From IMG/VR virus record IMGVR_UViG_3300028886_000075: a DNA stretch of 64,000 nt, one strand, 5' to 3'. The notes beneath the pieces are model-generated. The model saw nothing but the letters and a program-made list of their open reading frames with translations. It was not told where the DNA came from and did not search any database. This DNA is from a virus. Taxonomy: Duplodnaviria; Heunggongvirae; Uroviricota; Caudoviricetes. How positions within the stretch are numbered: the stretch's first letter is position 1; the number at the start of each line of letters is the position of its first letter. The position numbers and the translations under genes were made by a program. Of the stretch, positions 1 through 64,000 are shown in pieces.

Positions 1-123
1 TTAAATGCTTATAAAGATAATGAAGATCGTAAAAATAATCAAGGAAATGGACGTCCTACTGATAAACAATTAGATAAAGTAATTGATTGGTGGAATGACT
101 ATAAAAGTTATAAAATGAAATAA
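1..123 (+). CDS. 3-prime end of an upstream CDS (partial); stop overlaps the next start (TAATG)
   Basis: Open frame 1 runs from the window edge to TAA at 121-123, which overlaps the ATG at 123. Confidence 0.4.
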   Translation, partial: LNAYKDNEDRKNNQGNGRPTDKQLDKVIDWWNDYKSYKMK

Positions 124-1520
124 TGGATCATTTAATAGATAAATATTTAAAGAAGCCTGAAGTAGTTAAAGAACTATTTCAAAAGGAAGTATCAATAAGT
201 CTTAAAGTTGATGGGGCAGCATTTCAGATATCTTATGATAAAGAAAATGATAGCATAACATATCATAAGAGAGGTGGTAGTTCTAAATCTTTAGGTCCTA
301 TTATTGATGAATATACTCAGTTAATGAGAAAGAACATTAATGATGCTATTGATTATTTTGAATCTAAAAAGGAAGTAGTTAAGAAGTATAAATTCTATGC
401 TATTGAAATGTTTAATGATTCATATATTCTTTTAACTGTTATTGATAATGATGACAATATTATTGATGATAGAAACAAGTTAATAGAAATATCAAAATCA
501 TTAGGTATAGATTGTGTTCCTATTTTATTTGAAGGTAAGTTAAATTCAGAACAAATAGAATCATTATTATCTATGATGACATTAGAACCTGAGACTTCTA
601 ATGATGTTTATAAAAAATATTTAACAGATATTTTTGGTAAAGGTGAATATGAAAAGTTCTTAAATGGAGATGAAGTTGAAGGTATAGTATTAACTTGGTC
701 TATTAATGATAAAATACAACAATTTAAAATAATAAATCCTGCATTTAAAACTCGTCATGATAAGGAGATTAAAAATGGTAATGAAGAGTTTAAAAAAGAA
801 ATGGAAGATCTTAGAAAATTATTTGAATTTTTTTATGAATCATTAAATAAATATGGATCTTATCAGTCAGATAATTGGATTGAAAATTTAAATAAGAATT
901 TTATAAATATAGTTAATAAAGAAGATTCAAAATTTAAAGAATTTAATAAGAAAATAAAACCATATTTTAAAGATTTCTTTACATTACAAATTAATAAAGT
1001 TTCAAAAGATATTAAAGAACTTATTGATAATAATGGAGATCAAATGAAATTTTATTATGAAAAATTCTTATTATTATTTAATAAATCAAAGAAACGTAAT
1101 TTTACAATATCTAAAGAATTTCAAAATAAAGTAAATAATTTAATTGAAAAACTTCAATCAAAAAATGAATCACTTAAAACATATACTATACGTAAAATGA
1201 AAAATTTAAATGTTTATATAAAAGAAGAAAAGAAAACAACTGGTTCGGGTTGTGTTAATATGGTTCAAACAATTTTAGATGAATTATCACAAAATCATCC
1301 AAATTGTAAATATGATAAAGAAAAAAATGCATGGGTTGGTAAAGATGCTGATTTATGGAAAGGTGCTGGTCAGTTCTTATATGATTATTTACATGAATTA
1401 GACCAAAAGGATTTTAAAGAAATTATAAATCATTTTGGGTGGGAACAATATATTCCTGACGTAAATGATATACATCCTGCAGAAATATCAATGTGTGTTG
1501 CTTTAGCATTACATTCATAA
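123..1520 (+). CDS. RNA ligase, T4 Rnl1 (RnlA)-like
   Basis: The nucleotidyltransferase motif I region [27 protein letters not shown] parallels T4 Rnl1 [48 protein letters not shown] parallels the Rnl1 EGYV...KIK motifs IV/V. The T4 sequence is recalled from memory. Confidence 0.65.
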   Translation: [465 protein letters not shown]

Positions 1521-1540
1521 ATAAAATATAGATTAATAAT

Positions 1541-2281
1541 ATGAAAGACTTAAAACAGTTTATATTAGAATATAAAGCTCGTATAAAAAAATCTTTTGAT
1601 TATAAAACTATTAAACAAACAATAGAATCTTGTAAACCATCATTTTTTGGTAAATCAGTAAGTATGGCAATATTATGGACTCCACAAATTTATTTTAATT
1701 ATGATAAAGGGTGGTCTACAGGTAAACCTAATAAAGAACTTTTTCATGGAAAAGATTATAAAGAAATAACATTAGGTGCATCAACAGTATTATTTATTGA
1801 ATGGTTTGCTAAGAAACATATTTTTAAAGATAATGAATTTACTGGAAGATTAGGTTGTTTTTATCCTAATATTATGAATGATGATGATAAACATAATTGG
1901 GAAGAAGTTGAAAAATATTTAGAATCTAAATATAATGCAAAAACTCAAGATAATTGTGATTATATAAAATTTGATTCTTATGAAGAATTAGAAGAAATTC
2001 TTAAAGATTTAGAAAAAATCATTAATGAATATAATACTAATTATGATAAAAATAATGCAGCATATATTTATTTTGATAAATCTGAAGCTGAACAAAATTC
2101 TTCTGATAAGAAAAAACAATATCAAATATTATCTTGTGAAGAAGAAATTATTAAACTTAATAAACAATTAGAAGACACTAAGAAAGCCGCATCTGCATCA
2201 GATACAGACCTTTCAGTAGTAATTGACATGATTAATGATAAAATTAAATTCTTTAAAAATAAAAAAGATAATATAAAATAA
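1541..2281 (+). CDS. hypothetical protein with capsid-targeting-sequence (CTS)-like N-terminus (MKDLKQFILE)
   Basis: Long ORF with a conserved N-terminal motif shared with about 24 ORFs in the window. Tightly packed. Confidence 0.65.
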   Translation: MKDLKQFILEYKARIKKSFDYKTIKQTIESCKPSFFGKSVSMAILWTPQIYFNYDKGWSTGKPNKELFHGKDYKEITLGASTVLFIEWFAKKHIFKDNEFTGRLGCFYPNIMNDDDKHNWEEVEKYLESKYNAKTQDNCDYIKFDSYEELEEILKDLEKIINEYNTNYDKNNAAYIYFDKSEAEQNSSDKKKQYQILSCEEEIIKLNKQLEDTKKAASASDTDLSVVIDMINDKIKFFKNKKDNIK

Positions 2282-2282
2282 T

Positions 2283-2597
2283 ATGAAAGATATCAAACTT
2301 TATTTGGAAAGTAAATATATAAATGAATCAACTCAAGGAGAAGATTTACATGAAGAAATAGGTCTAGCTCTTAAAGAGTTTGGTAATATCAAAAACGGTT
2401 TTAAGATGGTTAAAATCGATGATATTAAAGATGCGATGTATAAAACAGGATTTGACTTTGTTGAAGAAGATTCATCAGATGAAAAATTAGTATTTGTTGG
2501 TGAATATGTTGATACACAATATGAAGTTACTCTTTATGCAGAAGATCATGTATCAGGGAAATTCAAAATTAAAAATTTCAATGAAATAGAAGTATGA
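2283..2597 (+). CDS. hypothetical protein, CTS-like N-terminus (MKDIKLYLES)
   Basis: ORF whose start lies 2 nt after the upstream stop. Carries the conserved motif. Confidence 0.65.
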   Translation: MKDIKLYLESKYINESTQGEDLHEEIGLALKEFGNIKNGFKMVKIDDIKDAMYKTGFDFVEEDSSDEKLVFVGEYVDTQYEVTLYAEDHVSGKFKIKNFNEIEV

Positions 2598-2905
2598 AAG
2601 ATTTAAATAATTTTATAAATGAATCTATAAGTGATGTTAAGTATGCTATTCGATGGTATTATTATGCAGACGAAAAAATGTCAATATCATATCAGTCATC
2701 ATTAAATAGAGCACAATCATTTGTTCAAAAAATGCAAAAACAAGGTATGAAAATATATGAAATATATGAAATACCTTCAAATAATATAAAGCAATTTAAA
2801 ACTCTTATTAATAAGAAAGGTGATAATGAAAATCAGTTTAAAGAACTTTATAATAATTATTGGAACAAATCAGATATAGAAAAATTTTTAAGTGAAAAAC
2901 AATGA
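2594..2905 (+). CDS. hypothetical protein, CTS-like N-terminus (MKDLNNFINES)
   Basis: ATGA start/stop overlap with the upstream gene. Carries the conserved motif. Confidence 0.65.
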   Translation: MKDLNNFINESISDVKYAIRWYYYADEKMSISYQSSLNRAQSFVQKMQKQGMKIYEIYEIPSNNIKQFKTLINKKGDNENQFKELYNNYWNKSDIEKFLSEKQ

Positions 2906-3195
2906 AAGATATTAATCAATTCATTAATGAAGAAATAAATAAGTATTTCACACAACAAGAAATAGGTGAAATAATGAAAGATATGTGGGCTAAAGATGGT
3001 CAATTTTATAAATTTGTTAAAGATAAAGTTGATTCATTAAAAGCTACTGACATAAATGATTATTTAGATCAATGTTTAGATGATGATAGATGTACAGCAG
3101 AATTTGCAGCATATATAGAAATGGTTATTGGTCGTCATAATTTTAGTTTAGAGCAAGTTCAGAAATTTATAAATACAGAAGATTTAAAAGGATGA
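2902..3195 (+). CDS. hypothetical protein, CTS-like N-terminus (MKDINQFINEE)
   Basis: ATGA overlap with the upstream gene. Carries the conserved motif. Confidence 0.65.
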   Translation: MKDINQFINEEINKYFTQQEIGEIMKDMWAKDGQFYKFVKDKVDSLKATDINDYLDQCLDDDRCTAEFAAYIEMVIGRHNFSLEQVQKFINTEDLKG

Positions 3196-3217
3196 AGAAT
3201 TTATAATTTGTAAACAA

Positions 3218-3769
3218 ATGAAGAACCTAAAAGACATTATATCTGAAAAGTTAATTATAAATAAGAATATAAAGATTAATAAATATAATTATTTTCCAAA
3301 GAATAGAAGAGAACTTACGGAAATTGTTACTAATAAATATAAAGATCTTAAAGATAAAAATGAAGTATTAGATTTAAATGATATTGATGTTTCAAAAATA
3401 AAAGATCTTTCTTATTTATTTGAACTTATATATCCTAAAAAAGTAGATATGAATAACTGGAATGTAAGTAATGTAACAGATATTCATGGGTTATTTTGGA
3501 ATAATCAAATTATTGAAGAAGTTCATATAGAAGACTGGGATGTACGTAATGTAGAAACAGCTTATGGTGCTTTTTATTTTTGTAAAAACATTAAAGAATT
3601 AAATTTAGATAATTGGGAATTCAACAAATGTACAGAATTTGATTTAATGTTCAAAGGATGTAAAGAGTTAGATACTCATTTTACAGATAACTGGAAAATA
3701 ACACAAACAATAACATGTGATAACATGTTTGAAGGTTGTAAATATGCTCCAAAATGGTATAAATTATGA
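3218..3769 (+). CDS. BspA-family (DUF285-type) repeat protein, CTS-like N-terminus MKNLKDIISEKLIINKN
   Basis: Repeats of WNVSNVTDIHGLF / WDVRNVETAYGAF type. First of three tandem paralogs. Confidence 0.7.
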   Translation: MKNLKDIISEKLIINKNIKINKYNYFPKNRRELTEIVTNKYKDLKDKNEVLDLNDIDVSKIKDLSYLFELIYPKKVDMNNWNVSNVTDIHGLFWNNQIIEEVHIEDWDVRNVETAYGAFYFCKNIKELNLDNWEFNKCTEFDLMFKGCKELDTHFTDNWKITQTITCDNMFEGCKYAPKWYKL

Positions 3770-4233
3770 AAAATCTAAAAGACATTATATTAGAAAAATT
3801 AATAATCAATAAAAACACTAAAATTGATAATTATCATTATCATCCTAAAGATAAAGGTGAACTAATGAAATTATTAGATAAACTTATTGAAGAAAGAGGA
3901 TGGGAAGGTAACTTTAATGATATTGATACATCTAATATAACAGATATGTCTATGTTATTTACATTCTCACGTCCAAAGTTTAATGGTGATATATCGGAAT
4001 GGGATGTAAGTAACGTTACCAATATGCGTTTTATGTTCTGTGATACAAAATTCAGTGGCGATATATCAAATTGGGATGTAAGCAATGTTAAATATATGAC
4101 TGAAATGTTTTATGGGTGTAATGATTTTAATTGTAATTTAAATAAATGGGATGTAAGTAAAGTTGAAGATACAAGAGATATGTTTTATGGATGCCCATTA
4201 GAAAAAAATCCACCAAAATGGTATAAAATATAA
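3766..4233 (+). CDS. BspA-family (DUF285-type) repeat protein, CTS-like N-terminus
   Basis: Four or more repeats of GDISxWDVSNVxxMxxMF. ATGA overlap with the upstream paralog. Confidence 0.7.
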   Translation: MKNLKDIILEKLIINKNTKIDNYHYHPKDKGELMKLLDKLIEERGWEGNFNDIDTSNITDMSMLFTFSRPKFNGDISEWDVSNVTNMRFMFCDTKFSGDISNWDVSNVKYMTEMFYGCNDFNCNLNKWDVSKVEDTRDMFYGCPLEKNPPKWYKI

Positions 4234-4245
4234 ATATATTAAACT

Positions 4246-4917
4246 ATGAAAAATCTAAAAGACATCATTTCAGAAAAACTTATAATTAATAAGAATAGTA
4301 AAGTTAAAAAAAATGTTAAGACAACAAATGAACTTAAACAACTTATTAATAAACTTATTGAAGAACGTGGTATAAATGCAGATCTTAATGATATAGACAC
4401 TTCTGAAATAACAGATATGTCATATTTATTTTCTGATTCTAAATTTAATGGAGATATATCTGAATGGAATGTAAGTAATGTAAAAAATATGACATGTATG
4501 TTTAATAATTCTAAATTTAATGGAGATATATCTGAATGGGATGTTAGTAATGTTACTAGAATGAACGGCATGTTTATGCGTAGTAATTTTAATAATAATA
4601 TATCTTATTGGGATGTTAGTAATGTTAAACATATGAGTTTTATGTTTGCTAAAAATAAAAAATTTAATGGAGATATATCTGAATGGGATGTAAGTAATGT
4701 TGAAGACATGGAATGTATGTTTGAATATTCAATTTTTAATGGAGATATATCTAAATGGGATGTAAGTAATGTTACTAATATGAAAGAAATGTTTTATCAT
4801 TCAAAATTTAATGATATAAATGGTGATATCTCTAAATGGAATATTCGTAATGGTGTAAATATGGAACGTATGTTTAAAGGATCACCTATAGAAAATAATC
4901 AACCAAATTTTTATTAA
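4246..4917 (+). CDS. BspA-family (DUF285-type) repeat protein, CTS-like N-terminus
   Basis: Seven repeats of FNGDISEWDVSNVxxMxxMF. Confidence 0.75.
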   Translation: MKNLKDIISEKLIINKNSKVKKNVKTTNELKQLINKLIEERGINADLNDIDTSEITDMSYLFSDSKFNGDISEWNVSNVKNMTCMFNNSKFNGDISEWDVSNVTRMNGMFMRSNFNNNISYWDVSNVKHMSFMFAKNKKFNGDISEWDVSNVEDMECMFEYSIFNGDISKWDVSNVTNMKEMFYHSKFNDINGDISKWNIRNGVNMERMFKGSPIENNQPNFY

Positions 4918-4920
4918 ATA

Positions 4921-4975
4921 TTAAACTATGAAAAACTTATAATTTATAAACAAATGAAGAACCTAAAAGACATCA
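4921..4975. repeat. duplicated 5-prime module (vestigial start 'ttaaactatgaaaaa' plus 37 nt matching 3201-3237 with 1 mismatch)
   Basis: Direct comparison: 3201-3237 'ttataatttgtaaacaaatgaagaacctaaaagacat' against 4938-4974 with one substitution. 4921-4935 matches the 4240-4254 start context. Confidence 0.7.
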
Positions 4976-5457
4976 TATTAGAAAAACTTTCACCATTTAA
5001 TGTTTGGATAATGGTAGGTCTTCCTGGTGCGGGTAAATCAACATATATTAAAGAAAAATTACCTAAATCAATTAATATAGTTAGTCAAGACTATATAAGA
5101 CAAGAATTGGGTATAATAAAAGATGATACTCATAAGGCAATAGGAACCACTGAACAGGAAAAAGAAGTTACAAAAATAAATGATGAAAGAGTTGAAAAAC
5201 TTATTAAAGATAGAAAAGATTTTGTAATTGATAATACAAATGTTAAAGTAGGACGTGTTGAAAATTATTATAATAGGTTAAAGAAAATTGGTGCTAATGT
5301 TAAAATTGTTGTTGTTGATACACCTATAGAAACTTGTATTAAACGTAGAAATGATTGTATACCTGAAAACGTTATAAAACAAATGAATATTGGCATACAA
5401 AATGTTAAACAACAATTCAAAGATAATAAAGATTTAGAAATTGTTCATAATACTTAA
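4954..5457 (+). CDS. P-loop nucleotide/polynucleotide kinase-like protein (T4 Pnk kinase-domain-like), CTS-like N-terminus
   Basis: Walker A GLPGAGKST. VIDNTNVK parallels T4 Pnk ISDTNLN. 167 aa, so there is no phosphatase domain. Shares its first 12 aa with the DUF285 paralogs. Confidence 0.55.
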   Translation: MKNLKDIILEKLSPFNVWIMVGLPGAGKSTYIKEKLPKSINIVSQDYIRQELGIIKDDTHKAIGTTEQEKEVTKINDERVEKLIKDRKDFVIDNTNVKVGRVENYYNRLKKIGANVKIVVVDTPIETCIKRRNDCIPENVIKQMNIGIQNVKQQFKDNKDLEIVHNT

Positions 5458-5475
5458 ATAATTTCATATATTATT

Positions 5476-5516
5476 AAAAAATGCTTAGAAATATTTAAAT
5501 ATTTCTAAGCATTTAC
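5476..5516. terminator. perfect 30-nt palindrome tgcttagaaatattt/aaatatttctaagca flanked by A and T runs (bidirectional terminator-like)
   Basis: Read directly from the sequence. Confidence 0.6.
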
Positions 5517-5565
5517 TATATTATATCTGTAAATAAAATAATAAACAAACAATAAAAATAAAATT

Positions 5566-5874
5566 ATGACAAAGGCAAACAATTATTTCAATCTGAATGA
5601 GTTTAAGGCAGGTAAGACATGTACAACAAAGCTTGGTAATCCTGCAAAGTTCATTACAATGTGCGGAGATGGTAAAATGCTTGTTCAGGTGACTCCACGT
5701 TATCGTATTATTGAAGGTCCTACAAAGTACGCAGTAGGTGGATGTACTCCATATACTTGTAAATATAATGTAAATGGAAAGAAATACAATGGCACAGATA
5801 CAGAGTTTGACCTAGTTATGGAGGCACCAAAAATGCCACGAGATGAGAAGGGTCGTTTCGTAAAGAAGGGTTAA
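5566..5874 (+). CDS. small Lys/Gly-rich protein, putatively highly expressed
   Basis: ORF bracketed by two strong hairpins. Its codon usage (AAG, GGT, GTG) resembles the capsid and SPFH genes rather than the neighbouring genes. Confidence 0.6.
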   Translation: MTKANNYFNLNEFKAGKTCTTKLGNPAKFITMCGDGKMLVQVTPRYRIIEGPTKYAVGGCTPYTCKYNVNGKKYNGTDTEFDLVMEAPKMPRDEKGRFVKKG

Positions 5875-5905
5875 CCTAATCAATATATATATCTTTAATT
5901 AGAAA

Positions 5906-5934
5906 TTGAGGGAATTTATATTCCCTCTTTTTTG
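5906..5934 (+). terminator. rho-independent terminator (gagggaat-ttat-attccctc then TTTTTTG)
   Basis: GC-rich stem followed by a T-run. Confidence 0.75.
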
Positions 5935-6014
5935 AATATTATTTAATTTATTTTTGTTTATTATTGAAATTTTTTAAATATGTACTATATTGTATATAAC
6001 AAATAATAAATAAT

Positions 6015-6443
6015 ATGTATAGTACAGAAGATCTCAAAAATCAAGAATTAATTAATGAAGTTACTGAAGCTGCAATTGGTAAAGCTCCTGGATGTCCAAA
6101 AGGAATGGATAGAGGTACTTGGCTTCATAAAGAATTGGGTTTAGATAAAGTCAAAGGAATTCGTAGAAAATCTTCAGGAATTAATTCTTATATTGATGAA
6201 GACATTGAAAGACGTAAGGCTTTAAATACTGCATATGATATAGCAAAGAAAAAGAAATGGAATCTTGCTAAAGAAGAGTTTATTATTGATGAACAGTTTA
6301 ATTTTTCCCATACAACATGGAAAGGAGTTTTTTGTAAAGGTGGAGATACTGTAATTGCAACAGTAGAAATTATCAATAAATATATTGATGAATGTAATAA
6401 ACCTTATGGAGAACGTGATTTATCATTTATTCATTTAGTATAA
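6015..6443 (+). CDS. hypothetical protein
   Basis: 142-aa ORF with coding-like composition. Confidence 0.55.
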   Translation: MYSTEDLKNQELINEVTEAAIGKAPGCPKGMDRGTWLHKELGLDKVKGIRRKSSGINSYIDEDIERRKALNTAYDIAKKKKWNLAKEEFIIDEQFNFSHTTWKGVFCKGGDTVIATVEIINKYIDECNKPYGERDLSFIHLV

Positions 6444-6781
6444 ATATAATTATGGAGTGGTACGAAAAGTTTGAAAAGATTCGTGAGTTTGTTTGTGATG
6501 AGGAAATTATCACAGAAATGGGAAATTATTTCAATTCAGACCAAATGGAAGATTTTGTAAATGAATTAATTATTAATAATGATCTAGATTCAGAGTTTCC
6601 AGAAGATGAAGATTAAATATGATATAGAAACATACGGAGATATGTTTCCTGATGGTTTTCCAATACCTGAAAACCACAATATACACGAGAGTTCAATGAT
6701 GAATGAATATCGTAATTTTTTTGAAAATTATTATAACAAATGAATATAATTACGATAATTTATTGAAGTAATATTTTAATT

Positions 6782-7282
6782 ATGGCTGATAATTTTAGAA
6801 ATAAACAATGGTTTAAAAATATGTCTCAAAATCGTAAAGATGAGATATGTAAGAAGTTTGATATTAATGAAAAGACTTTAAAGAAATGTGGAAGAGAAAC
6901 AGATGATGGTAGAATAGTAATTGATATTCTTCGTATAGATAAGCTTCTTCATACACCTGAATGTTGGGATGAATGTTATAATAATCTTAAATCTATAAAT
7001 ATTAATAATATTCATACTAATAATTTAGATGAAATGATAGTTAATTTGCAATACATTTATATATGTATGCATCCAGAATGTTCATTTCTAAAATATAAAT
7101 CATCAGTTCATAATGATTTGTTAACTAAACAGTTTTATGATAATTTTATATATTGGTATGAATATATGTCTGAAACAAATAAATCAGATATAGATCATAT
7201 GAAATATTGTTGTTATCAAATATATAATTGTAGTAAATATTTATTTGAATCCGATTTAAAATTAATTAAGAAAAATAAGTAA
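6782..7282 (+). CDS. hypothetical Cys-rich protein
   Basis: 166-aa ORF. Its stop overlaps the next start. Confidence 0.55.
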   Translation: MADNFRNKQWFKNMSQNRKDEICKKFDINEKTLKKCGRETDDGRIVIDILRIDKLLHTPECWDECYNNLKSININNIHTNNLDEMIVNLQYIYICMHPECSFLKYKSSVHNDLLTKQFYDNFIYWYEYMSETNKSDIDHMKYCCYQIYNCSKYLFESDLKLIKKNK

Positions 7283-7560
7283 TGAGTATAATGGCAAGTA
7301 AGGAGTTAAAAACTCCACAAAATTTTAATGAAATACAAAATTTAATTAATGAGTATAACTATATGCAAGACCTCATTAAGAAAGCTGAAGATGGTAGAAA
7401 AATTTTATTAGGATTTGTTTATACTAATTCTTGTGGTACTGCCGGTAAAAATCATGAAACATTGGATTATACTTGGGGTAGAGTGTTTGCAGATTGTCTT
7501 AAAGAAAGATGTAAATTTATAGAAAATTTAATATCTAAAAATTTATCTAAAAATATTTAA
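7282..7560 (+). CDS. hypothetical protein
   Basis: 92-aa ORF with an overlapping stop/start. Confidence 0.5.
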   Translation: MSIMASKELKTPQNFNEIQNLINEYNYMQDLIKKAEDGRKILLGFVYTNSCGTAGKNHETLDYTWGRVFADCLKERCKFIENLISKNLSKNI

Positions 7561-7606
7561 TTTTTTTAATATTTACTATTTTAATAAAAATTATAAATTT
7601 TAAATA

Positions 7607-8164
7607 ATGGCTTGGTATACAATATTATTTATAACAGTTTTTAGTTTCTTTTTTATTAAATTGTTTATATCATTATTTGTTGGTGATATAGATTTGGATG
7701 TAGATTTAGATGGAGATTCAGATGTTGATTCTTCCAGTGTATTTTCTTTTAAAGGTATATTACATTTCTTAATGGGATTTAGTGCATTTCTTTTTGGTAA
7801 AGCACATATGTCAAATATAACTATTGAAAATGGATATGTACAATTTACATTATTTGACTATGTATTTGCGATTTTATCAGGAATAATTTTGGTTGTTATA
7901 TTATATTTTGCATATAAAGTTGCACTGAAAGCAAATTGTGATCCTAAACAACCTGAAGATTTAATTAATAATTCAAAAGGAAAGATCTATTTAAATATGG
8001 GTAATGGAAAATATTCTGTAGAAGCGTCAACACATGCAGGAACAATTAATGTTGAAGCATATTCTACAAATAAAGATTTAAAATCTGGAGATGAAGTTTT
8101 TTTAAAAAAGAATAATGATAGAATTATAATTGATTATGATACTGAAGGATCTACTATGGAATAA
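7607..8164 (+). CDS. membrane protein (3 predicted TM segments, acidic DxD repeats)
   Basis: Hydrophobic stretches WYTILFITVFSFFFIKLFISLFV, FLMGFSAFLF and AILSGIILVVILYFAY. Confidence 0.55.
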   Translation: MAWYTILFITVFSFFFIKLFISLFVGDIDLDVDLDGDSDVDSSSVFSFKGILHFLMGFSAFLFGKAHMSNITIENGYVQFTLFDYVFAILSGIILVVILYFAYKVALKANCDPKQPEDLINNSKGKIYLNMGNGKYSVEASTHAGTINVEAYSTNKDLKSGDEVFLKKNNDRIIIDYDTEGSTME

Positions 8165-8404
8165 AACAGTTAAGAATACTGCATTAGGAATATGGATATT
8201 TACTACATCATTAGTTGTTGGTAAGGCATTATATGATTACACTATATATTCTAATTTGAAATATATTAAAAAGAAGTTAAATAACGTAACATTTGATGAA
8301 ACATAACAATAATATATTTAATTAAGTATAAAATTACACAATATGATAAAGTATATTAATAACATTTTTAATTATTAACGTTTTTAATTTAAAATTTTTA
8401 ACAA

Positions 8405-10498
8405 ATGAGTGAACAAATTATTACTATGGCAATGATCGCCGGTTTTGTATTACTTGGCATTATTACAATTTGGGTAGTTCTTTCTAGATACCGTCGTTCT
8501 GCGCCTGATGAACTTTTGGTTGTATTCGGTAAATCTGGAAAGATTAAGGTTACCGACGAAAATGGTAAGGAACAAACAATTGTAGTTCCGTCTAAGATTA
8601 TTCAAGGTGGTGGTGCTTTTGTTTGGCCAATCATTCAAGATTACAAAAAGATGTCAATGGCACCTATTCAGATTAAGGTTACTGTTGATGGTATTGATTC
8701 TCAAGCTATTCCAATGCACTTGCCTGTTGTATTGACAACTGCTATTAGTAGGGATAAGGAAATTCAACAGAATGCTGCAACACGTTTCTTGAGTGCTAAG
8801 CCTGAGGAAATTCAGAAGCAAGTATCTGAAATTCTTGTTGGTGAAACACGTGCTATTATGGCAACAATGCTTATTGAGGAAATTAATGCTGAACGTGATA
8901 AGTTCTTGAATAAGGTTCGTGGTTCTCTTGAACAGGAGTTGGCTAAGGTCGGTTATGATGTTACTAATATTAACATTTCAGAAATTACTGATGATGCCAA
9001 TTATATTAAGAACTTAGGACAGAAGGCTGCTACAAAGGCACAAGCTAATGCTGAGGCTGATATTGCTGAACAGAGAAAACAAGGTAATGTAAAGATTGCT
9101 AATACTAAAAAGGAAGAGGAAATTCAGGTTGCTGCTGCAACTAAGGAGCAGGAAGTAACTGTTAACCAGACACGACAGGAGCAGGAAGTACAAGTTGCTG
9201 AGATTCAACGAGATAAGGAAATTAAACTTGCTGAGGCTGCTAAGGAACGTGAGTCAGGTATTGCTACTCAGGAAGCAGAGAAGGTTGCTAATATTGCTGA
9301 AGCTCAGGCTGATGCTGAATCTAAGAAAGCTGAAGCTATGGCAAAACAGGTAGCTAATGTATCTAATGCTGAGGCTGATGCTGAATCTAAGAAAGCTGAA
9401 GCTGATGCTCGTAAGGTTGCTGCTGTTGCTGCAAGAATGGCTGAAGCTGAGTCTGCTAAAGCAAAATCTGAATCTGAACAGAAGAAAGCTGTTGCTACTG
9501 CTGAGGCTGATGCTGAGGCTACTGAAAATGAACAGGAAGCAAAGAAGCAAACTCGTATTGCACAAGCTAATCAGTTAAAGGAAGCAGAAATTATCAAGGC
9601 TACACAGGAAAAGGAATCTAGGGCTGCTGAATATGAATCTCAAAAGAGACAAAAGAAAGCAGAACAGGACAAGAAGGCAGGTGTTGCTGAACAAATGGCA
9701 AAGATTGAGGTAGCTCAAGCTGCTGCTAAAGCAGGACAGGCAGAAGCTGATTCTATTAAAGTTTCTGAATCTGCTAAGGTTGAGGCTGAGATGTCTGTTG
9801 AAAAGATTCGTCAAGATCGTCAAATGGAAGTTAACAAGGCTGCTGCTAAGGCTGCTGAAGAAAAGTTAAATGCTACTGAGATTATTCCTGCACAGAAAGC
9901 TAAAGAGAAGGCAGTTATTGAAGCTGAAGCTGTGAAAATGAAGGCAGAACTTGAGGCTGAAGCTATTAAGGCAAAGATTTTACGTGAAGCTGAGGCTGAT
10001 GCCGAAAAGATTCGTTTGGCTAAGAATGCTGAGGCTGAAGGTACAAGAAATATTTTGATGGCTGAGGCTGAAGGTAAGAAGGCTTCATTGCTTGCTGAAG
10101 CTGAGGCTGAACAACAGAAAGCATTAGCTCCTGCTATGGCTCTTGAACGAATGGTTGCTGCTGTTGGTGGAAATCCTGATCTTGTTGTACAGTATAAGAT
10201 GGTTGATCAATATAAGGGTATTGCTGAGGCTCAGGCTAAGGTACTTGAACACATTCAGATGGGTAATGTTACCGTTTACGGTGATAAGAACACTGGTGCT
10301 GACTTCGCTAAGAGCTTCGTACAGAACTTTGCACCTGCTCTTGATATGATTAACAATGGAGTTAAGGGACAATTCTCTGAATTGTTTGGTAAGAAGAAGG
10401 ATGAACTTCCACAACCTGAACAACAGATTAATGAGGATAAGAAACCAAAGAGAAATTCTAAAAAGACAGATGATACTGCCTTCGATGAGGTAAAGTAA
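8405..10498 (+). CDS. SPFH/band-7 (flotillin/YqiK-like) membrane protein with long Ala/Glu/Lys coiled-coil
   Basis: N-terminal TM segment, then SAPDELLVVFGKSGK...IIQGGGAFVWPIIQDYKKMSMAPIQI, which is typical of flotillin-like SPFH proteins. About 450 aa of AEADAESKKAEA-type heptad repeats. Host-optimal codons. Confidence 0.75.
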   Translation: MSEQIITMAMIAGFVLLGIITIWVVLSRYRRSAPDELLVVFGKSGKIKVTDENGKEQTIVVPSKIIQGGGAFVWPIIQDYKKMSMAPIQIKVTVDGIDSQAIPMHLPVVLTTAISRDKEIQQNAATRFLSAKPEEIQKQVSEILVGETRAIMATMLIEEINAERDKFLNKVRGSLEQELAKVGYDVTNINISEITDDANYIKNLGQKAATKAQANAEADIAEQRKQGNVKIANTKKEEEIQVAAATKEQEVTVNQTRQEQEVQVAEIQRDKEIKLAEAAKERESGIATQEAEKVANIAEAQADAESKKAEAMAKQVANVSNAEADAESKKAEADARKVAAVAARMAEAESAKAKSESEQKKAVATAEADAEATENEQEAKKQTRIAQANQLKEAEIIKATQEKESRAAEYESQKRQKKAEQDKKAGVAEQMAKIEVAQAAAKAGQAEADSIKVSESAKVEAEMSVEKIRQDRQMEVNKAAAKAAEEKLNATEIIPAQKAKEKAVIEAEAVKMKAELEAEAIKAKILREAEADAEKIRLAKNAEAEGTRNILMAEAEGKKASLLAEAEAEQQKALAPAMALERMVAAVGGNPDLVVQYKMVDQYKGIAEAQAKVLEHIQMGNVTVYGDKNTGADFAKSFVQNFAPALDMINNGVKGQFSELFGKKKDELPQPEQQINEDKKPKRNSKKTDDTAFDEVK

Positions 10499-10519
10499 AA
10501 TTTACCTAACAATATATAT

Positions 10520-10556
10520 GAAAGGTTACTGATTAATTTCAGTAACCTTTTTGTTG
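10520..10556 (+). terminator. rho-independent terminator (aaaggttactg...cagtaaccttttt)
   Basis: 11-bp stem followed by a T-run, directly after the SPFH gene. Confidence 0.7.
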
Positions 10557-10632
10557 TATATTTACATCCTTATAAATTATTTTATTATTTTTATTAAATA
10601 ATATTATAACAAAAATAATTCAATAAATTAAT

Positions 10633-11265
10633 ATGAATTACGAAGGTAAATTTGGAACAGTAGATCCTCAAGAAAAGGGTAATGCTTTAGATGATTTATT
10701 TCTAAAAAGTGAAGCTCCTGATTTACAAGATACAGATGAGGCTTTAGAAACTCCATTATTGATAATTGATATGGAGGATGTAGATAAAAGAACTTTAGAT
10801 AGAGCTACATTAATTATTGATAAATTAGCAGCGTATTATTTTGATCAAAGATATATTGATAATCATCCTTATATTAAATCAAAGATAACTCAAGAAGTTG
10901 ATAATATTCGTCGTCTTCTTAAGATGTTAATGATTAATGAAAAGGCACAAGATACATTAATATTATCTATAACATCAAATTCTGGTAGAGGAACATTATA
11001 TACATCATTAACATCTTTACAGAATTCTATGTTATCGATGCAGTCACAATTAAATTCTTTAACATCAAACCTCGAAAATATATTTAAAGAAATGCAAGAT
11101 AATTGTGATAAGACATTCCAAGAAAAGGATAAAGAAGAATCAGATGATGGTTCTATGGTTGTTCGTGGTTCTCGTGATTTCATTAAAGAAATTGAAAGAT
11201 CTTTAAATAATAAATCTACACAAGAAACAAAAGAAGAATCTCAAGAAAACATAATAGCCCAATAA
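10633..11265 (+). CDS. hypothetical protein
   Basis: 210-aa ORF. Confidence 0.55.
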   Translation: MNYEGKFGTVDPQEKGNALDDLFLKSEAPDLQDTDEALETPLLIIDMEDVDKRTLDRATLIIDKLAAYYFDQRYIDNHPYIKSKITQEVDNIRRLLKMLMINEKAQDTLILSITSNSGRGTLYTSLTSLQNSMLSMQSQLNSLTSNLENIFKEMQDNCDKTFQEKDKEESDDGSMVVRGSRDFIKEIERSLNNKSTQETKEESQENIIAQ

Positions 11266-11325
11266 GAAATTATTATACTATTTAAATTTTATTTTTATAT
11301 ATAACTAATATATAAATTAATTAAT

Positions 11326-13524
11326 ATGTCTAGAAGTTTTACAGATAATAATGTAACATTTAATAATATTAGTGCTAGTACTAATACTGGAGGAACTAAA
11401 ATAAGTTCAGGTGATTATATATATGATGAAGAAGGTAATATCATTGAAAATAATCCAGTTATTAATAGTATTGATATTGATTGGAATAGTGCAGTAGTTC
11501 CAGGTTTAGAAAATCCTATTAATTCAACAGGTCAATTATTAAATATTGTTGGAACTATATATTCAGATTTAGAAGAATCACAATCTAATTTAAATAATTT
11601 ATCTGAATCTCAAAGTGAGTTATCTACTTTAGTTACTGAAAATAATGCAACATATACAGATTTATTTAATGAAATTAAACAACAAATTCAACAAATTATA
11701 GATGGACAAACTCAAATTGGTGGTTCAGGAAATCATGAATTATTAACACTTGCTGAATATGAAGCATTAATTGAAAAGGACCCCGATACAATATATTTTA
11801 TTGTTGATGATGATTCTGAAGAAGGTGAGGAAGAATTTGTAGAACCTGTTTCAACACAACTTTATGTTAATGGTGTTTTACATACTGAATCAAATGTTGT
11901 ATTACAACCAGGTCAAGTATATACATTAGAAGGTGATGTTGTCGGTACTTTAATAATTGATACTACATCAGTAGAAAACACAAACACTTTAGAAAACACT
12001 GAACTTAGACTTCATAATGTTAGAATTATAAGTTCTGAAGATTTCGGTATTAAATATTTAACACCTGTAGAAAACAAAGGTTATAAAGATTTAGTAATTA
12101 CACTTGAAAAGAATACAAAAAACTATATAGTATGTACTCAAACAACTGGTGCTGGTGAAGATGAACCTGGTGCAGTATATTCAATGAATAATTTAACTAT
12201 ACAAGGTGCAGGTTATTTAGCAGTACATAATACCGCAGGACATGGTATTAGAGCAACAGAAGTTAAGTTATTGGCTCCACATATTTATGCAGATGTTAGT
12301 CATGATGCAATACATGGTAAGAAAATTTGGATATGTGGTGGTACATATTATGTTGAAAACGCAAATGATGCATTTGGAACAGGAATTGGTGGTACAATTA
12401 AATATGCATACGGTAAATTATATGCACGTACATTGAGAGGTAAAACATTTAATGCTAAATCAGGATTAGATGAAAATGAAGTACAAAAAACAGGTGCATT
12501 AATTAATATTGAAGATTTTGACATTGAATCTTTAGGAACATATTCTAGAACAGAATCAGTTAATATCGCTGATTATTATACAACTGGTAATGTTAAAGAA
12601 TATACATCTGCTAATGGAGCAAAATTAATGACGGGTGGTACTGCAGTTGAAGAAACTACTGAAATGTATATTATATCTCAGCAATTTGTTGTAGTAAGCG
12701 GTAAAATAACAAAACCTATTAATATTCCATCAACATTAACTGATGTAACAATATATCTTAATGATGCAGCAATTATAACTAATTGTATTACGGTTAATGA
12801 AAACCAAGTTAATGAACCATGTATTTCATACGATAGTTCAAAATCTAATGTAAAGATTTTCGGTTTTAATGATACATATAATGTAATTATTAATAATTGT
12901 CCTGAAGTACAAAACGGTTATGATTGTGATGCAATTAAATCAGAACATAATATTAAATTTGAAATTAAAAATGATTCATACATTTATGTAACATCAAAAT
13001 CTGGTGATGGTATAGATGGTACTGATGTTGAAATAACTGATTCAAAGGGTGTTTTAATGATACATAACTGTGGTGAACGTGCAATTAAAGGTACTACTAT
13101 TATAATAGGTCCTGCAGGTAATACATTAGGTACAGATATTACTTTAATAACTACTCCTACAGATCCTGAATATAAAACTTTTGATGGTGTAGTTATTGCA
13201 TATGGGAATAGTTTAATTTATGGAAATAAAGAAATTGAATTGTCTTCAAATAAAATTGCTGTAGGCACTGGTTATGCAGATATATTTGCAAGAAAAGGTA
13301 AAGCTATCGATAAAGGTACATTTATTACTTCTGCAAATGAACTTAAAGGTTTACTTATATGTGGTTCAATAGGTGCTACTATTGCAATTAATATGGATAA
13401 CTCTGCAAATATTTATTATAATAATTTGGTTATATTAGATAATGTTACACTTTCAAATATTTCCAATGCTACTGATGAAACATATGTAGCATACCCATAT
13501 AAAAACAGTCCAATTTCTGCATAA
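11326..13524 (+). CDS. tail fibre / receptor-binding protein with a parallel beta-helix (pectate-lyase-like) domain
   Basis: N-terminal coiled region with the fibre motif HELLTLAEYEALIEKDPDTIYFI. The central part is Gly/Asn/Thr-rich with beta-helix-like repeats (HNTAGHGIRA..., GGTYYVENANDAFGTGIGG). It sits in the structural module. Confidence 0.5.
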   Translation: MSRSFTDNNVTFNNISASTNTGGTKISSGDYIYDEEGNIIENNPVINSIDIDWNSAVVPGLENPINSTGQLLNIVGTIYSDLEESQSNLNNLSESQSELSTLVTENNATYTDLFNEIKQQIQQIIDGQTQIGGSGNHELLTLAEYEALIEKDPDTIYFIVDDDSEEGEEEFVEPVSTQLYVNGVLHTESNVVLQPGQVYTLEGDVVGTLIIDTTSVENTNTLENTELRLHNVRIISSEDFGIKYLTPVENKGYKDLVITLEKNTKNYIVCTQTTGAGEDEPGAVYSMNNLTIQGAGYLAVHNTAGHGIRATEVKLLAPHIYADVSHDAIHGKKIWICGGTYYVENANDAFGTGIGGTIKYAYGKLYARTLRGKTFNAKSGLDENEVQKTGALINIEDFDIESLGTYSRTESVNIADYYTTGNVKEYTSANGAKLMTGGTAVEETTEMYIISQQFVVVSGKITKPINIPSTLTDVTIYLNDAAIITNCITVNENQVNEPCISYDSSKSNVKIFGFNDTYNVIINNCPEVQNGYDCDAIKSEHNIKFEIKNDSYIYVTSKSGDGIDGTDVEITDSKGVLMIHNCGERAIKGTTIIIGPAGNTLGTDITLITTPTDPEYKTFDGVVIAYGNSLIYGNKEIELSSNKIAVGTGYADIFARKGKAIDKGTFITSANELKGLLICGSIGATIAINMDNSANIYYNNLVILDNVTLSNISNATDETYVAYPYKNSPISA

Positions 13525-13709
13525 TGATTAGATTTAAAAATAAAGAAGCAATTAGTGTATACTTTAAAGGACGAACTATTATACAAATTTATCATAAGAA
13601 TAAATTAGTTTGGCCTGATGTAGATGGTAATTTAGCATGTTTTAATAATTCATTAAATAGCTGGAATGATGATTTACCATGGTTAGATGATATACCATGG
13701 ATTGATTAA
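13524..13709 (+). CDS. small protein downstream of the fibre gene (possible fibre chaperone)
   Basis: TAATG overlap with the fibre gene. 61 aa. Confidence 0.4.
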   Translation: MIRFKNKEAISVYFKGRTIIQIYHKNKLVWPDVDGNLACFNNSLNSWNDDLPWLDDIPWID

Positions 13710-13751
13710 TAATATATAACGATAATAATAAAAAATCTAACATAAATTATA

Positions 13752-16700
13752 ATGGCAAAAAAACAAGAAACTTATAATGGTAATATTACTGAGTTTATTG
13801 ACTGGGTTAATGGTGTAGATTCAATAACTGGACGTAATAAAACAAATAATTTACAAGTATCTGGAGGAGCTATTAGAAAACTTATTCAGAATCATTTAAA
13901 AAATCCTATAACCATGATTGAAGATAAAGAAAATGGTTTATATAGAATATTCTCAAGTGAAGCTGCATATAAAGCTTGGGAAAGTGATCCGGATACATAT
14001 TCAAATTTAGAATTGTTTAATTTTGTTAGACCAAGTGATTATACAATTGAAACTAATTTGAATATTGATAATAGATATCTTATTTCAGGTTTGCATGATC
14101 AATCAATTACAAAATTAGTATATGATTGGGTTGTACAAAATGATAAAGGTACTTTTGAAGACAATATTGTTGCAACATATACAATAACCACAGCTGCAGG
14201 AGCAGTTACTAAATTCTCACAAAACTATGATACTTCTAGTAAACATGTTGAATTAGATGTTTATGATTACTTAGATGTTGGTCAGACTTCAGTAAGAATT
14301 GATTTACGTGCAGTATCAACAGGTGCTACTCGTAACTATACAATATATATTACTCAACTTATATTAGAATTAGAATCTGATTTTCCATATTATAGTGAAC
14401 ATACTCCTGGTGTTGCTATTACATATTCGTGGAATTTAAAAAGAAATAATGCAGATAATGCATCATCATTATATGTATATGTAGATGGTATTGAAGTAAA
14501 CAAACAAGATATACAATTAGGATCTGCTAATGTAAGTGGTACAGTTACTATATTAACAGATAATTTAGCTGGTAGTTTTATACCACCATTAAATGATGTT
14601 ACATCTGACGGTAGAGTTTCTCATGTATTACAGATGTGTGTAAAAACAAAATATAATAACTTTGATTTTACAAGTAACATTCTATATTATACATTTGAAA
14701 TTAAATCATCAGATAGTGGTATTAAAAACTACTTTATAAATAATTTCTTTAATTTCTCTGCAGGTACAAAGATATTCCCAATATCTTTTGAAGGATTATA
14801 TTTATCTGCTACACAATATATGCCAGTTAGTATGAATTGGGCATATTATACTGATATGTTAGCATCAGAAAATACTGTACAAATTAATTGGAAATTATAT
14901 GAAAATGATGAAGGAACAGATCTTGCTACAATGGAAGCTTCTAAAGGATATAAACCTGACCCATTAGAATTCATACCTGCTACATATTCTAAAGAAGTAG
15001 AATTTAGTCCTGCAACAGCAACAATTAAATTAGTTGGTGAATATACATCTCAAGATGGACAAACTCGCAAATTATGTTCTATACCTATGTATATTGCAAA
15101 ATCTGCATTAAATATGGTTGAAACATCTGGTTATGATTATAAATTATCTGCTTATGGTAGATCAAATGCTAGTCAAACTAAATCAATATGGAATGGAGAA
15201 AAGGCAGTTTCTAATTTAGATAATATTACAACAAAATTTACAAATATTAAATGGGATGATAATTCAGGATGGTTTGAACATTCTTTTAGAACATCTGGAG
15301 ATAATTCATATTGTGAAATATCATATAACCCATTTAAAGGTAACCCTTCAGCTGGTCGTACAATTGAAGTTGAATTTGAATCTGAAAAAATATCTGACCC
15401 ATCAGATATATTGATAACAATTGGTGTACCTTATGATCCTGCAGATCCTGAACATACAAGAGGTCCTCGTATTGAAATTGGTGCTAATAAGGCAACATTA
15501 TATGATAAGGCAGGTAATGATTGTATACATACAAACTATAAAGCAAATGAAAGAGTAAAAATTGCATTTATAATTAATCCTGAAAATAATACTTCAGATT
15601 CAGGTTTGATTTATATTGTTTCTGATGGTGTTTTGGAACGTGGTGCTATGGCTGCAGGTCATGACTTTACAACACAAAACGGTAAAATTATAATCGGTAA
15701 ATCTGCATCAGGTGTTAAATTCTATAACTTCCGTACATATTTACGTAATATTGGTTATAGTGATGAATACAATAATTTTATTTATGATAATGACGAAAAA
15801 TTAAAATTAATCAATAATAATGCAGTTGTAGATAGTAGTACACAACAAATTGATTATCAATTATGTTGTAGAAAACTTGATACAATATTAATTTCAGGTA
15901 ACCTTTCACAAATTCTTAAAGGTGAAACTGGTAAAGAAGAATCAGAAATAGATGTAACAATTGAACGTTTCTGTCCATTTGATACAACAAAAAACTTTAA
16001 AGTTGAAGGATGTAGAATTAGAAAACATGGTCAATCAACATTGAACTATCCTATCACATCAATGAAATTCTGGTTAAATAAATCAGTTAACCCTGAAAAA
16101 ACTCCTAAATTTACTTGTGAAGGACAAGCATATCTTGGTTTAAATAAAAACCGTTATAAGATGAAAGACAATTCTGTTCCAAGTAATAAGTTTATTCTTC
16201 AAGCTAACTACGCTGATTCATCAGGTGTACATAACGGAAGTATACTTCGTGCAATTAATGATAGTTGGTTTAATGCAGATATAAATGGAGAATTTAAATT
16301 AAGAACAGAACCACAGTTATTCTCAACAAATCAAACTGCTACATTAAATGATGGAACAGTAATGGGTAAAAATTCAGAAGGTCAAAACTGGGATGATTGT
16401 ACAAAGAATCCATCTACAGGTCAAACATATACATTCCCATATCAAATAAGAAATGCTCCTGATTCATTCCCTTGTGTAGTATTCTATAAAGATACAGAAG
16501 GTACAAATAAGACAACATTCTTAGGCCAGTATGTATTTATGGAAGACAAGAAATCTGATTTTACATTTGGTGAAAGATCTATTTATAAAGCAGATCCTAA
16601 AGATCCATTCTGTATGTATACTGAAAATAAAGATTATGATACAGATGATAATAAGATTTGGGATAACGATAATGTATTAAGAATTGAAGTACTTAATATT

Positions 16701-19700
16701 AATACATTCTTCACATCTTATATGAGTGATCATGATGAAAATAACATAAGTTTTGATGCTAGAATTCCTCAATCACAAGGTTTAGATATATATCGTTGGG
16801 AACAAGATTTCGAAGTTATATATCCTGACCCAGATGATTTAGCTGGTAAAGTTGAAAAAGGAACAGATAAATGGGGTACAAATTCTAAATTTAAGAGAAC
16901 AACAGATCCATTTGTTAATTGGTTTAAATGGTTAGTAAGTACTTATAATAATCATGAAAAATTCCGTACTGAAGCACCTGCACATTTAGATTTATATAAG
17001 ATGGCAGCATATTATATAACAATGCTTCGTCTTGGTCTTGTTGACTCTGGTGAACGTAACGTTCAAATTAAGACATATGATGGTGTTCACTTCCATTATG
17101 AACCTTGGGATATGGATATTGCGTTAGGTAATAAGAACACTGGTGGTATTGCATATGATCCTCCAATTAATCGTAATACTAAATTAGGTGCAGAAGAATG
17201 GGCTATATCTGGTAAATCTACAGTAACATCTAACTGGTTATGGGATGCATTAGAAGCGTGGCCATTATTTATGAATACAATTGTTCCTACAACTGCGGAA
17301 GCATTATCAAAGGCAGGATTCAATTATAATTCATTAACAAAAATGTTTGATGAAGAATATTCTGGTAGATGGTGTGAAATAATATATAATGAATCTGGTC
17401 ACTATAAATATATTGAAAATGGTGGTAGTGAACGTCAATACCTTGATTGGTTACAAGGTTCTCGTATTAATCACAGACACTGGTGGTTATCTACATCAAT
17501 GGACTATTATGATGCAAGATGGACTTGTGGAGATTTCAAATCTCACTTTATATATATTGCTGCAGGTCACACACAAACAACTGCAGGTACAGATATTATT
17601 ACAGTAACTCCATCTAATCCAACATTCTTAACATTAACACAAAATGATGGTGAAGTAAATACAGATATTGAAGTTAGTCAAGAAGGTGATTCAACGGGAG
17701 ATAATACTGAACAAGTAGTTGTTGCTAAAGAATGTTCTAGAACAAATCCTGCAACATTTGATATTTCAACTTTATCATTCTCAAATAAAGTACCTACAAA
17801 GATTTTGGGTGCAACTTATATTGAAACATTAGATATAGCTTGTCTTGCTAATCGTATCGACCTTTTGGATATTAAAGGTGCATATTCTGAAGTAAATGGC
17901 GCTTCTATTAAAACAATTAATGTTGGTAATACTATAACAAAAGATCCTGATTATAATGATAATTATCACTATATCGGTGGTGTTAATACAACATATAATT
18001 TACGTTTACAAGTAAGCCCACAAAATGATAACCTTGAAAACTTAAATACACTTAATATTAGAGGTCAATTAGGTAAACGTGGTTCTAACCCATCAGTTAA
18101 CCCTAACTCATTATTCCGTGGTGGTAATGAAAAGACTGGTCGTCCACAGATTAAGAACTTATATGCTATGGGTGCTCATTTTAACTATTTCCAAAGTTCT
18201 AAATCTGGTAATGATTTTGAAAATCTTGAATTACCTGCAATAAACTATGATGGTGTTAAAGATGCATATGAAAATCTTTTACCACTTTCTACTATGGGTA
18301 GTATTGAAATGCATAACAGTTCTTGGCAAAACATATCATTCTGGAATGGTGTAGTTGACCCTGTAACTAATAAGATTAAATATGAAAGATATAATATTAA
18401 TGGTAATTATGATTATTATGTACCTACATCTATATCATCAATAACATTTACAGGTAGTACAGCAAACTCTGCAAAAGCTAAAGATTTTATATTTAATTGG
18501 ATTAATGGTATTATTTATGAAACAACATTAGCACATGAAGGAGAAACTGAAGAACAAATACAAGCCGCTGTCGATGCTGCACTTGCAGAAAAAACATTAA
18601 TACTTAAGGATGTTAATTGGCAGAAAGAAACATGTGGTAATGATTTTGCTTTATCATATGATGACTTAATATTATTATCTAAACTTAATAATGGTGAAAA
18701 TAATAATGGTGGTACAACATATAAAGGTTATGTTATATTAACTGGTGGTGCAAAACTCACTCCAATTGAATTAACAAGATTACAAATATTATTTGGTGAA
18801 TCTGCATTTGAACGTACTGGTTCTGGTTTAATTATTGACCAAGAAAATGAAGATGTTCAAATTAATCTTGCTGGAGATGCATACATTGGAGATAATGGAG
18901 AATTCTATTTAAGAGAAGTACCAACTAATGCAACCAATAAAGGTAAAGGTGGTATTGCTGTACTTAATGCTACTAAGTTCAGATTACAAGAAATAACCAA
19001 TACTGATTATAACTGGTATGTTAAATCAGAATTTGGTTCTGATGATCCAACAAGTTCATATAAATCATGTAGAATATCTGTAGGACAAGATGGTAGAACA
19101 TATTTGACAGCATCTGAAAGTCAATATGGAAATTATCGTGTTAATGTAGGTGTTACTATTGGGCAAGAACAAAAATGGATAGTAATTAATATTATTGGAA
19201 CAACATATCCTGATAGTTTTGAAATTAATGCTAATCCAATTAATGGTCAATATCTTTATAATGTAGATGAAGGTTATATCTTTGGTAGTGGTTCTTCATC
19301 ATCTGAATTCTATATCACACCTAATAAAGAATATGATGGTACTATATATGATGTAGTTTGGACATTAAAACGTGATGCCGATAATGTAACTCTTATTAAT
19401 AAAGAATCATATAAGATTTATGAGCAAACTCGTTCATTAGAAGAAGTTATGTTAGCAGAAGCTGATTCTTATTTAAAGAAATGCTATAATGTTAATGGTA
19501 CTGTATCTAATCCATTAGATTCACCTTATGGAATAATGTTAAAGGCAATTAATTCACCTGTTACATCAGATATGTATTACTATACATTAATTGTAGATAT
19601 TATTTATGTATCTGGTAAAACAATTTCTACATCAAAGAAAATTATCATAATGGATGATCAACAACCAATTATGACAAATGGTACATTGTTATATCAATTA

Positions 19701-20318
19701 ATTAATACATTCTATAAAGCTAATCATATTACTACAGAATATCCTGAAGGTAAATCATTAGAACCAAGAGTATATAGATATCAATTATTAGATGTTGGTG
19801 ATACAATTGATTTTACAACTTCATTTATAAATCAATCAACTGGTCAAGAAACTCAGATACAACATATGATAACGGATTATTCTAATGAAACAATATTAAA
19901 GTATTTGATTAATGTTAAAAATGTTATATTTGATGGTCTTTCATTAACTAATATATATACTAATTCATCTTCAAATACAGAGATTAATCAATTCGATTTT
20001 AGTTATATGGTTAATCTTGAAACTGTTTCAATAGTAAATTGTGATCAATTAACTGCGAATATTGATTTATCTAATAACAATAAATTAGTTTCTGTAGATG
20101 CAAGAGGAACTACAATTAATATTATTGTACCTGAAAATTGTACAACATTAACTACATATAAACTAGGTACGCCAACAAGTGTAACATTACATGGATGTAC
20201 TGGGTTAGTTCCTGCTAATGTATCGACTGATGATTCAGATAATATTAATTATATTGATATTGTTAATTGTGGTAACAATCAATCATTCTCAATATTTGGA
20301 AATGTAATGGGAGTATAA
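13752..20318 (+). CDS. giant virion-associated protein (2188 aa) with C-terminal leucine-rich-repeat-like repeats
   Basis: Uninterrupted 6.5-kb ORF inside the structural module. The C-terminus carries LRR-like repeats (LSLTNIYTN..LETVSIVNCDQLTANIDLSNNNKLVSV). A central region is rich in His/Trp/Asp motifs (HFHYEPWDMD, HRHWWLS). Confidence 0.6.
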   Translation: MAKKQETYNGNITEFIDWVNGVDSITGRNKTNNLQVSGGAIRKLIQNHLKNPITMIEDKENGLYRIFSSEAAYKAWESDPDTYSNLELFNFVRPSDYTIETNLNIDNRYLISGLHDQSITKLVYDWVVQNDKGTFEDNIVATYTITTAAGAVTKFSQNYDTSSKHVELDVYDYLDVGQTSVRIDLRAVSTGATRNYTIYITQLILELESDFPYYSEHTPGVAITYSWNLKRNNADNASSLYVYVDGIEVNKQDIQLGSANVSGTVTILTDNLAGSFIPPLNDVTSDGRVSHVLQMCVKTKYNNFDFTSNILYYTFEIKSSDSGIKNYFINNFFNFSAGTKIFPISFEGLYLSATQYMPVSMNWAYYTDMLASENTVQINWKLYENDEGTDLATMEASKGYKPDPLEFIPATYSKEVEFSPATATIKLVGEYTSQDGQTRKLCSIPMYIAKSALNMVETSGYDYKLSAYGRSNASQTKSIWNGEKAVSNLDNITTKFTNIKWDDNSGWFEHSFRTSGDNSYCEISYNPFKGNPSAGRTIEVEFESEKISDPSDILITIGVPYDPADPEHTRGPRIEIGANKATLYDKAGNDCIHTNYKANERVKIAFIINPENNTSDSGLIYIVSDGVLERGAMAAGHDFTTQNGKIIIGKSASGVKFYNFRTYLRNIGYSDEYNNFIYDNDEKLKLINNNAVVDSSTQQIDYQLCCRKLDTILISGNLSQILKGETGKEESEIDVTIERFCPFDTTKNFKVEGCRIRKHGQSTLNYPITSMKFWLNKSVNPEKTPKFTCEGQAYLGLNKNRYKMKDNSVPSNKFILQANYADSSGVHNGSILRAINDSWFNADINGEFKLRTEPQLFSTNQTATLNDGTVMGKNSEGQNWDDCTKNPSTGQTYTFPYQIRNAPDSFPCVVFYKDTEGTNKTTFLGQYVFMEDKKSDFTFGERSIYKADPKDPFCMYTENKDYDTDDNKIWDNDNVLRIEVLNINTFFTSYMSDHDENNISFDARIPQSQGLDIYRWEQDFEVIYPDPDDLAGKVEKGTDKWGTNSKFKRTTDPFVNWFKWLVSTYNNHEKFRTEAPAHLDLYKMAAYYITMLRLGLVDSGERNVQIKTYDGVHFHYEPWDMDIALGNKNTGGIAYDPPINRNTKLGAEEWAISGKSTVTSNWLWDALEAWPLFMNTIVPTTAEALSKAGFNYNSLTKMFDEEYSGRWCEIIYNESGHYKYIENGGSERQYLDWLQGSRINHRHWWLSTSMDYYDARWTCGDFKSHFIYIAAGHTQTTAGTDIITVTPSNPTFLTLTQNDGEVNTDIEVSQEGDSTGDNTEQVVVAKECSRTNPATFDISTLSFSNKVPTKILGATYIETLDIACLANRIDLLDIKGAYSEVNGASIKTINVGNTITKDPDYNDNYHYIGGVNTTYNLRLQVSPQNDNLENLNTLNIRGQLGKRGSNPSVNPNSLFRGGNEKTGRPQIKNLYAMGAHFNYFQSSKSGNDFENLELPAINYDGVKDAYENLLPLSTMGSIEMHNSSWQNISFWNGVVDPVTNKIKYERYNINGNYDYYVPTSISSITFTGSTANSAKAKDFIFNWINGIIYETTLAHEGETEEQIQAAVDAALAEKTLILKDVNWQKETCGNDFALSYDDLILLSKLNNGENNNGGTTYKGYVILTGGAKLTPIELTRLQILFGESAFERTGSGLIIDQENEDVQINLAGDAYIGDNGEFYLREVPTNATNKGKGGIAVLNATKFRLQEITNTDYNWYVKSEFGSDDPTSSYKSCRISVGQDGRTYLTASESQYGNYRVNVGVTIGQEQKWIVINIIGTTYPDSFEINANPINGQYLYNVDEGYIFGSGSSSSEFYITPNKEYDGTIYDVVWTLKRDADNVTLINKESYKIYEQTRSLEEVMLAEADSYLKKCYNVNGTVSNPLDSPYGIMLKAINSPVTSDMYYYTLIVDIIYVSGKTISTSKKIIIMDDQQPIMTNGTLLYQLINTFYKANHITTEYPEGKSLEPRVYRYQLLDVGDTIDFTTSFINQSTGQETQIQHMITDYSNETILKYLINVKNVIFDGLSLTNIYTNSSSNTEINQFDFSYMVNLETVSIVNCDQLTANIDLSNNNKLVSVDARGTTINIIVPENCTTLTTYKLGTPTSVTLHGCTGLVPANVSTDDSDNINYIDIVNCGNNQSFSIFGNVMGV

Positions 20319-20340
20319 TTATTTTATTAAATATTTATAA

Positions 20341-20375
20341 CATGGGTAATTATTCAATTAATTACCCATGTTTTG
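20341..20375 (+). terminator. rho-independent terminator (12-bp stem catgggtaatta/taattacccatg then TTTTG)
   Basis: Read directly from the sequence. Confidence 0.75.
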
Positions 20376-20489
20376 ATATATAATTGTTTCATTCATAAAT
20401 ATTTTTTTTATTTTTAAATAAAATAATATATAAATTCAAATAAAATATTATTTTTTAATATATAACAAAAATATCTGTAATGTATTAGT

Positions 20490-22193
20490 ATGACAAATAA
20501 GCGTTGCTTAATTTATGAAACATTAGGCAAAGTTTCAGATCTTCAGATTGTTGAGTCTGAAAATAGCAACGAAATGCGTCTTCATGGTATATTTGGTGTA
20601 TGTGGAATAAAAAACCAAAATAATCGTGTTTATGATAAAGATAATTACGGTCAAATGGTTGAATCTTTACAAAAAGAAATTCAAGAACATGGATGTCCAG
20701 GTGAATTAGAACACCCTAATTCTATGAATATTAATTTGCAAAATGTTTCACATAAGATAGAAGATATTCAAATGAATGAAGATGGTACAATTACTGGTAC
20801 AATACTTTTGCTTAATACTCCAAGTGGTAAGATTGCAAAAGCTATTGTTGAAGGTGGTTTACCACTTTATATTTCTTCTCGTGGTGCCGGTACAATTACT
20901 AATGAAGGTCGTGTTACGTTATCTACTATTAAGACATATGATCTAGTTGGTACTCCTGGATTTAGTCAAGCTAAACTTACTTTAAAGCCAAATCAAACTC
21001 TTGAATGTCTCAATGAAGGTCTAGATAATGATACAAATATCTGGGCAGTTATAGATGAAGGTAAAGATGATGATGATTTACTTGATAGTAATAATGACAA
21101 AGATAAGGATTCTAATGATAATGAATCTAAGGATAAATCTAAAGAAGAATCTAAGGATAAATCTAAAGAAGAACCAAAAGATAATGAAAATGACGATAAC
21201 AAAAATAATGGCAATGATAATATTGATATGAAAGAATTGAAAGAAGCTATAGATAAACTTACAGAAAAAGTTGAATCTTTAGAAGCTGAACTTCATGTAG
21301 CTCAAGAATCTTTGAATGAGACAAAAGAATCAATTAAGCCAATTAATTATGAAGCAATCGAGAAGTGGTGTACTGAGGAATTTGCTCCATCTTTAAAAAA
21401 TGAATTTAATGAAGATGTAGAAGAAAAAATTCAAAACAGTATCAATGAATCAATTGAATCATTAATGGATAATGTACAAAATTGGATAGTTGAAGAATTT
21501 GCTCCAGAAGTACAAAATTGGGTAGTTGAAGAATTTGCTCCAGAAGTACAAAATTGGGTAGTTGAAGAATTCTCACCTGAAGTACAAAATTGGATAACAG
21601 AAGAATTTGCTCCAGAAGTACAAAATTGGGTAGTTGAAGAATTTGCTCCAGAAGTACAAAATTGGGTAGTTGAAGAATTCTCACCTGAAGTACAAAATTG
21701 GATAACAGAAGAATTTGCTCCAGTTGTTGAAGGTTGGATAACTGAAGAATTTGCTCCAGAACAATCACAAACTATTGAAGCTAAAGTAAATGAAAATGTA
21801 TCTGCATTTATGGAATCTCAAAAGGCAGGTCGTTTAGATGAAATTGATAGCTTATTAGAATCTATTTCTCAAGATAGTAATTCAGATGTAAATAAGATTA
21901 TTAAAGAACAAGCTATTGAAAATAAATATAAAGGAGTTTTTGTTGTAGAAAATATGCCTTCTCAATATACACCTCAATGGGAATTATTAGATGAAGCACG
22001 TCAACAAGAAATAATCCGTACATCAAAAATGTATGATTTCTCTAAAGAAGGTGTTTTAGAATCATTCTGGGCTAACCAAGATTTATCAAAAACTACTGTA
22101 ACTAATAAAGTAAATGAATCAGTTAATCCAATTAATTCATACCAAATGTCTATAGTAGAAAAGATGAAAGCTCTTCGTAATCATGCAATTTAA
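20490..22193 (+). CDS. gp21: prohead protease (T4 gp21-like, peptidase U9 family) fused to an acidic repeat-rich C-terminal (scaffold-like) region
   Basis: The N-terminus aligns by eye with T4 gp21: PGELEHP against LGELNHP, YISSRGAGT against GVSSRGLGS, and DLVGTPGFSQA against DAVWGPSAP. The C-terminus has a KD/E low-complexity stretch and 8 copies of QNWVVEEFAPEV. Confidence 0.8.
   Translation: MTNKRCLIYETLGKVSDLQIVESENSNEMRLHGIFGVCGIKNQNNRVYDKDNYGQMVESLQKEIQEHGCPGELEHPNSMNINLQNVSHKIEDIQMNEDGTITGTILLLNTPSGKIAKAIVEGGLPLYISSRGAGTITNEGRVTLSTIKTYDLVGTPGFSQAKLTLKPNQTLECLNEGLDNDTNIWAVIDEGKDDDDLLDSNNDKDKDSNDNESKDKSKEESKDKSKEEPKDNENDDNKNNGNDNIDMKELKEAIDKLTEKVESLEAELHVAQESLNETKESIKPINYEAIEKWCTEEFAPSLKNEFNEDVEEKIQNSINESIESLMDNVQNWIVEEFAPEVQNWVVEEFAPEVQNWVVEEFSPEVQNWITEEFAPEVQNWVVEEFAPEVQNWVVEEFSPEVQNWITEEFAPVVEGWITEEFAPEQSQTIEAKVNENVSAFMESQKAGRLDEIDSLLESISQDSNSDVNKIIKEQAIENKYKGVFVVENMPSQYTPQWELLDEARQQEIIRTSKMYDFSKEGVLESFWANQDLSKTTVTNKVNESVNPINSYQMSIVEKMKALRNHAI
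21474..21762 (+). repeat. in-frame 36-bp tandem repeat x8 (encodes VQNW[IV][VT]EEF[AS]PE)
   Basis: Direct repeats of gtacaaaattgggtagttgaagaatttgctccagaa with minor variants. Confidence 0.85.
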
Positions 22194-22300
22194 AAAATAT
22201 TAAATAATATTTTTCTATTCAAAAAGAAAATTTTTATTTTTATATAAAATATAAAATTCTCATTAAGAGAGATAACAAATAAATTGAAGTTTTAAATAAT

Positions 22301-24058
22301 ATGTTTAATGAACAAAATGGCGCACAGACATGGGAGAAAATGTTGAAAGAAAACTTCAACGTAACAGACCAGGAAAAACTTAACTGGGTTTCTCAATATG
22401 CTGCTATTCACGAAATTCACGAATCTCAACTTGGAATCAATGGTGGTAACGTAGTAACAAGTACAGCTTATCCAGGTGTTGGTCCTATCTATACAACTCC
22501 AATGAATACTCTTGGTATTGGTAACCCAACTGCTCCAAGTCAATTAGATCCAATGAGCACTGCTCCTTACAATCAAGCTAACCCAACAGGTTCATTCTGG
22601 GGACAAACTCCAGGTTCTGGTGATATTCCAGTATCTACACTTCCAATGGCTCTTAACGTTGCATTGTTAACTATTGGTCTTGAACTTGTACCTGTTATTC
22701 CTGCTAAGGGTCCTTGGGCTATGTTAACATACATGGACTTCCCATACGCTGGTGGTAAACTTGGTCGTGTAAATGAAACATCTTTCGATGGTAAAGGTGA
22801 AAAGAATGAAAACAAACCAATCTACATCAAGATTAAAGGTTTAACACTTCCACAAATCGCTGAAATACGTGAAGCTATGGAAGCTGCTCAAAATCCTGTT
22901 AAAGCTGACGATGCTGTAGTAGTTGCAGGTTTCAAAGGTACATTCATTATGCTTGGTCGTATGGATGCTTGTCCTCTTGTTAAGGTTGTAGAATGCACAG
23001 ATGCAAATACTTCAATAGTTGAAGAATTTAATGCTGCTACATCTGTTGTAATTGGTTCTAAGACAATTACTCTTGCTGCAGGTCAAAAGGTTACTCCTGA
23101 TTTCGTACAAACATCTGTTGATTTAGTTGACGGTTTCGCTAACTTCGCTACAGGTAAGAAAGAATCTATGACACGTGCTCAAAATGAAACTGGTACAGGT
23201 AATGTAATTGGTCTTCGTTTATTCAGTAAGTGGGTTCAAATGGGTTCATACGAAGTTACTGGTACTGTAACTCGTCAACAATTACAAGATCTTCCACTTT
23301 ATGGTGTTGATGCTGTAGGTAAAGTTATGGAAGCTCTTCAAAACGAAATTACACAACACATCAACCAACGTATTCTTGAAAGAGTATTTGCTCTTGGTGT
23401 TACAAATGCTGTACAACAAAAGGCTCGTCAAGGTGTTGATTTGAACTTGTGGATGGGTAAGACAGGTGCTTCTGTTGACATGGCAGATCATTATGCTGGT
23501 GTTCCTCACTTCACAGATATCTATGGTACAGACCATAAACCATTATGGAAAGGTATTTCTAACTCTGAAGTTAACACTTCTGCAGAAAATCTTTCAACAC
23601 GTCAACGTCGTATCATGAGCCGTATCTTAGCTGCTGCTAACTTAATCCAATTGGTAGGTCGTCGTGGTCGTCCAACATGGATCGTTACTAACGGTAAGAT
23701 TGCTTCTGCTCTTCAAGATGTATCTGGTTATGTAGTTGCTCCAATGCTTAATACAATGTCTCAAGCTAATACTCAAAACTTATATCACGCTGGTACAGTT
23801 GCTGGTCTTCAAGTTTATGTAGATCCATATATGGACTGGAATGATACACGTATCTGTATTGGTCGTAAGGGTACAGGTAATGAACCTGGTGTAATATTCA
23901 TGCCATACATTCTTGCTGATACTGTATCTATCACTGCTGAAGGTACAATGGCTCCTAAGATGTTGGTTAACAGCCGTTATGGTATCGCTGAAGCTGGTTT
24001 CTTCCCAGAACTTGCATACTTCACATTGGTTGTTGATTCAGAATTTGATTTGATCTAA
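22301..24058 (+). CDS. gp23: major capsid protein (T4 gp23-like)
   Basis: Several collinear matches to T4 gp23: DLPLYGVDAVGKVMEALQNEITQHINQRILE against LRAVHGMDADAELSGILATEIMLEINREVVD, GRRGRPTWIVTNGKIASALQDV against GRGEGNFIIASRNVVNVLASV, and the C-terminus MPYILADT...RYGIAEAGFFPE against APYVALTP...RYGIGINPFAE. Host-optimal codons. A terminator follows the gene. Confidence 0.88.
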   Translation: MFNEQNGAQTWEKMLKENFNVTDQEKLNWVSQYAAIHEIHESQLGINGGNVVTSTAYPGVGPIYTTPMNTLGIGNPTAPSQLDPMSTAPYNQANPTGSFWGQTPGSGDIPVSTLPMALNVALLTIGLELVPVIPAKGPWAMLTYMDFPYAGGKLGRVNETSFDGKGEKNENKPIYIKIKGLTLPQIAEIREAMEAAQNPVKADDAVVVAGFKGTFIMLGRMDACPLVKVVECTDANTSIVEEFNAATSVVIGSKTITLAAGQKVTPDFVQTSVDLVDGFANFATGKKESMTRAQNETGTGNVIGLRLFSKWVQMGSYEVTGTVTRQQLQDLPLYGVDAVGKVMEALQNEITQHINQRILERVFALGVTNAVQQKARQGVDLNLWMGKTGASVDMADHYAGVPHFTDIYGTDHKPLWKGISNSEVNTSAENLSTRQRRIMSRILAAANLIQLVGRRGRPTWIVTNGKIASALQDVSGYVVAPMLNTMSQANTQNLYHAGTVAGLQVYVDPYMDWNDTRICIGRKGTGNEPGVIFMPYILADTVSITAEGTMAPKMLVNSRYGIAEAGFFPELAYFTLVVDSEFDLI

Positions 24059-24125
24059 TAAATATATGTGAGACATTTCTGACTCGCCTCTATATATTAA
24101 TCACGTTCCTAAATGGAACAACACT

Positions 24126-24156
24126 GAGCAGGGTTTTTAAACTCTGCTCTTTTTTG
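24126..24156 (+). terminator. rho-independent terminator after the capsid gene (gagcag-12nt-ctgctc then TTTTTTG), preceded by a second small hairpin gttcc-taaat-ggaac (24105-24119)
   Basis: Read directly from the sequence. Confidence 0.7.
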
Positions 24157-24303
24157 TTAAAAAATATTCATTATTAATAATAATATTTGAATATAAATTT
24201 TCAAATGATATTAAAAAATTTTATTTTTATTAAATTGTATAATATTCTATTTGCATAAATTATGGTTATAGAATATATTAATACAATTAATGCATATAAT
24301 AAA

Positions 24304-24311
24304 TATAAATA
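24304..24311 (+). promoter_or_regulatory. TATAAATA T4-type late-promoter-like motif upstream of the tail sheath gene
   Basis: Exact TATAAATA lies 15-22 nt upstream of the ATG at 24326. Confidence 0.35.
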
Positions 24312-24325
24312 AAAGATATACAAAT

Positions 24326-27300
24326 ATGGCAATTCCAGTACATTTGCAACAATTTAAAGCCGCAGGTATATACCGTGTTGTATTTGATCATTCAACTGTA
24401 TTGAATATGGACACACAAATGCTTAGATTGGTTGTAGGATATTCAGAAGTTGGTCCTTTTAATGTTCCAGTTCTAGTACAAAATCCTCAAGAATTTAAAG
24501 CAATATTTGGAGATATATCTAAAAAGCTTGAAAAACGTGGTATTTATTTCCACCGTTTAGCATTACAGATGCTTCAGGTAAGTCCAGTGTTATGTCTTAA
24601 TCTTAAAAAATTCGATGGCGAAACAGTAGGTGCTGCTACTATTAATACTGAGTTTAACCCTAAGTTTACTCCAATTGATGAAGTTAAGTTAAATGTTGAA
24701 GACATATATGACACAACACGTTTCTGGACTTTGGATGCTGAACGTCTTAATAATTTACGTTCTGTAGAAGGTACATTGTTAGATCAATATATTAATATTG
24801 CTACAACTAATGTAAAGAATACTTCTGCAACATACTTTATTCGTAAAGCTTCAGGTTCTAAAGTTGCTGGTTATAATATTACAGTTAACGATTGGTATTC
24901 TGACGAAACTATGCCAGATTACATGGAACCTTATAAGAATAATTTAATTTCTGACTTCTTTGCAGAAATTTATGTATTCAAAGGAAAATTTGAAGCTAAA
25001 CAAATTCTTGCATCAGATACATTAAAAGATTATTTCATTGTAACAAATGAACTTGATGAAGATGGTAACCAAGTATTAAAACTTCGCGATAAAGTTATTA
25101 ATGCATTTGGTGAAGCTGTCGATACTCTTGATGCATTATATAGAGATGAAACATCTAATGCATTAGGTCATTATATTGGTTCTATTATTCCTTATTTCAA
25201 GAATAAACAAGGTGCTTATGCTTGTCTTGATGTAATTTTCAATACTGATCTTGATGTTCATAATATGATGTTAACATTCAATAAGGATTTACTTGAAGAA
25301 GAACTTGCTGCTAATATTGATCTTTCTGGACGTATGTTTATTCCAACAAAGTCAAATCCTAATAAAGCAAACAGTTCATTAAGTATTGATAAAATTTATG
25401 CAGGTACTGCTACAACAACAGTATTAGGTAACGTTAATGCTCCTGTTATTGCTGATGTTATTTCATTTAAATCTAGTATTTATGATCCTGAAACAGAAAC
25501 TGCTATTCAAGATTTGGTTGTTTCTCGTAATCGTATTTCAGGTACTCTTTATGTTAAAGAAATTACTGAAAATCAAATATTCCTTGCTCAAGTAGGTTCT
25601 GAACAAGAAGTTGTTTTGACTTTTTACGATGAAACCGATACAAAAGCTAAGACTGTAGCTGCAGCTAAAACTCTTGGTGTAATATTTGATGGTAATGGCG
25701 AACCAATTGATGAAACTGGTACAATGTGGAAAGCTGGGGATGCATTCCTTAACAAGATTGACCCACTCGCTGGTCCTCAACAAGTAATTACTGCTCTTTC
25801 TCGTCTTGAACATAAATCAGATGATGGTACAGAATATACTGACATTGATGAAAACATGAAACCTTCATTAAAAGAAAGTGAAGTACAAACAATAGCTAAG
25901 TATGTTAATACAAATACTGTTGGTGCTGATTCAGTTTATGGTTCTTCTATTTCATTCATTGATTTCTGTGATGATAACTGGGAATATGTAGAAGACGCTG
26001 AAATTCAAACTGGTGTTAAGCAAGCTGCTTTGATTGGTACTGCACAACATGATTCTTCATTGATTAATGTACTTCAAAAAGGTGATTGTATCTTAGCAAA
26101 AGACAATACTGTTGATGTTAATGATAACGGTGAAAATGATGATGCTGATGGATTTGAAGATAATGTTTATGTACAAGAAACAGGTACTAAGACTGATGAA
26201 AATGGTAACTTCTTATTCTATTATATTATTCTTTCTGCAGAACCTTACTTCTATGAAATATTAGATGAAGAAACTGGTGCTATGGTTAATCAATGTTTAG
26301 TTCGTGTAGATGCTGCTCTTAACCAAGAAATTGGTACAATGACTCCTCAATATCTTGAAGGTTATACATATAAGAATGATCGTCCACTTGGAACAGGAAT
26401 GTATGCTAAAGTTAAATGGCAAGAATTTATACTTTCTGCATTAACTGATTATAAGGGACTTCGTACTGGTCTTTTGAATAAATCTGAAATTGATTATCGT
26501 TATGTAATTGATACATTCGAATCATTCCCAGTAACTAGTCTTAAGAATGCACTTTCTTATTTATGTAAAGAAAAACAATCTGCATTCTGTATTGCAAACT
26601 TCCCATCAGTACAAAATTTTATTAAGTGTCCTTATACATCATTCACAGACTCTAAAGGTGTATTTAATGTAGATTATGTAGTTAAAGGATTCAATAAGAA
26701 GAAAGCTGCTTCTATGATGTTTAGTTTACCTTCTGAAATTGATGGTGCTTCATTTATCGCATTCTATACTCCACTTAAGTTTACTGATGGATATATTGAT
26801 ACAATAGTTCCATCTGCAGGTTTAGTTTCTAACTTGTTTGTAGGTAAATATTTGGGTCGTCAACCTTACTACATTGTTGCAGGTCCTAATTATGGTAGTA
26901 TTACTGCTGCCGGTTTAGTTGGTCCTGATTATAAATACTCTCAAGATGAACTTCAAATAATTGAACCATTTGGTGTTAACTGTATGGTATATCGTCCAAA
27001 CTTTGGTACATTCATTAATGCTAACCAAACTGCTAAACAAACTCCTGTTTCAGCACTTTCTAAGGTTAATGTTCGTGAATTGGTAATTTACTTACAGGAC
27101 GAAATTGAAAAAGTTCTTCAATCATATCAATGGGAATTTAATAACCCACGTACCCGTAATGCAATTCTTGATAAAGCAAATCAAATTTGCGCAGTTATCA
27201 TGGCAAATGGTGGTATACAAGCTTACCAAAATATAATGGATGAATCTAATAACACACCTGAAATTATTGATAATGAAATGGCTGTTATTACAACTCGCAT

Positions 27301-27385
27301 TGAACCAGGTATGGGTTGCGGTAAGATGGTACAAGAACTTCACCTATACAGAACAGGTCAAATGTCTTCAAATATTATAGATTAA
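24326..27385 (+). CDS. gp18: tail sheath protein (T4 gp18-like), enlarged with insertion domains
   Basis: Sheath-like N-terminus (AAGIYRVVFD...VVGYSEVGPFNVPVLVQNPQEFKAIFG). The C-terminus DESNNTPEIIDNEMAVITTRIEP parallels T4 gp18 CDTTNNTPSVIDRNEFVATFYIQP. The start is moved from the ORF-track ATG at 24290 to 24326, because the TATAAATA motif would otherwise fall inside the coding sequence. Confidence 0.8.
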   Translation: MAIPVHLQQFKAAGIYRVVFDHSTVLNMDTQMLRLVVGYSEVGPFNVPVLVQNPQEFKAIFGDISKKLEKRGIYFHRLALQMLQVSPVLCLNLKKFDGETVGAATINTEFNPKFTPIDEVKLNVEDIYDTTRFWTLDAERLNNLRSVEGTLLDQYINIATTNVKNTSATYFIRKASGSKVAGYNITVNDWYSDETMPDYMEPYKNNLISDFFAEIYVFKGKFEAKQILASDTLKDYFIVTNELDEDGNQVLKLRDKVINAFGEAVDTLDALYRDETSNALGHYIGSIIPYFKNKQGAYACLDVIFNTDLDVHNMMLTFNKDLLEEELAANIDLSGRMFIPTKSNPNKANSSLSIDKIYAGTATTTVLGNVNAPVIADVISFKSSIYDPETETAIQDLVVSRNRISGTLYVKEITENQIFLAQVGSEQEVVLTFYDETDTKAKTVAAAKTLGVIFDGNGEPIDETGTMWKAGDAFLNKIDPLAGPQQVITALSRLEHKSDDGTEYTDIDENMKPSLKESEVQTIAKYVNTNTVGADSVYGSSISFIDFCDDNWEYVEDAEIQTGVKQAALIGTAQHDSSLINVLQKGDCILAKDNTVDVNDNGENDDADGFEDNVYVQETGTKTDENGNFLFYYIILSAEPYFYEILDEETGAMVNQCLVRVDAALNQEIGTMTPQYLEGYTYKNDRPLGTGMYAKVKWQEFILSALTDYKGLRTGLLNKSEIDYRYVIDTFESFPVTSLKNALSYLCKEKQSAFCIANFPSVQNFIKCPYTSFTDSKGVFNVDYVVKGFNKKKAASMMFSLPSEIDGASFIAFYTPLKFTDGYIDTIVPSAGLVSNLFVGKYLGRQPYYIVAGPNYGSITAAGLVGPDYKYSQDELQIIEPFGVNCMVYRPNFGTFINANQTAKQTPVSALSKVNVRELVIYLQDEIEKVLQSYQWEFNNPRTRNAILDKANQICAVIMANGGIQAYQNIMDESNNTPEIIDNEMAVITTRIEPGMGCGKMVQELHLYRTGQMSSNIID

Positions 27386-27401
27386 TTTATTATTAAATAA
27401 A

Positions 27402-27425
27402 GGAGATGGGTTTAAACCCATCTCC
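27402..27425. terminator. 24-nt perfect GC-containing palindrome ggagatgggttt/aaacccatctcc between the sheath and tube genes (terminator or RNA-processing hairpin; no T-run)
   Basis: Read directly from the sequence. Confidence 0.4.
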
Positions 27426-27468
27426 ATATATAAAAAAGAATATAAGAAATACATAATTAATATAAATA

Positions 27469-28080
27469 ATGGCAACTAAATCATTAACTCATTTACCTCA
27501 TATTAAGAATGTAAAATCTGGTATTAATAAATACGACCCAGTACATAATTCAATATATGAAGTATATTTTACATTGCCTGATGCTTTGAAACCTGAATTT
27601 GCTGAAGATGAAGTTTTATTAACAGAACAAGTAACAAATGTAAGTGGTTTGGATGTATTACAAAAGACAACTCCAGCAGGTGAACAAAAATTCTATGGAG
27701 TTACTGTTTCATATTTAAATCCTGTTCTTGATACAACTGCTGCTGATATTACAATTGATTTCAACCTTAACTTACGTAATGTTACAGATAACTTCGTTCT
27801 TAAATTGTTTAAGGCTTGGGAAAATCTTTCATATAATCTTGCTGACGGTACACGTTCAATTAAGGTAGGTTATATTTCTGATAATTTAAGAATTGCTGTT
27901 GCAACTCGTAATGGTGATGTATGGAGAAGTACTATATTCCACCACATTATGTTAACTAATGTTACATCTGAACTTGATGCATTAGATTATCAAAATAATG
28001 ATGCTATGAAACTTCACTGCACATTCCGTTGTGACTATTGGGAAGATGAACTTTCTGGTCCACAAGAATCAGCTGCATAA
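27469..28080 (+). CDS. gp19: tail tube protein (T4 gp19-like)
   Basis: C-terminus LDALDYQNNDAMKLHCTFRCDYWED against T4 gp19 LQLDWDSNNEIQTFEVTLALDYWE. Sits directly after the sheath gene. Confidence 0.75.
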   Translation: MATKSLTHLPHIKNVKSGINKYDPVHNSIYEVYFTLPDALKPEFAEDEVLLTEQVTNVSGLDVLQKTTPAGEQKFYGVTVSYLNPVLDTTAADITIDFNLNLRNVTDNFVLKLFKAWENLSYNLADGTRSIKVGYISDNLRIAVATRNGDVWRSTIFHHIMLTNVTSELDALDYQNNDAMKLHCTFRCDYWEDELSGPQESAA

Positions 28081-28111
28081 TGTTGAATTTTTTATAAATT
28101 ATCTAAATATA

Positions 28112-28149
28112 AAATACACATACTCAGAGTATGTGTATTTTGTTTTTTT
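28112..28149 (+). terminator. rho-independent terminator (aaatacacatactc-aga-gtatgtgtattt then TGTTTTTTT)
   Basis: Read directly from the sequence. Confidence 0.75.
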
Positions 28150-28175
28150 ATTATTATATATATTAACAAAACTAT

Positions 28176-28183
28176 TTATAAAT
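28176..28183 (+). promoter_or_regulatory. TATAAATA late-promoter-like motif 9-16 nt upstream of the 28192 ATG
   Basis: Exact octamer in an intergenic region. Confidence 0.35.
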
Positions 28184-28191
28184 AAAAAAAT

Positions 28192-29826
28192 ATGAAACCT
28201 AATTTCTTATCATTTATAGAATCTCGTAATAAATTTATTAATGAATCATTTGATAATTCAAAAATTGATAAAGTATTTGAATTAATCAATAAAGTACTTA
28301 AAAAATATATAGATGGTTTAGTACCTTTAGTAGGATATGTAAAAATTAAACAAGGCAGTGATGAATTATATGCTAAACAATATATGGTTGTACCTAAGTC
28401 ATCACCACAAAACAGTACTGTATTTTGTATTAATCTAAAACAATCAAAAAATTCAACTGATTTTTATTCTATTGATTTCTTTAAAGATACTAATGTATTA
28501 TTCAGTGAAAAATCAAAAGCAGTTTTATCAATTTATACTTTAGGTAATTCTATATCATATTATTTACCTATTATTTGGACTATTGTTAATTCTAAAGATT
28601 ATAACTTATCTGAAAAAGAAGCTTTAAATATTGCTAGAAGTAAATTTACTGGAGTTAAAGAATCAAAATTCCAAATTGGGTCATTAAGATATATAATTTA
28701 TGAAAATCTTTCTGACAAAATTATTGAGGAAACATTTAATATTTATACTAATGAATCTATTTATAATTCTGAACAAGCAATAAATGAAATGAGTATAAAG
28801 GATTATAAAAAGAAAAAAGTTGATGAATTAATTGATGCACGTAATCATAAAAATGATTCTCCAGAAGCAAAAGATAAATGGAAACAAATAGTTTCTGAAC
28901 TTAAAGAAATTGATACTGCTATTAAAGGTGGTGCAACTACAATTGAAGATTTAAAACTTTCAATTAAACACAACATTCAAATAGTAAATGAATTAGATAA
29001 AGAAACACAAGAAGCTGAAGATAAGTTTAATGCAGAACGTGAAGATCCAGATTTAGTGTTTAAGAAAATGGATAAATACACAAAAATGGTTATAAAAGGT
29101 ATTAATCCTTCAGTAATTATTTGTGGTGCTCCTGGTGTTGGTAAAACATATCGTATTAAACAACAACTTAAAGCTAATGGATATAATGAAGGTCATAATC
29201 TTTTAACTATTAAAGGTAAATGTACACCACGTATTCTTTATCTTTCATTAATGCAATATAAAGAAAAAGGTAAGATTATATTAATTGATGATGCAGATAG
29301 CTTAGTTGGTCCTCATGCACCTGAAGATTGTATTAATATTTTGAAAGCTGCTTTGGATTCTACATCTGATGATGAAGGAAGAATTGTATCTTATGGAGTT
29401 TCAGGTCCACTTAAAGATGATGAAGGTACTCCAGTTGAAAAAAGATTCTTTTATAATGGTAGTATTATTGTTATAACAAATTATCAAGCATCTGCACTTG
29501 ATTCTGCTCTTAAAGGAAGATCATTTATTCAGGATATTAATTTCTCAAAAGACGAACTTCTTGAAATTATCAAAAAACTTATGCCTGCAATTGATCCTGA
29601 ACATCTTTCAGCAAAATCAAAAATTAAAGCATATGATTATTTAACAGAATTATCTAATACAAATCAAGATATGGAAATATCTATTCGTACTTTCGGCATA
29701 TGTGCAAAGATTTTTGAAACTGCTGCAGGTGATCCTGATTTTACTGATGATGATGCAAAATCAATGATTAAAGAACAAATGAAACTACAAGCTTCAAAAC
29801 GACAAGGTCGAGCTATTAAATATTAA
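28192..29826 (+). CDS. P-loop AAA-type ATPase with a long (about 300 aa) N-terminal extension
   Basis: Walker A VIICGAPGVGKTYRI and Walker B KIILIDDADSL in the C-terminal half. Confidence 0.55.
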   Translation: MKPNFLSFIESRNKFINESFDNSKIDKVFELINKVLKKYIDGLVPLVGYVKIKQGSDELYAKQYMVVPKSSPQNSTVFCINLKQSKNSTDFYSIDFFKDTNVLFSEKSKAVLSIYTLGNSISYYLPIIWTIVNSKDYNLSEKEALNIARSKFTGVKESKFQIGSLRYIIYENLSDKIIEETFNIYTNESIYNSEQAINEMSIKDYKKKKVDELIDARNHKNDSPEAKDKWKQIVSELKEIDTAIKGGATTIEDLKLSIKHNIQIVNELDKETQEAEDKFNAEREDPDLVFKKMDKYTKMVIKGINPSVIICGAPGVGKTYRIKQQLKANGYNEGHNLLTIKGKCTPRILYLSLMQYKEKGKIILIDDADSLVGPHAPEDCINILKAALDSTSDDEGRIVSYGVSGPLKDDEGTPVEKRFFYNGSIIVITNYQASALDSALKGRSFIQDINFSKDELLEIIKKLMPAIDPEHLSAKSKIKAYDYLTELSNTNQDMEISIRTFGICAKIFETAAGDPDFTDDDAKSMIKEQMKLQASKRQGRAIKY

Positions 29827-29831
29827 ACATA

Positions 29832-29858
29832 AAGGAGATATCTTACGATATCTCCTTA
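29832..29858. terminator. bidirectional hairpin (ggagatatc-ttac-gatatctcc) between convergent genes; overlaps the stop of the minus-strand gene
   Basis: Read directly from the sequence. Confidence 0.6.
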
Positions 29859-30214
29859 TCTTGTATTATCTTAATTGGTAAATCTTTTCTAAATAAACCT
29901 TCAGAATTAACAAATACTCTAAATGTATCTATAAATTCATCTATATCTAATATAAATAATTCATCATTATAGTTAACAGTTATTTCAGTTAAACTATCAT
30001 GAGTAAAACATTTAGTATTATCATTCTTAGGAACATGTAATATATAACATTTACTTAATAAATATTTTGGAGTAACATTCAAAATAATTTGATTAATTAA
30101 ATAAATATAATAACGATCATATTCCTTATCTGAACGTTTCATATATACATATTGATTTAATAAAGATTCATTCGCATAAGAATTAATTTTTACTATATTA
30201 TCTATTTTTTTCAT
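29843..30214 (-). CDS. hypothetical protein
   Basis: 123-aa ORF on the minus strand. Confidence 0.5.
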   Translation of the reverse strand: MKKIDNIVKINSYANESLLNQYVYMKRSDKEYDRYYIYLINQIILNVTPKYLLSKCYILHVPKNDNTKCFTHDSLTEITVNYNDELFILDIDEFIDTFRVFVNSEGLFRKDLPIKIIQDKEIS

Positions 30215-30276
30215 TTATTATAATTTTAAATTATTTTATTCTATTTTATTTTATATAAAATAATAAAATTTTAAGT

Positions 30277-31107
30277 ATGGGAAAGAAACAATTAACAGAA
30301 GAAGAAAAGAAAGAAAAAAAATTACAAAAGTTATCTATAATTTATGGACAAGTAGATAATGAATTACATATTTCTGGTAAACCAATTAATGAACAAGTTC
30401 ATATTCTTGTAGATAAATGTAATGAATTACAAGGTAAAATTTGCCAATTTGCAGATACTATTAAAATTGATGATTTAACAAAAGTACAAGATATGACAGA
30501 TATTGATAAGAAAACATATCTTGATTTTGTTAATATTTGTGCATTAAAGAATAAAGATAAATTAAAAGAAAAAGCAATTGCAAAATTTGAATCTGATTTT
30601 AGTAATAGATTAATGATTGCAAATCTTAGGCATTCATTCTTGGAATCATATATGTCGGGGGATGATTTAAAAATTACTGATGAAACAGGATATGAATATA
30701 AAGCATTCTCTGATTATAAGTCTGAAGAATTTGAAAAGATAATGGAAAATTCTGCAAAGACTCGAATGTATATTAATGATGTTCTTTATAAACAATATAA
30801 AAAATATGCTGCAGCTGCAGAATATATTACTAAGCTTGAATTAACTTATGGAGAATTTAAACAATTAGTTGATTGGGAACATTATAAGGAAGGAGGATAT
30901 CCAACTGAAAATACTCCAGCTAAACTTTGGTCAATATTCAATAGATATAATGAAGCAATTCGTTTGATGAATAAATATGAATTTACTCAACAAAATGAAT
31001 TGAATAAAGAATTTGGATTAAGTGTAGAATTAATTGAACCACATCCAGTTAGGCACCCATGGATGAAAGCTAAAGAAGCAGAATTAGATAATGAGGAGGA
31101 AGAATAA
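30277..31107 (+). CDS. hypothetical protein
   Basis: 276-aa ORF. Confidence 0.55.
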   Translation: MGKKQLTEEEKKEKKLQKLSIIYGQVDNELHISGKPINEQVHILVDKCNELQGKICQFADTIKIDDLTKVQDMTDIDKKTYLDFVNICALKNKDKLKEKAIAKFESDFSNRLMIANLRHSFLESYMSGDDLKITDETGYEYKAFSDYKSEEFEKIMENSAKTRMYINDVLYKQYKKYAAAAEYITKLELTYGEFKQLVDWEHYKEGGYPTENTPAKLWSIFNRYNEAIRLMNKYEFTQQNELNKEFGLSVELIEPHPVRHPWMKAKEAELDNEEEE

Positions 31108-31199
31108 TATTTATATATTATATAAATTTTAACATAAATTAATTGAACTTATTTAAATTTTTTCTATATTAAATTTGTAATATTTAAAATTAAATAAAC

Positions 31200-31715
31200 A
31201 TGGAAGAAATTACAATTAAAGGTAGAAGGTTTAAAAGAGTTCGTTTATTTCCAGAAACTTGGGTTTATATTGGTGATCCTAATTTAGCTCCAAAAAGGCC
31301 AACAGAATATGTCATTCGAAATCGTCCAAATTCTTCATTAAGAAATCTGGTTTTAAAATCTGTTAAAACTGCTGCTATTAAATATGATTTTAATTTTAAA
31401 GATTCTAAAGATATTCCTCATCCATTTAGTATGTCTACTGATTGGTTTGTACATTTATTTACAGCAAAAAAATATGGGGGACGATATGGGGGAAGAAATA
31501 TTATAACTTTAGATATTGCAGATATTGAAGAAGGTATTATATCAATTATGTTTCATGATATTTGGTTTACTAAAAGTGATATGCTTTGGTTGAAATATTG
31601 TTTAACTGGAATTAATTATCTTGATGAAACCAATGAAAATAAAAAATTAGTATTTTCAATTAATGATATTGATAATATTTTAACAGCAATTGCAAAATAT
31701 TTTAGAAAAATTTAA
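31200..31715 (+). CDS. hypothetical protein
   Basis: 171-aa ORF. Confidence 0.55.
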   Translation: MEEITIKGRRFKRVRLFPETWVYIGDPNLAPKRPTEYVIRNRPNSSLRNLVLKSVKTAAIKYDFNFKDSKDIPHPFSMSTDWFVHLFTAKKYGGRYGGRNIITLDIADIEEGIISIMFHDIWFTKSDMLWLKYCLTGINYLDETNENKKLVFSINDIDNILTAIAKYFRKI

Positions 31716-31717
31716 TT

Positions 31718-32155
31718 ATGACAATATTTTTAACAGGTACTCCAGCAGATACGGCTGATGATTTAGATTCAAAAAGATTTAATAAGCAGATTGTAGAATG
31801 TCAATGGATTATAAATATGGCAGAAGGAAAAACAAAACCTTCTAATCACCCTGCTTATTTAATGTATAAAGATCATATTGACTGGGTAAAAAAATATAAG
31901 GAATGTTTTATTGCATATAAAAATAAAGATTATGAATTATGTAAGAAACTTTCACAAGAAGCAGATATTATCAAACCAGATTTTTTATGTGATGAATTAT
32001 ATACAAATTTCAAAAAACGATTATATACAAAAGATCCTGAATTTTATAAAAGATGGGAATACTTAGGTAAAACCGAAGCAAATTATTATTATGTTGATAA
32101 TAACTGGTGGAAATACGAAAATGGTAAAAAAGAAATAGTCAATAAAATACAATAA
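31718..32155 (+). CDS. hypothetical protein
   Basis: 145-aa ORF, 2 nt after the upstream stop. Confidence 0.55.
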   Translation: MTIFLTGTPADTADDLDSKRFNKQIVECQWIINMAEGKTKPSNHPAYLMYKDHIDWVKKYKECFIAYKNKDYELCKKLSQEADIIKPDFLCDELYTNFKKRLYTKDPEFYKRWEYLGKTEANYYYVDNNWWKYENGKKEIVNKIQ

Positions 32156-32166
32156 AATCATAATAT

Positions 32167-32240
32167 TCATCTTCTAAGCTTATCACAATTTAAGTTAATA
32201 TAATTATATTAAAAAATTGTTTGATAAGCTTAGAAGATGA
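32167..32240. repeat. perfect 19-bp inverted repeat (tcatcttctaagcttatca ... tgataagcttagaagatga) separated by a 36-nt AT-rich loop, between convergent genes
   Basis: Read directly from the sequence. Confidence 0.8.
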
Positions 32241-32290
32241 ATAACCGCTATCTATGAATGAATTTTACTATATATTTCATAAAAAATATT

Positions 32291-32608
32291 TTACATACTA
32301 TTTTTATTATTTTCGTTAGATTCTGTATTTTGATATTTCATTAAATTTATAGATAATATATCATTCATAGTACAATCTAAATCTGATGCCATATTAGTAA
32401 TATCAAATATGATATCACCTAATGTTATCATAGTGTTCATTCGTTTTTTATCATCAAATGAACCATGATTGTTTATTAATACATCATTAAGTTTTTCAGA
32501 TAGTTTACCCATATTTTTTACTAATGATAATATAACTGAATAAGGACCTATTTCTTTTGGGTAATCTATATATTCTCTAACATTTTTTTGATAATCATTA
32601 ATATCCAT
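32291..32608 (-). CDS. small MazG-like all-alpha NTP pyrophosphohydrolase
   Basis: DYQKNVREYIDYP...GPYSVILSLVKNMGKLSEKL...MITLGDIIFDITNMASDLD matches the short MazG / HisE-like layout. Confidence 0.5.
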   Translation of the reverse strand: MDINDYQKNVREYIDYPKEIGPYSVILSLVKNMGKLSEKLNDVLINNHGSFDDKKRMNTMITLGDIIFDITNMASDLDCTMNDILSINLMKYQNTESNENNKNSM

Positions 32609-32640
32609 ATTCTTAAATATATATTTATTTAATAATTAAA

Positions 32641-33414
32641 TTATTCTGTATATAACTTATTATAAACAATTGGTATTTCTTCTATTCTTCTATCATATAA
32701 TAGATCTCCATTTATTTCCATTTGATAATAAGGAAATTCTAATTTAACTTTTTTAATAAATTCCTTAGTTTCTACATTATCATCCATTGACAATAATAAT
32801 CCACCATCAATTCTACTTATTCCATGATATTCTGCATCATATTCATAGATATCATCTTTATTATTTCCTCTTAATTTAATATGTACTGTTTTATTTCTAG
32901 AATATGATAAAGTATAAGTAATTTTTTTCAATGAATCAAAATTACCATTTAGTTTTATAATTATCTTACCTTCTAATATACTTTGTCTATATGGTTCATT
33001 ATCATAATGGTTATCTTTTGATAATTTATCTTCACGATAACTGTTATCAATATATTTCGAAAGTATTAATATTTCTTCTCTATCATCTCCACTACCATGT
33101 ACAGTATTTGTTTCTTGACGTTCTTTAACTTTTTTAATTCCTATAGACATTATTTCATCAAGAGAAGTATCCATATCATCAGCAGCTGCCCATATATACC
33201 ATAATACATCTGCAAGTTCTTTTTTGATAGCATTTTTTGTTTCTTCATCAAAATTTCCTTTATTGTCTCGTAAACATTTCTTTACTTTTTCTGCAGCTTC
33301 ACCAGCTTCACCATTTAATCCAAGAATAGGATATATAATAGGTAGACAATCATATACTTTTGATGTTGACATTACGTCATCATATATTTCTAATATTGTA
33401 GTATCTAATATCAT
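32641..33414 (-). CDS. MazG-family nucleotide pyrophosphohydrolase domain protein with a C-terminal extension
   Basis: ILGLNGEAGEAAEKVKKCLRDNKGNFDEETKNAIKKELADVLWYIWAAADDMDTSLDEI matches the MazG EExxE / ELGDVLWY signature. Confidence 0.6.
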   Translation of the reverse strand: MILDTTILEIYDDVMSTSKVYDCLPIIYPILGLNGEAGEAAEKVKKCLRDNKGNFDEETKNAIKKELADVLWYIWAAADDMDTSLDEIMSIGIKKVKERQETNTVHGSGDDREEILILSKYIDNSYREDKLSKDNHYDNEPYRQSILEGKIIIKLNGNFDSLKKITYTLSYSRNKTVHIKLRGNNKDDIYEYDAEYHGISRIDGGLLLSMDDNVETKEFIKKVKLEFPYYQMEINGDLLYDRRIEEIPIVYNKLYTE

Positions 33415-33422
33415 AATATTGA

Positions 33423-35213
33423 TTATATATTTTTATTGACTATTGTATAAGGATATTGTTCTGCTTCATATATCTTTATTTTTGCTAAACCTTGCAAATA
33501 TATCTTATTTGATATTTCTTTTCTATCAAAACAATCTATAATATCATATAATACAAATTCATCTTTGAATTTACTTAGACCTAATCCACGTCCTATAGAT
33601 TGCATATTTACTACTTCTGATTTAAAAGATTCAAATAAAACTCCAAAACAAAGATTTGCAAGAGTAATACCAGTTGATAATGTTCCGTAAGAAGCTATCA
33701 ATATACAATCATTATTATCCTTAAGCATCTGTTTTATTTCTTCACGTTTCTTGGGTGATACTGCTCCAGTAATTGTATCAATATGTCTATTAGGATAATT
33801 TTTTTTAATGATATCTGTTATATAATTGATATATTCTGTATGATGTGCAAGTATTAATGTATTCTTATCACATAATGGTAATATTGTATTAATTAGATAA
33901 TCAATTCTTTCTGTCATAAAATGTGTCATCATTCTTTCAATTACTAACATATTTGTTGATGTTGACATTTTAATATATGTCTTTAATGATTGCACCCAAT
34001 TAATTCTAGTTTCTTCAGTATCTTCATTATAAAACTGCATTCGTAATTCATTAATACCAAATGGTAAAGTTTTCTTAAATTGTATTTGAAATTCAGGATT
34101 ATCTAATTTAACCTTTTCTTTAACATTTTTACCATTTCTATTGATTCGTTCTATAGTATCAAATTCAGATAAACCGTATTCTGCACACTTAATAAATAAT
34201 TTACGTTGTTTATCGATATCCTTATAATGTAATCTTACTTGTGTAATATTAACTTTAGATATATATCCTTCATCCATTAAGAACTTAGGTTTGATTTTTT
34301 GTATAGTTGCCCCTAATTCTGCCTTAAGACAATAATATTCTATTGTTTTCTCTTTAGGAATTGTACCCGTCATACCGAAAGCAAGTTTAACGTCTTTCAT
34401 AAATGGTTGAGTAATAATTGTCTTAATCTGACTTGCAGTAGCTCTATGTGTTTCATCAACAAACACTATATCATATCCATCAAAAAAATGTGGATTATAC
34501 TTCTTATTTGGTTTTGATTTTTTACCTTTATCTAAAAATTTAATTAAGCTTTGAAATGTTCCTATTGTTAAATTTGCTGATTCAACTAATTCTCCACCAC
34601 CCCATATACATTCAGTTTTGAAAAATTCTGCATATTCTTCAAAATCATCATATCCTTGAGTTACTAACTGAATTGATGGTACAATCATTAACATACGTTT
34701 AGCACCAAGATATTCAATACAATATCTAAAAACTATATATGCTATTAATGTTTTACCTGCACGTGTAGCTAACTGTGAAACTGATTGTCTCCATTGTAAT
34801 ATCTTATATGCTGCTTCATATTGATACGGACGCGGTGTTCTATCTAATCCCCAACTATTAATAATTTCTTTGAATTCTTCAAATGTATGTTTAATATTTC
34901 TTTTAAATAAATGTTGATTTTCTAAAAGACCATCAAATTCTATATTATTTGCTTTAAAAAATTTATATATTTCCTGCCAGAGTCCAATAGCACACCAATA
35001 TACAATCTGACCTGAAGGTTGTACATATGTATATAGAAAATCTTGTGTAAATGGAGGTCCTTTATATGTTGGTCTATAACATAATGGATCTACTAAATTA
35101 ATATGTTCTTTAAGTTTCTGTAAATTTATTTCGTCAAATTCATTATCGAACTTTAAAAATAAATATCTTGTATCTGCTTCTGAAAATATAAAATGTATCA
35201 TACTTAATGCCAA
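33423..35213 (-). CDS. uvsW: SF2 DNA helicase, T4 UvsW-like
   Basis: Motif I ATRAGKT and motif II DETH. The C-terminal region CILIASYGTLSTGITLANLCFGVLFESFKSEVVNMQSIGRGLG parallels T4 UvsW GIIIVASYGVFSTGISVKNLHHVVLAHGVKSKIIVLQTIGRVLR. Confidence 0.75.
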   Translation of the reverse strand: MALSMIHFIFSEADTRYLFLKFDNEFDEINLQKLKEHINLVDPLCYRPTYKGPPFTQDFLYTYVQPSGQIVYWCAIGLWQEIYKFFKANNIEFDGLLENQHLFKRNIKHTFEEFKEIINSWGLDRTPRPYQYEAAYKILQWRQSVSQLATRAGKTLIAYIVFRYCIEYLGAKRMLMIVPSIQLVTQGYDDFEEYAEFFKTECIWGGGELVESANLTIGTFQSLIKFLDKGKKSKPNKKYNPHFFDGYDIVFVDETHRATASQIKTIITQPFMKDVKLAFGMTGTIPKEKTIEYYCLKAELGATIQKIKPKFLMDEGYISKVNITQVRLHYKDIDKQRKLFIKCAEYGLSEFDTIERINRNGKNVKEKVKLDNPEFQIQFKKTLPFGINELRMQFYNEDTEETRINWVQSLKTYIKMSTSTNMLVIERMMTHFMTERIDYLINTILPLCDKNTLILAHHTEYINYITDIIKKNYPNRHIDTITGAVSPKKREEIKQMLKDNNDCILIASYGTLSTGITLANLCFGVLFESFKSEVVNMQSIGRGLGLSKFKDEFVLYDIIDCFDRKEISNKIYLQGLAKIKIYEAEQYPYTIVNKNI

Positions 35214-35848
35214 TCTATTGTTTCATCTGGTGTTATCTTATGATCTTTAAACCAATTATATGCTATAAAAGAATGTCTAAAATTATGACTAAATACTGAT
35301 TCGTTTTTGTTAATTTCGTTTTTAGAAAATATATGATGTTCTTCTAAACCACCCCATTTGTTACGTGTCATTATATGTGAATATACATTACCAAAAATCG
35401 AATGTTCTAATATTTTCCAATAATCAAAATTTAAAATAATTGTATTATCAAAAGTATTAAACTCACTAACAAAACCATTATATAATGATAACGAATGTAA
35501 TCTATCATTATTATGTATTTCATATAATTCAAAATCTTGACATATTTCCGATTTTAAAGATATCATATAACCGTTATAATCAAATAACTTATTGACTCTA
35601 AAATCCTTTTTAATAAAAGAAATATTATTATGTTTTTGATTTAAATAAAATTTTATGATGCAATCACACCATTCATGTGTTTCGGTTTCTAATTCTATTT
35701 TATTGATGTCATAAATAATTTTACTTTGAGTAATCAACTCAAATGGAAAACTATCAAATATCATTTTATTAATAAATAATTTAATATTAAAATAGTAAAA
35801 ATTTTTTATTTGTTTTAAATAAAATGGAGATTCATAATGAATCTCCAT
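35204..35848 (-). CDS. hypothetical protein
   Basis: 214-aa ORF that overlaps the helicase start. Confidence 0.5.
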   Translation of the reverse strand: MEIHYESPFYLKQIKNFYYFNIKLFINKMIFDSFPFELITQSKIIYDINKIELETETHEWCDCIIKFYLNQKHNNISFIKKDFRVNKLFDYNGYMISLKSEICQDFELYEIHNNDRLHSLSLYNGFVSEFNTFDNTIILNFDYWKILEHSIFGNVYSHIMTRNKWGGLEEHHIFSKNEINKNESVFSHNFRHSFIAYNWFKDHKITPDETIDWH

Positions 35849-36125
35849 TTAGTTTGAAATCTATATTGCATAATCTTATTATATCATTTAATTCTTCTAT
35901 TGTTTTTACATTTGATAAACTAGATCTTTTAACTATAGCTCCTTTATCATTTGTTATCCAACATGATACAGTGTACATTAATTCATTCGATAAAGATTTA
36001 TAATCTTGTTCAACTAAAATTAAATATTCAGGATGTTTACCATGTTTCTTATATTTACAAAGTACGCGTTCTGGATGATCTGTTTTAAATCCGTTTCTAA
36101 TTAAGATTTCATTAGTTATAACCAT
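35832..36125 (-). CDS. hypothetical protein
   Basis: 97-aa ORF. Confidence 0.45.
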   Translation of the reverse strand: MVITNEILIRNGFKTDHPERVLCKYKKHGKHPEYLILVEQDYKSLSNELMYTVSCWITNDKGAIVKRSSLSNVKTIEELNDIIRLCNIDFKLNGDSL

Positions 36126-36144
36126 AATTTAACAATAGATATAT

Positions 36145-36375
36145 TTAAAGATTCTTTGGTTCTAATAATTTATATGGTAATGTTAAACTATATCTGAATA
36201 ATGAATAAGGCCATTTTCTAAATGTCTTAATGCATTTATCATTATAATTTTTATATGTTTCTTCCCAAGGACAATATCCATCCTTCTGATAAAACATACA
36301 ATTATAACATATTTTTAATTTATCATTAAAACCAAGTTTAGATGTTGGCTTTAATTGTATTTTTTTCTTAGCCAT
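36145..36375 (-). CDS. small Cys-rich (zinc-binding-like) protein
   Basis: CYNCMFYQKDGYCPWEE, 76 aa. Confidence 0.45.
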   Translation of the reverse strand: MAKKKIQLKPTSKLGFNDKLKICYNCMFYQKDGYCPWEETYKNYNDKCIKTFRKWPYSLFRYSLTLPYKLLEPKNL

Positions 36376-36387
36376 TATTTATAATAA

Positions 36388-36412
36388 AAGGTAGGCATTT
36401 ATAACCTACCTT
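36388..36412 (-). terminator. rho-independent terminator for the minus-strand gene ending at 36427 (aggtagg-loop-cctacct, with a T-run on the minus strand)
   Basis: Read directly from the sequence. Confidence 0.6.
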
Positions 36413-36426
36413 AGTTAATTATTCTG

Positions 36427-36936
36427 CTACTTTTTAGTGTCATTATCTGCAGGTTTATTTAATTCTTCAAGTTTACGAATTACAATATCGTGCTTAGAAG
36501 CAATATCATATGTAGCTTCTGTAGCATCTACATAAGCATTATGAAGTGGTTCAAAATACTTATTAATTGCAACAACTGCAGACCATTCAGCATAACCTGT
36601 AAATTGCATCTGACCTAATGTACGAAGAATAGCATCAAGTTGAGCATAAGGAATCTTCTTTGCTTTCTTTTCTGGATTCCAAAAATCATAAAGACCAACT
36701 AAACCTAATGTATATTGCCATTGTACGGTCTGCTTATTCAAAAGCATTCTAATACCTTCGGCAACTTCCTTATAGTTTTCTTTTGGTAAATCAAATTCAA
36801 GTTTTGAAACTCGAACATCATTTTCATCAGCATCCCCAATAAGTTCAGCTTCAATCTTTTCTAACTCTTCCTTTGTTTTTCCTGTTAAAGAATCTTCATA
36901 TTCTTTAAGCATCTTTTGTTTTTCCTCTATATTCAT
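36427..36936 (-). CDS. hypothetical protein
   Basis: 169-aa ORF with host-like codons. Confidence 0.55.
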   Translation of the reverse strand: MNIEEKQKMLKEYEDSLTGKTKEELEKIEAELIGDADENDVRVSKLEFDLPKENYKEVAEGIRMLLNKQTVQWQYTLGLVGLYDFWNPEKKAKKIPYAQLDAILRTLGQMQFTGYAEWSAVVAINKYFEPLHNAYVDATEATYDIASKHDIVIRKLEELNKPADNDTKK

Positions 36937-36958
36937 TTATACGTATAAAATATTTTTA

Positions 36959-37477
36959 TTAGATCAACACAAATATAATTAATGCTATTATAAAATAGAT
37001 TAATAAATGTATTGAAAATTTCTTAAATTCTTTAGCAAATCTTTTTCTAGAAACAACATCAAATATAATCAAATAATTATCTCCATTCTTTGGACCAACA
37101 TGTTTAAATTCTAAATCAATAAAATGATAAAGATTTTCTATTTTAAACAAATCACCAATTAAATTTAATTGTTTATATGTCCAATGTTTTATATATTCAT
37201 TATTATTTGTGTTTTCTCCATCTAATTCTATTATAGTTTTTGTAAAATCAAATTCTCCTTTTTCATTTATATTTGGATTAATTATTCCATAAAGACGTCC
37301 AATCCAATCTTTTTTAATATTAACATTCAAATACTCCTTTAAAACAATTTTAAATGCTTCACTATATAATGTATCTGAAATATATTCATAATCTTTTATA
37401 TAATCAGAAATATATTTGATTATATTGAAAAACTTCCCTAATAATGTATAACTAAATAATGATTTTAAAAGTTTCAT
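36959..37477 (-). CDS. hypothetical protein with a C-terminal TM segment
   Basis: 172-aa ORF with a C-terminal hydrophobic tail, LLIYFIIALIIFVLI. Confidence 0.5.
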   Translation of the reverse strand: MKLLKSLFSYTLLGKFFNIIKYISDYIKDYEYISDTLYSEAFKIVLKEYLNVNIKKDWIGRLYGIINPNINEKGEFDFTKTIIELDGENTNNNEYIKHWTYKQLNLIGDLFKIENLYHFIDLEFKHVGPKNGDNYLIIFDVVSRKRFAKEFKKFSIHLLIYFIIALIIFVLI

Positions 37478-37730
37478 TTATGTATTCCATGATATAAGAT
37501 TTATATAAAAAATAGTAAATATAAATGAAACTTTTAAAAAAATGTAAAAATTTTTAATTTAAATAAAATATATATTAAAATATTAATATTATTGAAATAT
37601 TTTTAAAATATACTATATTAGATTATCATTAATAAAATCAAACAAATATGAATATATTTATATAAAATTTTTATTTTTATAAAATCTATTTAGTATAATA
37701 AGAATTAATTCAATTTAACATTTATATAAT

Positions 37731-38894
37731 ATGAAAAGTCTTAGTCAAAAAAAGTCTGAAAATAAAAATTTTAAAGTTCAATCAAACAGTATTAATTTTA
37801 TAGATGCTGAAGATTTAAAGAAGTATCTTAAAGTTGCAAATAATTTTATCGGAGAAGATACAAAGGAACTTATTGATTGGTTGATTGTTAATAATAAAAC
37901 ATATATCAGCGATCTTTCAACTGATGACGATGAAAATGCATTAGCAGGATTTTATAAAGCAGGTGAACCTTCAAAAGGTGATTTAAAAGCGCTTTATAAA
38001 TTACTCAAAGATATTATTAAAAGTAATCGTATAATGGAAATTCCTGTTTTTCAAACTAAAGAACAGTTTGAGAATATTATTAATAAGAAAGTCCCAGCTG
38101 ATACAATTATACTAGATCTTAATTCTGAAAGCGGTCGTGCTGCAGTTGCAAAGAAATACGAACCATTAGTACATAAAATTTGTCATCAATGGGTAGGTAA
38201 GATCAATCTTCCTTATGATGATCTTCTTGGATTTGCATATGAGGGTCTTACATATGCAATGAATAACTATGGTAAAAAGAATAAGAAATCTACTGCAACT
38301 GATGAAGCAGTATTATCATATACATTTGGACAGTTTGCTGCATATTGTATTCTTAATCAAATTAAGGGTAATGGAGTTTATGCATCACATCTTGTTAGAA
38401 TTTCACCATCTCAACAAAAGAAAGAACGTCAAGAAAAGGGACATAATACAAAGAACTTCTCTTTATCTGGTGATAAAGTAGTTGGACATAATGATGAAGG
38501 TTCTAAAACATTATTTGACTTTATTGGTTCTGCTGAAAATTCATCTAATGATTTAGATAAGCAAGATCTTGAAAAATTACTTTCTGAAGCATATAAGATT
38601 TTGGAAAAGAACTTTAGTGATAAGACTATGGAAATTTGGTATAGTTTCTATGGAGTAAATGGTCATAAACAACTTTCTAATAAAGAACTTGCCGCTAAAT
38701 ATAATGTAGCTGGTTCAAATATTAGTTATTATTGTTATAAAGTAAATGCATTTATTCTTAAGAACAAAGAAATTCTTGATAAATTTAAAGAAATTAAAGA
38801 ACTTATGAATGAATGTCTTAATGATATTGACCGTGATAGTGATATGCGTGGTACAATGGTAACTAATACTGAAAATATAGATAATGAAGAATAA
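37731..38894 (+). CDS. sigma-70-family RNA polymerase sigma factor (phage-encoded)
   Basis: Region-2-like AAVAKKYEPLVHKICHQWVGKINLPYDDLLGFAYEGLTYAMNNYG and a region-4-like C-terminal HTH (NKELAAKYNVAGSNISYYCYKVNAFILKNK). Confidence 0.6.
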   Translation: MKSLSQKKSENKNFKVQSNSINFIDAEDLKKYLKVANNFIGEDTKELIDWLIVNNKTYISDLSTDDDENALAGFYKAGEPSKGDLKALYKLLKDIIKSNRIMEIPVFQTKEQFENIINKKVPADTIILDLNSESGRAAVAKKYEPLVHKICHQWVGKINLPYDDLLGFAYEGLTYAMNNYGKKNKKSTATDEAVLSYTFGQFAAYCILNQIKGNGVYASHLVRISPSQQKKERQEKGHNTKNFSLSGDKVVGHNDEGSKTLFDFIGSAENSSNDLDKQDLEKLLSEAYKILEKNFSDKTMEIWYSFYGVNGHKQLSNKELAAKYNVAGSNISYYCYKVNAFILKNKEILDKFKEIKELMNECLNDIDRDSDMRGTMVTNTENIDNEE

Positions 38895-39084
38895 TAATAC
38901 TAATTATTCAGAATGGCATGATGTAATATGTAAGAAAGACTTAACTATTGAACGTAAAGAAGGAAATATTACATTTAAAGCTAATAATGAATATAAAGCA
39001 TCAAAAATAAATACTAATTGGTGGCTTATAGACCAAATTGGTGTAAAAAATAATGATTTTAAAAAGTATTTTAAAGATATATAA
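38884..39084 (+). CDS. hypothetical small protein
   Basis: 66-aa ORF that overlaps the upstream stop. Confidence 0.4.
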   Translation: MKNNNTNYSEWHDVICKKDLTIERKEGNITFKANNEYKASKINTNWWLIDQIGVKNNDFKKYFKDI

Positions 39085-39102
39085 AAAGATCAAATAAATT
39101 AT

Positions 39103-39333
39103 ATGAAAAATATCGGAGATAAAATTAACGAAGGACTAAATGTTTCAAAATCTTTTGTCTTAAATATGAAAGAACTTGATTACGATAAATTAATTGATTT
39201 TATTAAAGATATGCAATCTAAAAACGAAGACTTTATTGAATTACAAGTTGATTCATCTCGTAAATGGATTGGATATTCATTTTCAAAAGGAAAAACTGAT
39301 AATATTAGATACAATAAAACTGAATTAAATTAA
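39103..39333 (+). CDS. hypothetical protein, CTS-like N-terminus (MKNIGDKINEG)
   Basis: ORF with a weaker copy of the conserved N-terminal motif. Confidence 0.55.
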   Translation: MKNIGDKINEGLNVSKSFVLNMKELDYDKLIDFIKDMQSKNEDFIELQVDSSRKWIGYSFSKGKTDNIRYNKTELN

Positions 39334-39334
39334 T

Positions 39335-39529
39335 ATGAAACAAATAAAAGAATTTATTAATGAATCAAACGAATGGAATCCATCATTAGATTCTCATAAA
39401 GTTGCATATAATAACTTTGTTAAATGGTATGACAAATGTTTAAAACATTTAAATAAAGAAGAAATATTAGATTTACTTAATGGAGCAATTAAAGAAATTG
39501 AAGATGATTCATTAGATATCATAAAATAA
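39335..39529 (+). CDS. hypothetical protein, CTS-like N-terminus (MKQIKEFINES)
   Basis: Conserved N-terminal motif. Confidence 0.6.
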   Translation: MKQIKEFINESNEWNPSLDSHKVAYNNFVKWYDKCLKHLNKEEILDLLNGAIKEIEDDSLDIIK

Positions 39530-39547
39530 ATATATTGAAACTAATTA

Positions 39548-40069
39548 ATGAAATCAATAACTCAATATATATATGAAGCTGTAGAAAATTATAGATTGAA
39601 TTCTGTTGAAGTTACATATAATGTTCAACCAGAAGAATTAATATTACAAGCACCTGAAACATTCCAAGAGTCAGATATCCAACAATACATAGACGATATG
39701 TGGCTCAATCAACTTCCATCTTCTCAAGACTATTCTGAAAAATTCTTTGGAAAAAATAATGATAATATATCTGATGCATATTTTGAATATGATTCATTTG
39801 AACATCTTTCAGTAGAACCTAAAGATTATATTGAATGGAATTCAAAATATGATGTTAAGAAAAGTGGAGATGACATTACATTAGAATACTTTAAAATAAC
39901 AAATCTTAAATATCATATTAATTTTGATAGATTTGATATGGTTGATGTTGATGATGATAATGTAGAAGAAAAACTTAAAGATATATTTAGAACCACAGAA
40001 TCTAATAAAGAAAATGAATATCCTATAGAAATTCAATTTGATGAAGATTCACTTGAATATAGAAAATAA
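39548..40069 (+). CDS. hypothetical acidic protein, CTS-like N-terminus (MKSITQYIYEA)
   Basis: Conserved N-terminal motif. Confidence 0.6.
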   Translation: MKSITQYIYEAVENYRLNSVEVTYNVQPEELILQAPETFQESDIQQYIDDMWLNQLPSSQDYSEKFFGKNNDNISDAYFEYDSFEHLSVEPKDYIEWNSKYDVKKSGDDITLEYFKITNLKYHINFDRFDMVDVDDDNVEEKLKDIFRTTESNKENEYPIEIQFDEDSLEYRK

Positions 40070-40129
40070 ATAAAACAAAATAAAGATATTATATAGAGGC
40101 ATAATACCAAATACATCTATGATTATCTT

Positions 40130-40339
40130 TTGATTACAAAACCTCGATCTGACTGTAATAAACATATTATTAAACGTGAACATTACTGTAAAAAAGACGG
40201 TGAATGGAAACCTAAGAAAAAGTTTAATAGTGAAGAAGAAGCCAATACATGGATAACAAAATATAAAATGTACAAATATACTGCATATATATGTAAAGTC
40301 TGTGGAAAATGGCATATAGGTATTAAAAAGAAAACATAA
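40130..40339 (+). CDS. small zinc-ribbon-like protein
   Basis: CNKH...HYCKK...CKVCGKWH, 69 aa. Confidence 0.45.
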   Translation: MITKPRSDCNKHIIKREHYCKKDGEWKPKKKFNSEEEANTWITKYKMYKYTAYICKVCGKWHIGIKKKT

Positions 40340-40359
40340 AAACATTAAAAAATCAATAT

Positions 40360-40677
40360 ATGAAAGATTTAATTAGTATAATAACAGAATCAAGAAAAGA
40401 AATATGTCCTGAAGTTCAAAATGAATTCGAAAATGATTATGCATATCAATCTTATACAACAACAAAATCAAAATTTGATTATGGATTTTTAACATTTGAT
40501 GCTAATCAAGAATTTTATTCTGTTGTTGGAGTTAATGAAAACAGTGAATTCATTGATTCTTTATGTAATGATTTTAATTTAGATGCAGAAGAATTATTAG
40601 ATTTAAAAGTTGGTGAATCAATAAGTGATAAAAGCCATGGAGATAATTATAACTATTCAATTTTAAGAATTTGGTAA
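40360..40677 (+). CDS. hypothetical protein, CTS-like N-terminus (MKDLISIITES)
   Basis: Conserved N-terminal motif. Confidence 0.6.
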   Translation: MKDLISIITESRKEICPEVQNEFENDYAYQSYTTTKSKFDYGFLTFDANQEFYSVVGVNENSEFIDSLCNDFNLDAEELLDLKVGESISDKSHGDNYNYSILRIW

Positions 40678-40701
40678 AAATATAAAATATAATCACATAT
40701 T

Positions 40702-41196
40702 ATGAAAAATTTAACTGAAAAACTTAATATACAAAATATTAATGAATCAGTCGCAAAAGATATTAAGATTCCACGTAAAGGAAGCACTGTATATCTTTTA
40801 AAAGATGGTGATTCTAAAGCAATACCTGTAAAAGTCAATAATGTCACAAAGGTTAAGAACTCTTGGTATGGACGTTCAGGTGGATATGATGTAATTATTG
40901 AATTAGAAGATAATGAATATAAATTTGATGGCTGGAAAACATCACATTATGCAGACCCAAAATTAGATGAACCTATTCAAGTAGATACAAAATCAGTACA
41001 TGGAATTGGCACTTTTTACGTTGGTACATCTAAAGAAGTAATTTCAGAATTCATAAAGAATGGTGCGACAAAGAAACTTAAAATGTTACTTAAAGAAATA
41101 GAAGATGCAGAAAATCAACTTGCAGAATTAAATCGTCAAAAGAATGAACTTCAACAAAAGATTGACACTGAAATTACAGAATCTTTAAATAAATAA
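40702..41196 (+). CDS. hypothetical protein, CTS-like N-terminus, C-terminal coiled coil
   Basis: MKNLTEKLNIQNINES. C-terminus LKEIEDAENQLAELNRQKNELQQKI. Confidence 0.6.
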   Translation: MKNLTEKLNIQNINESVAKDIKIPRKGSTVYLLKDGDSKAIPVKVNNVTKVKNSWYGRSGGYDVIIELEDNEYKFDGWKTSHYADPKLDEPIQVDTKSVHGIGTFYVGTSKEVISEFIKNGATKKLKMLLKEIEDAENQLAELNRQKNELQQKIDTEITESLNK

Positions 41197-41205
41197 TTTA
41201 TAATT

Positions 41206-41487
41206 ATGAAAGACATTAAAGAAAAACTATTAAGCCAGATTAATGAAGACAGATTTGCATATTCATGGCAAAATGCTTTCATAAATGCTATCATATCATT
41301 AAATGATGTTGATGGTGAAATTCCTTGTCGTGAAATAGTCAATAAATGGTTTAATGATGAACAAGCTCTTCATGAATTATATACATTCTTATATCGTATA
41401 GATTGTAAACCTGAAAAGAAGGATGTAAATTCTATAGTTGAAGCAATTATAAATAAATCATCAAAATTGAAAACTTACAAGATATAA
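41206..41487 (+). CDS. hypothetical protein, CTS-like N-terminus (MKDIKEKLLSQINED)
   Basis: Conserved N-terminal motif. Confidence 0.6.
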   Translation: MKDIKEKLLSQINEDRFAYSWQNAFINAIISLNDVDGEIPCREIVNKWFNDEQALHELYTFLYRIDCKPEKKDVNSIVEAIINKSSKLKTYKI

Positions 41488-41508
41488 AAATATATGAGTT
41501 AAACAAAT

Positions 41509-41772
41509 ATGAAAAATTTAAAAGATAAATTAGTTTTGGAAAATGAAGAATCTGCAATATTTACATTAACTGCTAAAGATTTAGATAAGATACTTTTTTC
41601 ATTATCATTTACTGCTGGGTGGGCTAGCGAAGTTAATTCATATGAAATGAAAGAATATAAGAAACTTTGGGATGAATTAAATAAAGGAGCAAAGAAATCA
41701 TTTGATGCAGATATGTATGTAGATGACTGGGATGATTATGAACTGGCTCATACAGGAAGCTTTAAACATTAA
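41509..41772 (+). CDS. hypothetical protein, CTS-like N-terminus (MKNLKDKLVLENEES)
   Basis: Conserved N-terminal motif. Confidence 0.6.
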   Translation: MKNLKDKLVLENEESAIFTLTAKDLDKILFSLSFTAGWASEVNSYEMKEYKKLWDELNKGAKKSFDADMYVDDWDDYELAHTGSFKH

Positions 41773-41803
41773 TTATATAATAAATTATGAGAATACTTAA
41801 ATA

Positions 41804-42154
41804 ATGAAAGACATTAAAGAATATATTAATGAATCTAAAAATTTCAAATTAGAATCTGATGAACGTCAAGCTTTAGCAGACTTAATTGGTATGTTATGCG
41901 GTAATATTGGAAATGATGAAGATATAAACAAATTAAAATCTGTAATAGATCAATTAAGTAAAGAAGAAATAAAACAATTAGATAATCTTCATGATTGTTT
42001 AGATGATGAAGAAACATATAAGAAAATAAATCGTAATATTATTATTGATGATATTCCATTGATTAAAAAAATATATAAATTAATGGATGATAATAATTTA
42101 TTAGGAGAACAATGGGATCTTATTGATGCTTTAGAGAAAATAAATGAATATTAA
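41804..42154 (+). CDS. hypothetical protein, CTS-like N-terminus (MKDIKEYINES)
   Basis: Conserved N-terminal motif. Confidence 0.6.
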   Translation: MKDIKEYINESKNFKLESDERQALADLIGMLCGNIGNDEDINKLKSVIDQLSKEEIKQLDNLHDCLDDEETYKKINRNIIIDDIPLIKKIYKLMDDNNLLGEQWDLIDALEKINEY

Positions 42155-42156
42155 AT

Positions 42157-42558
42157 ATGAAACAAATAACATCATATTTGTTAGAAGGTCTTCGTATCAA
42201 TAAAGATATTAAAGTTAATTATGAAAGAGATGATATATACAACATTATAATTGCTGCTTATCTTTCTATATATCGTCTTAAATGTTGGACTGAAACATCT
42301 ACATTTAAAAAGAAAATTTTATATATTAAATATGAAGATATATTAAATATTCTTAATGATAATTTTGAATATACATTTACAAAAGACGATATAAAAAGAA
42401 CATCAGGATATATATGGAAAATTGTTAGAAAATATTTAATACCTATTCAGAATATGATTAATGGATATAATGTAATTATTAGAATTGAAGATGAAAAAAT
42501 AACAATTAATTATAAAGAAATTAATGAAAAGTATAAAGACATTTTAAATAAAAAATAA
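42157..42558 (+). CDS. hypothetical protein, CTS-like N-terminus (MKQITSYLLEG)
   Basis: Conserved N-terminal motif. Confidence 0.6.
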   Translation: MKQITSYLLEGLRINKDIKVNYERDDIYNIIIAAYLSIYRLKCWTETSTFKKKILYIKYEDILNILNDNFEYTFTKDDIKRTSGYIWKIVRKYLIPIQNMINGYNVIIRIEDEKITINYKEINEKYKDILNKK

Positions 42559-43496
42559 TGCAATCTTTGAATAACTATATAATAGAAACAAATATAGAAA
42601 ATATTTTTTTGGATAAATTATGTAATCATATATCATTATCATTATATATTAAATATGGTTACGGAATTTATCCATATGTTTCTTTATATGAATCATTTGG
42701 TAATTTTAAGAATACTCATAAAGTATTATATCATATTATTGAAGTATTAAAAAATGAATTCAAGTCTCAAGAAATAGATTGTACTAATGATAATGTATTT
42801 TTCAAGAAAATAAAAATAGATATAGTTAATGAAGATTATATAAGTGCAAGTTATTTAAATATTAATAATGATAAAATAGATATTGAAATATTATGTTTAG
42901 ATAAAGAAATGTTTATTGATAATATTGAAGAATATACTGAATTGATATTACATGAACTTTTACATGGTTATGAAGATTTTAACCGTAAAACAACTAATAA
43001 ACCAGATATATTTCAATTATGGAATGTTGATTATGAAAAATCTTATTTAAATATAAATAATTTTGATAAGATTAAAAGATATATAAGTAGATGTAAATAT
43101 TTTTTAAATTCACAAGAACGTAATGCGTATTTTTCATCTTTAGAATTATCTATTAAGAAAATAATTAAAGATTATCATATTACTGCAGATAATTTAGATT
43201 ATGAAAAATTCAAACATGGAATTAAACGCGAAACATTATGGGAAATTTATTTTGATTTAGGAACATTTATTCTAGGATTAAATAATATAAATAATGAATA
43301 TAAAAAGGAAATAGAAAAACAATATAATTCATTATATAATACAAACAAATCATTTAACGAAATCAAAAAAGAATTAAATAATAAATGGAAAAAATTTGAT
43401 CATAAATTCAATCAGTTAATTCCTAAAATATTATGTAAAAATATACAAATAAAAGAATTTAAAAATTCTTCTTTTAGTTTGAAAAAATTATTATAA
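42558..43496 (+). CDS. hypothetical protein with an HExxH motif (LHELLHGYEDF), CTS-like N-terminus (MQSLNNYIIET)
   Basis: An HELLH pentapeptide is followed by GY. A paralogous HELNHGY is present in the 63029 ORF. Confidence 0.55.
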   Translation: MQSLNNYIIETNIENIFLDKLCNHISLSLYIKYGYGIYPYVSLYESFGNFKNTHKVLYHIIEVLKNEFKSQEIDCTNDNVFFKKIKIDIVNEDYISASYLNINNDKIDIEILCLDKEMFIDNIEEYTELILHELLHGYEDFNRKTTNKPDIFQLWNVDYEKSYLNINNFDKIKRYISRCKYFLNSQERNAYFSSLELSIKKIIKDYHITADNLDYEKFKHGIKRETLWEIYFDLGTFILGLNNINNEYKKEIEKQYNSLYNTNKSFNEIKKELNNKWKKFDHKFNQLIPKILCKNIQIKEFKNSSFSLKKLL

Positions 43497-43508
43497 AAAC
43501 TTTACATT

Positions 43509-44396
43509 ATGAAGTCATTGAACAACTATATATTTGAATCTAAAGAAGTTTCTACAAAATCTAATAAAGAACGTCGTAAGGAATTGGAAAAATGGTTGAA
43601 ACATAAAAAGTATGACGATTATGTTGATACTTTAAATAAGATGCTTGAAGATCCTAAATCAGCTGCATTATTGGAAGATGGTTTTGGGGGAGAACTTGGA
43701 GATACAAAATTAACATTTTCAGTTAAAGAAATTCCAGTATCTCAGTTAATGCCTACACAAAAAGATATAGATTTAGATAAGTCATTAAAACATGCATTAA
43801 CAGATAAAGAATCTTTAATTAAGACTTTTGCAAATCCAATTGAAATCAATAAGCCTATTGTTACTTTTAGAGAGAATTATGTTATAGACGGTCATCATAC
43901 ATGGCTACAAGCTATAGCATTAAATCCAAAAGGAAAAATATTATCATTTAATTATGACGGTGATATTTCTCCAATTCAGATGCTTAAGGCTGTACAAGGA
44001 ACTATAGCAGCAGTTAAAGCTGATAAGAATAATAATAATGGTAAACTTCCATCAAATAATGTAAAAGGTCCTAATTTCTTTGATGAATCATTTGATGAAA
44101 AGAAAATTAGGAAATATATAGAAGATAATCTTAATGAAGACTTAATAGATCAATATATAGAAAAAATAGAAGAATGCTATGATTACGATTCTACTGTTGA
44201 TTATATAGTAGAACGTCTATTAGATATTAAGTCAAATAATTATCCATTTGATACAGCACCAGATAGAAAGAATATGCCACAAGTATTTAAAGGTGGCACA
44301 GATAAAGATGATAAAAGTTCTGCATTACCTGATAAAGAAGGTTCTGCGATGAATAAACTTAAAAATGATACCTTTTATAAAAAAGCTACCATTTAA
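43509..44396 (+). CDS. ParB/sulfiredoxin-fold nuclease-like domain protein, CTS-like N-terminus (MKSLNNYIFES)
   Basis: VSQLMPTQKDID ... PIVTFRENYVIDGHHTWLQAIALN resembles the ParB N-terminal domain (L-PTQ ... DGHHR). Confidence 0.45.
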   Translation: MKSLNNYIFESKEVSTKSNKERRKELEKWLKHKKYDDYVDTLNKMLEDPKSAALLEDGFGGELGDTKLTFSVKEIPVSQLMPTQKDIDLDKSLKHALTDKESLIKTFANPIEINKPIVTFRENYVIDGHHTWLQAIALNPKGKILSFNYDGDISPIQMLKAVQGTIAAVKADKNNNNGKLPSNNVKGPNFFDESFDEKKIRKYIEDNLNEDLIDQYIEKIEECYDYDSTVDYIVERLLDIKSNNYPFDTAPDRKNMPQVFKGGTDKDDKSSALPDKEGSAMNKLKNDTFYKKATI

Positions 44397-44436
44397 ATAA
44401 GTATAAATATGATAAATTTATAAAATCAGTTACAAA

Positions 44437-44892
44437 ATGAAAGATATAGTTAATTATATTACAGAAGCATCTTCATCAAAATTTGATTATTGGAAAGATG
44501 TAATTAAATTTCCTGGATATGAACTTAAAGTATCAAAGAAATACTTAGACAAGAAAATAAATACAAGATATTATCAGGAAGAATTCTTATATCAATATTT
44601 TGGTTGGATTAACCAATGGATTGATAAGAATGTTAAAAAGATTATTAGTATAGTAACTAAAGAAAATAAAGAGTTTCCAAAAGAAATTTCAATATCTTTA
44701 CCAAGTGAATTACATGGTGTTTTACAATTTGACTGGGATTGTGGTTGGGCAGATAATATACCAACAGGATCTCTTCGTGATGTTGAATTAAAAGTAGATA
44801 ATGTTTCACCAGGATCAATGAGTCATAGTTCATTCTATCAGGCACAAGAAGATTTACAAAATTTTAAATTAAAAGATATAATTAAATTTTAG
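44437..44892 (+). CDS. hypothetical protein, CTS-like N-terminus (MKDIVNYITEA)
   Basis: Conserved N-terminal motif. Ends with TAG, a rare stop in this window. Confidence 0.6.
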   Translation: MKDIVNYITEASSSKFDYWKDVIKFPGYELKVSKKYLDKKINTRYYQEEFLYQYFGWINQWIDKNVKKIISIVTKENKEFPKEISISLPSELHGVLQFDWDCGWADNIPTGSLRDVELKVDNVSPGSMSHSSFYQAQEDLQNFKLKDIIKF

Positions 44893-44943
44893 TTTAATAG
44901 ACAATAAATAATATTTTTAATAAATAGATATTAATATTAATTA

Positions 44944-45498
44944 ATGAAAGACATTAAAACATTTATTTCAGAAGCAAAGAAACAAACACCTAAAAAAGAA
45001 TACCCTATGAAAAAGAAAGAAACTTATGGAGATTTAGGTGAAAAATGGTTTGATAAGTGTAAAGACTTTGCTACGGCAGGAAGTACACAATGGACTAAAT
45101 ACGGTATCAATGATTTTAAAGGATTCTTAGAAGATATGGATAAAGAATTCAAACCAGGTGGAGAAGGCCGTTGGAAAAAGGATTGTGAAGTTCGTTGGGA
45201 AATGTGTCAAGCACTTAAAGATAAAGATTTAGATAAATTTGTAAAAATTGCTAAAGAAAACTATGTTGAAAAATTTACTTTTGGTGCACATCCTAATGCT
45301 GATTACACTTATGGATCATATTTTTTAGATACTTATATGCTTCTTAGAACTTACGAATATATTCTTGATGGCAATATGGTAATTCGTAATGGTATTTTAA
45401 ATGCTATCTGGAGAATTGATGATACTATGGATAATTGGTATGATAAATTTATTGATACAGTTCATAAATTAGAAAAACAAGTTCCTGGACATAAATAA
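44944..45498 (+). CDS. hypothetical protein, CTS-like N-terminus (MKDIKTFISEA)
   Basis: Conserved N-terminal motif. Confidence 0.6.
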   Translation: MKDIKTFISEAKKQTPKKEYPMKKKETYGDLGEKWFDKCKDFATAGSTQWTKYGINDFKGFLEDMDKEFKPGGEGRWKKDCEVRWEMCQALKDKDLDKFVKIAKENYVEKFTFGAHPNADYTYGSYFLDTYMLLRTYEYILDGNMVIRNGILNAIWRIDDTMDNWYDKFIDTVHKLEKQVPGHK

Positions 45499-45528
45499 AT
45501 AATATATCAAACATATAAACATATAAAA

Positions 45529-45840
45529 ATGAAACATATTAAGAATTATATATTAGAAAAAAATGAAGATAAAACTTTAAGTGGATTCTGTATCATAGAT
45601 ATGACAGATGAAACATTGATATCTAGGTGGGGAACTGGTGATTTAAGAAAATGTATAACAGAATTACAAAAGCTTAAAAAGGAAGAAGAAGATAAAGAAT
45701 ATTGGATAGTTGCTGAATTTAATGAAATATATGATTTAGAAGATACTGGTAATTATAGAGTATTATCTTCAAGAGAATATAATGAAAGAGAAGATGATTT
45801 TGGTATTAATCCAAAATTTAAAGAGTATATACTTAAATAA
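45529..45840 (+). CDS. hypothetical protein, CTS-like N-terminus (MKHIKNYILEK)
   Basis: Conserved N-terminal motif. Confidence 0.6.
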   Translation: MKHIKNYILEKNEDKTLSGFCIIDMTDETLISRWGTGDLRKCITELQKLKKEEEDKEYWIVAEFNEIYDLEDTGNYRVLSSREYNEREDDFGINPKFKEYILK

Positions 45841-45857
45841 ACACATATATATGATAT

Positions 45858-47234
45858 ATGAACGTTAAAATTGTTCAAGATAATAGTAGAACTGAACGTA
45901 ATGTTTCAGATGATGTAGTAGAAATACTTTATCAAGAAACTAAAAACTATGAAACACACGATAATTCTAAATTAATTGGTAGTATTGAAATCAATCGTGG
46001 GTATTCTGATGCAGTAGAATTTTTAAATAGAAATTATTCAAATTTAACAATATCTACTAAATTTGAATCATATATAAGATTTGAAGATCCTATTGTTGAA
46101 CAATTAATATTAGATAGATTTTCAACATTAGATACTCCAGTTGGTGATGGCATAGGTATAACACAATCTGATTTAAATAGTATTAATCAAGGTTGGTTTT
46201 GGGATACTTTTCAAAATACTGAAATAACTAAATTTAATGAATTTAAATTATGTATAAATTATAAAAATTTATCAAGTGCAAGTTTTAAAAATTGTACAAA
46301 ATTAGAAGAAATTAATTTAACTAATATTGAAATCATATCTGTAGCTTCATGTTTACAAAATACCAAAATAAAAGAAGCATATTTACCAAATTTAACAAAA
46401 ATAACTGCGGGTAATATTTTTTATAATTGTACAGAATTGGAATCGTTTAATGCTCCTTTATTAGAACAAATAACTGGTGCTTCACATTTTTATAATTGTA
46501 CTTCATTAAAAACAATAAACATACCTATATTTAATGGTAGAATAAGTGAGTCTATGTTTAGAAATTGTTCTTCATTAGAAACATTAAATATAGGAAATAT
46601 TACTGAAATAGTTGGGAGTTATGCTTTTCTTGGGTGTAAAGAATTGTCTTCAATAGATTTATCTGAATGTACAAAAATACAAAGCGATTCTGTATTTAAT
46701 GGTTGTTCTTCTTTAACTAATTTAGGAGATACATCAAATATTACTTATTTTAATGGAACTTGGACATTTTTTAATTGTTCAAATTTAACTGGTACTTTAG
46801 ATTTATCTAATATTAGTAATGATTTTAATTTAACTGGTACATTTAATAATTGTTCAAATTTAACAAAAATAAAATTAGGTGTTACAAATACTATAGGTAG
46901 TAGATGGCATGGTTTTGACAATGATAGAAAAGCATTTTACGGATGTACTAATTTAGTTACAATAGATATTAAACAATTAAACCATACAGCTCTTGAGTAT
47001 AAAAGTGCATTTGGTAATAATCCTGCATTAAGAAATTTTATAATACGTAATACTGAAAATATACCTGCATTTGATAATGAACAAACAACAGTAAATATAA
47101 ATTGTTTTGGTGGATCAAATGTTAAAGTATATGTTGATGATAATTTATTAGAAACATATAAAACTACAGAAGGCTGGGAAGATATGATAGATTATTTATA
47201 TCCTATTAGTGAATATGTTCCTATAGAAGATTAA
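45858..47234 (+). CDS. BspA-type leucine-rich repeat (LRR_5-like) protein
   Basis: Repeats of the form F..C..L..I.L.N.T.I....F..C..L. Confidence 0.65.
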   Translation: MNVKIVQDNSRTERNVSDDVVEILYQETKNYETHDNSKLIGSIEINRGYSDAVEFLNRNYSNLTISTKFESYIRFEDPIVEQLILDRFSTLDTPVGDGIGITQSDLNSINQGWFWDTFQNTEITKFNEFKLCINYKNLSSASFKNCTKLEEINLTNIEIISVASCLQNTKIKEAYLPNLTKITAGNIFYNCTELESFNAPLLEQITGASHFYNCTSLKTINIPIFNGRISESMFRNCSSLETLNIGNITEIVGSYAFLGCKELSSIDLSECTKIQSDSVFNGCSSLTNLGDTSNITYFNGTWTFFNCSNLTGTLDLSNISNDFNLTGTFNNCSNLTKIKLGVTNTIGSRWHGFDNDRKAFYGCTNLVTIDIKQLNHTALEYKSAFGNNPALRNFIIRNTENIPAFDNEQTTVNINCFGGSNVKVYVDDNLLETYKTTEGWEDMIDYLYPISEYVPIED

Positions 47235-47314
47235 TTTATATGTAAAAATTACATATATTATTTAAAAAATTTAATGTTTATACTATATTATATTTGTAAT
47301 TAATAAAATAATTA

Positions 47315-47758
47315 ATGAATATGGAGAATATGTATACAACAACAAATTTTTGTGAGGGTCTGATACAGTCAATTATTAATTATATGAATGAAAATAAGGT
47401 TAATATATTACCACTTGAATTCCTTGCAAAACGTAATGATTATAGTTCTTGTAAATCTGCCCGTATTCTATTTAATTCTGGTATTAAGTATTTTACTGTT
47501 GTAAATGGAGAACTTCATGTTACTACTCATAGTAAGTATACTAATAAGGATTACGAATATATTGTTTCTGCTGTAAGACATCCTTGGCCTGATACTTCTC
47601 ATTATTCATTCCATACTCAGGATTTGGTAATTTTAATTCAGATTGCTTATGATACCATTGGTTCATCACATTTTAAAGGTTGTGGAGTTGAAAGTTATGA
47701 TCCATCAGATATTGATGAACTAGAAAAGGAATATGAAAACCGTCGCAACGAAATTTAA
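47315..47758 (+). CDS. hypothetical protein
   Basis: 147-aa ORF followed by a terminator. Confidence 0.5.
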   Translation: MNMENMYTTTNFCEGLIQSIINYMNENKVNILPLEFLAKRNDYSSCKSARILFNSGIKYFTVVNGELHVTTHSKYTNKDYEYIVSAVRHPWPDTSHYSFHTQDLVILIQIAYDTIGSSHFKGCGVESYDPSDIDELEKEYENRRNEI

Positions 47759-47780
47759 TTAAATTTAAATCTAATACTTT

Positions 47781-47823
47781 TAGACAATATTTAACTTTTG
47801 TTAATTATTGTCTATTTTTTTAT
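47781..47823 (+). terminator. rho-independent terminator (tagacaata-17nt-tattgtcta then TTTTTTTAT)
   Basis: Read directly from the sequence. Confidence 0.65.
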
Positions 47824-47852
47824 ATAATCTAAAAATAAGATAGAATTAAAAT

Positions 47853-48299
47853 ATGAATAATGATAATAAATGGCATCGTGCAAAAGTTCCATTCTTTTTA
47901 GAAGTTGAATATTATGATGAATATAATCCTGAAACTGAAAGTATAATAATGAAAAGTCTATTAAAAGGCGATGATATTCTTCCAGGATTACGAGTTAATA
48001 AAATGTTTGCAAATTTTGTAGATAAAGATATTCTTGTTGCAGATGAAATTCATAAAGATTTACATCATCTTATGGAAGAATTTGAAAAGTTTTCAATTAA
48101 GTATGCTAATTTTATGGAGGATAAATCTAAAGATAATTGTATGAATAAATTAGGTATGAATCCTAAAGATTTTTCAGATAAAGAAAAGAAACATGCTGAA
48201 GAAATTAAACAAGTAACTTCTAATGGGCAGACTCCTAAAATTAATTCAGAAACAGGAAGATATATTGCATATGATGATTTATCAAATTTTCCAACATAA
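47853..48299 (+). CDS. hypothetical protein
   Basis: 148-aa ORF. Confidence 0.5.
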   Translation: MNNDNKWHRAKVPFFLEVEYYDEYNPETESIIMKSLLKGDDILPGLRVNKMFANFVDKDILVADEIHKDLHHLMEEFEKFSIKYANFMEDKSKDNCMNKLGMNPKDFSDKEKKHAEEIKQVTSNGQTPKINSETGRYIAYDDLSNFPT

Positions 48300-48553
48300 T
48301 GATACCAGGATTTGTAACAATATATATAGATAAAGATAAAAATAAACATTTATATTTTTTTCCAGGAATAGACGATAACGGTGAATCAATATATAGAGAT
48401 ATTGATTTACCTAATTGTCCATTTAAATATGATAAAGTTATAAATGAAGATTTTTCAATTGATTATAAGTTTTATAATAATATAAAGAAAATTACGTGTA
48501 ATCTTGTTAAAATTAATGGTGAAGTAGATATTAATGTTTTAATATTTAAATAA
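48299..48553 (+). CDS. hypothetical protein
   Basis: 84-aa ORF with a TAATG overlap. Confidence 0.45.
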   Translation: MIPGFVTIYIDKDKNKHLYFFPGIDDNGESIYRDIDLPNCPFKYDKVINEDFSIDYKFYNNIKKITCNLVKINGEVDINVLIFK

Positions 48554-48554
48554 T

Positions 48555-48809
48555 ATGATAAAAGGTAATTGTATAGATAAATTTATTTCAAAACGATTAG
48601 ATAATATTTTAGTTGAAATTTTAAATTTAAGATCAAAAATTCGTCAACGTCGGAATGATAGAGAAAATATAATTGATTATTTTAATTCTGGTTGTTACGA
48701 AAAAGATTTTTCAGATATAATAGAATTAAGAAATATTTCTATTGATTTAACTAATAAATGTAATATATTTTTGGAACGTATTTCAGAACAATATTCAAAG
48801 ATAAATTGA
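48555..48809 (+). CDS. hypothetical protein
   Basis: 84-aa ORF. Confidence 0.45.
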   Translation: MIKGNCIDKFISKRLDNILVEILNLRSKIRQRRNDRENIIDYFNSGCYEKDFSDIIELRNISIDLTNKCNIFLERISEQYSKIN

Positions 48810-48843
48810 TTATTATTAATTATATTTATTTTTATAATTAATA

Positions 48844-51147
48844 ATGAATCATATTAATATACAAAATGAATCAACAAATATCACTGAATATATAGATTCA
48901 AATATTTTAGAAAAAATTTATAATTTATTTTCTGGTGAGGTTACACCAACAGAATTAGATCATATTATATTAGATAATACATCTATATTAAAAGGAAATA
49001 TAACAGTACCATCAGTATATAAATTTATATATGATTGGTTATTAGAAAGATATCCAAATACATTAAGAATTAATTATAATGATTTGTATATTTATATTAA
49101 AGATCCATATATAGAAGCAAAATTATTAGAAAACAATTTTGGTGATAGCACTAATTCACATGTAACATATTCTAAAGTATTTGCTGCAACAACATTACCG
49201 GTTTTTGGTATTACTGGTTCATATAGTGAATATGAAGAAAACATTACTGAATTTAAAGAATTGGCAGAATTCACTAATATTAAAAAACTCTCAGATAGAA
49301 TATTTAGACAATGTAGAAATTTAGAAACAGTTGATTTAATAAATGTTACAGAATTAGGAAATGCTGCATTTTATAGATCAGGTATAAAACATTGTTTAAA
49401 TTCGGGTAATGTTGAAATTATTGGGGAGCAGTGTATTGAAGATTGTACTAATTTAGAAACATTTGATTTTTCTTCAGTAAAAAAAATTGGAACACATAGT
49501 ATATATAATACAGGATTAACTGCAATACATTTTAATGGTTCTGAAGATATAATTTTAATGAACCAGGCAATCAATAATAATAAAAGTTTAACAGTTATAG
49601 ATGGATTACAAAATGTTAAGCAATTTACTGCCGGTAATATATTTTCGAATAACACTGCGTTGTTAGAATTAAGATTAGATAATTTGGAATTATGTGACGG
49701 AAATAATTTCGTTAACAATTGCACTTCATTACATACATTTTATGCACCTAAATTAGCGACAAAAATAGAATACGGGACATTTGGTGGTTGTAAAGCATTA
49801 AAAAATTTAACTATTGACTGGGAAAATATAACTACTATTAAAGGAAATGCATTTAATTCCTGTACATCATTAACATCAGATAAAGTTGATATATCTCATG
49901 TTACAGAATTTACAGGAAATGGACATTTTACTGAGTGTAGTAGTTTAACTTCATTAACGGTAAATCAAAATATAATTAATATTCCTGAATATTTTTGTTA
50001 CAGATGTACTAATTTATCAACAATTAATTTAACAAACTGTACTACTATTGGTAATTATGCTTTTATTGGTACATCATTAGTTAATGTTGACATAAGTGCA
50101 TGCTCATCTTTAGGAGCTGGTGTATTTGCTGAAGTGAATACATTGACTAGTGTTAAGTTATGTCCAAATTTGAAAACATTAAATACTGGAGTATTTAAGA
50201 GCTGTATTAATCTTTCTAACATCAACACTAATTTTGCAGTAATTACATCAATTGGTAGTTCTGCATTTGAAGGTTGTAAATCATTGACAACATTTGATGT
50301 TTCATCAGTTATGTCATTAGGTGATTGGTCATTTGCTTACTGTGACAATCTAACAACGTTAAATCTTTCTTCAGTAATAACAAACATACCTAATCAATGT
50401 TTTAGAACCAACCCTAAACTAACATCTGTTGGTGATTTGTCAAGTGTTAAAATAATAGAAAAACAGGCATTTTTAGATTGTCCTTTGTTAACTGGTCCAT
50501 TAGATTTAAGTAATTGTGAAACTATAAATGGAAGTGCATTCAAAGGATGTTCAGCATTGACAGAAGTAATATTGACTACAAAATGTACTTTAATAAAAGG
50601 TGAAGCATTTAGAGGATGTACGAATCTAGAATCAGTTGGGGATTTGTCTAACGTTACAATGTTAGGAACCCATTTTGCTAATGATATGCATACATTTAGT
50701 GGGTGTTCATCATTAGTTTCTGTCAACTTATCGAATAAATGTACATTATTATGTGGTAATACATTTAGAAACTGTACGTCATTAACATCTGTTGGTGATA
50801 TATCAGGTCTTATTGATATATATGTAGCGACATTCTACAATTGCTCATCATTGACTCAGAATTTTGATCTATCTAATATAACTGGAATAATTGGTGAAGC
50901 TGCATTCCAAGGATGTTCATCATTGACATCTATACTTGTTGGTGCTAATGTACAGAAAATTGATCAAAATGCATTTAAGGATTGCCCATTATTGACCGTC
51001 AAGTTCTTAGGAATTACACCACCATCAGATTTTGCAATCAATGCGTTCAATTCACAGATTTATAATATATTAGTTCCTAATGATTCATTGAATTCATATA
51101 AAGTAAAAATACCTGAAAGCTTACATTCAAAAATAGAAACATACTAA
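48844..51147 (+). CDS. large BspA-type leucine-rich repeat (LRR_5-like) protein (767 aa)
   Basis: About 20 repeats of CT(S/N)L..V.L....IG..AF.GC..L type. Confidence 0.7.
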   Translation: MNHINIQNESTNITEYIDSNILEKIYNLFSGEVTPTELDHIILDNTSILKGNITVPSVYKFIYDWLLERYPNTLRINYNDLYIYIKDPYIEAKLLENNFGDSTNSHVTYSKVFAATTLPVFGITGSYSEYEENITEFKELAEFTNIKKLSDRIFRQCRNLETVDLINVTELGNAAFYRSGIKHCLNSGNVEIIGEQCIEDCTNLETFDFSSVKKIGTHSIYNTGLTAIHFNGSEDIILMNQAINNNKSLTVIDGLQNVKQFTAGNIFSNNTALLELRLDNLELCDGNNFVNNCTSLHTFYAPKLATKIEYGTFGGCKALKNLTIDWENITTIKGNAFNSCTSLTSDKVDISHVTEFTGNGHFTECSSLTSLTVNQNIINIPEYFCYRCTNLSTINLTNCTTIGNYAFIGTSLVNVDISACSSLGAGVFAEVNTLTSVKLCPNLKTLNTGVFKSCINLSNINTNFAVITSIGSSAFEGCKSLTTFDVSSVMSLGDWSFAYCDNLTTLNLSSVITNIPNQCFRTNPKLTSVGDLSSVKIIEKQAFLDCPLLTGPLDLSNCETINGSAFKGCSALTEVILTTKCTLIKGEAFRGCTNLESVGDLSNVTMLGTHFANDMHTFSGCSSLVSVNLSNKCTLLCGNTFRNCTSLTSVGDISGLIDIYVATFYNCSSLTQNFDLSNITGIIGEAAFQGCSSLTSILVGANVQKIDQNAFKDCPLLTVKFLGITPPSDFAINAFNSQIYNILVPNDSLNSYKVKIPESLHSKIETY

Positions 51148-51176
51148 TTTATCATAATTGAATTTATAAATTTTAT

Positions 51177-51229
51177 AAATACCTAACTATTTTATATTTA
51201 GAATTAAATTATAGAATAGTTAGGTATTT
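51177..51229 (+). terminator. 15-bp stem hairpin (aaatacctaactatt ... aatagttaggtattt) then TTTTTT, ending 4 nt before the 51233 ATG
   Basis: Read directly from the sequence. Confidence 0.65.
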
Positions 51230-51232
51230 TTT

Positions 51233-51871
51233 ATGACAAATAATATTGAAATAATGAGAAAGTATATGGGAGACTTAGGAATTCCTGAAAGGCAGCTATA
51301 TAGAAAAGATCTTTATTTTGATGTTCAGTTGATTCGTCGTGGTAAAGATAATCCTGATATGCCAGCTGCAAATTATACCTTTAAGACTTATTATATTGAT
51401 TCATTAGAATTGTTTGATAGATATATTGAAGAAATCAAACAATGTTGTGAAATGTTTAAACTTCGTGCATATATCAGCGTTAATGCTAAATCCAAAATTG
51501 AACTTTCAAAAAAGACATTAGTTAAATATGCAGAAATGGTTGCTTTAGAAGAATCAAAGAAGCCATGGAGATTTTGTGATTCTGTAAATGGATCAATGTC
51601 AGGAAAAGAAAAACGATGGGTAATAGATATTGATGATTGTGAAGATGATAAGCAATATCTTTATTATGTTCGTGAAGCTATTGGGAGATGTTCAACTAAA
51701 TACGATAATGCAATTGTTGTTACGTTACCAACAAAATCAGGATTTCATGTTATAACTCACCCATTCAATACTTATGAATTCAATAATCATTGTAAAGACA
51801 TGGGTATTGAAATTCCAGAAATTAAAAAGAATCACATAACTTTACTTTATGAAAATATTAATTTAGAATAA
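51233..51871 (+). CDS. hypothetical protein (upstream neighbour of the NMNAT gene)
   Basis: 212-aa ORF. Confidence 0.55.
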   Translation: MTNNIEIMRKYMGDLGIPERQLYRKDLYFDVQLIRRGKDNPDMPAANYTFKTYYIDSLELFDRYIEEIKQCCEMFKLRAYISVNAKSKIELSKKTLVKYAEMVALEESKKPWRFCDSVNGSMSGKEKRWVIDIDDCEDDKQYLYYVREAIGRCSTKYDNAIVVTLPTKSGFHVITHPFNTYEFNNHCKDMGIEIPEIKKNHITLLYENINLE

Positions 51872-51891
51872 ATAATTAAAGAAATTAATAG

Positions 51892-52470
51892 ATGAAAACT
51901 GGAATAATATTAGCACGATTACAACCCATTCATAATGGGCATTTAGCATTAATTAATAAGGCATGGGAAGAAAATGATGAAGTATATATATTTGTTGGTA
52001 GTGCAGATAAATTTAATGAACGTAACCCAATACCAATTAATCTTAGAATGCAGTTAGTTGATGGTGCATTAGAAACACTTAGAGAAAAAAATAAAACACT
52101 TTCTAACCCAAAAATAATTAAAGTTGTACCATTAGATGATTTAACTGATGAATCAGATAATTCACATGATTGGGGATTTTATTTATATTCTAAAATTGTA
52201 AGTGAAACGGGTAATCCAAATTTTACTATATATTATTCAGATGGTTTTGAAATAATTACTACATGGTTTCCATCATTTATCCTAAGAAATAATGTAAGCT
52301 TATGTTTACTTGCTCGTAATGCTACAGTTGATGGTATATCAGCGACTGAGATAAGAAAGATGATACTTGAAGATAATGTTAATAAATTAAAACATTTTGT
52401 TCCTAATATTGTTTTTGATATGAAAGATACAATTAAGAAACATATTGAATTAGCAAAACTAATAAAGTAA
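51892..52470 (+). CDS. nadM: nicotinamide-nucleotide adenylyltransferase, archaeal NadM type
   Basis: GIILARLQPIHNGHLALINKAWEENDEVYIFVGSADKFNERNPIP parallels M. jannaschii NMNAT GLLVGRMQPFHRGHLQVIK...DELIICIGSAQ...RDPF. This includes the (H/T)xGH signature. Confidence 0.8.
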   Translation: MKTGIILARLQPIHNGHLALINKAWEENDEVYIFVGSADKFNERNPIPINLRMQLVDGALETLREKNKTLSNPKIIKVVPLDDLTDESDNSHDWGFYLYSKIVSETGNPNFTIYYSDGFEIITTWFPSFILRNNVSLCLLARNATVDGISATEIRKMILEDNVNKLKHFVPNIVFDMKDTIKKHIELAKLIK

Positions 52471-52472
52471 TT

Positions 52473-52760
52473 ATGAAATATAAAATTATTAAAAAGCACA
52501 GTAAAAGTTTAGTGGAAGTTCAACATAATGGGGATGAACCAAATACATATAACGTTAAATATTCAGAATGGTATGAAGCAAAACGTAAAGGTAAATTTTT
52601 TGGATTTTGGCATACAGTAGGACACGAATATGACTATTATGGAGATGTATTCCCACACACTGAAAAAACACTTGAAGGTATAGAAGATTATGTTCGTAAA
52701 TGGAATGAAGTTGAATATTTTAATGAGCCTATAGAAATAATTAAAGATTTAGAATTATGA
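52473..52760 (+). CDS. hypothetical protein
   Basis: 95-aa ORF. Confidence 0.5.
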   Translation: MKYKIIKKHSKSLVEVQHNGDEPNTYNVKYSEWYEAKRKGKFFGFWHTVGHEYDYYGDVFPHTEKTLEGIEDYVRKWNEVEYFNEPIEIIKDLEL

Positions 52761-52963
52761 AGAATTGTAATAATTGCCCACATGGTAGATATGATCCATG
52801 TTCAGATATATGTGATAATTGTATGCATGATTCAGAAACTGGTTGGTTTGGATTTACAGATCATAGAGTAGGTAAACATTTCAATAATGAAGAAGAACAA
52901 TCAGAATATTATCAAGATTATTTTGACAATGAATATGATGATGAAAATGAAAGTATAATATAG
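52757..52963 (+). CDS. small Cys-rich zinc-finger-like protein with an acidic tail
   Basis: CNNCPHGRYDPCSDICDNCMHD. ATGA overlap with the upstream gene. Confidence 0.5.
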   Translation: MKNCNNCPHGRYDPCSDICDNCMHDSETGWFGFTDHRVGKHFNNEEEQSEYYQDYFDNEYDDENESII

Positions 52964-52965
52964 TT

Positions 52966-53376
52966 ATGAATCCACGTAAAGAACGACAAGAACAAATAAG
53001 AGCAGCAGCAAAATATAATACTACTTGTAAAGATCCTGTTTCATTTGAAGCAGGAGCAAAATGGGCAGATTATCACCCTGATTGGAAAGAAGGATATCCT
53101 CAAGTTGAAGAAAATAAATATGGTTTACCACGTTTATATCTTTGTCAGATTTTGATTCTTGATATGACATTTGGTTATAGATATTCATATAGAGTAGGAT
53201 TTATTAATGAAGAAGGAAAATGGAATATTGAAAGAGAAGGATTTATAAAAGTTTTAAGATATATGAATATATATGCAGATGAATCTGATTCACAATTAGT
53301 ACAAAAGGATATTCCATCGTTTAATAATAATGAAGAAGATGAATCTGATGAAAATAATTTAAAAGATGCAGCATAA
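52966..53376 (+). CDS. hypothetical protein
   Basis: 136-aa ORF. Confidence 0.5.
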   Translation: MNPRKERQEQIRAAAKYNTTCKDPVSFEAGAKWADYHPDWKEGYPQVEENKYGLPRLYLCQILILDMTFGYRYSYRVGFINEEGKWNIEREGFIKVLRYMNIYADESDSQLVQKDIPSFNNNEEDESDENNLKDAA

Positions 53377-53511
53377 TTATGAAACAGTGGAGTGATTTAA
53401 CAAAGGGCGATGAATTATAACCTAAGTCTTTGTTACAAAAAGAAATTAGTAAAACATATTAAGAAATTGAAAAACAACAAGAAAACATAAAATATTTAAA
53501 AGGACTATTGA

Positions 53512-53949
53512 ATGAAACATATTGAAGATATTAAAGTAAACGATATATTATGGGTTATTGATGATTCTTTACATCCTTGTTTAATTGCATTACCAATTAT
53601 TAATATTGATGTTAAAAAATATCCTTGGACTAGTTATCATAATTTATTATTGAAATTTCCTGATGGTTCTGAGAAATGGATATCTTTATTTAATAACGGA
53701 TATAAACAAGATTATGATAAACCATTTTTAAGTTCTATTTTAGAAAATTTAAATGATTATGAAAATAACGATACTTATTTAGTTTGTTTTGATAGGATAA
53801 ACTTATATAATGAATATGTATCTGGTTTAAAATCATCTATAAAAAATGTTGAAAAAGTAATTGAAAATGGAAATAAAAATCTTATAGACCTTAATTTTAA
53901 GTTAGATTATATATTAACACAAATAAAATTAATTGAAGATAATGAATAA
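53512..53949 (+). CDS. hypothetical protein
   Basis: 145-aa ORF. Confidence 0.5.
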   Translation: MKHIEDIKVNDILWVIDDSLHPCLIALPIINIDVKKYPWTSYHNLLLKFPDGSEKWISLFNNGYKQDYDKPFLSSILENLNDYENNDTYLVCFDRINLYNEYVSGLKSSIKNVEKVIENGNKNLIDLNFKLDYILTQIKLIEDNE

Positions 53950-54343
53950 TTTAGAAATTGATAATCAAAATAAATCTCCAAGATTTACTAAATTAGGAGA
54001 ATCATTAGTAAAATGGATTAATAGTTATCCTGAAGATGAATTTGATAATATTAATGAAGGAATAGAATTATTAGTTTTAGGAGTAGATAATAAACATAAA
54101 GCAAGAATATGTTTTATGTTAGGAGATGATAAATATCCGATTGATTCAGCGTTTAATGCAATTAATCATGGTATTGGAGATTTTAGAAATAAAGATAATT
54201 ATTTAGAACAAGATATATTTACTGGTGTAGCAGACTATATTGCAAGAGTATGCGCAAATAATTCATATATTTGGAAACAATTTAAAGAAGGTGTAGAAAA
54301 ATACATTAAAGAAATCAATAATGATAATATTCAAGAAGGGTAA
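53933..54343 (+). CDS. hypothetical protein
   Basis: 136-aa ORF. Confidence 0.5.
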   Translation: MKIMNNLEIDNQNKSPRFTKLGESLVKWINSYPEDEFDNINEGIELLVLGVDNKHKARICFMLGDDKYPIDSAFNAINHGIGDFRNKDNYLEQDIFTGVADYIARVCANNSYIWKQFKEGVEKYIKEINNDNIQEG

Positions 54344-54836
54344 TTTATTTGATTCTAAATGTCAGACATTAGTTAATACTGTTAATTGTAATGGCATTAT
54401 GGGTAAAGGTATAGCATTACAATTTAAACAAAATTACCCAAGTATGTTTAATGAATATAAAAGAGTATGTTCAGGAAAATCATATAATGGTATTGGTAAA
54501 TTAAAAAATGGGGGTGATCTTTGGTTATATACATATATAGATTTATATAAAGAACGTAATATATTGTGTTTTGCTACAAAAGAAAATTGGTGGAATAAAT
54601 CAAAATTAGAATATATTGAACGAGGATTAAAAACATTAACGCAACATTTTGAATTTGAAGATACCTATGATACACCAGGACAATCATTTTACTTCTATGA
54701 AAAATTAAAAATCAAAAGTATTGCATGGCCTAAACTTGGTTGTACAAATGGTGGATTAAACTGGGAAGAACAAGTAAAACCACTTATGATAAAATATTTA
54801 GGTGATATAGATATTATAAATGAAATATATGAGTAA
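54321..54836 (+). CDS. macro domain (ADP-ribose binding/processing) protein
   Basis: KKGNLFDSKCQTLVNTVNCNGIMGKGIALQFK parallels the macro-domain N-terminal motif (GDIT...VNAANxxLxGGGGV.GAI). IAWPKLGCTNGG parallels the AFPAISTG(V/I)YG distal motif. Confidence 0.65.
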   Translation: MIIFKKGNLFDSKCQTLVNTVNCNGIMGKGIALQFKQNYPSMFNEYKRVCSGKSYNGIGKLKNGGDLWLYTYIDLYKERNILCFATKENWWNKSKLEYIERGLKTLTQHFEFEDTYDTPGQSFYFYEKLKIKSIAWPKLGCTNGGLNWEEQVKPLMIKYLGDIDIINEIYE

Positions 54837-55020
54837 GAAATTAGTAAAAGGAAACGATTTTGGAGAATCAAAATTATGTGGTGTGTGTTGTGGATTATCA
54901 GAGTATTTTGGAATTGATGTAACAATACTTCGATTTATATGGGTGATAGCAGTTCTATTTTATGGAATAGGATTGATTCCATATATAATTTTAGCAATTA
55001 TAATGCCGGATAAAGAATGA
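54820..55020 (+). CDS. PspC-domain small membrane protein
   Basis: KLCGVCCGLSEYFGIDVTILRFIWVIAVLFYGIGLIPYIILAIIMP closely follows the PspC domain (GVCAGIANYFDVPVKLVRILVVL...YIIL). Confidence 0.7.
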   Translation: MKYMSKKLVKGNDFGESKLCGVCCGLSEYFGIDVTILRFIWVIAVLFYGIGLIPYIILAIIMPDKE

Positions 55021-55148
55021 GAACAAAAGAAGAAATACAAAATCATATTAATGAATGCAATTCAATAATTAGCGATCTTTATGAAGAAATAAGATATTAT
55101 GAAGAACTTATTGAAGAAGATAAAGCAGATCTTTTCAAGATCGAATAA
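55017..55148 (+). CDS. small acidic ORF (43 aa), start overlaps the upstream stop (ATGA)
   Basis: Found by manual reading because it is below the ORF-track length cutoff. Confidence 0.3.
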   Translation: MRTKEEIQNHINECNSIISDLYEEIRYYEELIEEDKADLFKIE

Positions 55149-55235
55149 AACGGAATATCAAGATCATATAATTGAAGATGATATATTACCATTACAAGCA
55201 ATGTATTATAGTATAAATAAATTAAAATAAAGTTT

Positions 55236-55598
55236 ATGGGGGTAGATAATTTTACAAGAGCTATTTATGGTTGGAAAGTGGAGGGCAGTGATAAGGTAAA
55301 AAAATTTGAAAAGGCTTTAGAAAAAGTTAATTCAAATTATTATGATGATTACTGTGATTTTTTCGCAGATGATACTATGTGTGGAAATTATATTTATTTT
55401 GGAGCTAATTTAGTGTATTATGATGCTGATGAAGGTGGAGAAGCAATTATAAACAATGAATTAATTAAAGAAGCTACAGATGAATATCATAAATTTTTAG
55501 ATGAGCATCCTGAACTAAAAGAATTTCTTAAGAAACAAATTGGTAAGAAAACAACAAGTAAAGAACCACAATTATTTATATTTCAACAAATTTGGTAA
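55236..55598 (+). CDS. hypothetical protein
   Basis: 120-aa ORF. Confidence 0.5.
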   Translation: MGVDNFTRAIYGWKVEGSDKVKKFEKALEKVNSNYYDDYCDFFADDTMCGNYIYFGANLVYYDADEGGEAIINNELIKEATDEYHKFLDEHPELKEFLKKQIGKKTTSKEPQLFIFQQIW

Positions 55599-56719
55599 TG
55601 AAAGTATTAACTAAAGAAAACTTAGTTGCAAAAATAAAAGCAGCTGAAGAAAAATATTATAAAGAAAGCCCATGTCTTCATTGCGGTCCTGGTAATGGGT
55701 GTGATGATTGCAGGGGATGTGAAGATTCAAAAAGAAATTATGAATTGGAAATGATGCTTCATAATGCAAAGGAAGCATATAAAAATAGATTCGGACATTC
55801 TTATGAACAAGATTGTGATTATGATTTAATAATTAAATATGAAAATGAATTTAAACAATCTAATGATAAATGTAATGAATGTCATGGAAATTTTGGTGAT
55901 GACTGTGTTTATTGTGATGATTTTGATAAAAAATATAAAATAAAAGAACGTTTACAATGGGCAGTTAATGAATTTAAAAGAAAATATAATATTGAATATA
56001 TTGATTTTAAAAAACAAATAAATAATTTAGGTATTATGAATGATAATTTAAAAGTTAATAATGGTGTGTCAATCAAAGAATGGATTGAAAATGGAATTAA
56101 TGAGTATGGTGCAAAACAATTTCATGAAGATATAAATAATAATTGGGCATTCATTAATAATTCTATTAAAGATGCAATATTGTCTGAGATTGATAAAAAA
56201 ATTAAACCAGAAAAAATTGAAACAATTGATGATGTTGCTAAATTACTTGATGGTAATCAATATGGAGATGAATTAAGAAATGAGTCAGATATTAATATCG
56301 AAGAATTGTGTAGAAAAAATAAATGGGTTATTGTTTTTGGTTATTCTGATGATAATGTTGAACTACGTGGAGCTATTGATGATGAATTAGGAGCATGGAA
56401 TGGAACAATACTTAAATTAGTTAATAAAGGAGATTTTTATTTAGAAGATTGTGATGAATATGGAGAGGATGATGCAACATATAGAAAGGCAACATATTCA
56501 ATGTTTGTTGACATATCTGAAAATGAATTAAATGATATTAAAGAAACAAATTATAAAAATATATGTATTATTGAAGCACTTTGGTCTCCAGAAGATTCTG
56601 ATGCTTCATGGCAGTTTAATTGTAAAGGAGCTAACTATGCAAGATTCAATATCATGGAAGAAGAAGAATTATATGCTGAATGCTTAGTTATAGATTTGAA
56701 TAGTTTAATCAATGGGTGA
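55592..56719 (+). CDS. hypothetical protein with N-terminal Cys clusters (CLHCGPGNGCDDCRGCED; CNECHGNFGDDCVYCDD)
   Basis: 375-aa ORF. Confidence 0.55.
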   Translation: MVMKVLTKENLVAKIKAAEEKYYKESPCLHCGPGNGCDDCRGCEDSKRNYELEMMLHNAKEAYKNRFGHSYEQDCDYDLIIKYENEFKQSNDKCNECHGNFGDDCVYCDDFDKKYKIKERLQWAVNEFKRKYNIEYIDFKKQINNLGIMNDNLKVNNGVSIKEWIENGINEYGAKQFHEDINNNWAFINNSIKDAILSEIDKKIKPEKIETIDDVAKLLDGNQYGDELRNESDINIEELCRKNKWVIVFGYSDDNVELRGAIDDELGAWNGTILKLVNKGDFYLEDCDEYGEDDATYRKATYSMFVDISENELNDIKETNYKNICIIEALWSPEDSDASWQFNCKGANYARFNIMEEEELYAECLVIDLNSLING

Positions 56720-56972
56720 TTTTGGAATATATAAATCTTTCGGTCTAGTAATTAGTAAAAAAGAATTAGATTATAAAATAAACTATTATTTTGCACCGTT
56801 TTATTTAAAGCCATATTATAAATTTATGGAATGGATAGAACGATGCAGAAGATGGATTCACGCTGACTATAAGCTCAAGTCACAAAATCCATTTCTTGGT
56901 TGCTTTACATTCTTTATGATATTTGTTGTTATAATATTTATGATAGGTATGATTTATATAATTGGAAAGTAA
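56712..56972 (+). CDS. small membrane protein
   Basis: C-terminal TM segment FTFFMIFVVIIFMIGMIYII. Confidence 0.45.
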   Translation: MGDFGIYKSFGLVISKKELDYKINYYFAPFYLKPYYKFMEWIERCRRWIHADYKLKSQNPFLGCFTFFMIFVVIIFMIGMIYIIGK

Positions 56973-56974
56973 TT

Positions 56975-57169
56975 ATGGGAAGAAGAACAAAAGTTAGATT
57001 ATTTTTAGGTCGTTTGAATTATGCAACTGTCTATTTAGATGAGATTAAGAATCTTGAACAGAACTGTAATTATTGGTTTATTGAGATGAAAGATGGAAAT
57101 ATCTGGGAAGATGCAGACCATTTAGTTTTCACAAATGAAGATGTTCTAGTAGGATATCTTGTAAAATAA
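56975..57169 (+). CDS. hypothetical small protein (start moved to the internal ATG after the upstream stop)
   Basis: The ORF-track 56900 start overlaps the upstream gene in another frame. The ATG at 56975 lies 2 nt after that gene's stop. Confidence 0.4.
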   Translation: MGRRTKVRLFLGRLNYATVYLDEIKNLEQNCNYWFIEMKDGNIWEDADHLVFTNEDVLVGYLVK

Positions 57170-57192
57170 TATATTTTTATAAAAATACTTAG

Positions 57193-57420
57193 GTGTTAAA
57201 TATGATTAAAAGATCATTTAAAGATGTAATACGTTCTATTAAAGCAACTGGTGCAATTTATGAATATACTTCAAAAGACGGTATAACACATTATTCAAAT
57301 ACTCCTTTTACTGAAGAAGAAAAAAAGAAATATGATAATACTACAAAAAATAATTTAGATATCATAGTTAATCATTTACGAAAAGAAATTAATAAACGAA
57401 TTAATAAAAGATATCTATAA
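57193..57420 (+). CDS. hypothetical small protein
   Basis: 75-aa ORF. Confidence 0.45.
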   Translation: MLNMIKRSFKDVIRSIKATGAIYEYTSKDGITHYSNTPFTEEEKKKYDNTTKNNLDIIVNHLRKEINKRINKRYL

Positions 57421-57470
57421 AAAATAAATATTGTAAAAATTTTTTTAGATATTTTATAAAAAAATTAAAG

Positions 57471-57505
57471 TTGTTCTATATTATTGAATATATAGAACAA
57501 TTTTG
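57471..57505 (+). terminator. rho-independent terminator (ttgttctatata-tattgaa-tatatagaacaa then TTTTG)
   Basis: Read directly from the sequence. Confidence 0.65.
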
Positions 57506-57540
57506 TTATATCCCACAAAAATATAATAATGGGATAATAA

Positions 57541-58758
57541 GTGAGTAAACAGTTTAATTTAAGTAAGTCTTCGTTAAACGAAATAGAATTATTTTTTGAT
57601 AAGATAGATTCTTTTATTGATGATTATGAATTTTATGATACATTTAAAGAAATTGTATATAAAGATTCTAAAATGATAAAAGATTGTTCGGAAAAATGTA
57701 TTGTAAGTTTTTATATAGAGTCTTGTAAAGATATATTAGAAAAATCTAATTATGAAATATATGAATCTTTTTATAATGATTTAAAATATAAAACAAGATT
57801 AAAACTTGTTGATAAGTTTGTACCAAAAGTTTTATATGATAATAATATTGATATATATTTTAATGAAGTAAAAAGAGAATATATTATGCATCCTATGGGT
57901 GAATCTGAAGATATGGCGTTTGTACCAGAAAATAAAGAAGTTTTTATTAAGAATAATTTAAAACTTGTAATTGATTGTGCAAAACGTTATCAAAATTTAG
58001 GTATTCCATTGGAAGATTTAATACAAGCAGGCAATGAAGGATTATTAATAGCTTTTAATAAATTTGATGGTGAAAGATCAAATTTAAGAAATAATATCAT
58101 AAACGATATAAAGAAATCAGATTTATATTTTTTTAATAAATATGATGCAATAGATATTATTAAAAAAAATTTTCAATATACAAAAACTTTAGAATCAACA
58201 TTAAGTAAATTACCCGAAGAAGGATTTGAATGTAAAGATGATTTTATTGATTGGGCACAAGAAAACATTAAAAAAGCATCGTTTTCATCTATAGGTTTTG
58301 CGTGGATTAAGGCATTTATATTATCTGAAATTAATAAACTTGGAAAGATAATAAGAGTTCCTAAGTCTGCTCAAAAGAAAGGTGTATCTACAGTTAATGT
58401 TTTACGTTTAGATTCAATTAATCCACACACTGATGATTCATATCACGATAATCAAATTTCTTCAGTCGCAAATGAAGAATTTGCTATTGAAGATGAAACA
58501 ATGGAAAATATGGAACGTCAGAATTTATTCAAAGAAATAATTGAACGAATGCTTTGTAATGTTTCTGCATTAGATAGAAGAATAATAAAAAAGAAATTTG
58601 GAATTGATAAACCATTTCCAATGTCAATAAATGAAATAGCAGAAAATGAAGGTTTATCTGCAAATAAAGTTAAGTATAGTATAAGTAATACATTAAAGAT
58701 AATTGAAAAAAATTGTACACCAAATGAACGTAAAACAATAATATCACTTTTGAAGTAA
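57541..58758 (+). CDS. sigma-70-family RNA polymerase sigma factor (second phage-encoded copy; GTG start)
   Basis: Region 2: NKEVFIKNNLKLVIDCAKRYQNLGIPLEDLIQAGNEGLLIAFNKFDGER. Region-4-like HTH: MSINEIAENEGLSANKVKYSISNTLKII. Confidence 0.65.
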   Translation: MSKQFNLSKSSLNEIELFFDKIDSFIDDYEFYDTFKEIVYKDSKMIKDCSEKCIVSFYIESCKDILEKSNYEIYESFYNDLKYKTRLKLVDKFVPKVLYDNNIDIYFNEVKREYIMHPMGESEDMAFVPENKEVFIKNNLKLVIDCAKRYQNLGIPLEDLIQAGNEGLLIAFNKFDGERSNLRNNIINDIKKSDLYFFNKYDAIDIIKKNFQYTKTLESTLSKLPEEGFECKDDFIDWAQENIKKASFSSIGFAWIKAFILSEINKLGKIIRVPKSAQKKGVSTVNVLRLDSINPHTDDSYHDNQISSVANEEFAIEDETMENMERQNLFKEIIERMLCNVSALDRRIIKKKFGIDKPFPMSINEIAENEGLSANKVKYSISNTLKIIEKNCTPNERKTIISLLK

Positions 58759-59282
58759 TGAAAACATTTAAAGATTTAAAAATAGGAGATCATATATATT
58801 ATGTTATTGAACGTAATAAATCACAGCAAAATAATTTTATGTGTCAATTAGGTGATCCCATTATTGATTTTAATTTTATTGCTGAAAATGATTATAAATT
58901 AGAAGATAAATATAAAATATATGATTGTGAAATTATAGATTATATATATCCATCAACATATCAGACACCTGTATATCATATGAAAATGAATGGTAGTAAT
59001 CCTTACGATATAGGATCTTCTTATTGTGAACATATAGATGAACATAACGTTACATTAAAATTAAAAAATTCTTATGGAATAGGATTTATTAAAGTCCCAA
59101 TTGATACTAATGAATATCAAGTATTTACAGGATCATATTATTTTATTAAAAAAGCAGACTCATTAAAATATATTGATAATCTAATTAATAAACGTATAAA
59201 AACCAATATTAATAAAATAAATAAATTAAATAAAGAAATTGAAACATTAAAAGATATACAAAATAAAATTGATATAGAATAA
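58758..59282 (+). CDS. hypothetical protein
   Basis: 174-aa ORF with an ATGA overlap. Confidence 0.5.
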   Translation: MKTFKDLKIGDHIYYVIERNKSQQNNFMCQLGDPIIDFNFIAENDYKLEDKYKIYDCEIIDYIYPSTYQTPVYHMKMNGSNPYDIGSSYCEHIDEHNVTLKLKNSYGIGFIKVPIDTNEYQVFTGSYYFIKKADSLKYIDNLINKRIKTNINKINKLNKEIETLKDIQNKIDIE

Positions 59283-59356
59283 TATTCATATTTTTTTTAA
59301 TATTATTTAAAATTTTAATCCTAAGTACTATATTATAATTATAAAAAATAAATAAT

Positions 59357-60082
59357 ATGGCACTTAGGATTAGTTTTGCAAATAAGTATTATACTCTTTG
59401 GGAATACAATGTATCTTATCGTACTAATGAAAAGGGTATTTTATTTAAAACAGAAAGTTATAGATTCTTACATAATGCATCTAAGGATAAGGATCGTGCA
59501 TTTGCAAAATATCCTGATGCCGTATATGATGAAAATCTACGAGGAAGACATCATAGTTGGTCATATGAAAAACGAATAATTGATTATAATAAGTATCATT
59601 GTGGTAAATATATGGGTATTATGTTTACAGCATCTACTGATTATGATTATATGATGTGGTTCTATAATAATTGTGCTATTGATGAGCAGAAACCTATTAT
59701 TGAACAAATTCTTCTTGAAGAAGGTTATGAATTTGATTATGTAGGTGATACTAAGATATTTATTACACCAAAGGAGGTTGAGAAACGTAAACATTTGGAT
59801 GAACTTGGTAGTAAAGGTAAAACAAAACTTGCACAGGGTATACCGTTCGTAGTTACATTTGCTCGTTCACTTAATGAGGTTGGTGAATATTTTATTAATG
59901 ATCTTCAGATTACATTGAGTTTTGAAAACTATAAGACAATGTATTATGATGGATATTATTATTCATTACCTATTGATGCAAAAGGACATACAAAACGTAT
60001 AAAAAATAAACAGATAATGATTGAGAAATACGAACTAATAAATGAAAATAACGCACTTGTTAAATCTTGGAAGTTTATTTAA
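59357..60082 (+). CDS. hypothetical protein
   Basis: 241-aa ORF. Confidence 0.55.
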   Translation: MALRISFANKYYTLWEYNVSYRTNEKGILFKTESYRFLHNASKDKDRAFAKYPDAVYDENLRGRHHSWSYEKRIIDYNKYHCGKYMGIMFTASTDYDYMMWFYNNCAIDEQKPIIEQILLEEGYEFDYVGDTKIFITPKEVEKRKHLDELGSKGKTKLAQGIPFVVTFARSLNEVGEYFINDLQITLSFENYKTMYYDGYYYSLPIDAKGHTKRIKNKQIMIEKYELINENNALVKSWKFI

Positions 60083-60094
60083 GATTTAACATTT

Positions 60095-60140
60095 ATTCCT
60101 TCATAACTATATTATTTTAAATTAATAGTTATGAAGGAAT
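60095..60140 (+). terminator. 16-bp stem hairpin (attccttcataactat-14nt-atagttatgaaggaat)
   Basis: Read directly from the sequence. There is no clear T-run. Confidence 0.5.
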
Positions 60141-60275
60141 TATGAATATTGGAACATTTAGTATGTTAAATATGATGAGACATAACAATATGATGGAAGA
60201 ACAAAAACGTCGTCATCATAGAATGAGAGAATTAGTTGCTAAACGTAGAAAAGAAAATAATAATGAAGAAGAATG
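60141..60275 (+). CDS. small basic ORF (44 aa), stop overlaps the topoisomerase start (ATGA)
   Basis: Found by manual reading. Confidence 0.3.
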
Positions 60276-62165
60276 ACAAAGAAAATTGAAGAGAAATATC
60301 AGGAATTATCGGAAGTTCAACATATTCTTCAGCGCCCAGGAATGTGGGTAGGTTCAACAAAGTCTGAAGAAAAGGATGCCTTCATTTATAATCATAAGAC
60401 AGGAAAGTTCGAAATGAAAATCGTTAACTATATTCCTGCAATGCTTAAGGTTGTAGATGAGGTCATTTCTAACTCTTGTGATGAGTTCAGACGTAAAGAC
60501 AATATGGGTCTTACTGAACTTTATGTAAAGATTGATAAAGATAATGGAGAAATCATCGTAAGAGATAATGGTGGTATTCCAATTGTTAAGCATAAAGAAG
60601 CAGGAGTATATGTTCCTGAATTTATATTTGGACGTTTAAGAACATCTTCAAACTATGATGATACTGAAGATAGAAATGTAATAGGAACAAATGGTGTAGG
60701 ATCTGCATTGTGTAATGTATTTTCCACATTTTTTGAAATTGAGTCAGCAGATGGTAAAAATGAGTTTCACCGTTCATGGTCTAATAATATGGAGACTTTA
60801 AATGATGATCTTAAAGTTATAAAATGCGGAAAGAAGACTCATTATACACAGACACGTTTCAAATTAGATTTTAGTAGATTTGAAACTGAACTGACAACTT
60901 TTGATAATGACTTTATTAATATAATTCATAAGAGGTGTATTGATGCTGCTGCAGCTAATCCAGGTCTTAAGGTAACATTCAATAGTGGTGGCGAAGATAT
61001 TGAATGGAAATTTAAGAAACTTGATGAATACATTGATCTTTATTCTAATCTTTTGAATATATCTGATAAGATTCCATTTGAAAATGATTTATGTACTGCA
61101 TGGATATTTCCGGATAGTTCTGTTGATGTAGGTTTCGTAAATGGTGCAGAATGTTCAAAAGGTACTCACATGCGAGCTATCCGTCAAGAAATCAATCAGG
61201 CAGTTTGCGATTATCTTATAAAGAAAGATAAGCTTAAGGATTTAACTACACGTGGAGTTGATAATAAGTATTCTGTATTCATTAATATTAATGTATCTAA
61301 TCCTGCATACGATTCGCAAACTAAAGATTGCCTCACAACTCCTATTGATAAGTTTTCAAAAGATGAGAAACTAAAATGGGAAGTAAATGAAAAGTTCTTA
61401 AATAAGATCATTAAGTCTGAAATTGTTGCATTAGTAAGAGATTGGTATAAACAGAAATCTGCAGCTGAGGATGAAAAGGCACTTCGTAAAATCAATAGGG
61501 AAACAAATAAAGGATTGAAACGCCCTGATAAATATATAACATGTTCTTCAAAAGTAAGAGCAAATAAACAACTTTGGGTCTTTGAAGGAGACTCTGCAAA
61601 GGCGGGCTTTAGGGGAGGTCGTAATCCAGAATTTCAAGCAGGATTGATTATGCGAGGAGTTCCATTAAATGTATATGGAATGACTCCTGTTCAGATTATG
61701 AAGAATGAAGTATTTAATGATCTTGTTACCGTACTTGGACTTAAGTGGGGTAAAGAATTCAATATTAATGATCTGAACTTTGGTAAAATTGTTATTGCAA
61801 CTGATGCTGACGTTGATGGTGATAAGATTGCTAGTCTACTATTATGTTTCTTCAATAATTGGCCTGAACTATTTGAAAAGAATATAGTTTGTAGAAGCCT
61901 ATCTCCAATTATCATATCAAGAAAAGGAAAGGACTGCCAGAAATTCTATACAATGGATGAATTTAAAGAAGCTGAAAAGAAACTTAAAGGTTATTCTCAT
62001 AAATATGCGAAAGGTCTTGGTGGTCTATCAAATCAAGAATCAAAGGAAATGTATCAAGATCCTAAATTCTTATATTTCAAAAAAGATGAAGCTGCAGATA
62101 GTATGTTCAGAAAGTGGTTCAATAAGGGAGAATCTGAAGAACGTAAAAATATGTTGAAATATTAA
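60273..62165 (+). CDS. gp39: DNA topoisomerase II large subunit (T4 gp39-like, GyrB-type ATPase plus Toprim)
   Basis: N-terminus LSEVQHILQRPGMWVGS (GyrB/gp39 signature). GHKL ATPase motifs (IVRDNGGIPI..., GTNGVGSAL). Toprim motifs LWVFEGDSA and IATDADVDGDKIASLL. Confidence 0.88.
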   Translation: MTKKIEEKYQELSEVQHILQRPGMWVGSTKSEEKDAFIYNHKTGKFEMKIVNYIPAMLKVVDEVISNSCDEFRRKDNMGLTELYVKIDKDNGEIIVRDNGGIPIVKHKEAGVYVPEFIFGRLRTSSNYDDTEDRNVIGTNGVGSALCNVFSTFFEIESADGKNEFHRSWSNNMETLNDDLKVIKCGKKTHYTQTRFKLDFSRFETELTTFDNDFINIIHKRCIDAAAANPGLKVTFNSGGEDIEWKFKKLDEYIDLYSNLLNISDKIPFENDLCTAWIFPDSSVDVGFVNGAECSKGTHMRAIRQEINQAVCDYLIKKDKLKDLTTRGVDNKYSVFININVSNPAYDSQTKDCLTTPIDKFSKDEKLKWEVNEKFLNKIIKSEIVALVRDWYKQKSAAEDEKALRKINRETNKGLKRPDKYITCSSKVRANKQLWVFEGDSAKAGFRGGRNPEFQAGLIMRGVPLNVYGMTPVQIMKNEVFNDLVTVLGLKWGKEFNINDLNFGKIVIATDADVDGDKIASLLLCFFNNWPELFEKNIVCRSLSPIIISRKGKDCQKFYTMDEFKEAEKKLKGYSHKYAKGLGGLSNQESKEMYQDPKFLYFKKDEAADSMFRKWFNKGESEERKNMLKY

Positions 62166-62167
62166 AT

Positions 62168-63001
62168 ATGAAAAATTTAGGTGATTTAATAAAAGAATCA
62201 TTTATTAATACAGATATTAATGAATATGATAATTATATAATTGAAGGATTAAATATTGATCCTAATGAAAAAATTGTATCATTAACAGATAATCATAATA
62301 AAGGATTAGATTTATCATTAATTAATAATCCTGTATATAGTACATATAAAGGATATAATGTTATTTCTATTTTTAAAAGAACAAAATTATATGATATTAA
62401 TGATGTTCAAAGAGATGGAAATCCATTTATTTATGCATTAAAAAATAAAAATGGATGGAAATTTAAAATAACTGATAAAGAAATACATAAATATATTAAG
62501 AGATTTTTAGAAATATGTAAAAAAATTAAATCTTCATATGATACAATTATAATAACACCATCATCAAGTGATATTAATGAAAAATTTATGAAAGTAATAT
62601 CTAATCAAGTTAATTGTAAAGATATTATTAATGAATATTTTGTAAAATTATCTAAAGAAGAAATAATTGATGATGATTTAATTGATAAAGATCAAATTCA
62701 AAATGATTATGGAAATGATTATACTAAAGTTTTAGCAGAAATTAATAGAAGTTTTAGACGAATGAAAGGTGAATCATTTGAAGCTAAATATATTAAAAAG
62801 GAATATTTAAAATATATTAAATATATATCAACAAATTCAAATGATAATATAAGAGATAAAATAGATAATAAGGATATTTTATTATTAGATGATACTATAT
62901 CATCTGGAGAAACATTAAGTCAATGTATAGAAGGTATAATATCAAATTTTAATCCAAAATCAATTACAATTATAACATTATTATCACAGCTTAATGAATA
63001 A
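62168..63001 (+). CDS. type I phosphoribosyltransferase-fold protein, CTS-like N-terminus (MKNLGDLIKES)
   Basis: The C-terminal PRPP-binding motif DILLLDDTISSGETL matches the PRTase / PRPP-synthetase signature. Confidence 0.55.
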   Translation: MKNLGDLIKESFINTDINEYDNYIIEGLNIDPNEKIVSLTDNHNKGLDLSLINNPVYSTYKGYNVISIFKRTKLYDINDVQRDGNPFIYALKNKNGWKFKITDKEIHKYIKRFLEICKKIKSSYDTIIITPSSSDINEKFMKVISNQVNCKDIINEYFVKLSKEEIIDDDLIDKDQIQNDYGNDYTKVLAEINRSFRRMKGESFEAKYIKKEYLKYIKYISTNSNDNIRDKIDNKDILLLDDTISSGETLSQCIEGIISNFNPKSITIITLLSQLNE

Positions 63002-63028
63002 ACTTTATAGAAAATATATATCTAAATT

Positions 63029-64000
63029 ATGAAAACAATTAAAGAATATTTAGAAGATCAATTATATCAAGACTTATGCTATACATACACTGAAATAGAT
63101 GAATCTGGTGGGTTATATGATGGTCAATTAGAATTATCTACTAAAATTACTAATGATATAGAAAATAAGTTATCAAATACACTTAAATATAAATATAATG
63201 ACTTTAATATAAAAAATATATATTTTAATGAACTAGATATTAACATAACATATTTTGATGCAACAAATCATACAGTTAATGTCATATGTTTAATTGATTT
63301 TATATCAAGTGATAATAAGTGGGATGATTTTAAAAAATATAATTTTGATAAAGAAACAAATAGATTGAATAAAATTACTATTGATTTAAAATGCCCTAAA
63401 CAAGTAAATATATATTATGATAATATAAGATCTAGAATTTCGCATGAACTAAATCATGGATATGTATATTGGCAAATTATTAAAGATGATTTTTCAGAAA
63501 AAAATGTTGTTCCGGATAATTATCATAATAAATTACATGAATGGTCAAATAATATATATAATAAAATTACAAAACATATTAAAACCCCGACAAATAATGA
63601 AGCTGAACAAATTTGTTATAATTTAATTTATACTTTAACAAGATATGAACGAAATGCATTTTTATCAGAAATAATTACATATCTATTTGATAGGAATAAT
63701 GTTTTTAAAAATATAAATGATTTAAAAAGCGAATTAAATAAATCTACACAATATAAATTATATACTGATGAAGGACCAAAAATAATAGATATAATTAAAA
63801 AACATTGGTCTAAAGATAAACAGCAAATATTAGCAAACGCATATAATAAAATATATAATACAAAATACACTTCAGGAAAAATTATAAATTTATTAGAATT
63901 TAAAATTGAAGAAACAATTAAAAAAATAAATAAAAATATAAATACATTATCAAGAAAATATAAAAATGAAATAAATGAAACTATAAGTTATATACATTTT
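63029..64000 (+). CDS. hypothetical protein with an HExxH motif (SHELNHGYVYW), CTS-like N-terminus (MKTIKEYLED); 3-prime partial at the window end
   Basis: Open frame with no stop through the end of the window. Translated manually. Not in the ORF track because it has no stop. Confidence 0.5.
   Translation, partial: MKTIKEYLEDQLYQDLCYTYTEIDESGGLYDGQLELSTKITNDIENKLSNTLKYKYNDFNIKNIYFNELDINITYFDATNHTVNVICLIDFISSDNKWDDFKKYNFDKETNRLNKITIDLKCPKQVNIYYDNIRSRISHELNHGYVYWQIIKDDFSEKNVVPDNYHNKLHEWSNNIYNKITKHIKTPTNNEAEQICYNLIYTLTRYERNAFLSEIITYLFDRNNVFKNINDLKSELNKSTQYKLYTDEGPKIIDIIKKHWSKDKQQILANAYNKIYNTKYTSGKIINLLEFKIEETIKKINKNINTLSRKYKNEINETISYIHF

Follow-up and report, generated by a model that had tools for sequence, protein, structure and literature searches.

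Independent gain and loss of an orphan DarG-type macrodomain and a probable NadM-like NMN adenylyltransferase in a huge phage and its relatives

The only characterized phage member of the DarG-type macrodomain clade is AdfM (anti-DarT factor macro), which is gp104 of PhiKZ and has homologs in chimalliviruses (PMC13309987). In PhiKZ, AdfM clears from phage DNA the ADP-ribose that DarT2 attaches, and it also relieves the toxicity of DarT2 (PMC13309987). The bacterial counterpart is DarG, the DarTG2 antitoxin, in which the contacts to ADP-ribose have been described for TaqDarG: N8, L9, T20, N22, Q34, T79, G117, N120 and G121, plus G119, with the G119E substitution impairing the protein (PMC5179494). 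The catalytic Lys of TaqDarG is K80, its W83 is proposed to stack on thymine (PMC5179494), and N22 is the second most important residue after the catalytic Lys (PMC5179494, PMC13309987). On the side of NAD+ synthesis, the described systems used for comparison are NARP2, comprising Nampt and an NMN adenylyltransferase (NMNAT), and NARP3 or NadR-type salvage (Bas30_86/87), comprising PnuC and NadR (PMC13464706). The individual enzymes compared here are NadM-type NMNATs, namely the archaeal MJ0541 (1f9a) and its M. thermautotrophicum counterpart (1ej2), and bacterial and phage NadM-Nudix proteins (such as KVP40 NatV, 2qjo and 2qjt).

We analyzed a stretch of 64 kb, referred to here as the window, from a phage contig of at least 290 kb with approximately 25% GC. 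The phage is huge, features a T4-like capsid, has PAU, Lak and uncultured gut phages as its kin, and probably infects a gut or rumen member of the Bacteroidota. An initial annotation had described part of the window as a NAD+/ADP-ribose module, with an NMNAT and a macro domain protein as its recognizable members and the small ORFs around them as possible pathway partners. The two domain calls, an HxGH nucleotidyltransferase and a macro domain, are both borne out by motifs and Pfam. The ORFs were verified at all listed coordinates and are tightly packed or overlapping, on the plus strand throughout; the 68-aa ORF had been missed previously (Table 1).

Table 1. Features of the locus, in order along the window.
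Feature	Coordinates	Strand	Basis
AEP (archaeo-eukaryotic primase / Prim-Pol)-like fold ORF, 212 aa	51233..51871	+	AEP-like fold
Stand-alone HIGH-motif nucleotidyltransferase, 192 aa, divergent NadM-like clade	51892..52470	+	profiles, AF2/Foldseek, residues
Small ORF, 95 aa, conserved locus backbone	52473..52760	+	homolog in L045
Small Cys-rich ORF, 68 aa	52757..52963	+	ORF list
ORF, 136 aa, locus backbone	52966..53376	+	conserved in L039, L045, L046
ORF, 145 aa, locus backbone	53512..53949	+	conserved in L039, L045, L046
ORF, 136 aa (TTG start) or 133 aa from ATG 53942	53933..54343	+	ORF list
Orphan DarG-type macrodomain (AdfM-like), 171 aa	54321..54836	+	Pfam, NCBIfam, PADLOC, PDB, residues
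PspC-domain small membrane protein, 66 aa	54820..55020	+	Pfam PspC E 1.4e-19

The macro protein matches Pfam Macro (PF01661) at E 2.2e-11, with 44.2 bits against a cut-off of 22, and possesses both of the Gly-rich loops to which the initial annotation had tied its assignment, GIMGKGI (25-31) and LGCTNGGL (139-146), aligned with the loops of DarG. Searches against more specific models place it with DarG: the NCBIfam DarG model NF048014 is matched at E 2.6e-45, the PADLOC DarG model at E 1.3e-46, and the DarG macrodomains in the PDB (5m3i, 5m31) at E 1e-23. Identity to the bacterial DarG proteins of T. aquaticus and M. tuberculosis is 41-43% over the aligned macrodomain segments, and the N-terminal ADP-ribose-contact residues are even numbered identically. 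Nine of the TaqDarG contacts are identical in the phage protein (N8, L9, T20, N22, Q34, T86, G140, N143 and G144). K87 and W90 occupy the places of the catalytic K80 and of W83, and both K87 and N22 are invariant in an alignment with TaqDarG, MtbDarG and AdfM. A point against DarG-like activity is that the position of TaqDarG G119, where G119E is harmful, is occupied by Thr142 here, although the active AdfM has Ala there.

Unlike bacterial DarG, the protein is phage-encoded and has no darT neighbor. It covers positions 1-103 and a second stretch of the 338-position NF048014 model, which leaves it at 155 bits, below the full-length DarG equivalog cut-off of 250; the C-terminal, DarT-binding half of DarG is absent from its 171 residues, and no DarT was matched among its neighbors or anywhere in the window. 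Because a DarG-type macrodomain is thus found with neither the DarT-binding half nor a DarT neighbor, we assign it to the orphan-antitoxin class of AdfM, and judging from its residues it is probably a DNA ADP-ribosyl glycohydrolase. AdfM and the protein described here are both stand-alone phage macrodomains of the DarG2 type, about 160-170 aa long, which share the catalytic Lys and the Asn (N23 in AdfM, N22 here), lack a DarT-binding domain and an adjoining toxin, and carry an insertion in the same surface loop; the 16-aa loop insertion of the present protein, another point against the assignment, is missing from its closest relatives. The two are only 30% identical (E 4e-20). Moreover, in contrast to the phages of AdfM, there is no sign of nucleus formation within the window, and the macro gene, unlike that of AdfM, lies within a conserved gene order comprising a 53933-type ORF, macro and PspC. 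Stand-alone homologs were detected in 325 phage records.

The DarG type of the macrodomain narrows its likely target to DarT2-type DNA ADP-ribosylation. This retains one of the defenses that the initial annotation had proposed to be countered, DarTG-like toxins, whereas Thoeris, DSR and the CBASS NADases are not likely targets of the macro protein. In the mechanism that we propose, a host DarT2 toxin would ADP-ribosylate thymidines in single-stranded phage DNA, the macro pocket would bind the ADP-ribose on the DNA, and Lys87, the equivalent of TaqDarG K80, would cleave the base-ribose bond; replicable and packageable DNA would be restored, as shown for PhiKZ AdfM. Since the protein is without the DarT-binding domain of DarG, it would work catalytically only.

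An action away from DNA appears unlikely, and would take the form of an ADP-ribose-1''-phosphate phosphatase (Poa1p-like), perhaps clearing by-products of NAD+-dependent RNA repair, or of a hydrolase reversing ADP-ribosylation of protein or RNA, whether the marks were set by toxins of the host or by transferases of the phage itself. Such a role would agree with the annotation of the family, in that the matching PHROG 335 carries the label "phosphatase" and "Appr-1-p processing" is the name given to many phage homologs, with a weak N-terminal match to Poa1p-type ADP-ribose-1''-phosphate phosphatase structures (E 6e-6), and with a phage RNA ligase and a polynucleotide-kinase-like protein encoded elsewhere in the window; proteins are the substrate of TARG1, which among eukaryotic proteins is the nearest to DarG (PMC5179494). 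However, the likeness to DarG lies approximately 17 orders of magnitude above that to the phosphatase class, and OARD1/TARG1 is matched only at E 0.2. The conserved catalytic Lys and putative thymine-stacking Trp, the DNA-directed activity of AdfM, and the failure to find an ADP-ribosyltransferase or Tpt1 in the window also argue for a DNA substrate.

The second recognizable protein, the 192-aa transferase, features the motifs H14-N-G-H17 and S150-A-T-E-I-R155 and matches CTP_transf_like and Citrate_ly_lig above the Pfam gathering scores. Public databases name its family only "cytidyltransferase-like", and the initial annotation had called it a confident NadM-type NMNAT. The type is probably right, in that NMNATs come first in the profile and structure rankings, but the confidence is too strong: archaeal NMNAT models are matched at E 2e-14 and 1e-12, yet the scores of 53.5 bits against 127 (NF002243) and 47.4 against 181.2 (TIGR01527) fall far short of the NCBIfam equivalog cut-offs. 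When a profile of the family was compared with the PDB, the first 14 matches were all NMNAT structures (E 8e-23 to 2e-8), headed by 1f9a (8e-23), 1ej2 (2e-21), 2qjt (3e-21) and 2qjo (1e-18). The first structure of another kind was a PPAT, at E 4e-6 and over the N-terminal part only, and no cytidylyltransferase was found at E <=0.01; to the extent that sequence can show it, the transferase is much nearer to NMNATs than to the cytidylyltransferases that the initial annotation had named as the alternative. The profile also places the transferase nearer to NadM than to NadR (E 8e-23 versus 1e-8 to 4e-12). Its AF2 model (pLDDT 94.8) retrieved NadM-type NMNATs at Foldseek ranks 1-16, with TM-scores of 0.61-0.79, and PPAT followed close behind at 4e-6; by structure alone, the match to NMNAT is only about 100-fold better than that to PPAT.

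The residues point in the same direction. R9, H14, H17 and R155 align with R11, H16, H19 and R136 of the M. thermautotrophicum NMNAT, the pairing of R9, H17 and R155 being seen against 1m8j and 1ej2, and R9, H17 and R155 are invariant in 51 family members. Two further residues, D83 and W94, fall opposite D80 and W87 of that enzyme, positions with a role in nicotinamide binding, and this correspondence is a suggestive pointer to NMN specificity, but suggestive only. Overall, the transferase aligns with NadM NMNATs over its full length and has their fold, their conserved Arg residues and D...W segment, and both the R-x-Q-P-x-H-x-G-H and the S-x-T-x-x-R motif, at about 21-28% identity in structure-based alignments. 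It differs in a longer loop ahead of the conserved Trp and an additional C-terminal helix and, from the NadM-Nudix enzymes, in lacking a Nudix domain. These data suggest that the 192-aa protein is probably a divergent, stand-alone NadM-like NMN adenylyltransferase, which would convert NMN and ATP to NAD+ and PPi. It may thereby replenish NAD+ in the infected cell, whether to counter NAD+-depleting defenses or to recycle NMN from NAD+-dependent enzymes. The domain matches of the transferase and of the macro protein are far beyond chance, and each protein has homologs in the hundreds.

Members of the transferase family occur widely among gut crAss-like phages and 400-kb megaphages. In the closest relatives (L001 and L043, 75% identity) the gene adjoins an AAA_28 kinase, whose sole significant PDB match (E <0.01) is the ribosylnicotinamide-kinase domain of NadR; the pair resembles a split NadR, comparable to NARP3 or NadR-type salvage. 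One homolog is fused to Nudix and NrtR_WHD domains, and 6 of 17 lineages encode a Tad2-like protein no more than 6 kb from the transferase. Both the Tad2-like and the AAA_28 links are restricted to a minority of the independent lineages. In the present phage neither the AAA_28 kinase and PnuC of a NARP3-like system nor the Nampt/NadV half of NARP2 was matched in the window; the ORFs of the window, outside which most of the genome of at least 290 kb lies, likewise include no NAPRTase, Nudix protein or RNK-type kinase.

A sizeable minority possibility is that the transferase has a housekeeping role, in which it would recycle the NMN that NAD+-dependent DNA ligase and further NAD+-consuming enzymes set free while a very large genome is being replicated, or that it adenylylates a different acceptor. 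A LigA-like NAD+-dependent ligase is encoded 3 kb from the L001 ortholog, NARP2-type enzymes raise NAD+ even without any defense system (bioRxiv 10.1101/2024.02.11.579819), and both the noncommittal database name of the family and its RtcB, radical-SAM and ParA-like neighbors in crAss-like relatives would fit a role of this kind. Against this, the window contains no LigA, Tad2-like genes are found near the transferase in some lineages, and a non-NMN acceptor is favored by no profile or structural match. Moreover, the transferase gene has a patchy distribution, and only in this lineage was it inserted at the present locus, which is what one expects of an accessory gene and not of a core replication gene.

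The transferase and macro genes share a strand, and the 1.85 kb that separate them contain no predicted terminator. This proximity and the involvement of NAD+ or ADP-ribose in both chemistries would be expected if transferase, macro protein and intervening ORFs formed one NAD+/ADP-ribose counter-defense module, for example one in which the macro protein frees ADP-ribose and the transferase and its partners rebuild NAD+. Comparison with related loci makes this very improbable. Across 38 related viral loci bearing a transferase homolog, not one has a macro gene within 6 kb. The syntenic relative L045 has the macro gene and is missing the transferase, and a second, L039, lacks the transferase and retains a 19-codon remnant of the macro gene, while keeping four flanking ORFs (51233, 52966, 53512 and 55236). 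The transferase and the macro gene each come and go independently of the other and are not inherited as a unit. In addition, the window gave no match to Adps, Namat or Nampt, enzymes that would turn ADP-ribose into a substrate for NMNAT, and it is established biochemistry that NMNAT does not use ADP-ribose itself.

Nor do the flanking ORFs behave as pathway partners. They are too small for Nampt or Adps, and profile searches returned no Nudix or other NAD-related match for them; where the initial annotation had suggested looking for Nampt/NadV or Nudix folds, the largest of them, ORF 51233, instead encodes an AEP primase-like fold and not an NAD enzyme. The 95-aa and 68-aa ORFs matched no family in profile searches; the former has a 53% identical homolog in L045, where the transferase is missing, and the latter is absent from both L039 and L045. 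ORF 52966 has counterparts of 78-83% identity in L039, L045 and L046 regardless of whether transferase or macro gene is present, and ORF 53512, with only a weak phrog_17520 match, at 43-50% in the same three relatives. The association of ORF 53933 is with the macro gene: its end runs 23 nt into the macro gene, it lies directly upstream in every relative with an intact macro gene, and L039, which has lost the macro gene, lacks it too. It has only 5 homologs among 5.8 billion proteins. In L045 and L046 its homolog is directly followed by the macro gene and then by the PspC gene, which here overlaps the macro stop and lies inside the segment deleted in L039, so that it was co-deleted with the macro gene.

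Taken as a whole, the explanation that we favor, with moderate confidence, is that this part of the huge phage genome is hypervariable and filled with small accessory genes, two of which, for an orphan DarG-type macrodomain and a NadM-like NMNAT, are helpers of known kinds that act independently, without the intervening small ORFs as partners in a pathway. Both are probably genuine counter-defense or metabolic helper genes. What the sequences show directly is the identity of the domains, the conservation of their residues and the presence or absence of each gene in relatives independently of the other, whereas substrates, activities and the role in counter-defense are inferred. A more elaborate reading, which we consider rather unlikely, has two separate parts, an NAD+-reconstitution variant of Bacteroidota phages and a three-part anti-DarT cassette. 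The cassette would comprise a 53933-type ORF, the DarG-type macro gene and PspC, with the two small proteins modulating or localizing the hydrolase. The variant would have the transferase family as its core, a stand-alone NadM-like NMNAT acting alone on host NMN, which in some lineages would have as its partner a Tad2-like sponge or a separate NadR-RNK-like kinase, the latter giving a split NadR that lacks PnuC. If true, such an NAD+-reconstitution variant built around the transferase would be undescribed.

Judging by Pfam and PHROG scans of its ORFs (45 non-overlapping ones of 150 aa or more, and 31 smaller ones), the window comes from a large tailed phage. Alongside tail proteins, a prohead protease and a capsid of the Gp23 type, it encodes a topoisomerase II subunit, a sigma-like factor, a helicase, MazG, an RNA ligase, a polynucleotide-kinase-like protein, an SPFH protein, three DUF285 paralogues and two BspA-type leucine-rich-repeat (LRR) proteins. 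The capsid shares 36% identity with its counterpart in an uncultured 462-kb phage and about 30-33% with those of Sphingomonas phage PAU, Tenacibaculum jumbo phages and Prevotella Lak phages. Given these relatives, and an identical transferase protein on a 289,687 bp contig, the source is a huge phage; its host probably belongs to the Bacteroidota. No match was obtained when the 15 kb surrounding the locus were compared by megablast with 50,697 phage records. The RNA ligase and the polynucleotide-kinase-like protein suggest an RNA-repair capacity, e.g. against host anticodon nucleases.

The initial annotation joined two genes of this window, a HIGH-motif nucleotidyltransferase (hereafter the transferase) and a macro domain gene, with the small ORFs between them into a single NAD+/ADP-ribose module. 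Each ORF that it listed is present at the positions given, and ORF 52757 (ORFs are named by start position) was missing from its list. The module itself is contradicted by comparison with other viruses. Searching viral contigs with the transferase identified 38 loci with homologues of 52-75% identity, and a macro gene lies within 6 kb of the homologue in none of them (0/38); the window's small ORFs are likewise absent within 6 kb at these loci, except for a distant 51233 homologue in two. Synteny with the window is kept here in three relatives (L045, L046 and L039), and their gene orders reveal separate gain and loss. L045 lacks both the transferase and 51233, while in L039 the macro gene is reduced to its first ~19 codons followed by a stop. 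The L039 DNA alignment skips from window position 54378 to 55157, and therefore a deletion in that lineage removed PspC, a 43-aa ORF and the body of the macro gene. From these gene orders we conclude that the transferase was inserted in the lineage of the window alone, and that the macro gene is older at the locus and was deleted once.

Feature coordinates and gene orders (window positions unless an L-numbered viral locus is named)
Coordinates	Feature	Remarks
123-1520	RNA-ligase-family protein	
3218-4917; 45858-47234; 48844-51147	Three tandem DUF285 paralogues and two large BspA-type LRR proteins	767-aa LRR gene present at this position in L045, absent in L039
4954-5457	Polynucleotide-kinase-like AAA_33 protein	
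8405-10498	697-aa protein, SPFH/Band 7 domain N-terminal	Just upstream of structural genes; unusual for a phage
51233-51871	ORF 51233	phrog_14949
51892-52470 (+)	Transferase, 192 aa	
52757-52963	Cys-rich ORF, 68 aa	
53933-55020; L045:6001-7385; L046:1118-2218	Unknown 133-159-aa ORF, DarG-type macro, PspC	Order kept; 56-62% protein identity
54321-54836 (+)	Macro gene, 171 aa	
54648-54695	Loop insertion FEFEDTYDTPGQSFYF	Macro residues 110-125
54820-55020	PspC, 66 aa	
57541-58758	Sigma-70 region-2 protein (phrog_351, sigma factor)	Just downstream of accessory region
60273-62165	GyrB-like topoisomerase II subunit	Just downstream of accessory region
62168-63001	277-aa ORF	Type-I phosphoribosyltransferase PRPP-binding loop ILLLDDTISSGETL C-terminal; N-terminal 200 residues unrecognisable
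L001:5322-5849; L043:9322-9849	AAA_28 P-loop kinase	Directly upstream of 75%-identical transferase orthologues
L001:9421-11316	LigA-like NAD+-dependent DNA ligase, 631 aa	3 kb downstream of transferase orthologue
L011:6551-7270	Gene with Tad2-like (PF11195) and crAss001_48 domains	Directly after transferase; example from L006-L022 (crAss-like lineage)
L047:5001-5555	BS-TP1 gp96	Transferase homologue
L039:6001-6090	Macro remnant	Against window 54298-54378 and 55157-55230
	Window order	LRR, 51233, transferase, 52473, 52757, 52966, 53512, 53933, macro, PspC, 55017, 55236, 55592
	L045 order	LRR, 52473, 52966, extra ORF, 53512, 53933, macro, extra ORF, PspC, 55236, 55592
	L046 order (2.4-kb contig only)	52966, 53512, 53933, macro, PspC, 55017
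	L039 order	51233, unrelated 103-aa ORF, 52966, extra ORF, 53512, macro remnant, 55236, 55592

The small ORFs had been proposed as pathway partners, and this too is contradicted: flanking ORFs remain where transferase and macro gene are both gone, none is as large as Nampt or Adps, and neither a Nudix nor any other NAD-related match was found for them in Pfam, PHROGs, NCBIfam or PADLOC. ORF 51233 belongs to a family that is widespread in phages and unannotated (435 homologues), and its model has a confident AEP primase/Prim-Pol-like fold with an invariant DxD and His. Base composition gives no sign of recent transfer of either gene; GC in the window is ~25%, GC and GC3 are uniform over the locus, and the transferase and macro gene are indistinguishable from their neighbors. 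Nearly all sequence around them is coding, on the + strand. Scanned for promoters and terminators, the stretch 50.9-55.7 kb gave one terminator-like site, in antisense, and had fewer promoter-like sites than its shuffled versions; the scan found no terminator between the two genes, but is uninformative and cannot define transcription units.

The transferase features the motifs A-R-L-Q-P-I-H14-N-G-H17 and S150-A-T-E-I-R155. As a single sequence it matches Citrate_ly_lig and CTP_transf_like in Pfam, and both "cytidyltransferase" and "nicotinamide-nucleotide adenylyltransferase" (NMNAT) in PHROGs. It also matches two NCBIfam archaeal NMNAT models (E 2e-14 and 1e-12), with bit scores of 53.5 and 47.4 that fall below both cut-offs (127 and 181), and its top PDB matches are the NMNATs of M. 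jannaschii and M. thermautotrophicum. When an alignment of 51 family members (mean identity 29%) was used as the PDB query, full-length matches were obtained to 1f9a (8e-23), 1ej2 (2e-21) and the NadM-Nudix proteins of Francisella (3e-21) and Synechocystis (1e-18), with NadR-type enzymes ranking next (4e-12 to 2e-8). As for the competing assignments, no cytidylyltransferase appeared in this search at or below 0.01, and PPAT followed all NMNATs, at 4e-6 and over the N-terminal part only. Residues R9, H14, H17 and R155 align to R11, H16, H19 and R136 of the M. thermautotrophicum enzyme, of which mutants at R11, H19 and R136 are named in PDB entry titles; D83 and W94 align to its D80 and W87. A literature search for residue roles in archaeal NMNAT yielded nothing usable. 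The first 16 Foldseek matches of the AlphaFold model (pLDDT 94.8) are all NadM-type NMNATs, but PPAT trails them by only about 100-fold, so the discrimination between NMNAT and PPAT rests mainly on sequence. Taken together, the transferase is probably a divergent NadM-like NMNAT; the NMNAT-like identity given in the initial annotation stands, although "confident" was too strong a word for it.

Neighboring genes in relatives add modest support for the NMNAT assignment. A P-loop kinase of the AAA_28 family is encoded just upstream in the two or three nearest lineages (identity 75%, contigs of 435-441 kb). In the PDB this kinase has a single match below the significance limit of E 0.01, and a weak one (E 1.5e-3), the ribosylnicotinamide-kinase domain of NadR; kinase and transferase together look like a split NadR. 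The LigA-like ligase near one of these orthologues suggests a possible housekeeping reason for NMN recycling. A 39%-identical homologue, P0297 (437 aa), is fused to Nudix and NrtR_WHD (winged-helix), two domains of NAD-metabolism regulators. Of 17 independent lineages, 6 have a Tad2-like gene within 6 kb and one has it within 1 kb; the raw count of 20/38 loci was inflated by near-identical loci, and after collapsing these the link is a weak hint. The 54.5%-identical homologue of the cultured Bacteroides phage BS-TP1, annotated "cytidyltransferase", is surrounded by RtcB, ParA-like and radical-SAM genes. When the AAA_28 kinase, Tad2-like, LigA and RtcB proteins of relatives were sought in the window by tblastn, nothing was detected below E 0.1, nor was any Nampt, Nudix, PnuC, AAA_28, Tad, ADP-ribosyltransferase, SIR2 or DarT found within its 64 kb. 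ORF 62168 was considered as a PRPP-synthetase/Adps-like partner and rejected as evidence: it matches nothing beyond the generic PRPP-binding loop of type I (HGPRT, E about 1e-3), has no PHROG match and is 7 kb distant.

The macro domain call was correct and can be narrowed to the DarG/AdfM type. Beyond Pfam Macro, the protein matches the DarG antitoxin models of NCBIfam (E 2.6e-45) and PADLOC (E 1.3e-46), and in the PDB the DarG macrodomain crystal structures of M. tuberculosis and T. aquaticus (E 1e-23), with the next macro class at 6e-6. Its numbering is colinear with T. aquaticus DarG (TaqDarG) over the first 50 residues, and it keeps the TaqDarG ADP-ribose contacts N8, L9, T20, N22, Q34, T79, G117, N120 and G121 (TaqDarG numbering; PMC5179494). 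The catalytic K80 and W83 of TaqDarG correspond to K87 and W90; the sole contact exception is G119, which is Thr142 here and Ala in the active phage macrodomain AdfM. Unlike bacterial DarG, the macro protein lacks the DarT-binding half, and no DarT gene was found beside it. It shares 30% identity (E 4e-20) with AdfM (PhiKZ gp104), which removes DarT2-made ADP-ribose from DNA, rescues DarT2 toxicity and is required for infecting DarTG2 hosts (2026; PMC13309987). The macro protein has a 16-residue loop insertion, absent from its closest relatives and from bacterial DarG; in AdfM that loop carries an insertion too, of a different sequence. Stand-alone macro homologues are found in 325 phage records, phiEco32-like phages among them, usually annotated "Appr-1-p processing" or "phosphatase". 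The best reading of these sequence features is a predicted AdfM-like orphan antitoxin.

The macro-protein search of viral contigs returned only L039, the remnant locus, and is useful for synteny but no guide to distribution. Wherever the macro gene is intact, 53933 lies immediately upstream and PspC downstream, and 53933 is missing where the macro gene was lost, a hint, from a small sample, of a three-gene cassette. ORF 53933 is a near-orphan (5 homologues in 5.8 billion proteins), too few for a useful alignment or model. We consider it unlikely that the largely unannotated transferase family defines a stand-alone or split-NadR variant of NAD+ reconstitution in Bacteroidota phages and that the 53933-macro-PspC trio acts as a unit.

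The locus is a clean example of single-gene gain and loss, in which one relative retains a 19-codon macro remnant, and cautions that proximity in phage accessory regions does not equate to a pathway. Both gene classes, AdfM-type anti-DarT2 hydrolases and phage NAD+ salvage adenylyltransferases, are already published together with their counter-defence logic, and current understanding is not overturned. If these assignments are true, the AdfM-type orphan-antitoxin strategy against DarTG2 would reach huge phages of the gut or rumen, beyond the nucleus-forming Pseudomonas and Erwinia phages, and NAD+ restoration would become a candidate function for a large, essentially unannotated transferase family of megaphages and crAss-like phages.

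Follow-up and report, generated by a model that had tools for sequence, protein, structure and literature searches.

How a giant phage without an RNA polymerase of its own redirects the transcription machinery of its host is the question raised by the gene at 57541..58758 of the DNA analysed here (a stretch of 64 kb, hereafter the window). Sigma factors are the presumed tools by which RNA-polymerase-less giant phages reprogramme the host enzyme and, to our knowledge, no work has dealt with any sigma factor from the megaphage lineages of gut or rumen. The gene probably belongs to an uncultured giant phage of the myovirus type that lacks its own RNA polymerase, and its product is probably an alternative initiation factor of the sigma-70 family. 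Sigma factors are already known in this phage group; what is new here is the insert architecture of the protein and the arrangement of GTG start, hairpins and promoter-like element around its gene.

The window encodes a head protease, a gp23-like capsid protein, sheath and tube proteins, a helicase and a topoisomerase II, and the capsid, sheath and tube genes agree with the T4-type virion background proposed in the original prediction. With its counterparts in LR756500.1, PAU, Tenacibaculum and Lak phages the capsid protein shares 30-36% identity and, judging from its genes, the contig is that of a phage distantly related to the Lak, PAU and Tenacibaculum jumbo phages. Phages of the Lak/PAU/Tenacibaculum type are described as RNA-polymerase-less and sigma-encoding (PMC7824862; PMC13282480), and the 'group 2' jumbo phages without RNA polymerase (Lak, Tenacibaculum PTm1/pT24 and cyanophages) encode RpoD-like sigma factors (Iyer et al. 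2021, PMC7824862). The present phage resembles group 2 in having a gp23-type capsid, in encoding sigma factors and in that no phage RNA polymerase was seen in the window ORFs scanned; by analogy, its sigma factors would also recruit the host polymerase to phage promoters. The scan found no RNA polymerase subunit among about 40 window ORFs, including all those longer than 540 aa and about half of those of at least 90 aa, and the result covers only the window, that is, 64 kb of a genome of probably 400 kb. Sigma genes are to be expected in giant phages lacking their own RNA polymerase, and the genome is very AT-rich (25% G+C).

The gene and the ORF that follows it are as follows:

57541..58758, + strand: phage sigma-70-family gene, 405 aa, GTG start and TAA stop (ORF list, family models, AlphaFold2)
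58758-59282: ORF of 174 aa, overlapping the sigma stop codon by one base

The GTG-start ORF claimed at 57541-58758 is present and encodes 405 aa. An in-frame TAA stands directly 5' of the GTG and the next in-frame ATG lies 44 codons downstream, so that no start other than the GTG preserves the conserved N-terminus. This codon is retained in most orthologues, down to ~42% identity, and it was found in 23 of the 28 protein-retrieved orthologous loci at >=40% identity (~11 of 15 clades). ATG opens 71 of the 78 ORFs of the 64-kb window, and no Shine-Dalgarno use was found at the 78 gene starts checked in it. The sigma gene is among the better-conserved genes of its neighbourhood (~70% identity), only the topoisomerase being much more conserved, and fast evolution or mosaicism of the gene was rejected on this ground. 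The 174-aa ORF gave no family match; it was rejected as a conserved co-factor, since it is 29-32% identical where the sigma protein is 70% identical and is undetectable in more distant loci.

Several models place the protein in the sigma-70 family. Pfam Sigma70_r2 (PF04542) matches it with 25.4 bits (gathering cut-off 24) and TIGR02937 with 58.9 bits (cut-off 42.9) over residues 134-390; its PHROG matches at E<=0.01 are families 351 (sigma factor, 7e-18) and 21612 only. When the PDB was searched with the family profile, RpoS was matched with E=1e-33 and SigA with ~1e-32. The AlphaFold2 model has a pLDDT of 85.9 and its top Foldseek matches are all sigma70/SigA structures (prob 1.0), with the PTm1 sigma factor among the best viral fold matches. 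The 'second, divergent sigma-70-family factor' of the original prediction is thus borne out by Pfam, TIGR02937, PHROG, the PDB profile search and the fold search, and the modelling check suggested for region 2 also favours it (pLDDT >90, with matches to solved sigma factors). All scores are far below the equivalog cut-offs of NCBIfam: 65.4 bits vs 378.7 for RpoS (TIGR02394), 60 vs 354 for RpoD_Cterm, and 33-61 vs 354-779 for the SigA/RpoD models. The protein is not of the group 4 (ECF) type either, having 405 aa, a region 1.2-like helix (YFNEV) and an N-terminal domain, and its best family-model and structure matches are RpoS and SigA rather than ECF factors. On sequence and modelled fold, therefore, the 405-aa product is a sigma-70-family factor, and the conservation of regions 2.1-2.2 and 4 suggests that it binds core RNA polymerase.

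More than 1250 proteins match the family, on contigs of up to 467 kb, and ~100 clusters at 50% identity align in one stretch, insert included. Complete relatives include ONIZ01000001.1 (410 kb), CADBGE010000001.1 (400 kb) and contigs of 435-467 kb. A megablast of 14 kb found no close relatives in deposited phages, and tblastn of deposited phage genomes, whether the query was the protein, a distant family member or just the insert, returned region-2-only matches or identities <=25%. As far as these searches reach, the subfamily is absent from all deposited phage genomes, and in this the present phage is unlike the group 2 jumbo phages. Full-length members were found in GTDB entries named 'uncultured Firmicutes bacterium RUG343', 'Erysipelotrichaceae RUG13941', 'Clostridia RGIG2387' and 'Romboutsia', which could suggest a cellular sigma factor on a bacterial contig. 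This is extremely improbable: the RUG343 contig is a 410,106-bp contig listed as viral in IMG/VR, and the other GTDB representatives do without the family, since of the 35 relatives found there all but seven (L112-L118) are region-2-only or <=27% identical. Moreover, genes for capsid, protease, sheath and tube are present in the window, and the NCBIfam scores lie far under every cellular equivalog cut-off (RpoS 65 vs 379 bits). Identification of the host through the GTDB MAGs carrying the family was abandoned, as these 'MAGs' seem to be phages themselves.

The protein can be divided into the following parts:

57541..57825, + strand: N-terminal four-helix domain, residues 1-95, lineage-specific and mildly acidic (AlphaFold2)
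57826..58074, + strand: region 1.2-like helix (YFNEV, ~102-116) and regions 2.1-2.2 (129-178, predicted to be core-binding) (alignments)
58075..58275, + strand: four-helix insert of 67 residues (179-245) between regions 2.2 and 2.3 (RpoS profile alignment, AlphaFold2)
58276..58494, + strand: regions 2.3-2.4 (246-267), region 3.0 stub (RVPKS) and acidic linker (282-318) (RpoS alignment, pLDDT)
58495..58755, + strand: region 4 (4.1-4.2 helix-turn-helix), residues 319-405 (SigA and RpoS alignments, AlphaFold2)

As in RpoS and SigA/RpoD, a region 1.2-like helix, regions 2.1-2.4 and regions 4.1-4.2 follow each other in the same order, and region 2.2 is nearly canonical (DLIQAGNEGLLIAFNKFD in the phage vs DLIQEGNIGLMKAVDKFE in group 1/2 factors). 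However, the phage protein lacks region 1.1 and has instead a lineage-specific 95-residue N-terminal helical domain. Its helices (9-22, 29-45, 51-68 and 74-93) are modelled with pLDDT 82-97, residues 1-95 have no Pfam or NCBIfam match, and across the family the domain is 47-130 aa long and poorly conserved. In the region 1.2-like helix Y106, F107 and Y114 are nearly invariant across the family. Residues 132-180 align to SigA 155-203, with DLIQ.GN.GL conserved, and family profile positions 118-168 align to RpoS 93-143. The peptide quoted in the original prediction as regions 2.1-2.4 is present (residues 140-177), but it covers regions 2.1-2.2 only; regions 2.3-2.4 (FSSIGFAWIKAFILSEI, residues 248-264) start 67 residues beyond, past the insert.

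This insert, an unusual one, falls in the promoter-melting domain and is delimited by the RpoS alignment: the two matching stretches adjoin in RpoS (143 and 146) and are separated by 67 positions in the family. Its four helices (182-192, 200-210, 214-222 and 232-242) have pLDDT 86-96, and it is 61-73 aa long in all 52 of the 52 aligned members, with Y213 invariant and W238 nearly so. It is missing, by hhalign, from the other sigma protein of the window (37731..38894), and a literature search for inserts between regions 2.2 and 2.3 gave nothing relevant. The phage family differs from RpoS and SigA both in this 61-73-residue insert and in the loss of most of sigma-3 (regions 3.0-3.1). RpoS has ~38 extra residues in two blocks, none of them in the family profile, and AlphaFold2 residues 271-320 (pLDDT 45-64) form no three-helix domain; a linker with a net charge of -7 (282-318) stands in place of sigma-3. 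At the C-terminus, the region-4 helix-turn-helix that had been proposed is upheld: residues 316-382 match region 4 of SigA, the family profile follows RpoS to the end (positions 300-395 on RpoS 242-335), and the helices 319-337, 343-353, 363-370 and 374-391 have pLDDT 89-96. The Pfam region 4 models (Sigma70_r4) gave no match to the protein at E<=1, and region 4 was assigned from the profile alignments.

Within the DNA-facing parts, W255, F248 and S250 show little or no variation, and a recognition helix of the ARVSQI type is retained family-wide. W255 is the equivalent of sigma70 W434; on the other hand, and unlike RpoS and SigA, the protein has I/V in place of Y430 and A/M in place of W433 (E. 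coli sigma70 numbering), the equivalents of Q437 and T440 are also replaced, and the region 4.2 recognition helix is changed. Since these recognition residues (Y430, W433, Q437, T440 and the region 4.2 helix) are altered, a different promoter specificity can be proposed: the factor would bind the host core enzyme via its near-canonical regions 2.1-2.2 and region 4, and would direct it to phage promoters with -10 and -35 elements other than those that the host primary sigma factor recognises. It would do so with an N-terminal helical domain, region 1.2, a region 2 split by the insert, an acidic linker in the absence of sigma-3, and region 4. The same residues could be taken to mean that the protein is a non-initiating decoy, which occupies the host core or sequesters a host factor and so shuts off host transcription: the core-binding region 2.2 is its best-conserved part, the melting residues Y430 and W433 are replaced, and the insert interrupts the loop of the -11A pocket. 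Nevertheless, regions 2.3-2.4 and the 4.2 helix-turn-helix, which a decoy does not need, are conserved family-wide, and alternative sigma factors commonly lack the Y430/W433 equivalents; this possibility is very unlikely.

Phage factors that replace the host sigma, with more than one factor per genome, are found in SPO1 (gp28 and gp33/34) and T4 (gp55), and the phage sigma factors described here would be analogous to them. SPO1 gp28 and gp33/34 and T4 gp55 are small, highly reduced proteins; gp55 amounts to little more than a region-2-like part, and gp34 acts together with gp33. In contrast to gp55, gp28 and gp34, the 405-aa protein has both region 2 and region 4 in full, and it exceeds RpoS in size. 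In primary sigma factors the loop between regions 2.2 and 2.3 forms part of the pocket for the flipped -11 base (-11A). A bolder proposal, which we regard as unlikely, is that the split of region 2 by the insert and the loss of sigma-3 define a new sigma class, that the insert sets -10 recognition, and that translation times the transcriptional switch. If this were true, the insert would assume a sigma-3-like or DNA-contacting role, giving a new type of -10 recognition; the GTG and the leader hairpin would set the amount of sigma factor, so that translation, and not transcription, would time the switch of the phage; and the hairpin at the start codon would hold the sole Shine-Dalgarno-like sequence of an otherwise Shine-Dalgarno-free genome.

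Three elements lie directly upstream of the gene:

57452..57482, + strand: bipartite promoter-like motif, TTTTATA (57452-57458), 17 nt, CTATATT (57476-57482) (motif recurrence)
57470..57507, + strand: hairpin 1, 11-12-bp stem, 8-nt loop, TTTTGTT tail (fold, orthologues)
57509..57536, + strand: hairpin 2, TATCCCA/TGGGATA, 14-nt loop with AAATATAAT box (fold, covariation)

K-mer enrichment alone is too blurred by the 25% G+C to define promoters, and promoter-like motifs were defined by visual reading of intergenic regions together with position statistics. The motif aTT(G/T)AA-N17/18-CTAT(A/T)TT (class A) stands upstream of 12 other window genes, and TTGAAT-N17/18-CTAT(A/T/G)T is kept 5' of sigma orthologues down to ~42% protein identity. 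This recurrence suggests that the class-A motif acts as a promoter of the sigma gene, which would then be transcribed from its own conserved bipartite element. The factor probably does not read this promoter itself, because the -35-like TTGAAT is constant across clades with differing region 4.2 helices.

Hairpin 1 sits 50 nt past the stop of ORF 57193-57420. Its A/T-rich stem pairs 57470/1-57481 with 57490-57500/1, the 5' arm including the -10-like box. The 101 nt containing both hairpins fold with -22.7 kcal/mol vs a shuffle mean of -10.5 (z = -4.84), and none of 200 shuffles was as stable. In orthologues the stem is retained, with G.U pairs that fit the + strand and longer T-tracts (CTTTTTTTT, CTTTTTTG; T6-T8), and it is absent in the L004/L008/L023/L006 clades, where only the -10-like box remains. 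The upstream terminator originally placed at 57471-57505 is accordingly real as a stem-loop with a T-tail, but a consensus terminator scan makes no call there, because the stem has fewer than 3 G-C pairs; stem, T-tract and orthologues together allow hairpin 1 to be described as terminator-like. The possibility of its stem being a repeated regulatory site was discarded, since the window has 61 matches to TTGTTCTAT, against 54 expected, and thus no enrichment. As hairpin 1 overlaps the -10-like box, it could stop transcripts arriving from upstream, and it could not form in transcripts from the gene's own promoter. These would have a leader of ~50 nt, with the conserved hairpin 2 just 5' of the conserved GTG.

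The 7-bp stem hairpin predicted at 57509-57536, next to the start, was confirmed by sequence and fold: TATCCCA (57509-57515) pairs with TGGGATA (57530-57536), ending 4 nt 5' of the GTG. TATCCC-N-GGGATA occurs once in the window vs 0.04 expected by chance, and the fold of the sigma start (-40..+5) is the third most stable of 78 gene starts. In 14 distinct orthologous sequences 92.9% of the cells are paired, with compensatory changes in 2 of the 7 pairs; none of 500 shuffles reaches the observed pairing, and controls slid along the sequence are 33-64% paired. Within the close clade there is modest covariation (2 pairs, 6 cells), and more distant clades form other, unrelated stems at this place, the arms by clade being ATCCCA, ATCTC, GCATATC, GCATAA, CCCCT and CCTCT. 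By comparison of these sequences, a start-proximal hairpin is conserved with compensatory changes and with stems that differ between clades. An Rfam search gave no family at gathering score in the window and one chance-level match within the leader.

The AUU start of E. coli infC and leader hairpins that sequester the Shine-Dalgarno sequence are known forms of translational control of regulatory genes. The sigma gene resembles infC-type control in that a rare start codon is conserved in its orthologues, with a stem-loop directly before it. In most clades the stem has a purine-rich 3' arm (GGGA, GGAG, AGGGG, AGAGG) 4-11 nt 5' of the start and a CU-rich 5' arm, as in a Shine-Dalgarno/anti-Shine-Dalgarno pair; two clades have non-purine arms. 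The purine arm is nevertheless doubtful as a ribosome-binding site because the rest of the genome makes no use of Shine-Dalgarno sequences, and simple sequestering (GGGAT as the ribosome-binding site) was rejected on the 78 gene starts; sequestering is kept as a sub-hypothesis since the 3' arms are purine-rich in most clades. From their sequence, hairpin 2 and the GTG together would make translation low or conditional.

It is also conceivable, though doubtful, that hairpin 2 is a DNA-level element, namely an operator whose palindrome would bind a dimeric regulator and flanks a second, T4-late-like promoter box (AAATATAT/TATAAATA) in the 'loop'. Clades with different arms share the loop box, and the loops of L013 and L016 read TATAAATA, the T4 late-promoter consensus; the same AAATATA box lies 11-30 nt 5' of other starts in the window (12 of the 31 occurrences that fall within +-120 nt), and palindromic half-sites changing together would mimic covariation. 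However, a transcript from the loop box would be near leaderless and, with a GUG start, a poor substrate for translation, whereas the upstream class-A motif puts hairpin 2 within the predicted leader in nearly all clades. One U.G pair in hairpin 2 of L006/L098 fits RNA on the + strand only, being an A.C mismatch on the other strand, and arms that are wholly different between clades are easier to reconcile with a structure than with a protein-binding site. A hairpin formed in the leader RNA is the more probable reading. In the literature on such phages no description was found of the insert, of the sigma-3 loss or of the conserved GTG/hairpin arrangement.

The other sigma gene of the window bears on the place of this factor in the infection programme:

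37731..38894, + strand: other sigma-70-family gene, 387 aa, without the insert (PHROG 351, hhalign)

Both proteins match PHROG 351, this second one with 6.6e-13; its TIGR02937 score (23.7 bits) is below the cut-off and its family profile matches SigA with E=2e-4. The two proteins had been considered unrelated in sequence, and BLASTP between them is marginal (E=0.01), but hhalign of the two families (99.2% probability, E=2.2e-19, 213 colinear columns from region 2.1 to 4.2) makes them distant homologues. A temporal cascade such as that of SPO1 gp28 and then gp33/34, in which an early factor activates the promoter class of the next one, had also been proposed. Two divergent families conserved together in a phage lineage would suit it: they co-occur on the same 438-kb and 376-kb contigs and are ~4.5 kb apart in distant relatives. 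The window has at least two or three classes of start-proximal motif: class A precedes non-structural genes, TATATAAC / T-run+TATA boxes precede head and tail genes, and the AAATATA box, 11-30 nt before starts, is a further class. At least three such classes would favour a cascade, and so would the T-run+TATAAAAT box that the other sigma gene carries, like that before the capsid gene. Nevertheless, a class-A box also lies at 37613, 5' of that gene, and the same motif before both sigma genes is hard to square with a simple scheme in which one turns on the other. A T4 gp55-type minimal sigma and gp33 have been reported for the late genes of the related phage group (PMC7824862); if so, the late class may be the province of neither of the two factors. 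With the same motif before both genes and the families travelling together, the SPO1-like cascade obtains no computed support and is rather unlikely, while some temporal programme is plausible given the several motif classes.

In genomes of >=400 kb the sigma family counts as a core gene. If the readings of architecture and dosage fail, the protein would be one more phage sigma factor. Otherwise, a region 2 split by an insert and a missing sigma-3 would widen the known range of working sigma architectures, and they offer a concrete target for structures with the host polymerase. Conservation of the weak start and of the leader hairpin suggests, in turn, that the dosage of this factor is under selection.

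The open reading frame at 57541-58758 (+ strand, GTG start) encodes a protein of 405 residues that passes Pfam Sigma70_r2 (25.4 bits against a cut-off of 24) and NCBIfam TIGR02937 (58.9 bits against 42.9, residues 134-390), and that matches PHROG 351, 'RNA polymerase sigma factor' (7e-18). Its scores fall far short of every equivalog cut-off for cellular sigma factors, RpoS for example at 65 bits against 379. A profile of the family alignment A2 (52 members, taken from two database searches) matched RpoS (7f0r_F) with E=1e-33, and SigA and RpoD with 1e-32 to 1e-27. When the AlphaFold2 model was compared with the PDB by Foldseek, only sigma factors were retrieved (probability 1.0), with the low global TM-scores expected of a multi-domain protein modelled free; matches among viral models included the sigma factor of Tenacibaculum phage PTm1. 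The GTG directly follows an in-frame TAA, and the first in-frame ATG 3' of it lies 44 codons away; since relatives conserve these 44 N-terminal residues, the GTG at 57541 is taken as the true start. Judged from its sequence, the product belongs to the sigma-70 superfamily and would work like its members, as the original prediction of a sigma-70-family factor with a GTG start and upstream hairpins had it.

The A2 profile was aligned to RpoS in two stretches, positions 118-168 with RpoS 93-143 (regions 2.1-2.2) and positions 236-395 with RpoS 146-335 (region 2.3 through the end). These stretches are contiguous in RpoS, yet 67 positions apart in the phage family, and therefore an insert lies exactly between regions 2.2 and 2.3. 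Its borders are KFD..R at the end of region 2.2 and FS..A..W at the start of region 2.3; its length is 61-73 residues in 52/52 aligned members, Y213 being invariant and W238 nearly so. The peptide that had been quoted as a clear region 2.1-2.4 covers 2.1-2.2 only, since 2.3 lies beyond the insert. Past region 3.0, RpoS is longer than the profile by ~38 residues, which form two blocks, and domain sigma-3 is therefore mostly missing in the phage family. The expected region 4 at the C-terminus was recovered both in the alignment to the RpoS end and in the AlphaFold2 model (pLDDT 85.9), whose parts are as follows.

Domain build of the sigma factor in the AlphaFold2 model
Residues 9-93: N-terminal four-helix domain
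Residues 102-116: region 1.2-like helix, motif YFNEV
After the region 1.2-like helix: regions 2.1-2.2
Residues 182-242: insert, four confidently predicted helices (pLDDT 86-96)
Residues 248-267: long 2.3-2.4 helix
Residues 282-318: acidic linker, net charge -7, low confidence
C-terminus: region 4, four helices

In the numbering of E. coli sigma70, the equivalents of W434 and F427 are kept as W255 and F248, and those of Y430, W433, Q437 and T440 are replaced. The insert is located in the loop that in primary sigma factors contributes to the -11A pocket.

The second sigma gene of the window (37731-38894, 387 aa) encodes a product that matches PHROG 351 (6.6e-13) and scores under the TIGR02937 cut-off; its family profile (alignment A4) reached SigA with E=2e-4 only. 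The two sigma factors had been described as unrelated in sequence, and BLASTP between them is marginal (E=0.01). Profile-profile comparison of the two families (99.2% probability, E=2.2e-19) identifies them as distant homologues, colinear from region 2.1 to 4.2 with the insert as the sole large gap. Large contigs of 438,703 bp and 376,291 bp each carry both families, and in distant relatives (30-35% identity; loci L025, L032-L035 and L038-L039, ~9500-10350) the homologue of the second sigma lies ~4.5 kb 3' of the first, the spacing in the window being ~19 kb. This co-occurrence and proximity indicate that the two-sigma set is old and conserved in the lineage. A temporal cascade of the two factors of the SPO1 type, as originally proposed, is possible but unsupported.

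The genes below describe the surroundings of both sigma genes.

Other genes of the window
Virion genes: head maturation protease, gp23-type capsid protein, tail sheath, tail tube
DnaB-like helicase gene
60273-62165: topoisomerase II large subunit gene, directly 3' of the sigma gene
MazG gene and RNA ligase gene
13752-20318; 8405-10498; 4246-4917; 45858-47234; 48844-51147: coordinates given jointly for a 2188-aa ORF without Pfam match and an SPFH/Band-7 domain protein (structural block), and for one DUF285 and two BspA-type leucine-rich-repeat proteins (outside it)

The gp23-type capsid, sheath and tube genes agree with the T4-type virion background that had been assumed. The window has a G+C content of 23-25% and no tRNA genes, and no RNA polymerase subunit was found among ~40 ORFs scanned, a set that included all ORFs >540 aa and about half of those >=90 aa. 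The capsid protein shares 36% identity with its counterpart in the uncultured phage LR756500.1 (462 kb) and 30-33% with the capsid proteins of Sphingomonas phage PAU, Tenacibaculum phages pT24/PTm1 and the Prevotella Lak megaphages; these relatives are 'group 2.2' of Iyer et al. (PMC7824862). The contigs that carry relatives of the sigma gene reach 467 kb, the gene order around it being conserved, and no member of the subfamily was found in any deposited phage genome.

Shine-Dalgarno sequences were found at 0/78 gene starts of the window, whose leaders are A/T-rich, which suggests a host without Shine-Dalgarno pairing. Taken with the relatives of the phage, this favours a Bacteroidota-like host. 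Against this, related contigs are filed in GTDB as 'Firmicutes/Erysipelotrichaceae' MAGs. The species representatives with the phage sigma family (L113, ONIZ01000001.1, 410 kb; L115, CADBGE010000001.1, 400 kb; L112, L114 and L116-L117) are labelled Firmicutes, Erysipelotrichaceae, Clostridia or Romboutsia. However, at least one of them is identical with a 410,106-bp contig listed as viral in IMG/VR, and these MAGs seem to be megaphage genomes filed as bacteria.

Some further observations concern the neighbourhood. The topoisomerase II large subunit has 97% identity with its counterpart on the related contig L008 (7653-9536), against 71% for the sigma factor and 30-70% for neighbouring genes; this reflects either very uneven conservation along the genome or recent exchange of this segment. 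A 174-aa ORF (58756-59282) without family match shares one base with the sigma stop codon (TAATG), an arrangement that suggests translational coupling; it evolves fast, identity to close relatives being 29-32%. A palindrome at 32164-32243 (41-nt arms, 83% complementary), at the junction of + and - strand gene blocks, may be a bidirectional terminator.

Inspection of all intergenic regions, followed by counting of positions, revealed a bipartite promoter-like motif, here called class A: aTT(G/T)AA, 17-18 nt, (a)CTAT(A/T)TT.

Class-A sites in the window (13)
5516
5985
7576
30241
31164
37515 (-)
37613, before the second sigma gene
47283
47812
51187
57476, before the sigma gene (with 57452)
59328
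60107, before the topoisomerase operon

The -10-like box lies 29-65 nt 5' of the start codon, except at 37613, where the distance is 118 nt. All 13 sites precede non-structural genes and none a virion gene. CTAT[AT]TT has 16/52 matches within 90 nt 5' of a same-strand start, ~3 being expected from the sequence share of such zones. TTGAAT-N17/18-CTAT(A/T/G)T is conserved 5' of sigma orthologues down to ~42% protein identity, and the element at 57452/57476 is the predicted promoter of the sigma gene. Class A does not resemble TTGACA/TATAAT spacing, nor exactly the Bacteroidota TTG/TAnnTTTG type. The -35-like half of the sigma gene's element does not vary among clades that differ in the region 4.2 helix of their sigma, which argues that this element is read by another factor, perhaps the host's. 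The 253-nt divergent intergenic region before the second sigma gene (stretch 37478-38894) carries class-A boxes on both strands, at 37515 (-) and 37613 (+), the latter implying a leader of ~105 nt; it also has a T-run+TATAAAAT box like the one preceding the capsid gene.

The two predicted stem-loops upstream of the sigma gene are both present, and the stretch that holds them folds at -22.7 kcal/mol (mean of shuffles -10.5; z = -4.84; 0/200 shuffles as stable). In hairpin 1, the first of them, an 11-12-bp stem (57470/1-57481 with 57490-57500/1) closes an 8-nt loop and is followed by a TTTTGTT tail; the class-A -10-like box sits within the 5' arm. A transcript from the gene's own promoter, starting a few nt past this box, would be unable to form hairpin 1, whereas one derived from upstream could form it and would then meet the T-tract. 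This arrangement recurs at 51177-51229 and 60095-60140, as long perfect or near-perfect hairpins with the -10-like ACTAT(A/T)TT in the 5' arm and a 3' arm that abuts the next start codon. Orthologues retain the stem, two of its pairs being G.U on this strand, and their T-tracts are stronger; in several orthologue clades the stem is missing and the box alone is kept. A putative insulating terminator overlapping the promoter is a plausible reading; of the terminator first proposed, the stem-loop with its T-tract stands, but a consensus terminator scan did not call it and the stem is not general among clades.

Hairpin 2 pairs TATCCCA (57509-57515) with TGGGATA (57530-57536) around a 14-nt loop, inside the predicted ~50-nt leader, and ends 4 nt 5' of the GTG. 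Across 14 distinct close-clade sequences 92.9% of cells pair, with compensatory changes in 2/7 pairs (C-G to U-A; A-U to U-A or U.G); this covariation was equalled in 0/500 shuffles, and pairing in slid controls is 33-64%. A hairpin also stands at this position in more distant clades, its stems there being unrelated (GCATATC/GATATGC, GCATAA/TTATGC, CCCCT/AGGGG, CCTCT/AGAGG). In most clades the 3' arm is rich in purines and resembles a Shine-Dalgarno sequence. The loop carries a conserved AAATATAT box (TATAAATA in two clades), and AAATATAT also peaks 11-30 nt 5' of other start codons; the box may act as a second, T4-late-like promoter or as a translation signal. AAATATA(T) falls in that interval in 12/31 occurrences within +-120 nt of starts, often inside the preceding gene (sites 4232, 32626(-), 33432(-), 36146(-), 39528, 41488 and 57521).

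The GTG start is found in 23/28 protein-retrieved loci at >=40% identity (~11/15 clades), with ATG in 4 loci and 1 ambiguous; the clade at <=35% identity has mostly ATG starts. In the clade of the related loci L008 and L104, an in-frame ATG 21 nt 5' of the GTG, within the hairpin (tATGCATGGGATT), would add 7 residues, and other clades have stop codons there. In the window, 71/78 mechanical ORFs start with ATG, the seven others mostly having an ATG a few codons on or being doubtful ORFs. The -40..+5 region of the sigma gene folds at -7.0 kcal/mol and ranks third in structure among the 78 gene starts, whose median is -1.45. In this genome, which relies on A/T-rich leaders without structure, a weak start codon and a structured initiation region would hold translation of the sigma low or make it conditional.

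Compared with group 1/2 sigma factors, the phage sigma has no complete sigma-3, its regions 2.2-2.3 are not contiguous and it falls under the curated cut-offs; the presence of region 1.2 and of extra domains sets it apart from ECF factors. The 'group 2.2' phages are described as having no RNA polymerase and encoding sigma factors, minimal or RpoD-like (PMC7824862), and a 2026 review states the same of RNA-polymerase-less jumbo phages (PMC13282480). The sigma factor would belong functionally with the RpoD-like factors of these phages, a class already described. What is new is the conserved insert within region 2, the loss of sigma-3, the N-terminal domain specific to the lineage, the conserved GTG/hairpin leader and the confinement of the subfamily to metagenomic megaphage contigs.

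Follow-up and report, generated by a model that had tools for sequence, protein, structure and literature searches.

The 64,000-nucleotide stretch of viral DNA analysed here (hereafter the window), the source of which is a giant gut phage related to Lak megaphages, encodes close to its end a non-canonical, single-domain type I phosphoribosyltransferase (PRTase)-fold protein of roughly 31 kDa. This protein and the product of the adjacent gene, a putative metalloprotease, begin with a 10-residue leader that closely resembles the capsid-targeting signal (CTS) of phage T4, a resemblance that makes packaging of both into the phage head, followed by injection, probable. Judged by its sequence, the PRTase appears to be a PRPP-binding, enzyme-like protein, for which catalysis and a substrate can be presumed.

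A probable PRPP-binding protein encoded next to a topoisomerase

The PRTase gene (62168..63001, + strand; ATG start, TAA stop) encodes 277 amino acids, starting with MKNLGDLIKES and consisting of leader, linker and a core from approximately aa 24. A textbook PRPP-binding loop had been noted in this ORF by the first-pass annotation and is indeed present: the product contains the canonical PRPP loop LLLDDTISSGET, the translation reads ILLLDDTISSGETL at aa 237-250, and ILLLDDTISSGET at aa 237-249 displays the 13-residue PRPP-loop pattern of four hydrophobic and two acidic residues, three variable positions and S/T-G-x-T. The loop LLLDDTISSGETL (aa 238-250) is encoded at 62879..62917 (+ strand), and its residues D241, D242 and G247 are near-invariant among 112 diverse family sequences. 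The Pfam model PF00156 (Pribosyltran) matches above its gathering score (28.8 against 26.3 bits) at aa 219-274 only. No hood or acceptor-site match to curated nucleobase PRTases was identified and NCBIfam scores were far below the cut-offs, including that of the HGPRTase model, which covers only the PRPP loop (28.8 bits; cut-off 150).

A structural model of the product (AF2, built on 64 diverse sequences; moderate confidence) predicts an alpha/beta core that can be superimposed on solved PRTases, preceded by a helix at aa 4-14 and a low-confidence linker at aa 16-22. An earlier model obtained from a shallow alignment of close homologs was discarded (pLDDT 54). Foldseek searches of the PDB with the model yielded nothing significant (best E = 0.34) and did not significantly recover ShosT, and a structure search of BFVD returned only uncharacterised phage proteins. 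Furthermore, the N-terminal 200 aa lack a sequence relative in the PDB according to profile searches; matches to alphaRep repeat proteins were rejected as spurious, with 'NPLIYALKxxxGW' resembling the consensus 'PLIKALKDEDGW' by chance.

The gene directly upstream encodes the large subunit of a T4 gp39-like topoisomerase II (60273..62165, + strand; phrog_543, 1.5e-160), which is 55% identical to that of Prevotella phage Lak-A1. This match, together with the position of the PRTase start codon 3 nt after the topoisomerase stop, bears out the proposed location of the PRTase-fold and HExxH genes beside a topoisomerase. The PRTase gene probably shares the topoisomerase transcript, an arrangement no less compatible with a replication-phase enzyme than with a head protein. 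A promoter-like motif, TACTATATTATA, is located at 59326..59337 (+ strand) upstream of ORF 59357 and is a candidate start of an operon comprising ORF 59357 and the topoisomerase, PRTase and HExxH genes. Each of its four exact copies precedes a gene start by 30-52 nt on the + strand, which suggests a promoter function; with one mismatch allowed, TACTATATTRTA is not enriched in the 64-kb window (9 vs 6.2 in shuffles). The late-promoter-like sequence 'ATATATAACRA' was dropped, as it showed no enrichment (21 vs 21.3 in shuffles). TAG is reportedly a sense codon in published Lak genomes; the standard code was kept here because reading TAG as sense alters almost no ORF of the window.

A large, unnamed PRTase family

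Full-length matches to the PRTase (E <= 1e-3) form 572 clusters at 50% identity, placing it in a large family without a name, whose members come chiefly from huge-phage contigs and, at greater distance, from bacterial chromosomes. Phage members often occur in multiple copies per genome and bacterial members are stand-alone genes of about 240 aa; no further paralogs of this family were found within the 64-kb window. Most phage members contain some N-terminal helical extension ahead of the core, and bacterial and some phage members open with the conserved EGIDID core itself. Hundreds of clusters show a near-invariant PRPP loop that includes both aspartates, which suggests selection for binding of PRPP and Mg.

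Among the 112 diverse family members, 94 are matched by the PADLOC model of ShosT (best 1.5e-9), 29 by the best of several retron PRTase_III-A models, and 23 by the PsyrT model. The window protein itself is matched marginally by the ShosT model (E = 1.7e-3) and by PRTase_III-A with E = 6.8e-6 at aa 206-274, which covers little beyond the PRPP-loop region. Of the characterised proteins, the PRTase domain of ShosT, a toxin, the retron type III-A PRTases and ComF appear to be its nearest relatives. The first-pass annotation had named a ComF-type or other non-catalytic assignment as contrary to its reading. The classification does fall on the ComF/ShosT-like, non-canonical side, but absence of catalysis does not necessarily follow, because ShosT toxicity requires the PRPP-binding aspartates (PMC11961720).

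In distant huge phages, family members are encoded near genes for topoisomerase II, FolD-like, dUTPase-like and dCMP-deaminase-like proteins, guanylate kinase, NT5C, NUDIX and DNMK, a nucleotide-metabolism and replication context indicating an intracellular metabolic role. The topoisomerase-PRTase gene order is repeated in one such phage (contig L012), in which the PRTase is 33% identical and a FolD-like gene comes next. In the homologous region of Lak-B2, the corresponding frame seemingly contains just a 141-aa ORF.

A shared leader resembling the T4 capsid-targeting signal

The leader pattern M-K-x-[LI]-x-x-[YFIL]-[IL]-x-E/D is found on 20 otherwise unrelated ORFs of the 64-kb window, including ORFs 62168 and 63029, and is absent from all 34 other + strand genes. 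Six-frame searches of the window with the strict pattern gave 20 matches, compared to 0.075 in shuffles. In a logo of the hand-curated set of 20 ORF starts, M1, [LI]4, [YFIL]7 and [IL]8 are present in 20/20, K2 in 19/20 and E10 in 18/20, with codons differing synonymously among the tagged ORFs. The tagged proteins have unrelated folds, comprising DUF285 repeats, an AAA_33 kinase, HExxH proteins and the PRTase. A first tagged cluster (1541..5457, + strand) contains eight genes, which encode three DUF285-repeat proteins, an AAA_33/zeta-toxin-like kinase and unknown proteins, and a second (39335..45840, + strand) contains ten counted genes in addition to two looser variants at 40702 and 41206.

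In mutagenesis of the T4 CTS, residues 4 and 7 proved to govern targeting and residues 8 and 10 processing, the gp21 protease cleaves after L/I-X-E, and D at position 10 blocks processing and still allows targeting (PMC9026906). The PRTase leader MKNLGDLIKE (62168..62197, + strand) has L4, L7, I8 and E10 and is predicted to be cleaved after E10, between E and S of I-K-E-S. The leader of the HExxH protein, MKTIKEYLED (63029..63058, + strand), has I4, Y7 and L8 with D instead of E at position 10, and this protein may therefore be targeted yet uncleaved. Among 32 leader-bearing homologs of ORF 63029, position 10 is E in 23 and D in 9. Further genes of the window specify a gp21-type prohead core protease (20490..22193, + strand; Pfam Peptidase_S77, 39.6 bits; phrog_207, 8e-37), which presumably cleaves the leaders and whose own N-terminus contains I8-Y9-E10, and a gp23-type major capsid protein (22301..24058, + strand; Pfam Gp23, 109.5 bits; phrog_138). 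The earlier proposal of a CTS tag on this gene group is hence upheld as regards the shared leader, its strong likeness to T4 and the gp21/gp23-type genes, and is qualified by D10 in ORF 63029.

Within the PRTase family, the leader is kept in 106/120 close homologs of ORF 62168 (69-100% identity), all 106 with E10, and persists at 52% identity where the neighbouring genes differ. Only 1/53 and 5/122 diverse family members carry it, the others having different extensions or starting at the core. This distribution, with retention in close orthologs and near-absence from other branches, points to a modular, lineage-specific addition in the Lak-like branch.

The HExxH neighbour and its paralog

The HExxH gene (63029..64000, + strand) has 324 codons within the window, the end of which removes the last seven codons and the stop; the complete product of 331 aa was read from an identical metagenome contig (L001). 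HELNHGY corresponds to aa 139-145, with the invariant H-E-x-x-H motif HELNH at aa 139-143 (63443..63457, + strand), and an invariant E-R-N-A motif is located at aa 207-210 (63647..63658, + strand). In an alignment of 28 family sequences, H139, E140, H143 and the ERNA residue E207 are invariant, with E207 being a candidate third metal ligand. The product is a putative metallopeptidase of zincin-like type and belongs to an orphan family: it has no sequence match in Pfam, NCBIfam, PADLOC or the PDB, and a profile of the HExxH family gave no meaningful match to PDB sequences. The leader-tagged ORF 42558 (42558-43496, + strand), located within the second tagged cluster, had been named as a paralog, and this relationship holds, though weakly. 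The two products share 27% identity over 184 aa (BLASTP, E = 0.006 for the pair), and ORF 42558 retains the invariant H-E-x-x-H, Y and E-R-N-A columns of the same 28-sequence alignment; their likeness as distant paralogs is weak but real.

Proposed role and alternative explanations

We put at roughly even chances the reading that the window encodes an injected, PRPP-using enzyme altering nucleotide pools, with packaging, cleavage, ejection, catalysis and substrate all inferred. In the Lak-like lineage, a PRTase core would have acquired the 10-residue leader via a flexible linker. The leader would dock the PRTase into the scaffolding core of the prohead, the gp21-type protease (20490) would cut after I-x-E10, and the mature PRTase would be ejected together with the DNA. 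At the very start of infection, it could bind PRPP and either consume it or transfer its phosphoribose to an acceptor, thereby potentially shifting the host purine/nucleotide economy as ShosT does, or priming the nucleotide supply of the phage. The HExxH neighbour would be a co-delivered putative zinc metallopeptidase. A broader version, which we advance only tentatively, is that Lak-like megaphages run a greatly expanded T4-style capsid targeting, in which the leader loads dozens of unrelated enzymes for co-injection, including a defence-type PRTase domain used offensively to seize host nucleotide metabolism within seconds of infection. The cargo would then include a PRTase of the ShosT/retron III-A kind, which serves bacteria as an abortive-infection toxin, a metalloprotease family, a zeta-toxin-like kinase and BspA/DUF285 repeat proteins.

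Instead of being packaged, the PRTase could be a replication-phase enzyme of nucleotide metabolism that stays in the cell, e.g. a salvage PRTase, which we consider rather unlikely. Such an enzyme might use bases from the breakdown of host nucleic acids and be co-expressed with the topoisomerase, its N-terminal helix serving assembly, localisation or expression. The 3-nt gap to the topoisomerase II stop and the location of the promoter-like motif only upstream of ORF 59357 agree with this, as do the topoisomerase-PRTase order and FolD-like gene of the distant phage at 33% identity, the dUTPase-like, dCMP-deaminase-like, guanylate kinase, NT5C, NUDIX and DNMK genes adjoining other family members, and the presence of an N-terminal helical extension of some kind in most phage members. 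However, the same 10-residue leader on about 20 unrelated window ORFs, matching the T4 CTS position by position, argues against it. Likewise, no specific nucleobase PRTase family was reached, the HGPRTase score lying far below its cut-off (28.8 vs 150 bits), and its neighbours in the profile comparisons are PRTases that act as toxins or effectors (ShosT, PsyrT, retron III-A) rather than in salvage. The PRTase could also be packaged and have a metabolic role at once.

A less probable alternative, which we regard as distinctly unlikely, is a non-catalytic, ComF-like PRTase-fold binder of nucleotide or nucleic acid without PRPP turnover, for example an internal head protein travelling with the DNA or a decoy for PRTase-based defence effectors of the host. 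Both the near-invariance of the two loop aspartates across hundreds of clusters and the missing ComF zinc finger argue against this. Least probable of all, and in our estimation very improbable, is the proposal that an Adps-type or nicotinamide-directed enzyme acts with the NMNAT-like and macro-domain proteins to rebuild NAD+ or handle ADP-ribose against NAD-depleting defences. In its favour, the window does contain genes for an NMNAT-like cytidylyltransferase (51892) and a macro-domain protein (54321), Adps has a similar length (about 282 aa), and a few homologs are labelled 'phosphoribosylpyrophosphate synthetase' by one metagenome pipeline. The PRPP-synthetase/Adps-like suggestion of the first-pass annotation conflicts with the single type I PRTase core, the poor PRPS scores and the lack of an adjacent Namat-like partner, and its link to NAD+ and ADP-ribose fares no better: the NMNAT-like and macro genes are real, but are leaderless and located 8-10 kb away, with a sigma-factor gene and others lying between them and ORF 62168. 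No NAMPT-like match was identified among the window ORFs screened. The NAD+/NARP reading consequently finds no specific support and is already weakened.

Significance

To our knowledge, no Lak-like megaphage has been cultivated, and the start of their infection is therefore almost unstudied. A leader that can be read from the sequence would allow candidate injected proteins to be listed by computation across a whole group of huge gut phages, among them a PRPP-using enzyme of an unnamed family with more than 500 sequence clusters. The sole characterised relatives of this family are bacterial toxins that need PRPP binding to kill. We know of no identified acceptor substrate of ShosT, and as the toxin relatives require PRPP binding, the phage enzyme could help to explain ShosT-type PRTases. 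Furthermore, the appealing link to the NARP pathways of NAD+ reconstitution falls away for want of support.

Comparison with known systems

ShosT, the toxin of ShosTA (PDB 8ZVB/8ZVD), shares with the window PRTase a DD pair equivalent to D241/D242, and its toxicity needs this pair and PRPP binding (PMC11961720; PMC12961424). In contrast to the 277-aa window protein, ShosT has 424 aa, some 164 of which form a pyrophosphatase (hydrolase) domain at its N-terminus, and is accompanied by the DprA-like antitoxin ShosA. The window PRTase lacks this domain and has no DprA-like ShosA gene beside it, being flanked by topoisomerase II and the HExxH gene, the latter without any PADLOC match; it is also phage-encoded, with a capsid-targeting-like leader.

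In ComF, an N-terminal four-cysteine zinc finger precedes the PRTase domain. The window PRTase contains three cysteines (C117, C150 and C253) and no CxxC pair, so that this zinc finger is missing, and it differs from ComF/ComFC (H. pylori ComF, PDB 7P0H) in the absence of an RGFNQ-type motif and of a competence-gene context and in its different conserved N-terminal subdomain. Retron type III-A PRTases and PsyrT are related through the above profile matches to 29 and 23 of 112 family members, but the surroundings of the window PRTase contain neither a reverse transcriptase nor an ncRNA or partner gene. Like the window protein, Adps of NARP1 is phage-encoded, of similar length and equipped with a DD-containing phosphoribose/PP loop (PMC13586617). 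Adps is, however, a PRPS-like ADP-ribose pyrophosphokinase with two PRPS-type domains that forms hexamers and is encoded beside Namat (PMC13586617), whereas the window PRTase has one PRTase core, scores poorly against PRPS and has no Namat neighbour; tandem PRPS-type domains (N-terminal and C-terminal catalytic) are absent from it.

The closest parallel to the leader is the CTS of T4 IPII/IPIII. The consensus in the window, MK[DNS][LI]xx[YFI]IxE, is not the T4 sequence, the Lak-like tag is a putative one, and at least 20 tagged genes, enzymes included, occur in 64 kb, compared to a handful in T4. Nevertheless, each tag takes up the first 10 residues of proteins that are unrelated in sequence, the hydrophobic positions 4 and 7 are common to the two, as are L/I at position 8 and E at position 10, and in both cases gp21- and gp23-type genes are present in the same genome as the tagged genes.

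Genomic context of the PRTase and HExxH genes

The window has a G+C content of 26.6%, and by sequence similarity its source phage is related to the Lak megaphages of Prevotella. The topoisomerase II large subunit gene (60273-62165) encodes a protein 54-55% identical to the Lak-A, Lak-B and Lak-C versions, and none of the phage records searched with this subunit was closer. TAG serves as stop in one of the 56 window ORFs of at least 90 aa, and reading it as sense alters almost nothing. In-frame TAGs, as expected in recoded Lak phages, occur in several genes of Lak-B2 and of a contig with 21% G+C, unlike in the window; the standard code applies either to the window's lineage or to this part of the genome.

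The gene for the putative phosphoribosyltransferase (PRTase; 62168-63001, + strand, 277 aa, TAA stop) has its start codon 3 nt past the topoisomerase stop. The following HExxH gene (63029 onwards, + strand) continues beyond the window end, with 7 codons missing; an identical metagenome contig gives a full product of 331 aa. Both motifs reported in the first-pass annotation were recovered: the 62168 protein has the PRPP loop (LLLDDTISSGETL) at aa 238-250, and the 63029 protein has HELNHGY at aa 139-145.

A shared N-terminal leader

Both proteins begin with a 10-residue leader that recurs in the window. The strict pattern MK-x-[ILFV]-x-x-[FYILM]-[ILVM]-x-E had 20 matches in the six-frame window translation, 17 of them at ORF starts, versus 0.075 in composition-matched shuffles. 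A curated set of 20 ORF starts forms three groups (1541-5457, 39335-45840 and 62168/63029) and contains M1, [LI]4, [YFIL]7 and [IL]8 in all members, K2 in 19 and E10 in 18, while a relaxed pattern fitted 0/34 other + strand window genes. Leaders of different genes differ by synonymous codons, which indicates selection on the peptide and not on the DNA. The shared leader is real, and its bearers are mutually unrelated: DUF285 repeat proteins, of which three lie in tandem (3218-4917), followed by an AAA_33/zeta-toxin-like P-loop kinase (4954-5457; GLPGAGKST), two HExxH proteins, the PRTase and many proteins without functional annotation. BspA-type LRR proteins at 45858 and 48844 are untagged. 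A 465-aa RNA-ligase ORF (123-1520; Pfam RNA_ligase 28.5 bits, KVDG motif) contains an internal in-frame leader copy, MKNLNVYIKE, at 1197, 107 codons from the stop, which may reflect fused genes or initiation within the ORF that gives a tagged C-terminal protein.

The HExxH neighbour

The 63029 protein belongs to a small family of 40 clusters, with no match to Pfam, NCBIfam, PADLOC or PDB sequences. In 28 family sequences, including the window paralog 42558-43496, H139, E140, H143, Y145 and E207-R208-N209-A210 do not vary, and these motifs fit a putative gluzincin-like metallopeptidase with E207 as third ligand. The leader is present in 32/39 full-length members, with E at position 10 in 23 and D in 9. 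The window copy has D10; in the T4 capsid-targeting sequence (CTS), aspartate at this position blocks cleavage and retains targeting (PMC9026906), and the 63029 leader would behave likewise. Nearly all aligned family members, not including the 42558 paralog, keep (I/L)-(E/D)-(W/L)-F as their last four residues, and the 63029 C-terminus would read ...PDGLDLF just past 64000. This C-terminal motif could be an interaction or processing signal. T4 Alt and gp21 also undergo C-terminal processing.

A PRTase family related to toxin-type proteins

Curated libraries recognise the PRPP loop alone in the 62168 protein (PF00156, aa 219-274), and none of the HGPRTase, PyrR, OPRT-like and PRPP-synthetase models of NCBIfam came near its cut-off. 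An exhaustive profile search recovered 572 clusters at 50% identity (E <= 1e-3; 299 with E <= 1e-10), mostly of 250-310 aa and matching profile positions ~20-275. Near-invariant in 112 diverse members are G27, S67, F69, R71, D83, N85, P86, A90, K92, P131, S132, N137, K160, F204, D241, D242, G247 and S273, and an N-terminal subdomain peculiar to the family (EGIDID...SIFKR...DGNPxIYALK) precedes the PRPP loop. Of these 112 members, the PADLOC profile for ShosT matched 94 (best 1.5e-9), that for PsyrT 23, and one of several retron PRTase_III-A models 29; the 62168 protein alone matched ShosT at 1.7e-3 over aa 49-271 and PRTase_III-A at 6.8e-6.

ShosT, a toxin of 424 aa, joins a pyrophosphatase domain at its N-terminus to a non-canonical PRTase domain; PRPP is bound, no tested purine is, purine metabolism is disturbed, and mutating the DD pair abolishes toxicity (PMC11961720; PMC12961424). 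The 62168 protein would correspond to the PRTase half only and lacks both the pyrophosphatase domain and a ShosA partner. It also lacks the zinc finger that is a feature of ComF. Given these absences, it is assigned on sequence grounds to the type I PRTase fold and placed among relatives of the ShosT/ComF/retron-PRTase branch; the labels ShosT, ComF and PRPP synthetase were each rejected. With its leader, the 62168 protein is a new version of an already known fold, and its relatives are of toxin type.

In IMG/VR the family occurs on contigs of 100-450 kb, frequently in two or three copies each. The closest matches in a species-genome collection lie on long AT-rich contigs within gut 'MAGs', which we infer to be mis-binned phage contigs. 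Distant members (22-31% identity over aa 27-276) reside on genuine bacterial chromosomes, e.g. of Rahnella, Devosia, Chelativorans, Marinomonas and Vibrio, as stand-alone genes of 233-254 aa that start right at the conserved core and again match the ShosT profile weakly. In bacteria, the family may take part in defence in a way not yet recognised. In Chelativorans sp., a 239-aa member (6004-6723 on its contig) lies directly 3' of a 1599-aa PDC-S37/Hhe-type helicase-nuclease (1130-5929); other bacterial members adjoin a beta-CASP nuclease (L056) or lie near an integrase-like region (L064). Two family-bearing huge-phage contigs also carry IS605 OrfB/TnpB-like genes, and one of these two a Pfam Tad3 (anti-Thoeris-type) gene (loci: L110, 12604-13845; L113, 17842-19152 and 19785-20531). 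In Prevotella phage Lak-B2, a tblastn match (MK250021.1, 509561-510331; L114, 6001-6771; 29% identity, aa 24-275) overlaps only one ATG-started ORF of 141 aa; this copy may be disrupted, split or begin at a non-ATG codon.

The leader was found in 106/120 close homologs, always with E10; of the exceptions, several seem to be start-codon miscalls, and K occupies position 10 in a few. Among diverse members it occurs in only 5/122 and 1/53, and orthologs at 73% and 52% identity retain it in differing gene neighbourhoods. By these sequence comparisons the leader is lineage-specific, with the distribution that a modular, selected targeting peptide should have. On L018 (IMGVR_UViG_3300013947_000060, 37% G+C), from another huge-phage lineage, the PRTase homolog shares a different N-terminal motif (e.g. 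KISESRLIQIIKEA, KINEQQLQSLIKES, LIITHEQLNELL, QINLTEDVLQRYIEK) with three seemingly unrelated ORFs (the four at 221-691(-), 2459-3145(-), 5986-6828(+) and 8236-8739(-)). A similar start (ITEEQL..II.E) is present in many family representatives of other phages; a second leader system, again specific to its lineage, may exist here.

Transcription and metabolic alternatives

The main rival explanation is that the PRTase is an intracellular enzyme of nucleotide metabolism. Its gene is probably co-transcribed with that of the topoisomerase, which counts on the metabolic side, and in a distant huge phage (L012) the family gene lies between topo II (before) and a FolD-like gene (after). Family genes also adjoin a dUTPase-like gene (L018) and a dCMP-deaminase-like gene (L007), these three '-like' assignments being our reading of N-terminal sequences, and precomputed Pfam matches put guanylate kinase, NT5C and NUDIX genes (L108) and a faint DNMK match (L110) in the vicinity of other members. 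Such a role is nevertheless compatible with delivery of the PRTase together with the DNA. The proposed NAD+/ADP-ribose counter-defence was not supported: the NMNAT-like and macro genes are real but untagged, and lie 8-10 kb from the PRTase in a separate gene block. The PRPS-like enzyme Adps has two domains, assembles into hexamers and is partnered with an adjacent Namat (PMC13586617), and neither this domain make-up nor a neighbouring Namat was found for the 62168 protein, for which action in a NARP-type pathway is highly improbable.

The closest promoter-like element to the PRTase is a copy of TACTATATTRTA upstream of ORF 59357. Its four exact + strand copies (5514, 5983, 47281 and 59326) lie 30-52 nt 5' of starts 5566, 6015, 47315 and 59357, and one-mismatch copies precede 30277 and the sigma-like gene 37731; with a mismatch allowed there was no enrichment over shuffles. 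We regard it as a candidate phage promoter. Two sigma-70-like genes (37731-38894 and 57541-58758; both phrog_351, the second with Pfam Sigma70_r2) each sit shortly upstream of one leader-tagged gene group, and the PRTase ortholog on contig L112 is likewise downstream of a sigma-factor gene.

Comparison with T4 capsid targeting

The N-terminal 10 residues of T4 IPIII suffice for loading a protein into the head; targeting depends on residues 4 and 7 of the CTS and processing on residues 8 and 10, and the gp21 protease cleaves after L/I-X-E (PMC9026906). These four functional positions are the invariant positions of the window leader. A full-text literature search found no paper combining 'capsid targeting sequence' with 'megaphage', and the main Lak genomics paper mentions neither N-terminal motifs nor phosphoribosyltransferases; we thus infer packaging, cleavage and ejection of the leader-bearing proteins by analogy. 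Of the suggestion that the PRTase is CTS-tagged for injection, the leader and its CTS resemblance were borne out, and tagging for injection is well grounded by analogy, though unproven. The window encodes a gp21-type protease (20490-22193; Pfam Peptidase_S77 39.6 bits; phrog_207, 8e-37), followed by a gp23-type major capsid protein (22301-24058) and tail sheath and tail tube genes; a 2188-aa ORF (13752-20318) lies just upstream of the protease and capsid genes. The N-terminus of the protease itself carries I8-Y9-E10, recalling the 'LIE-9' site of T4 gp21 (PMC9026906).
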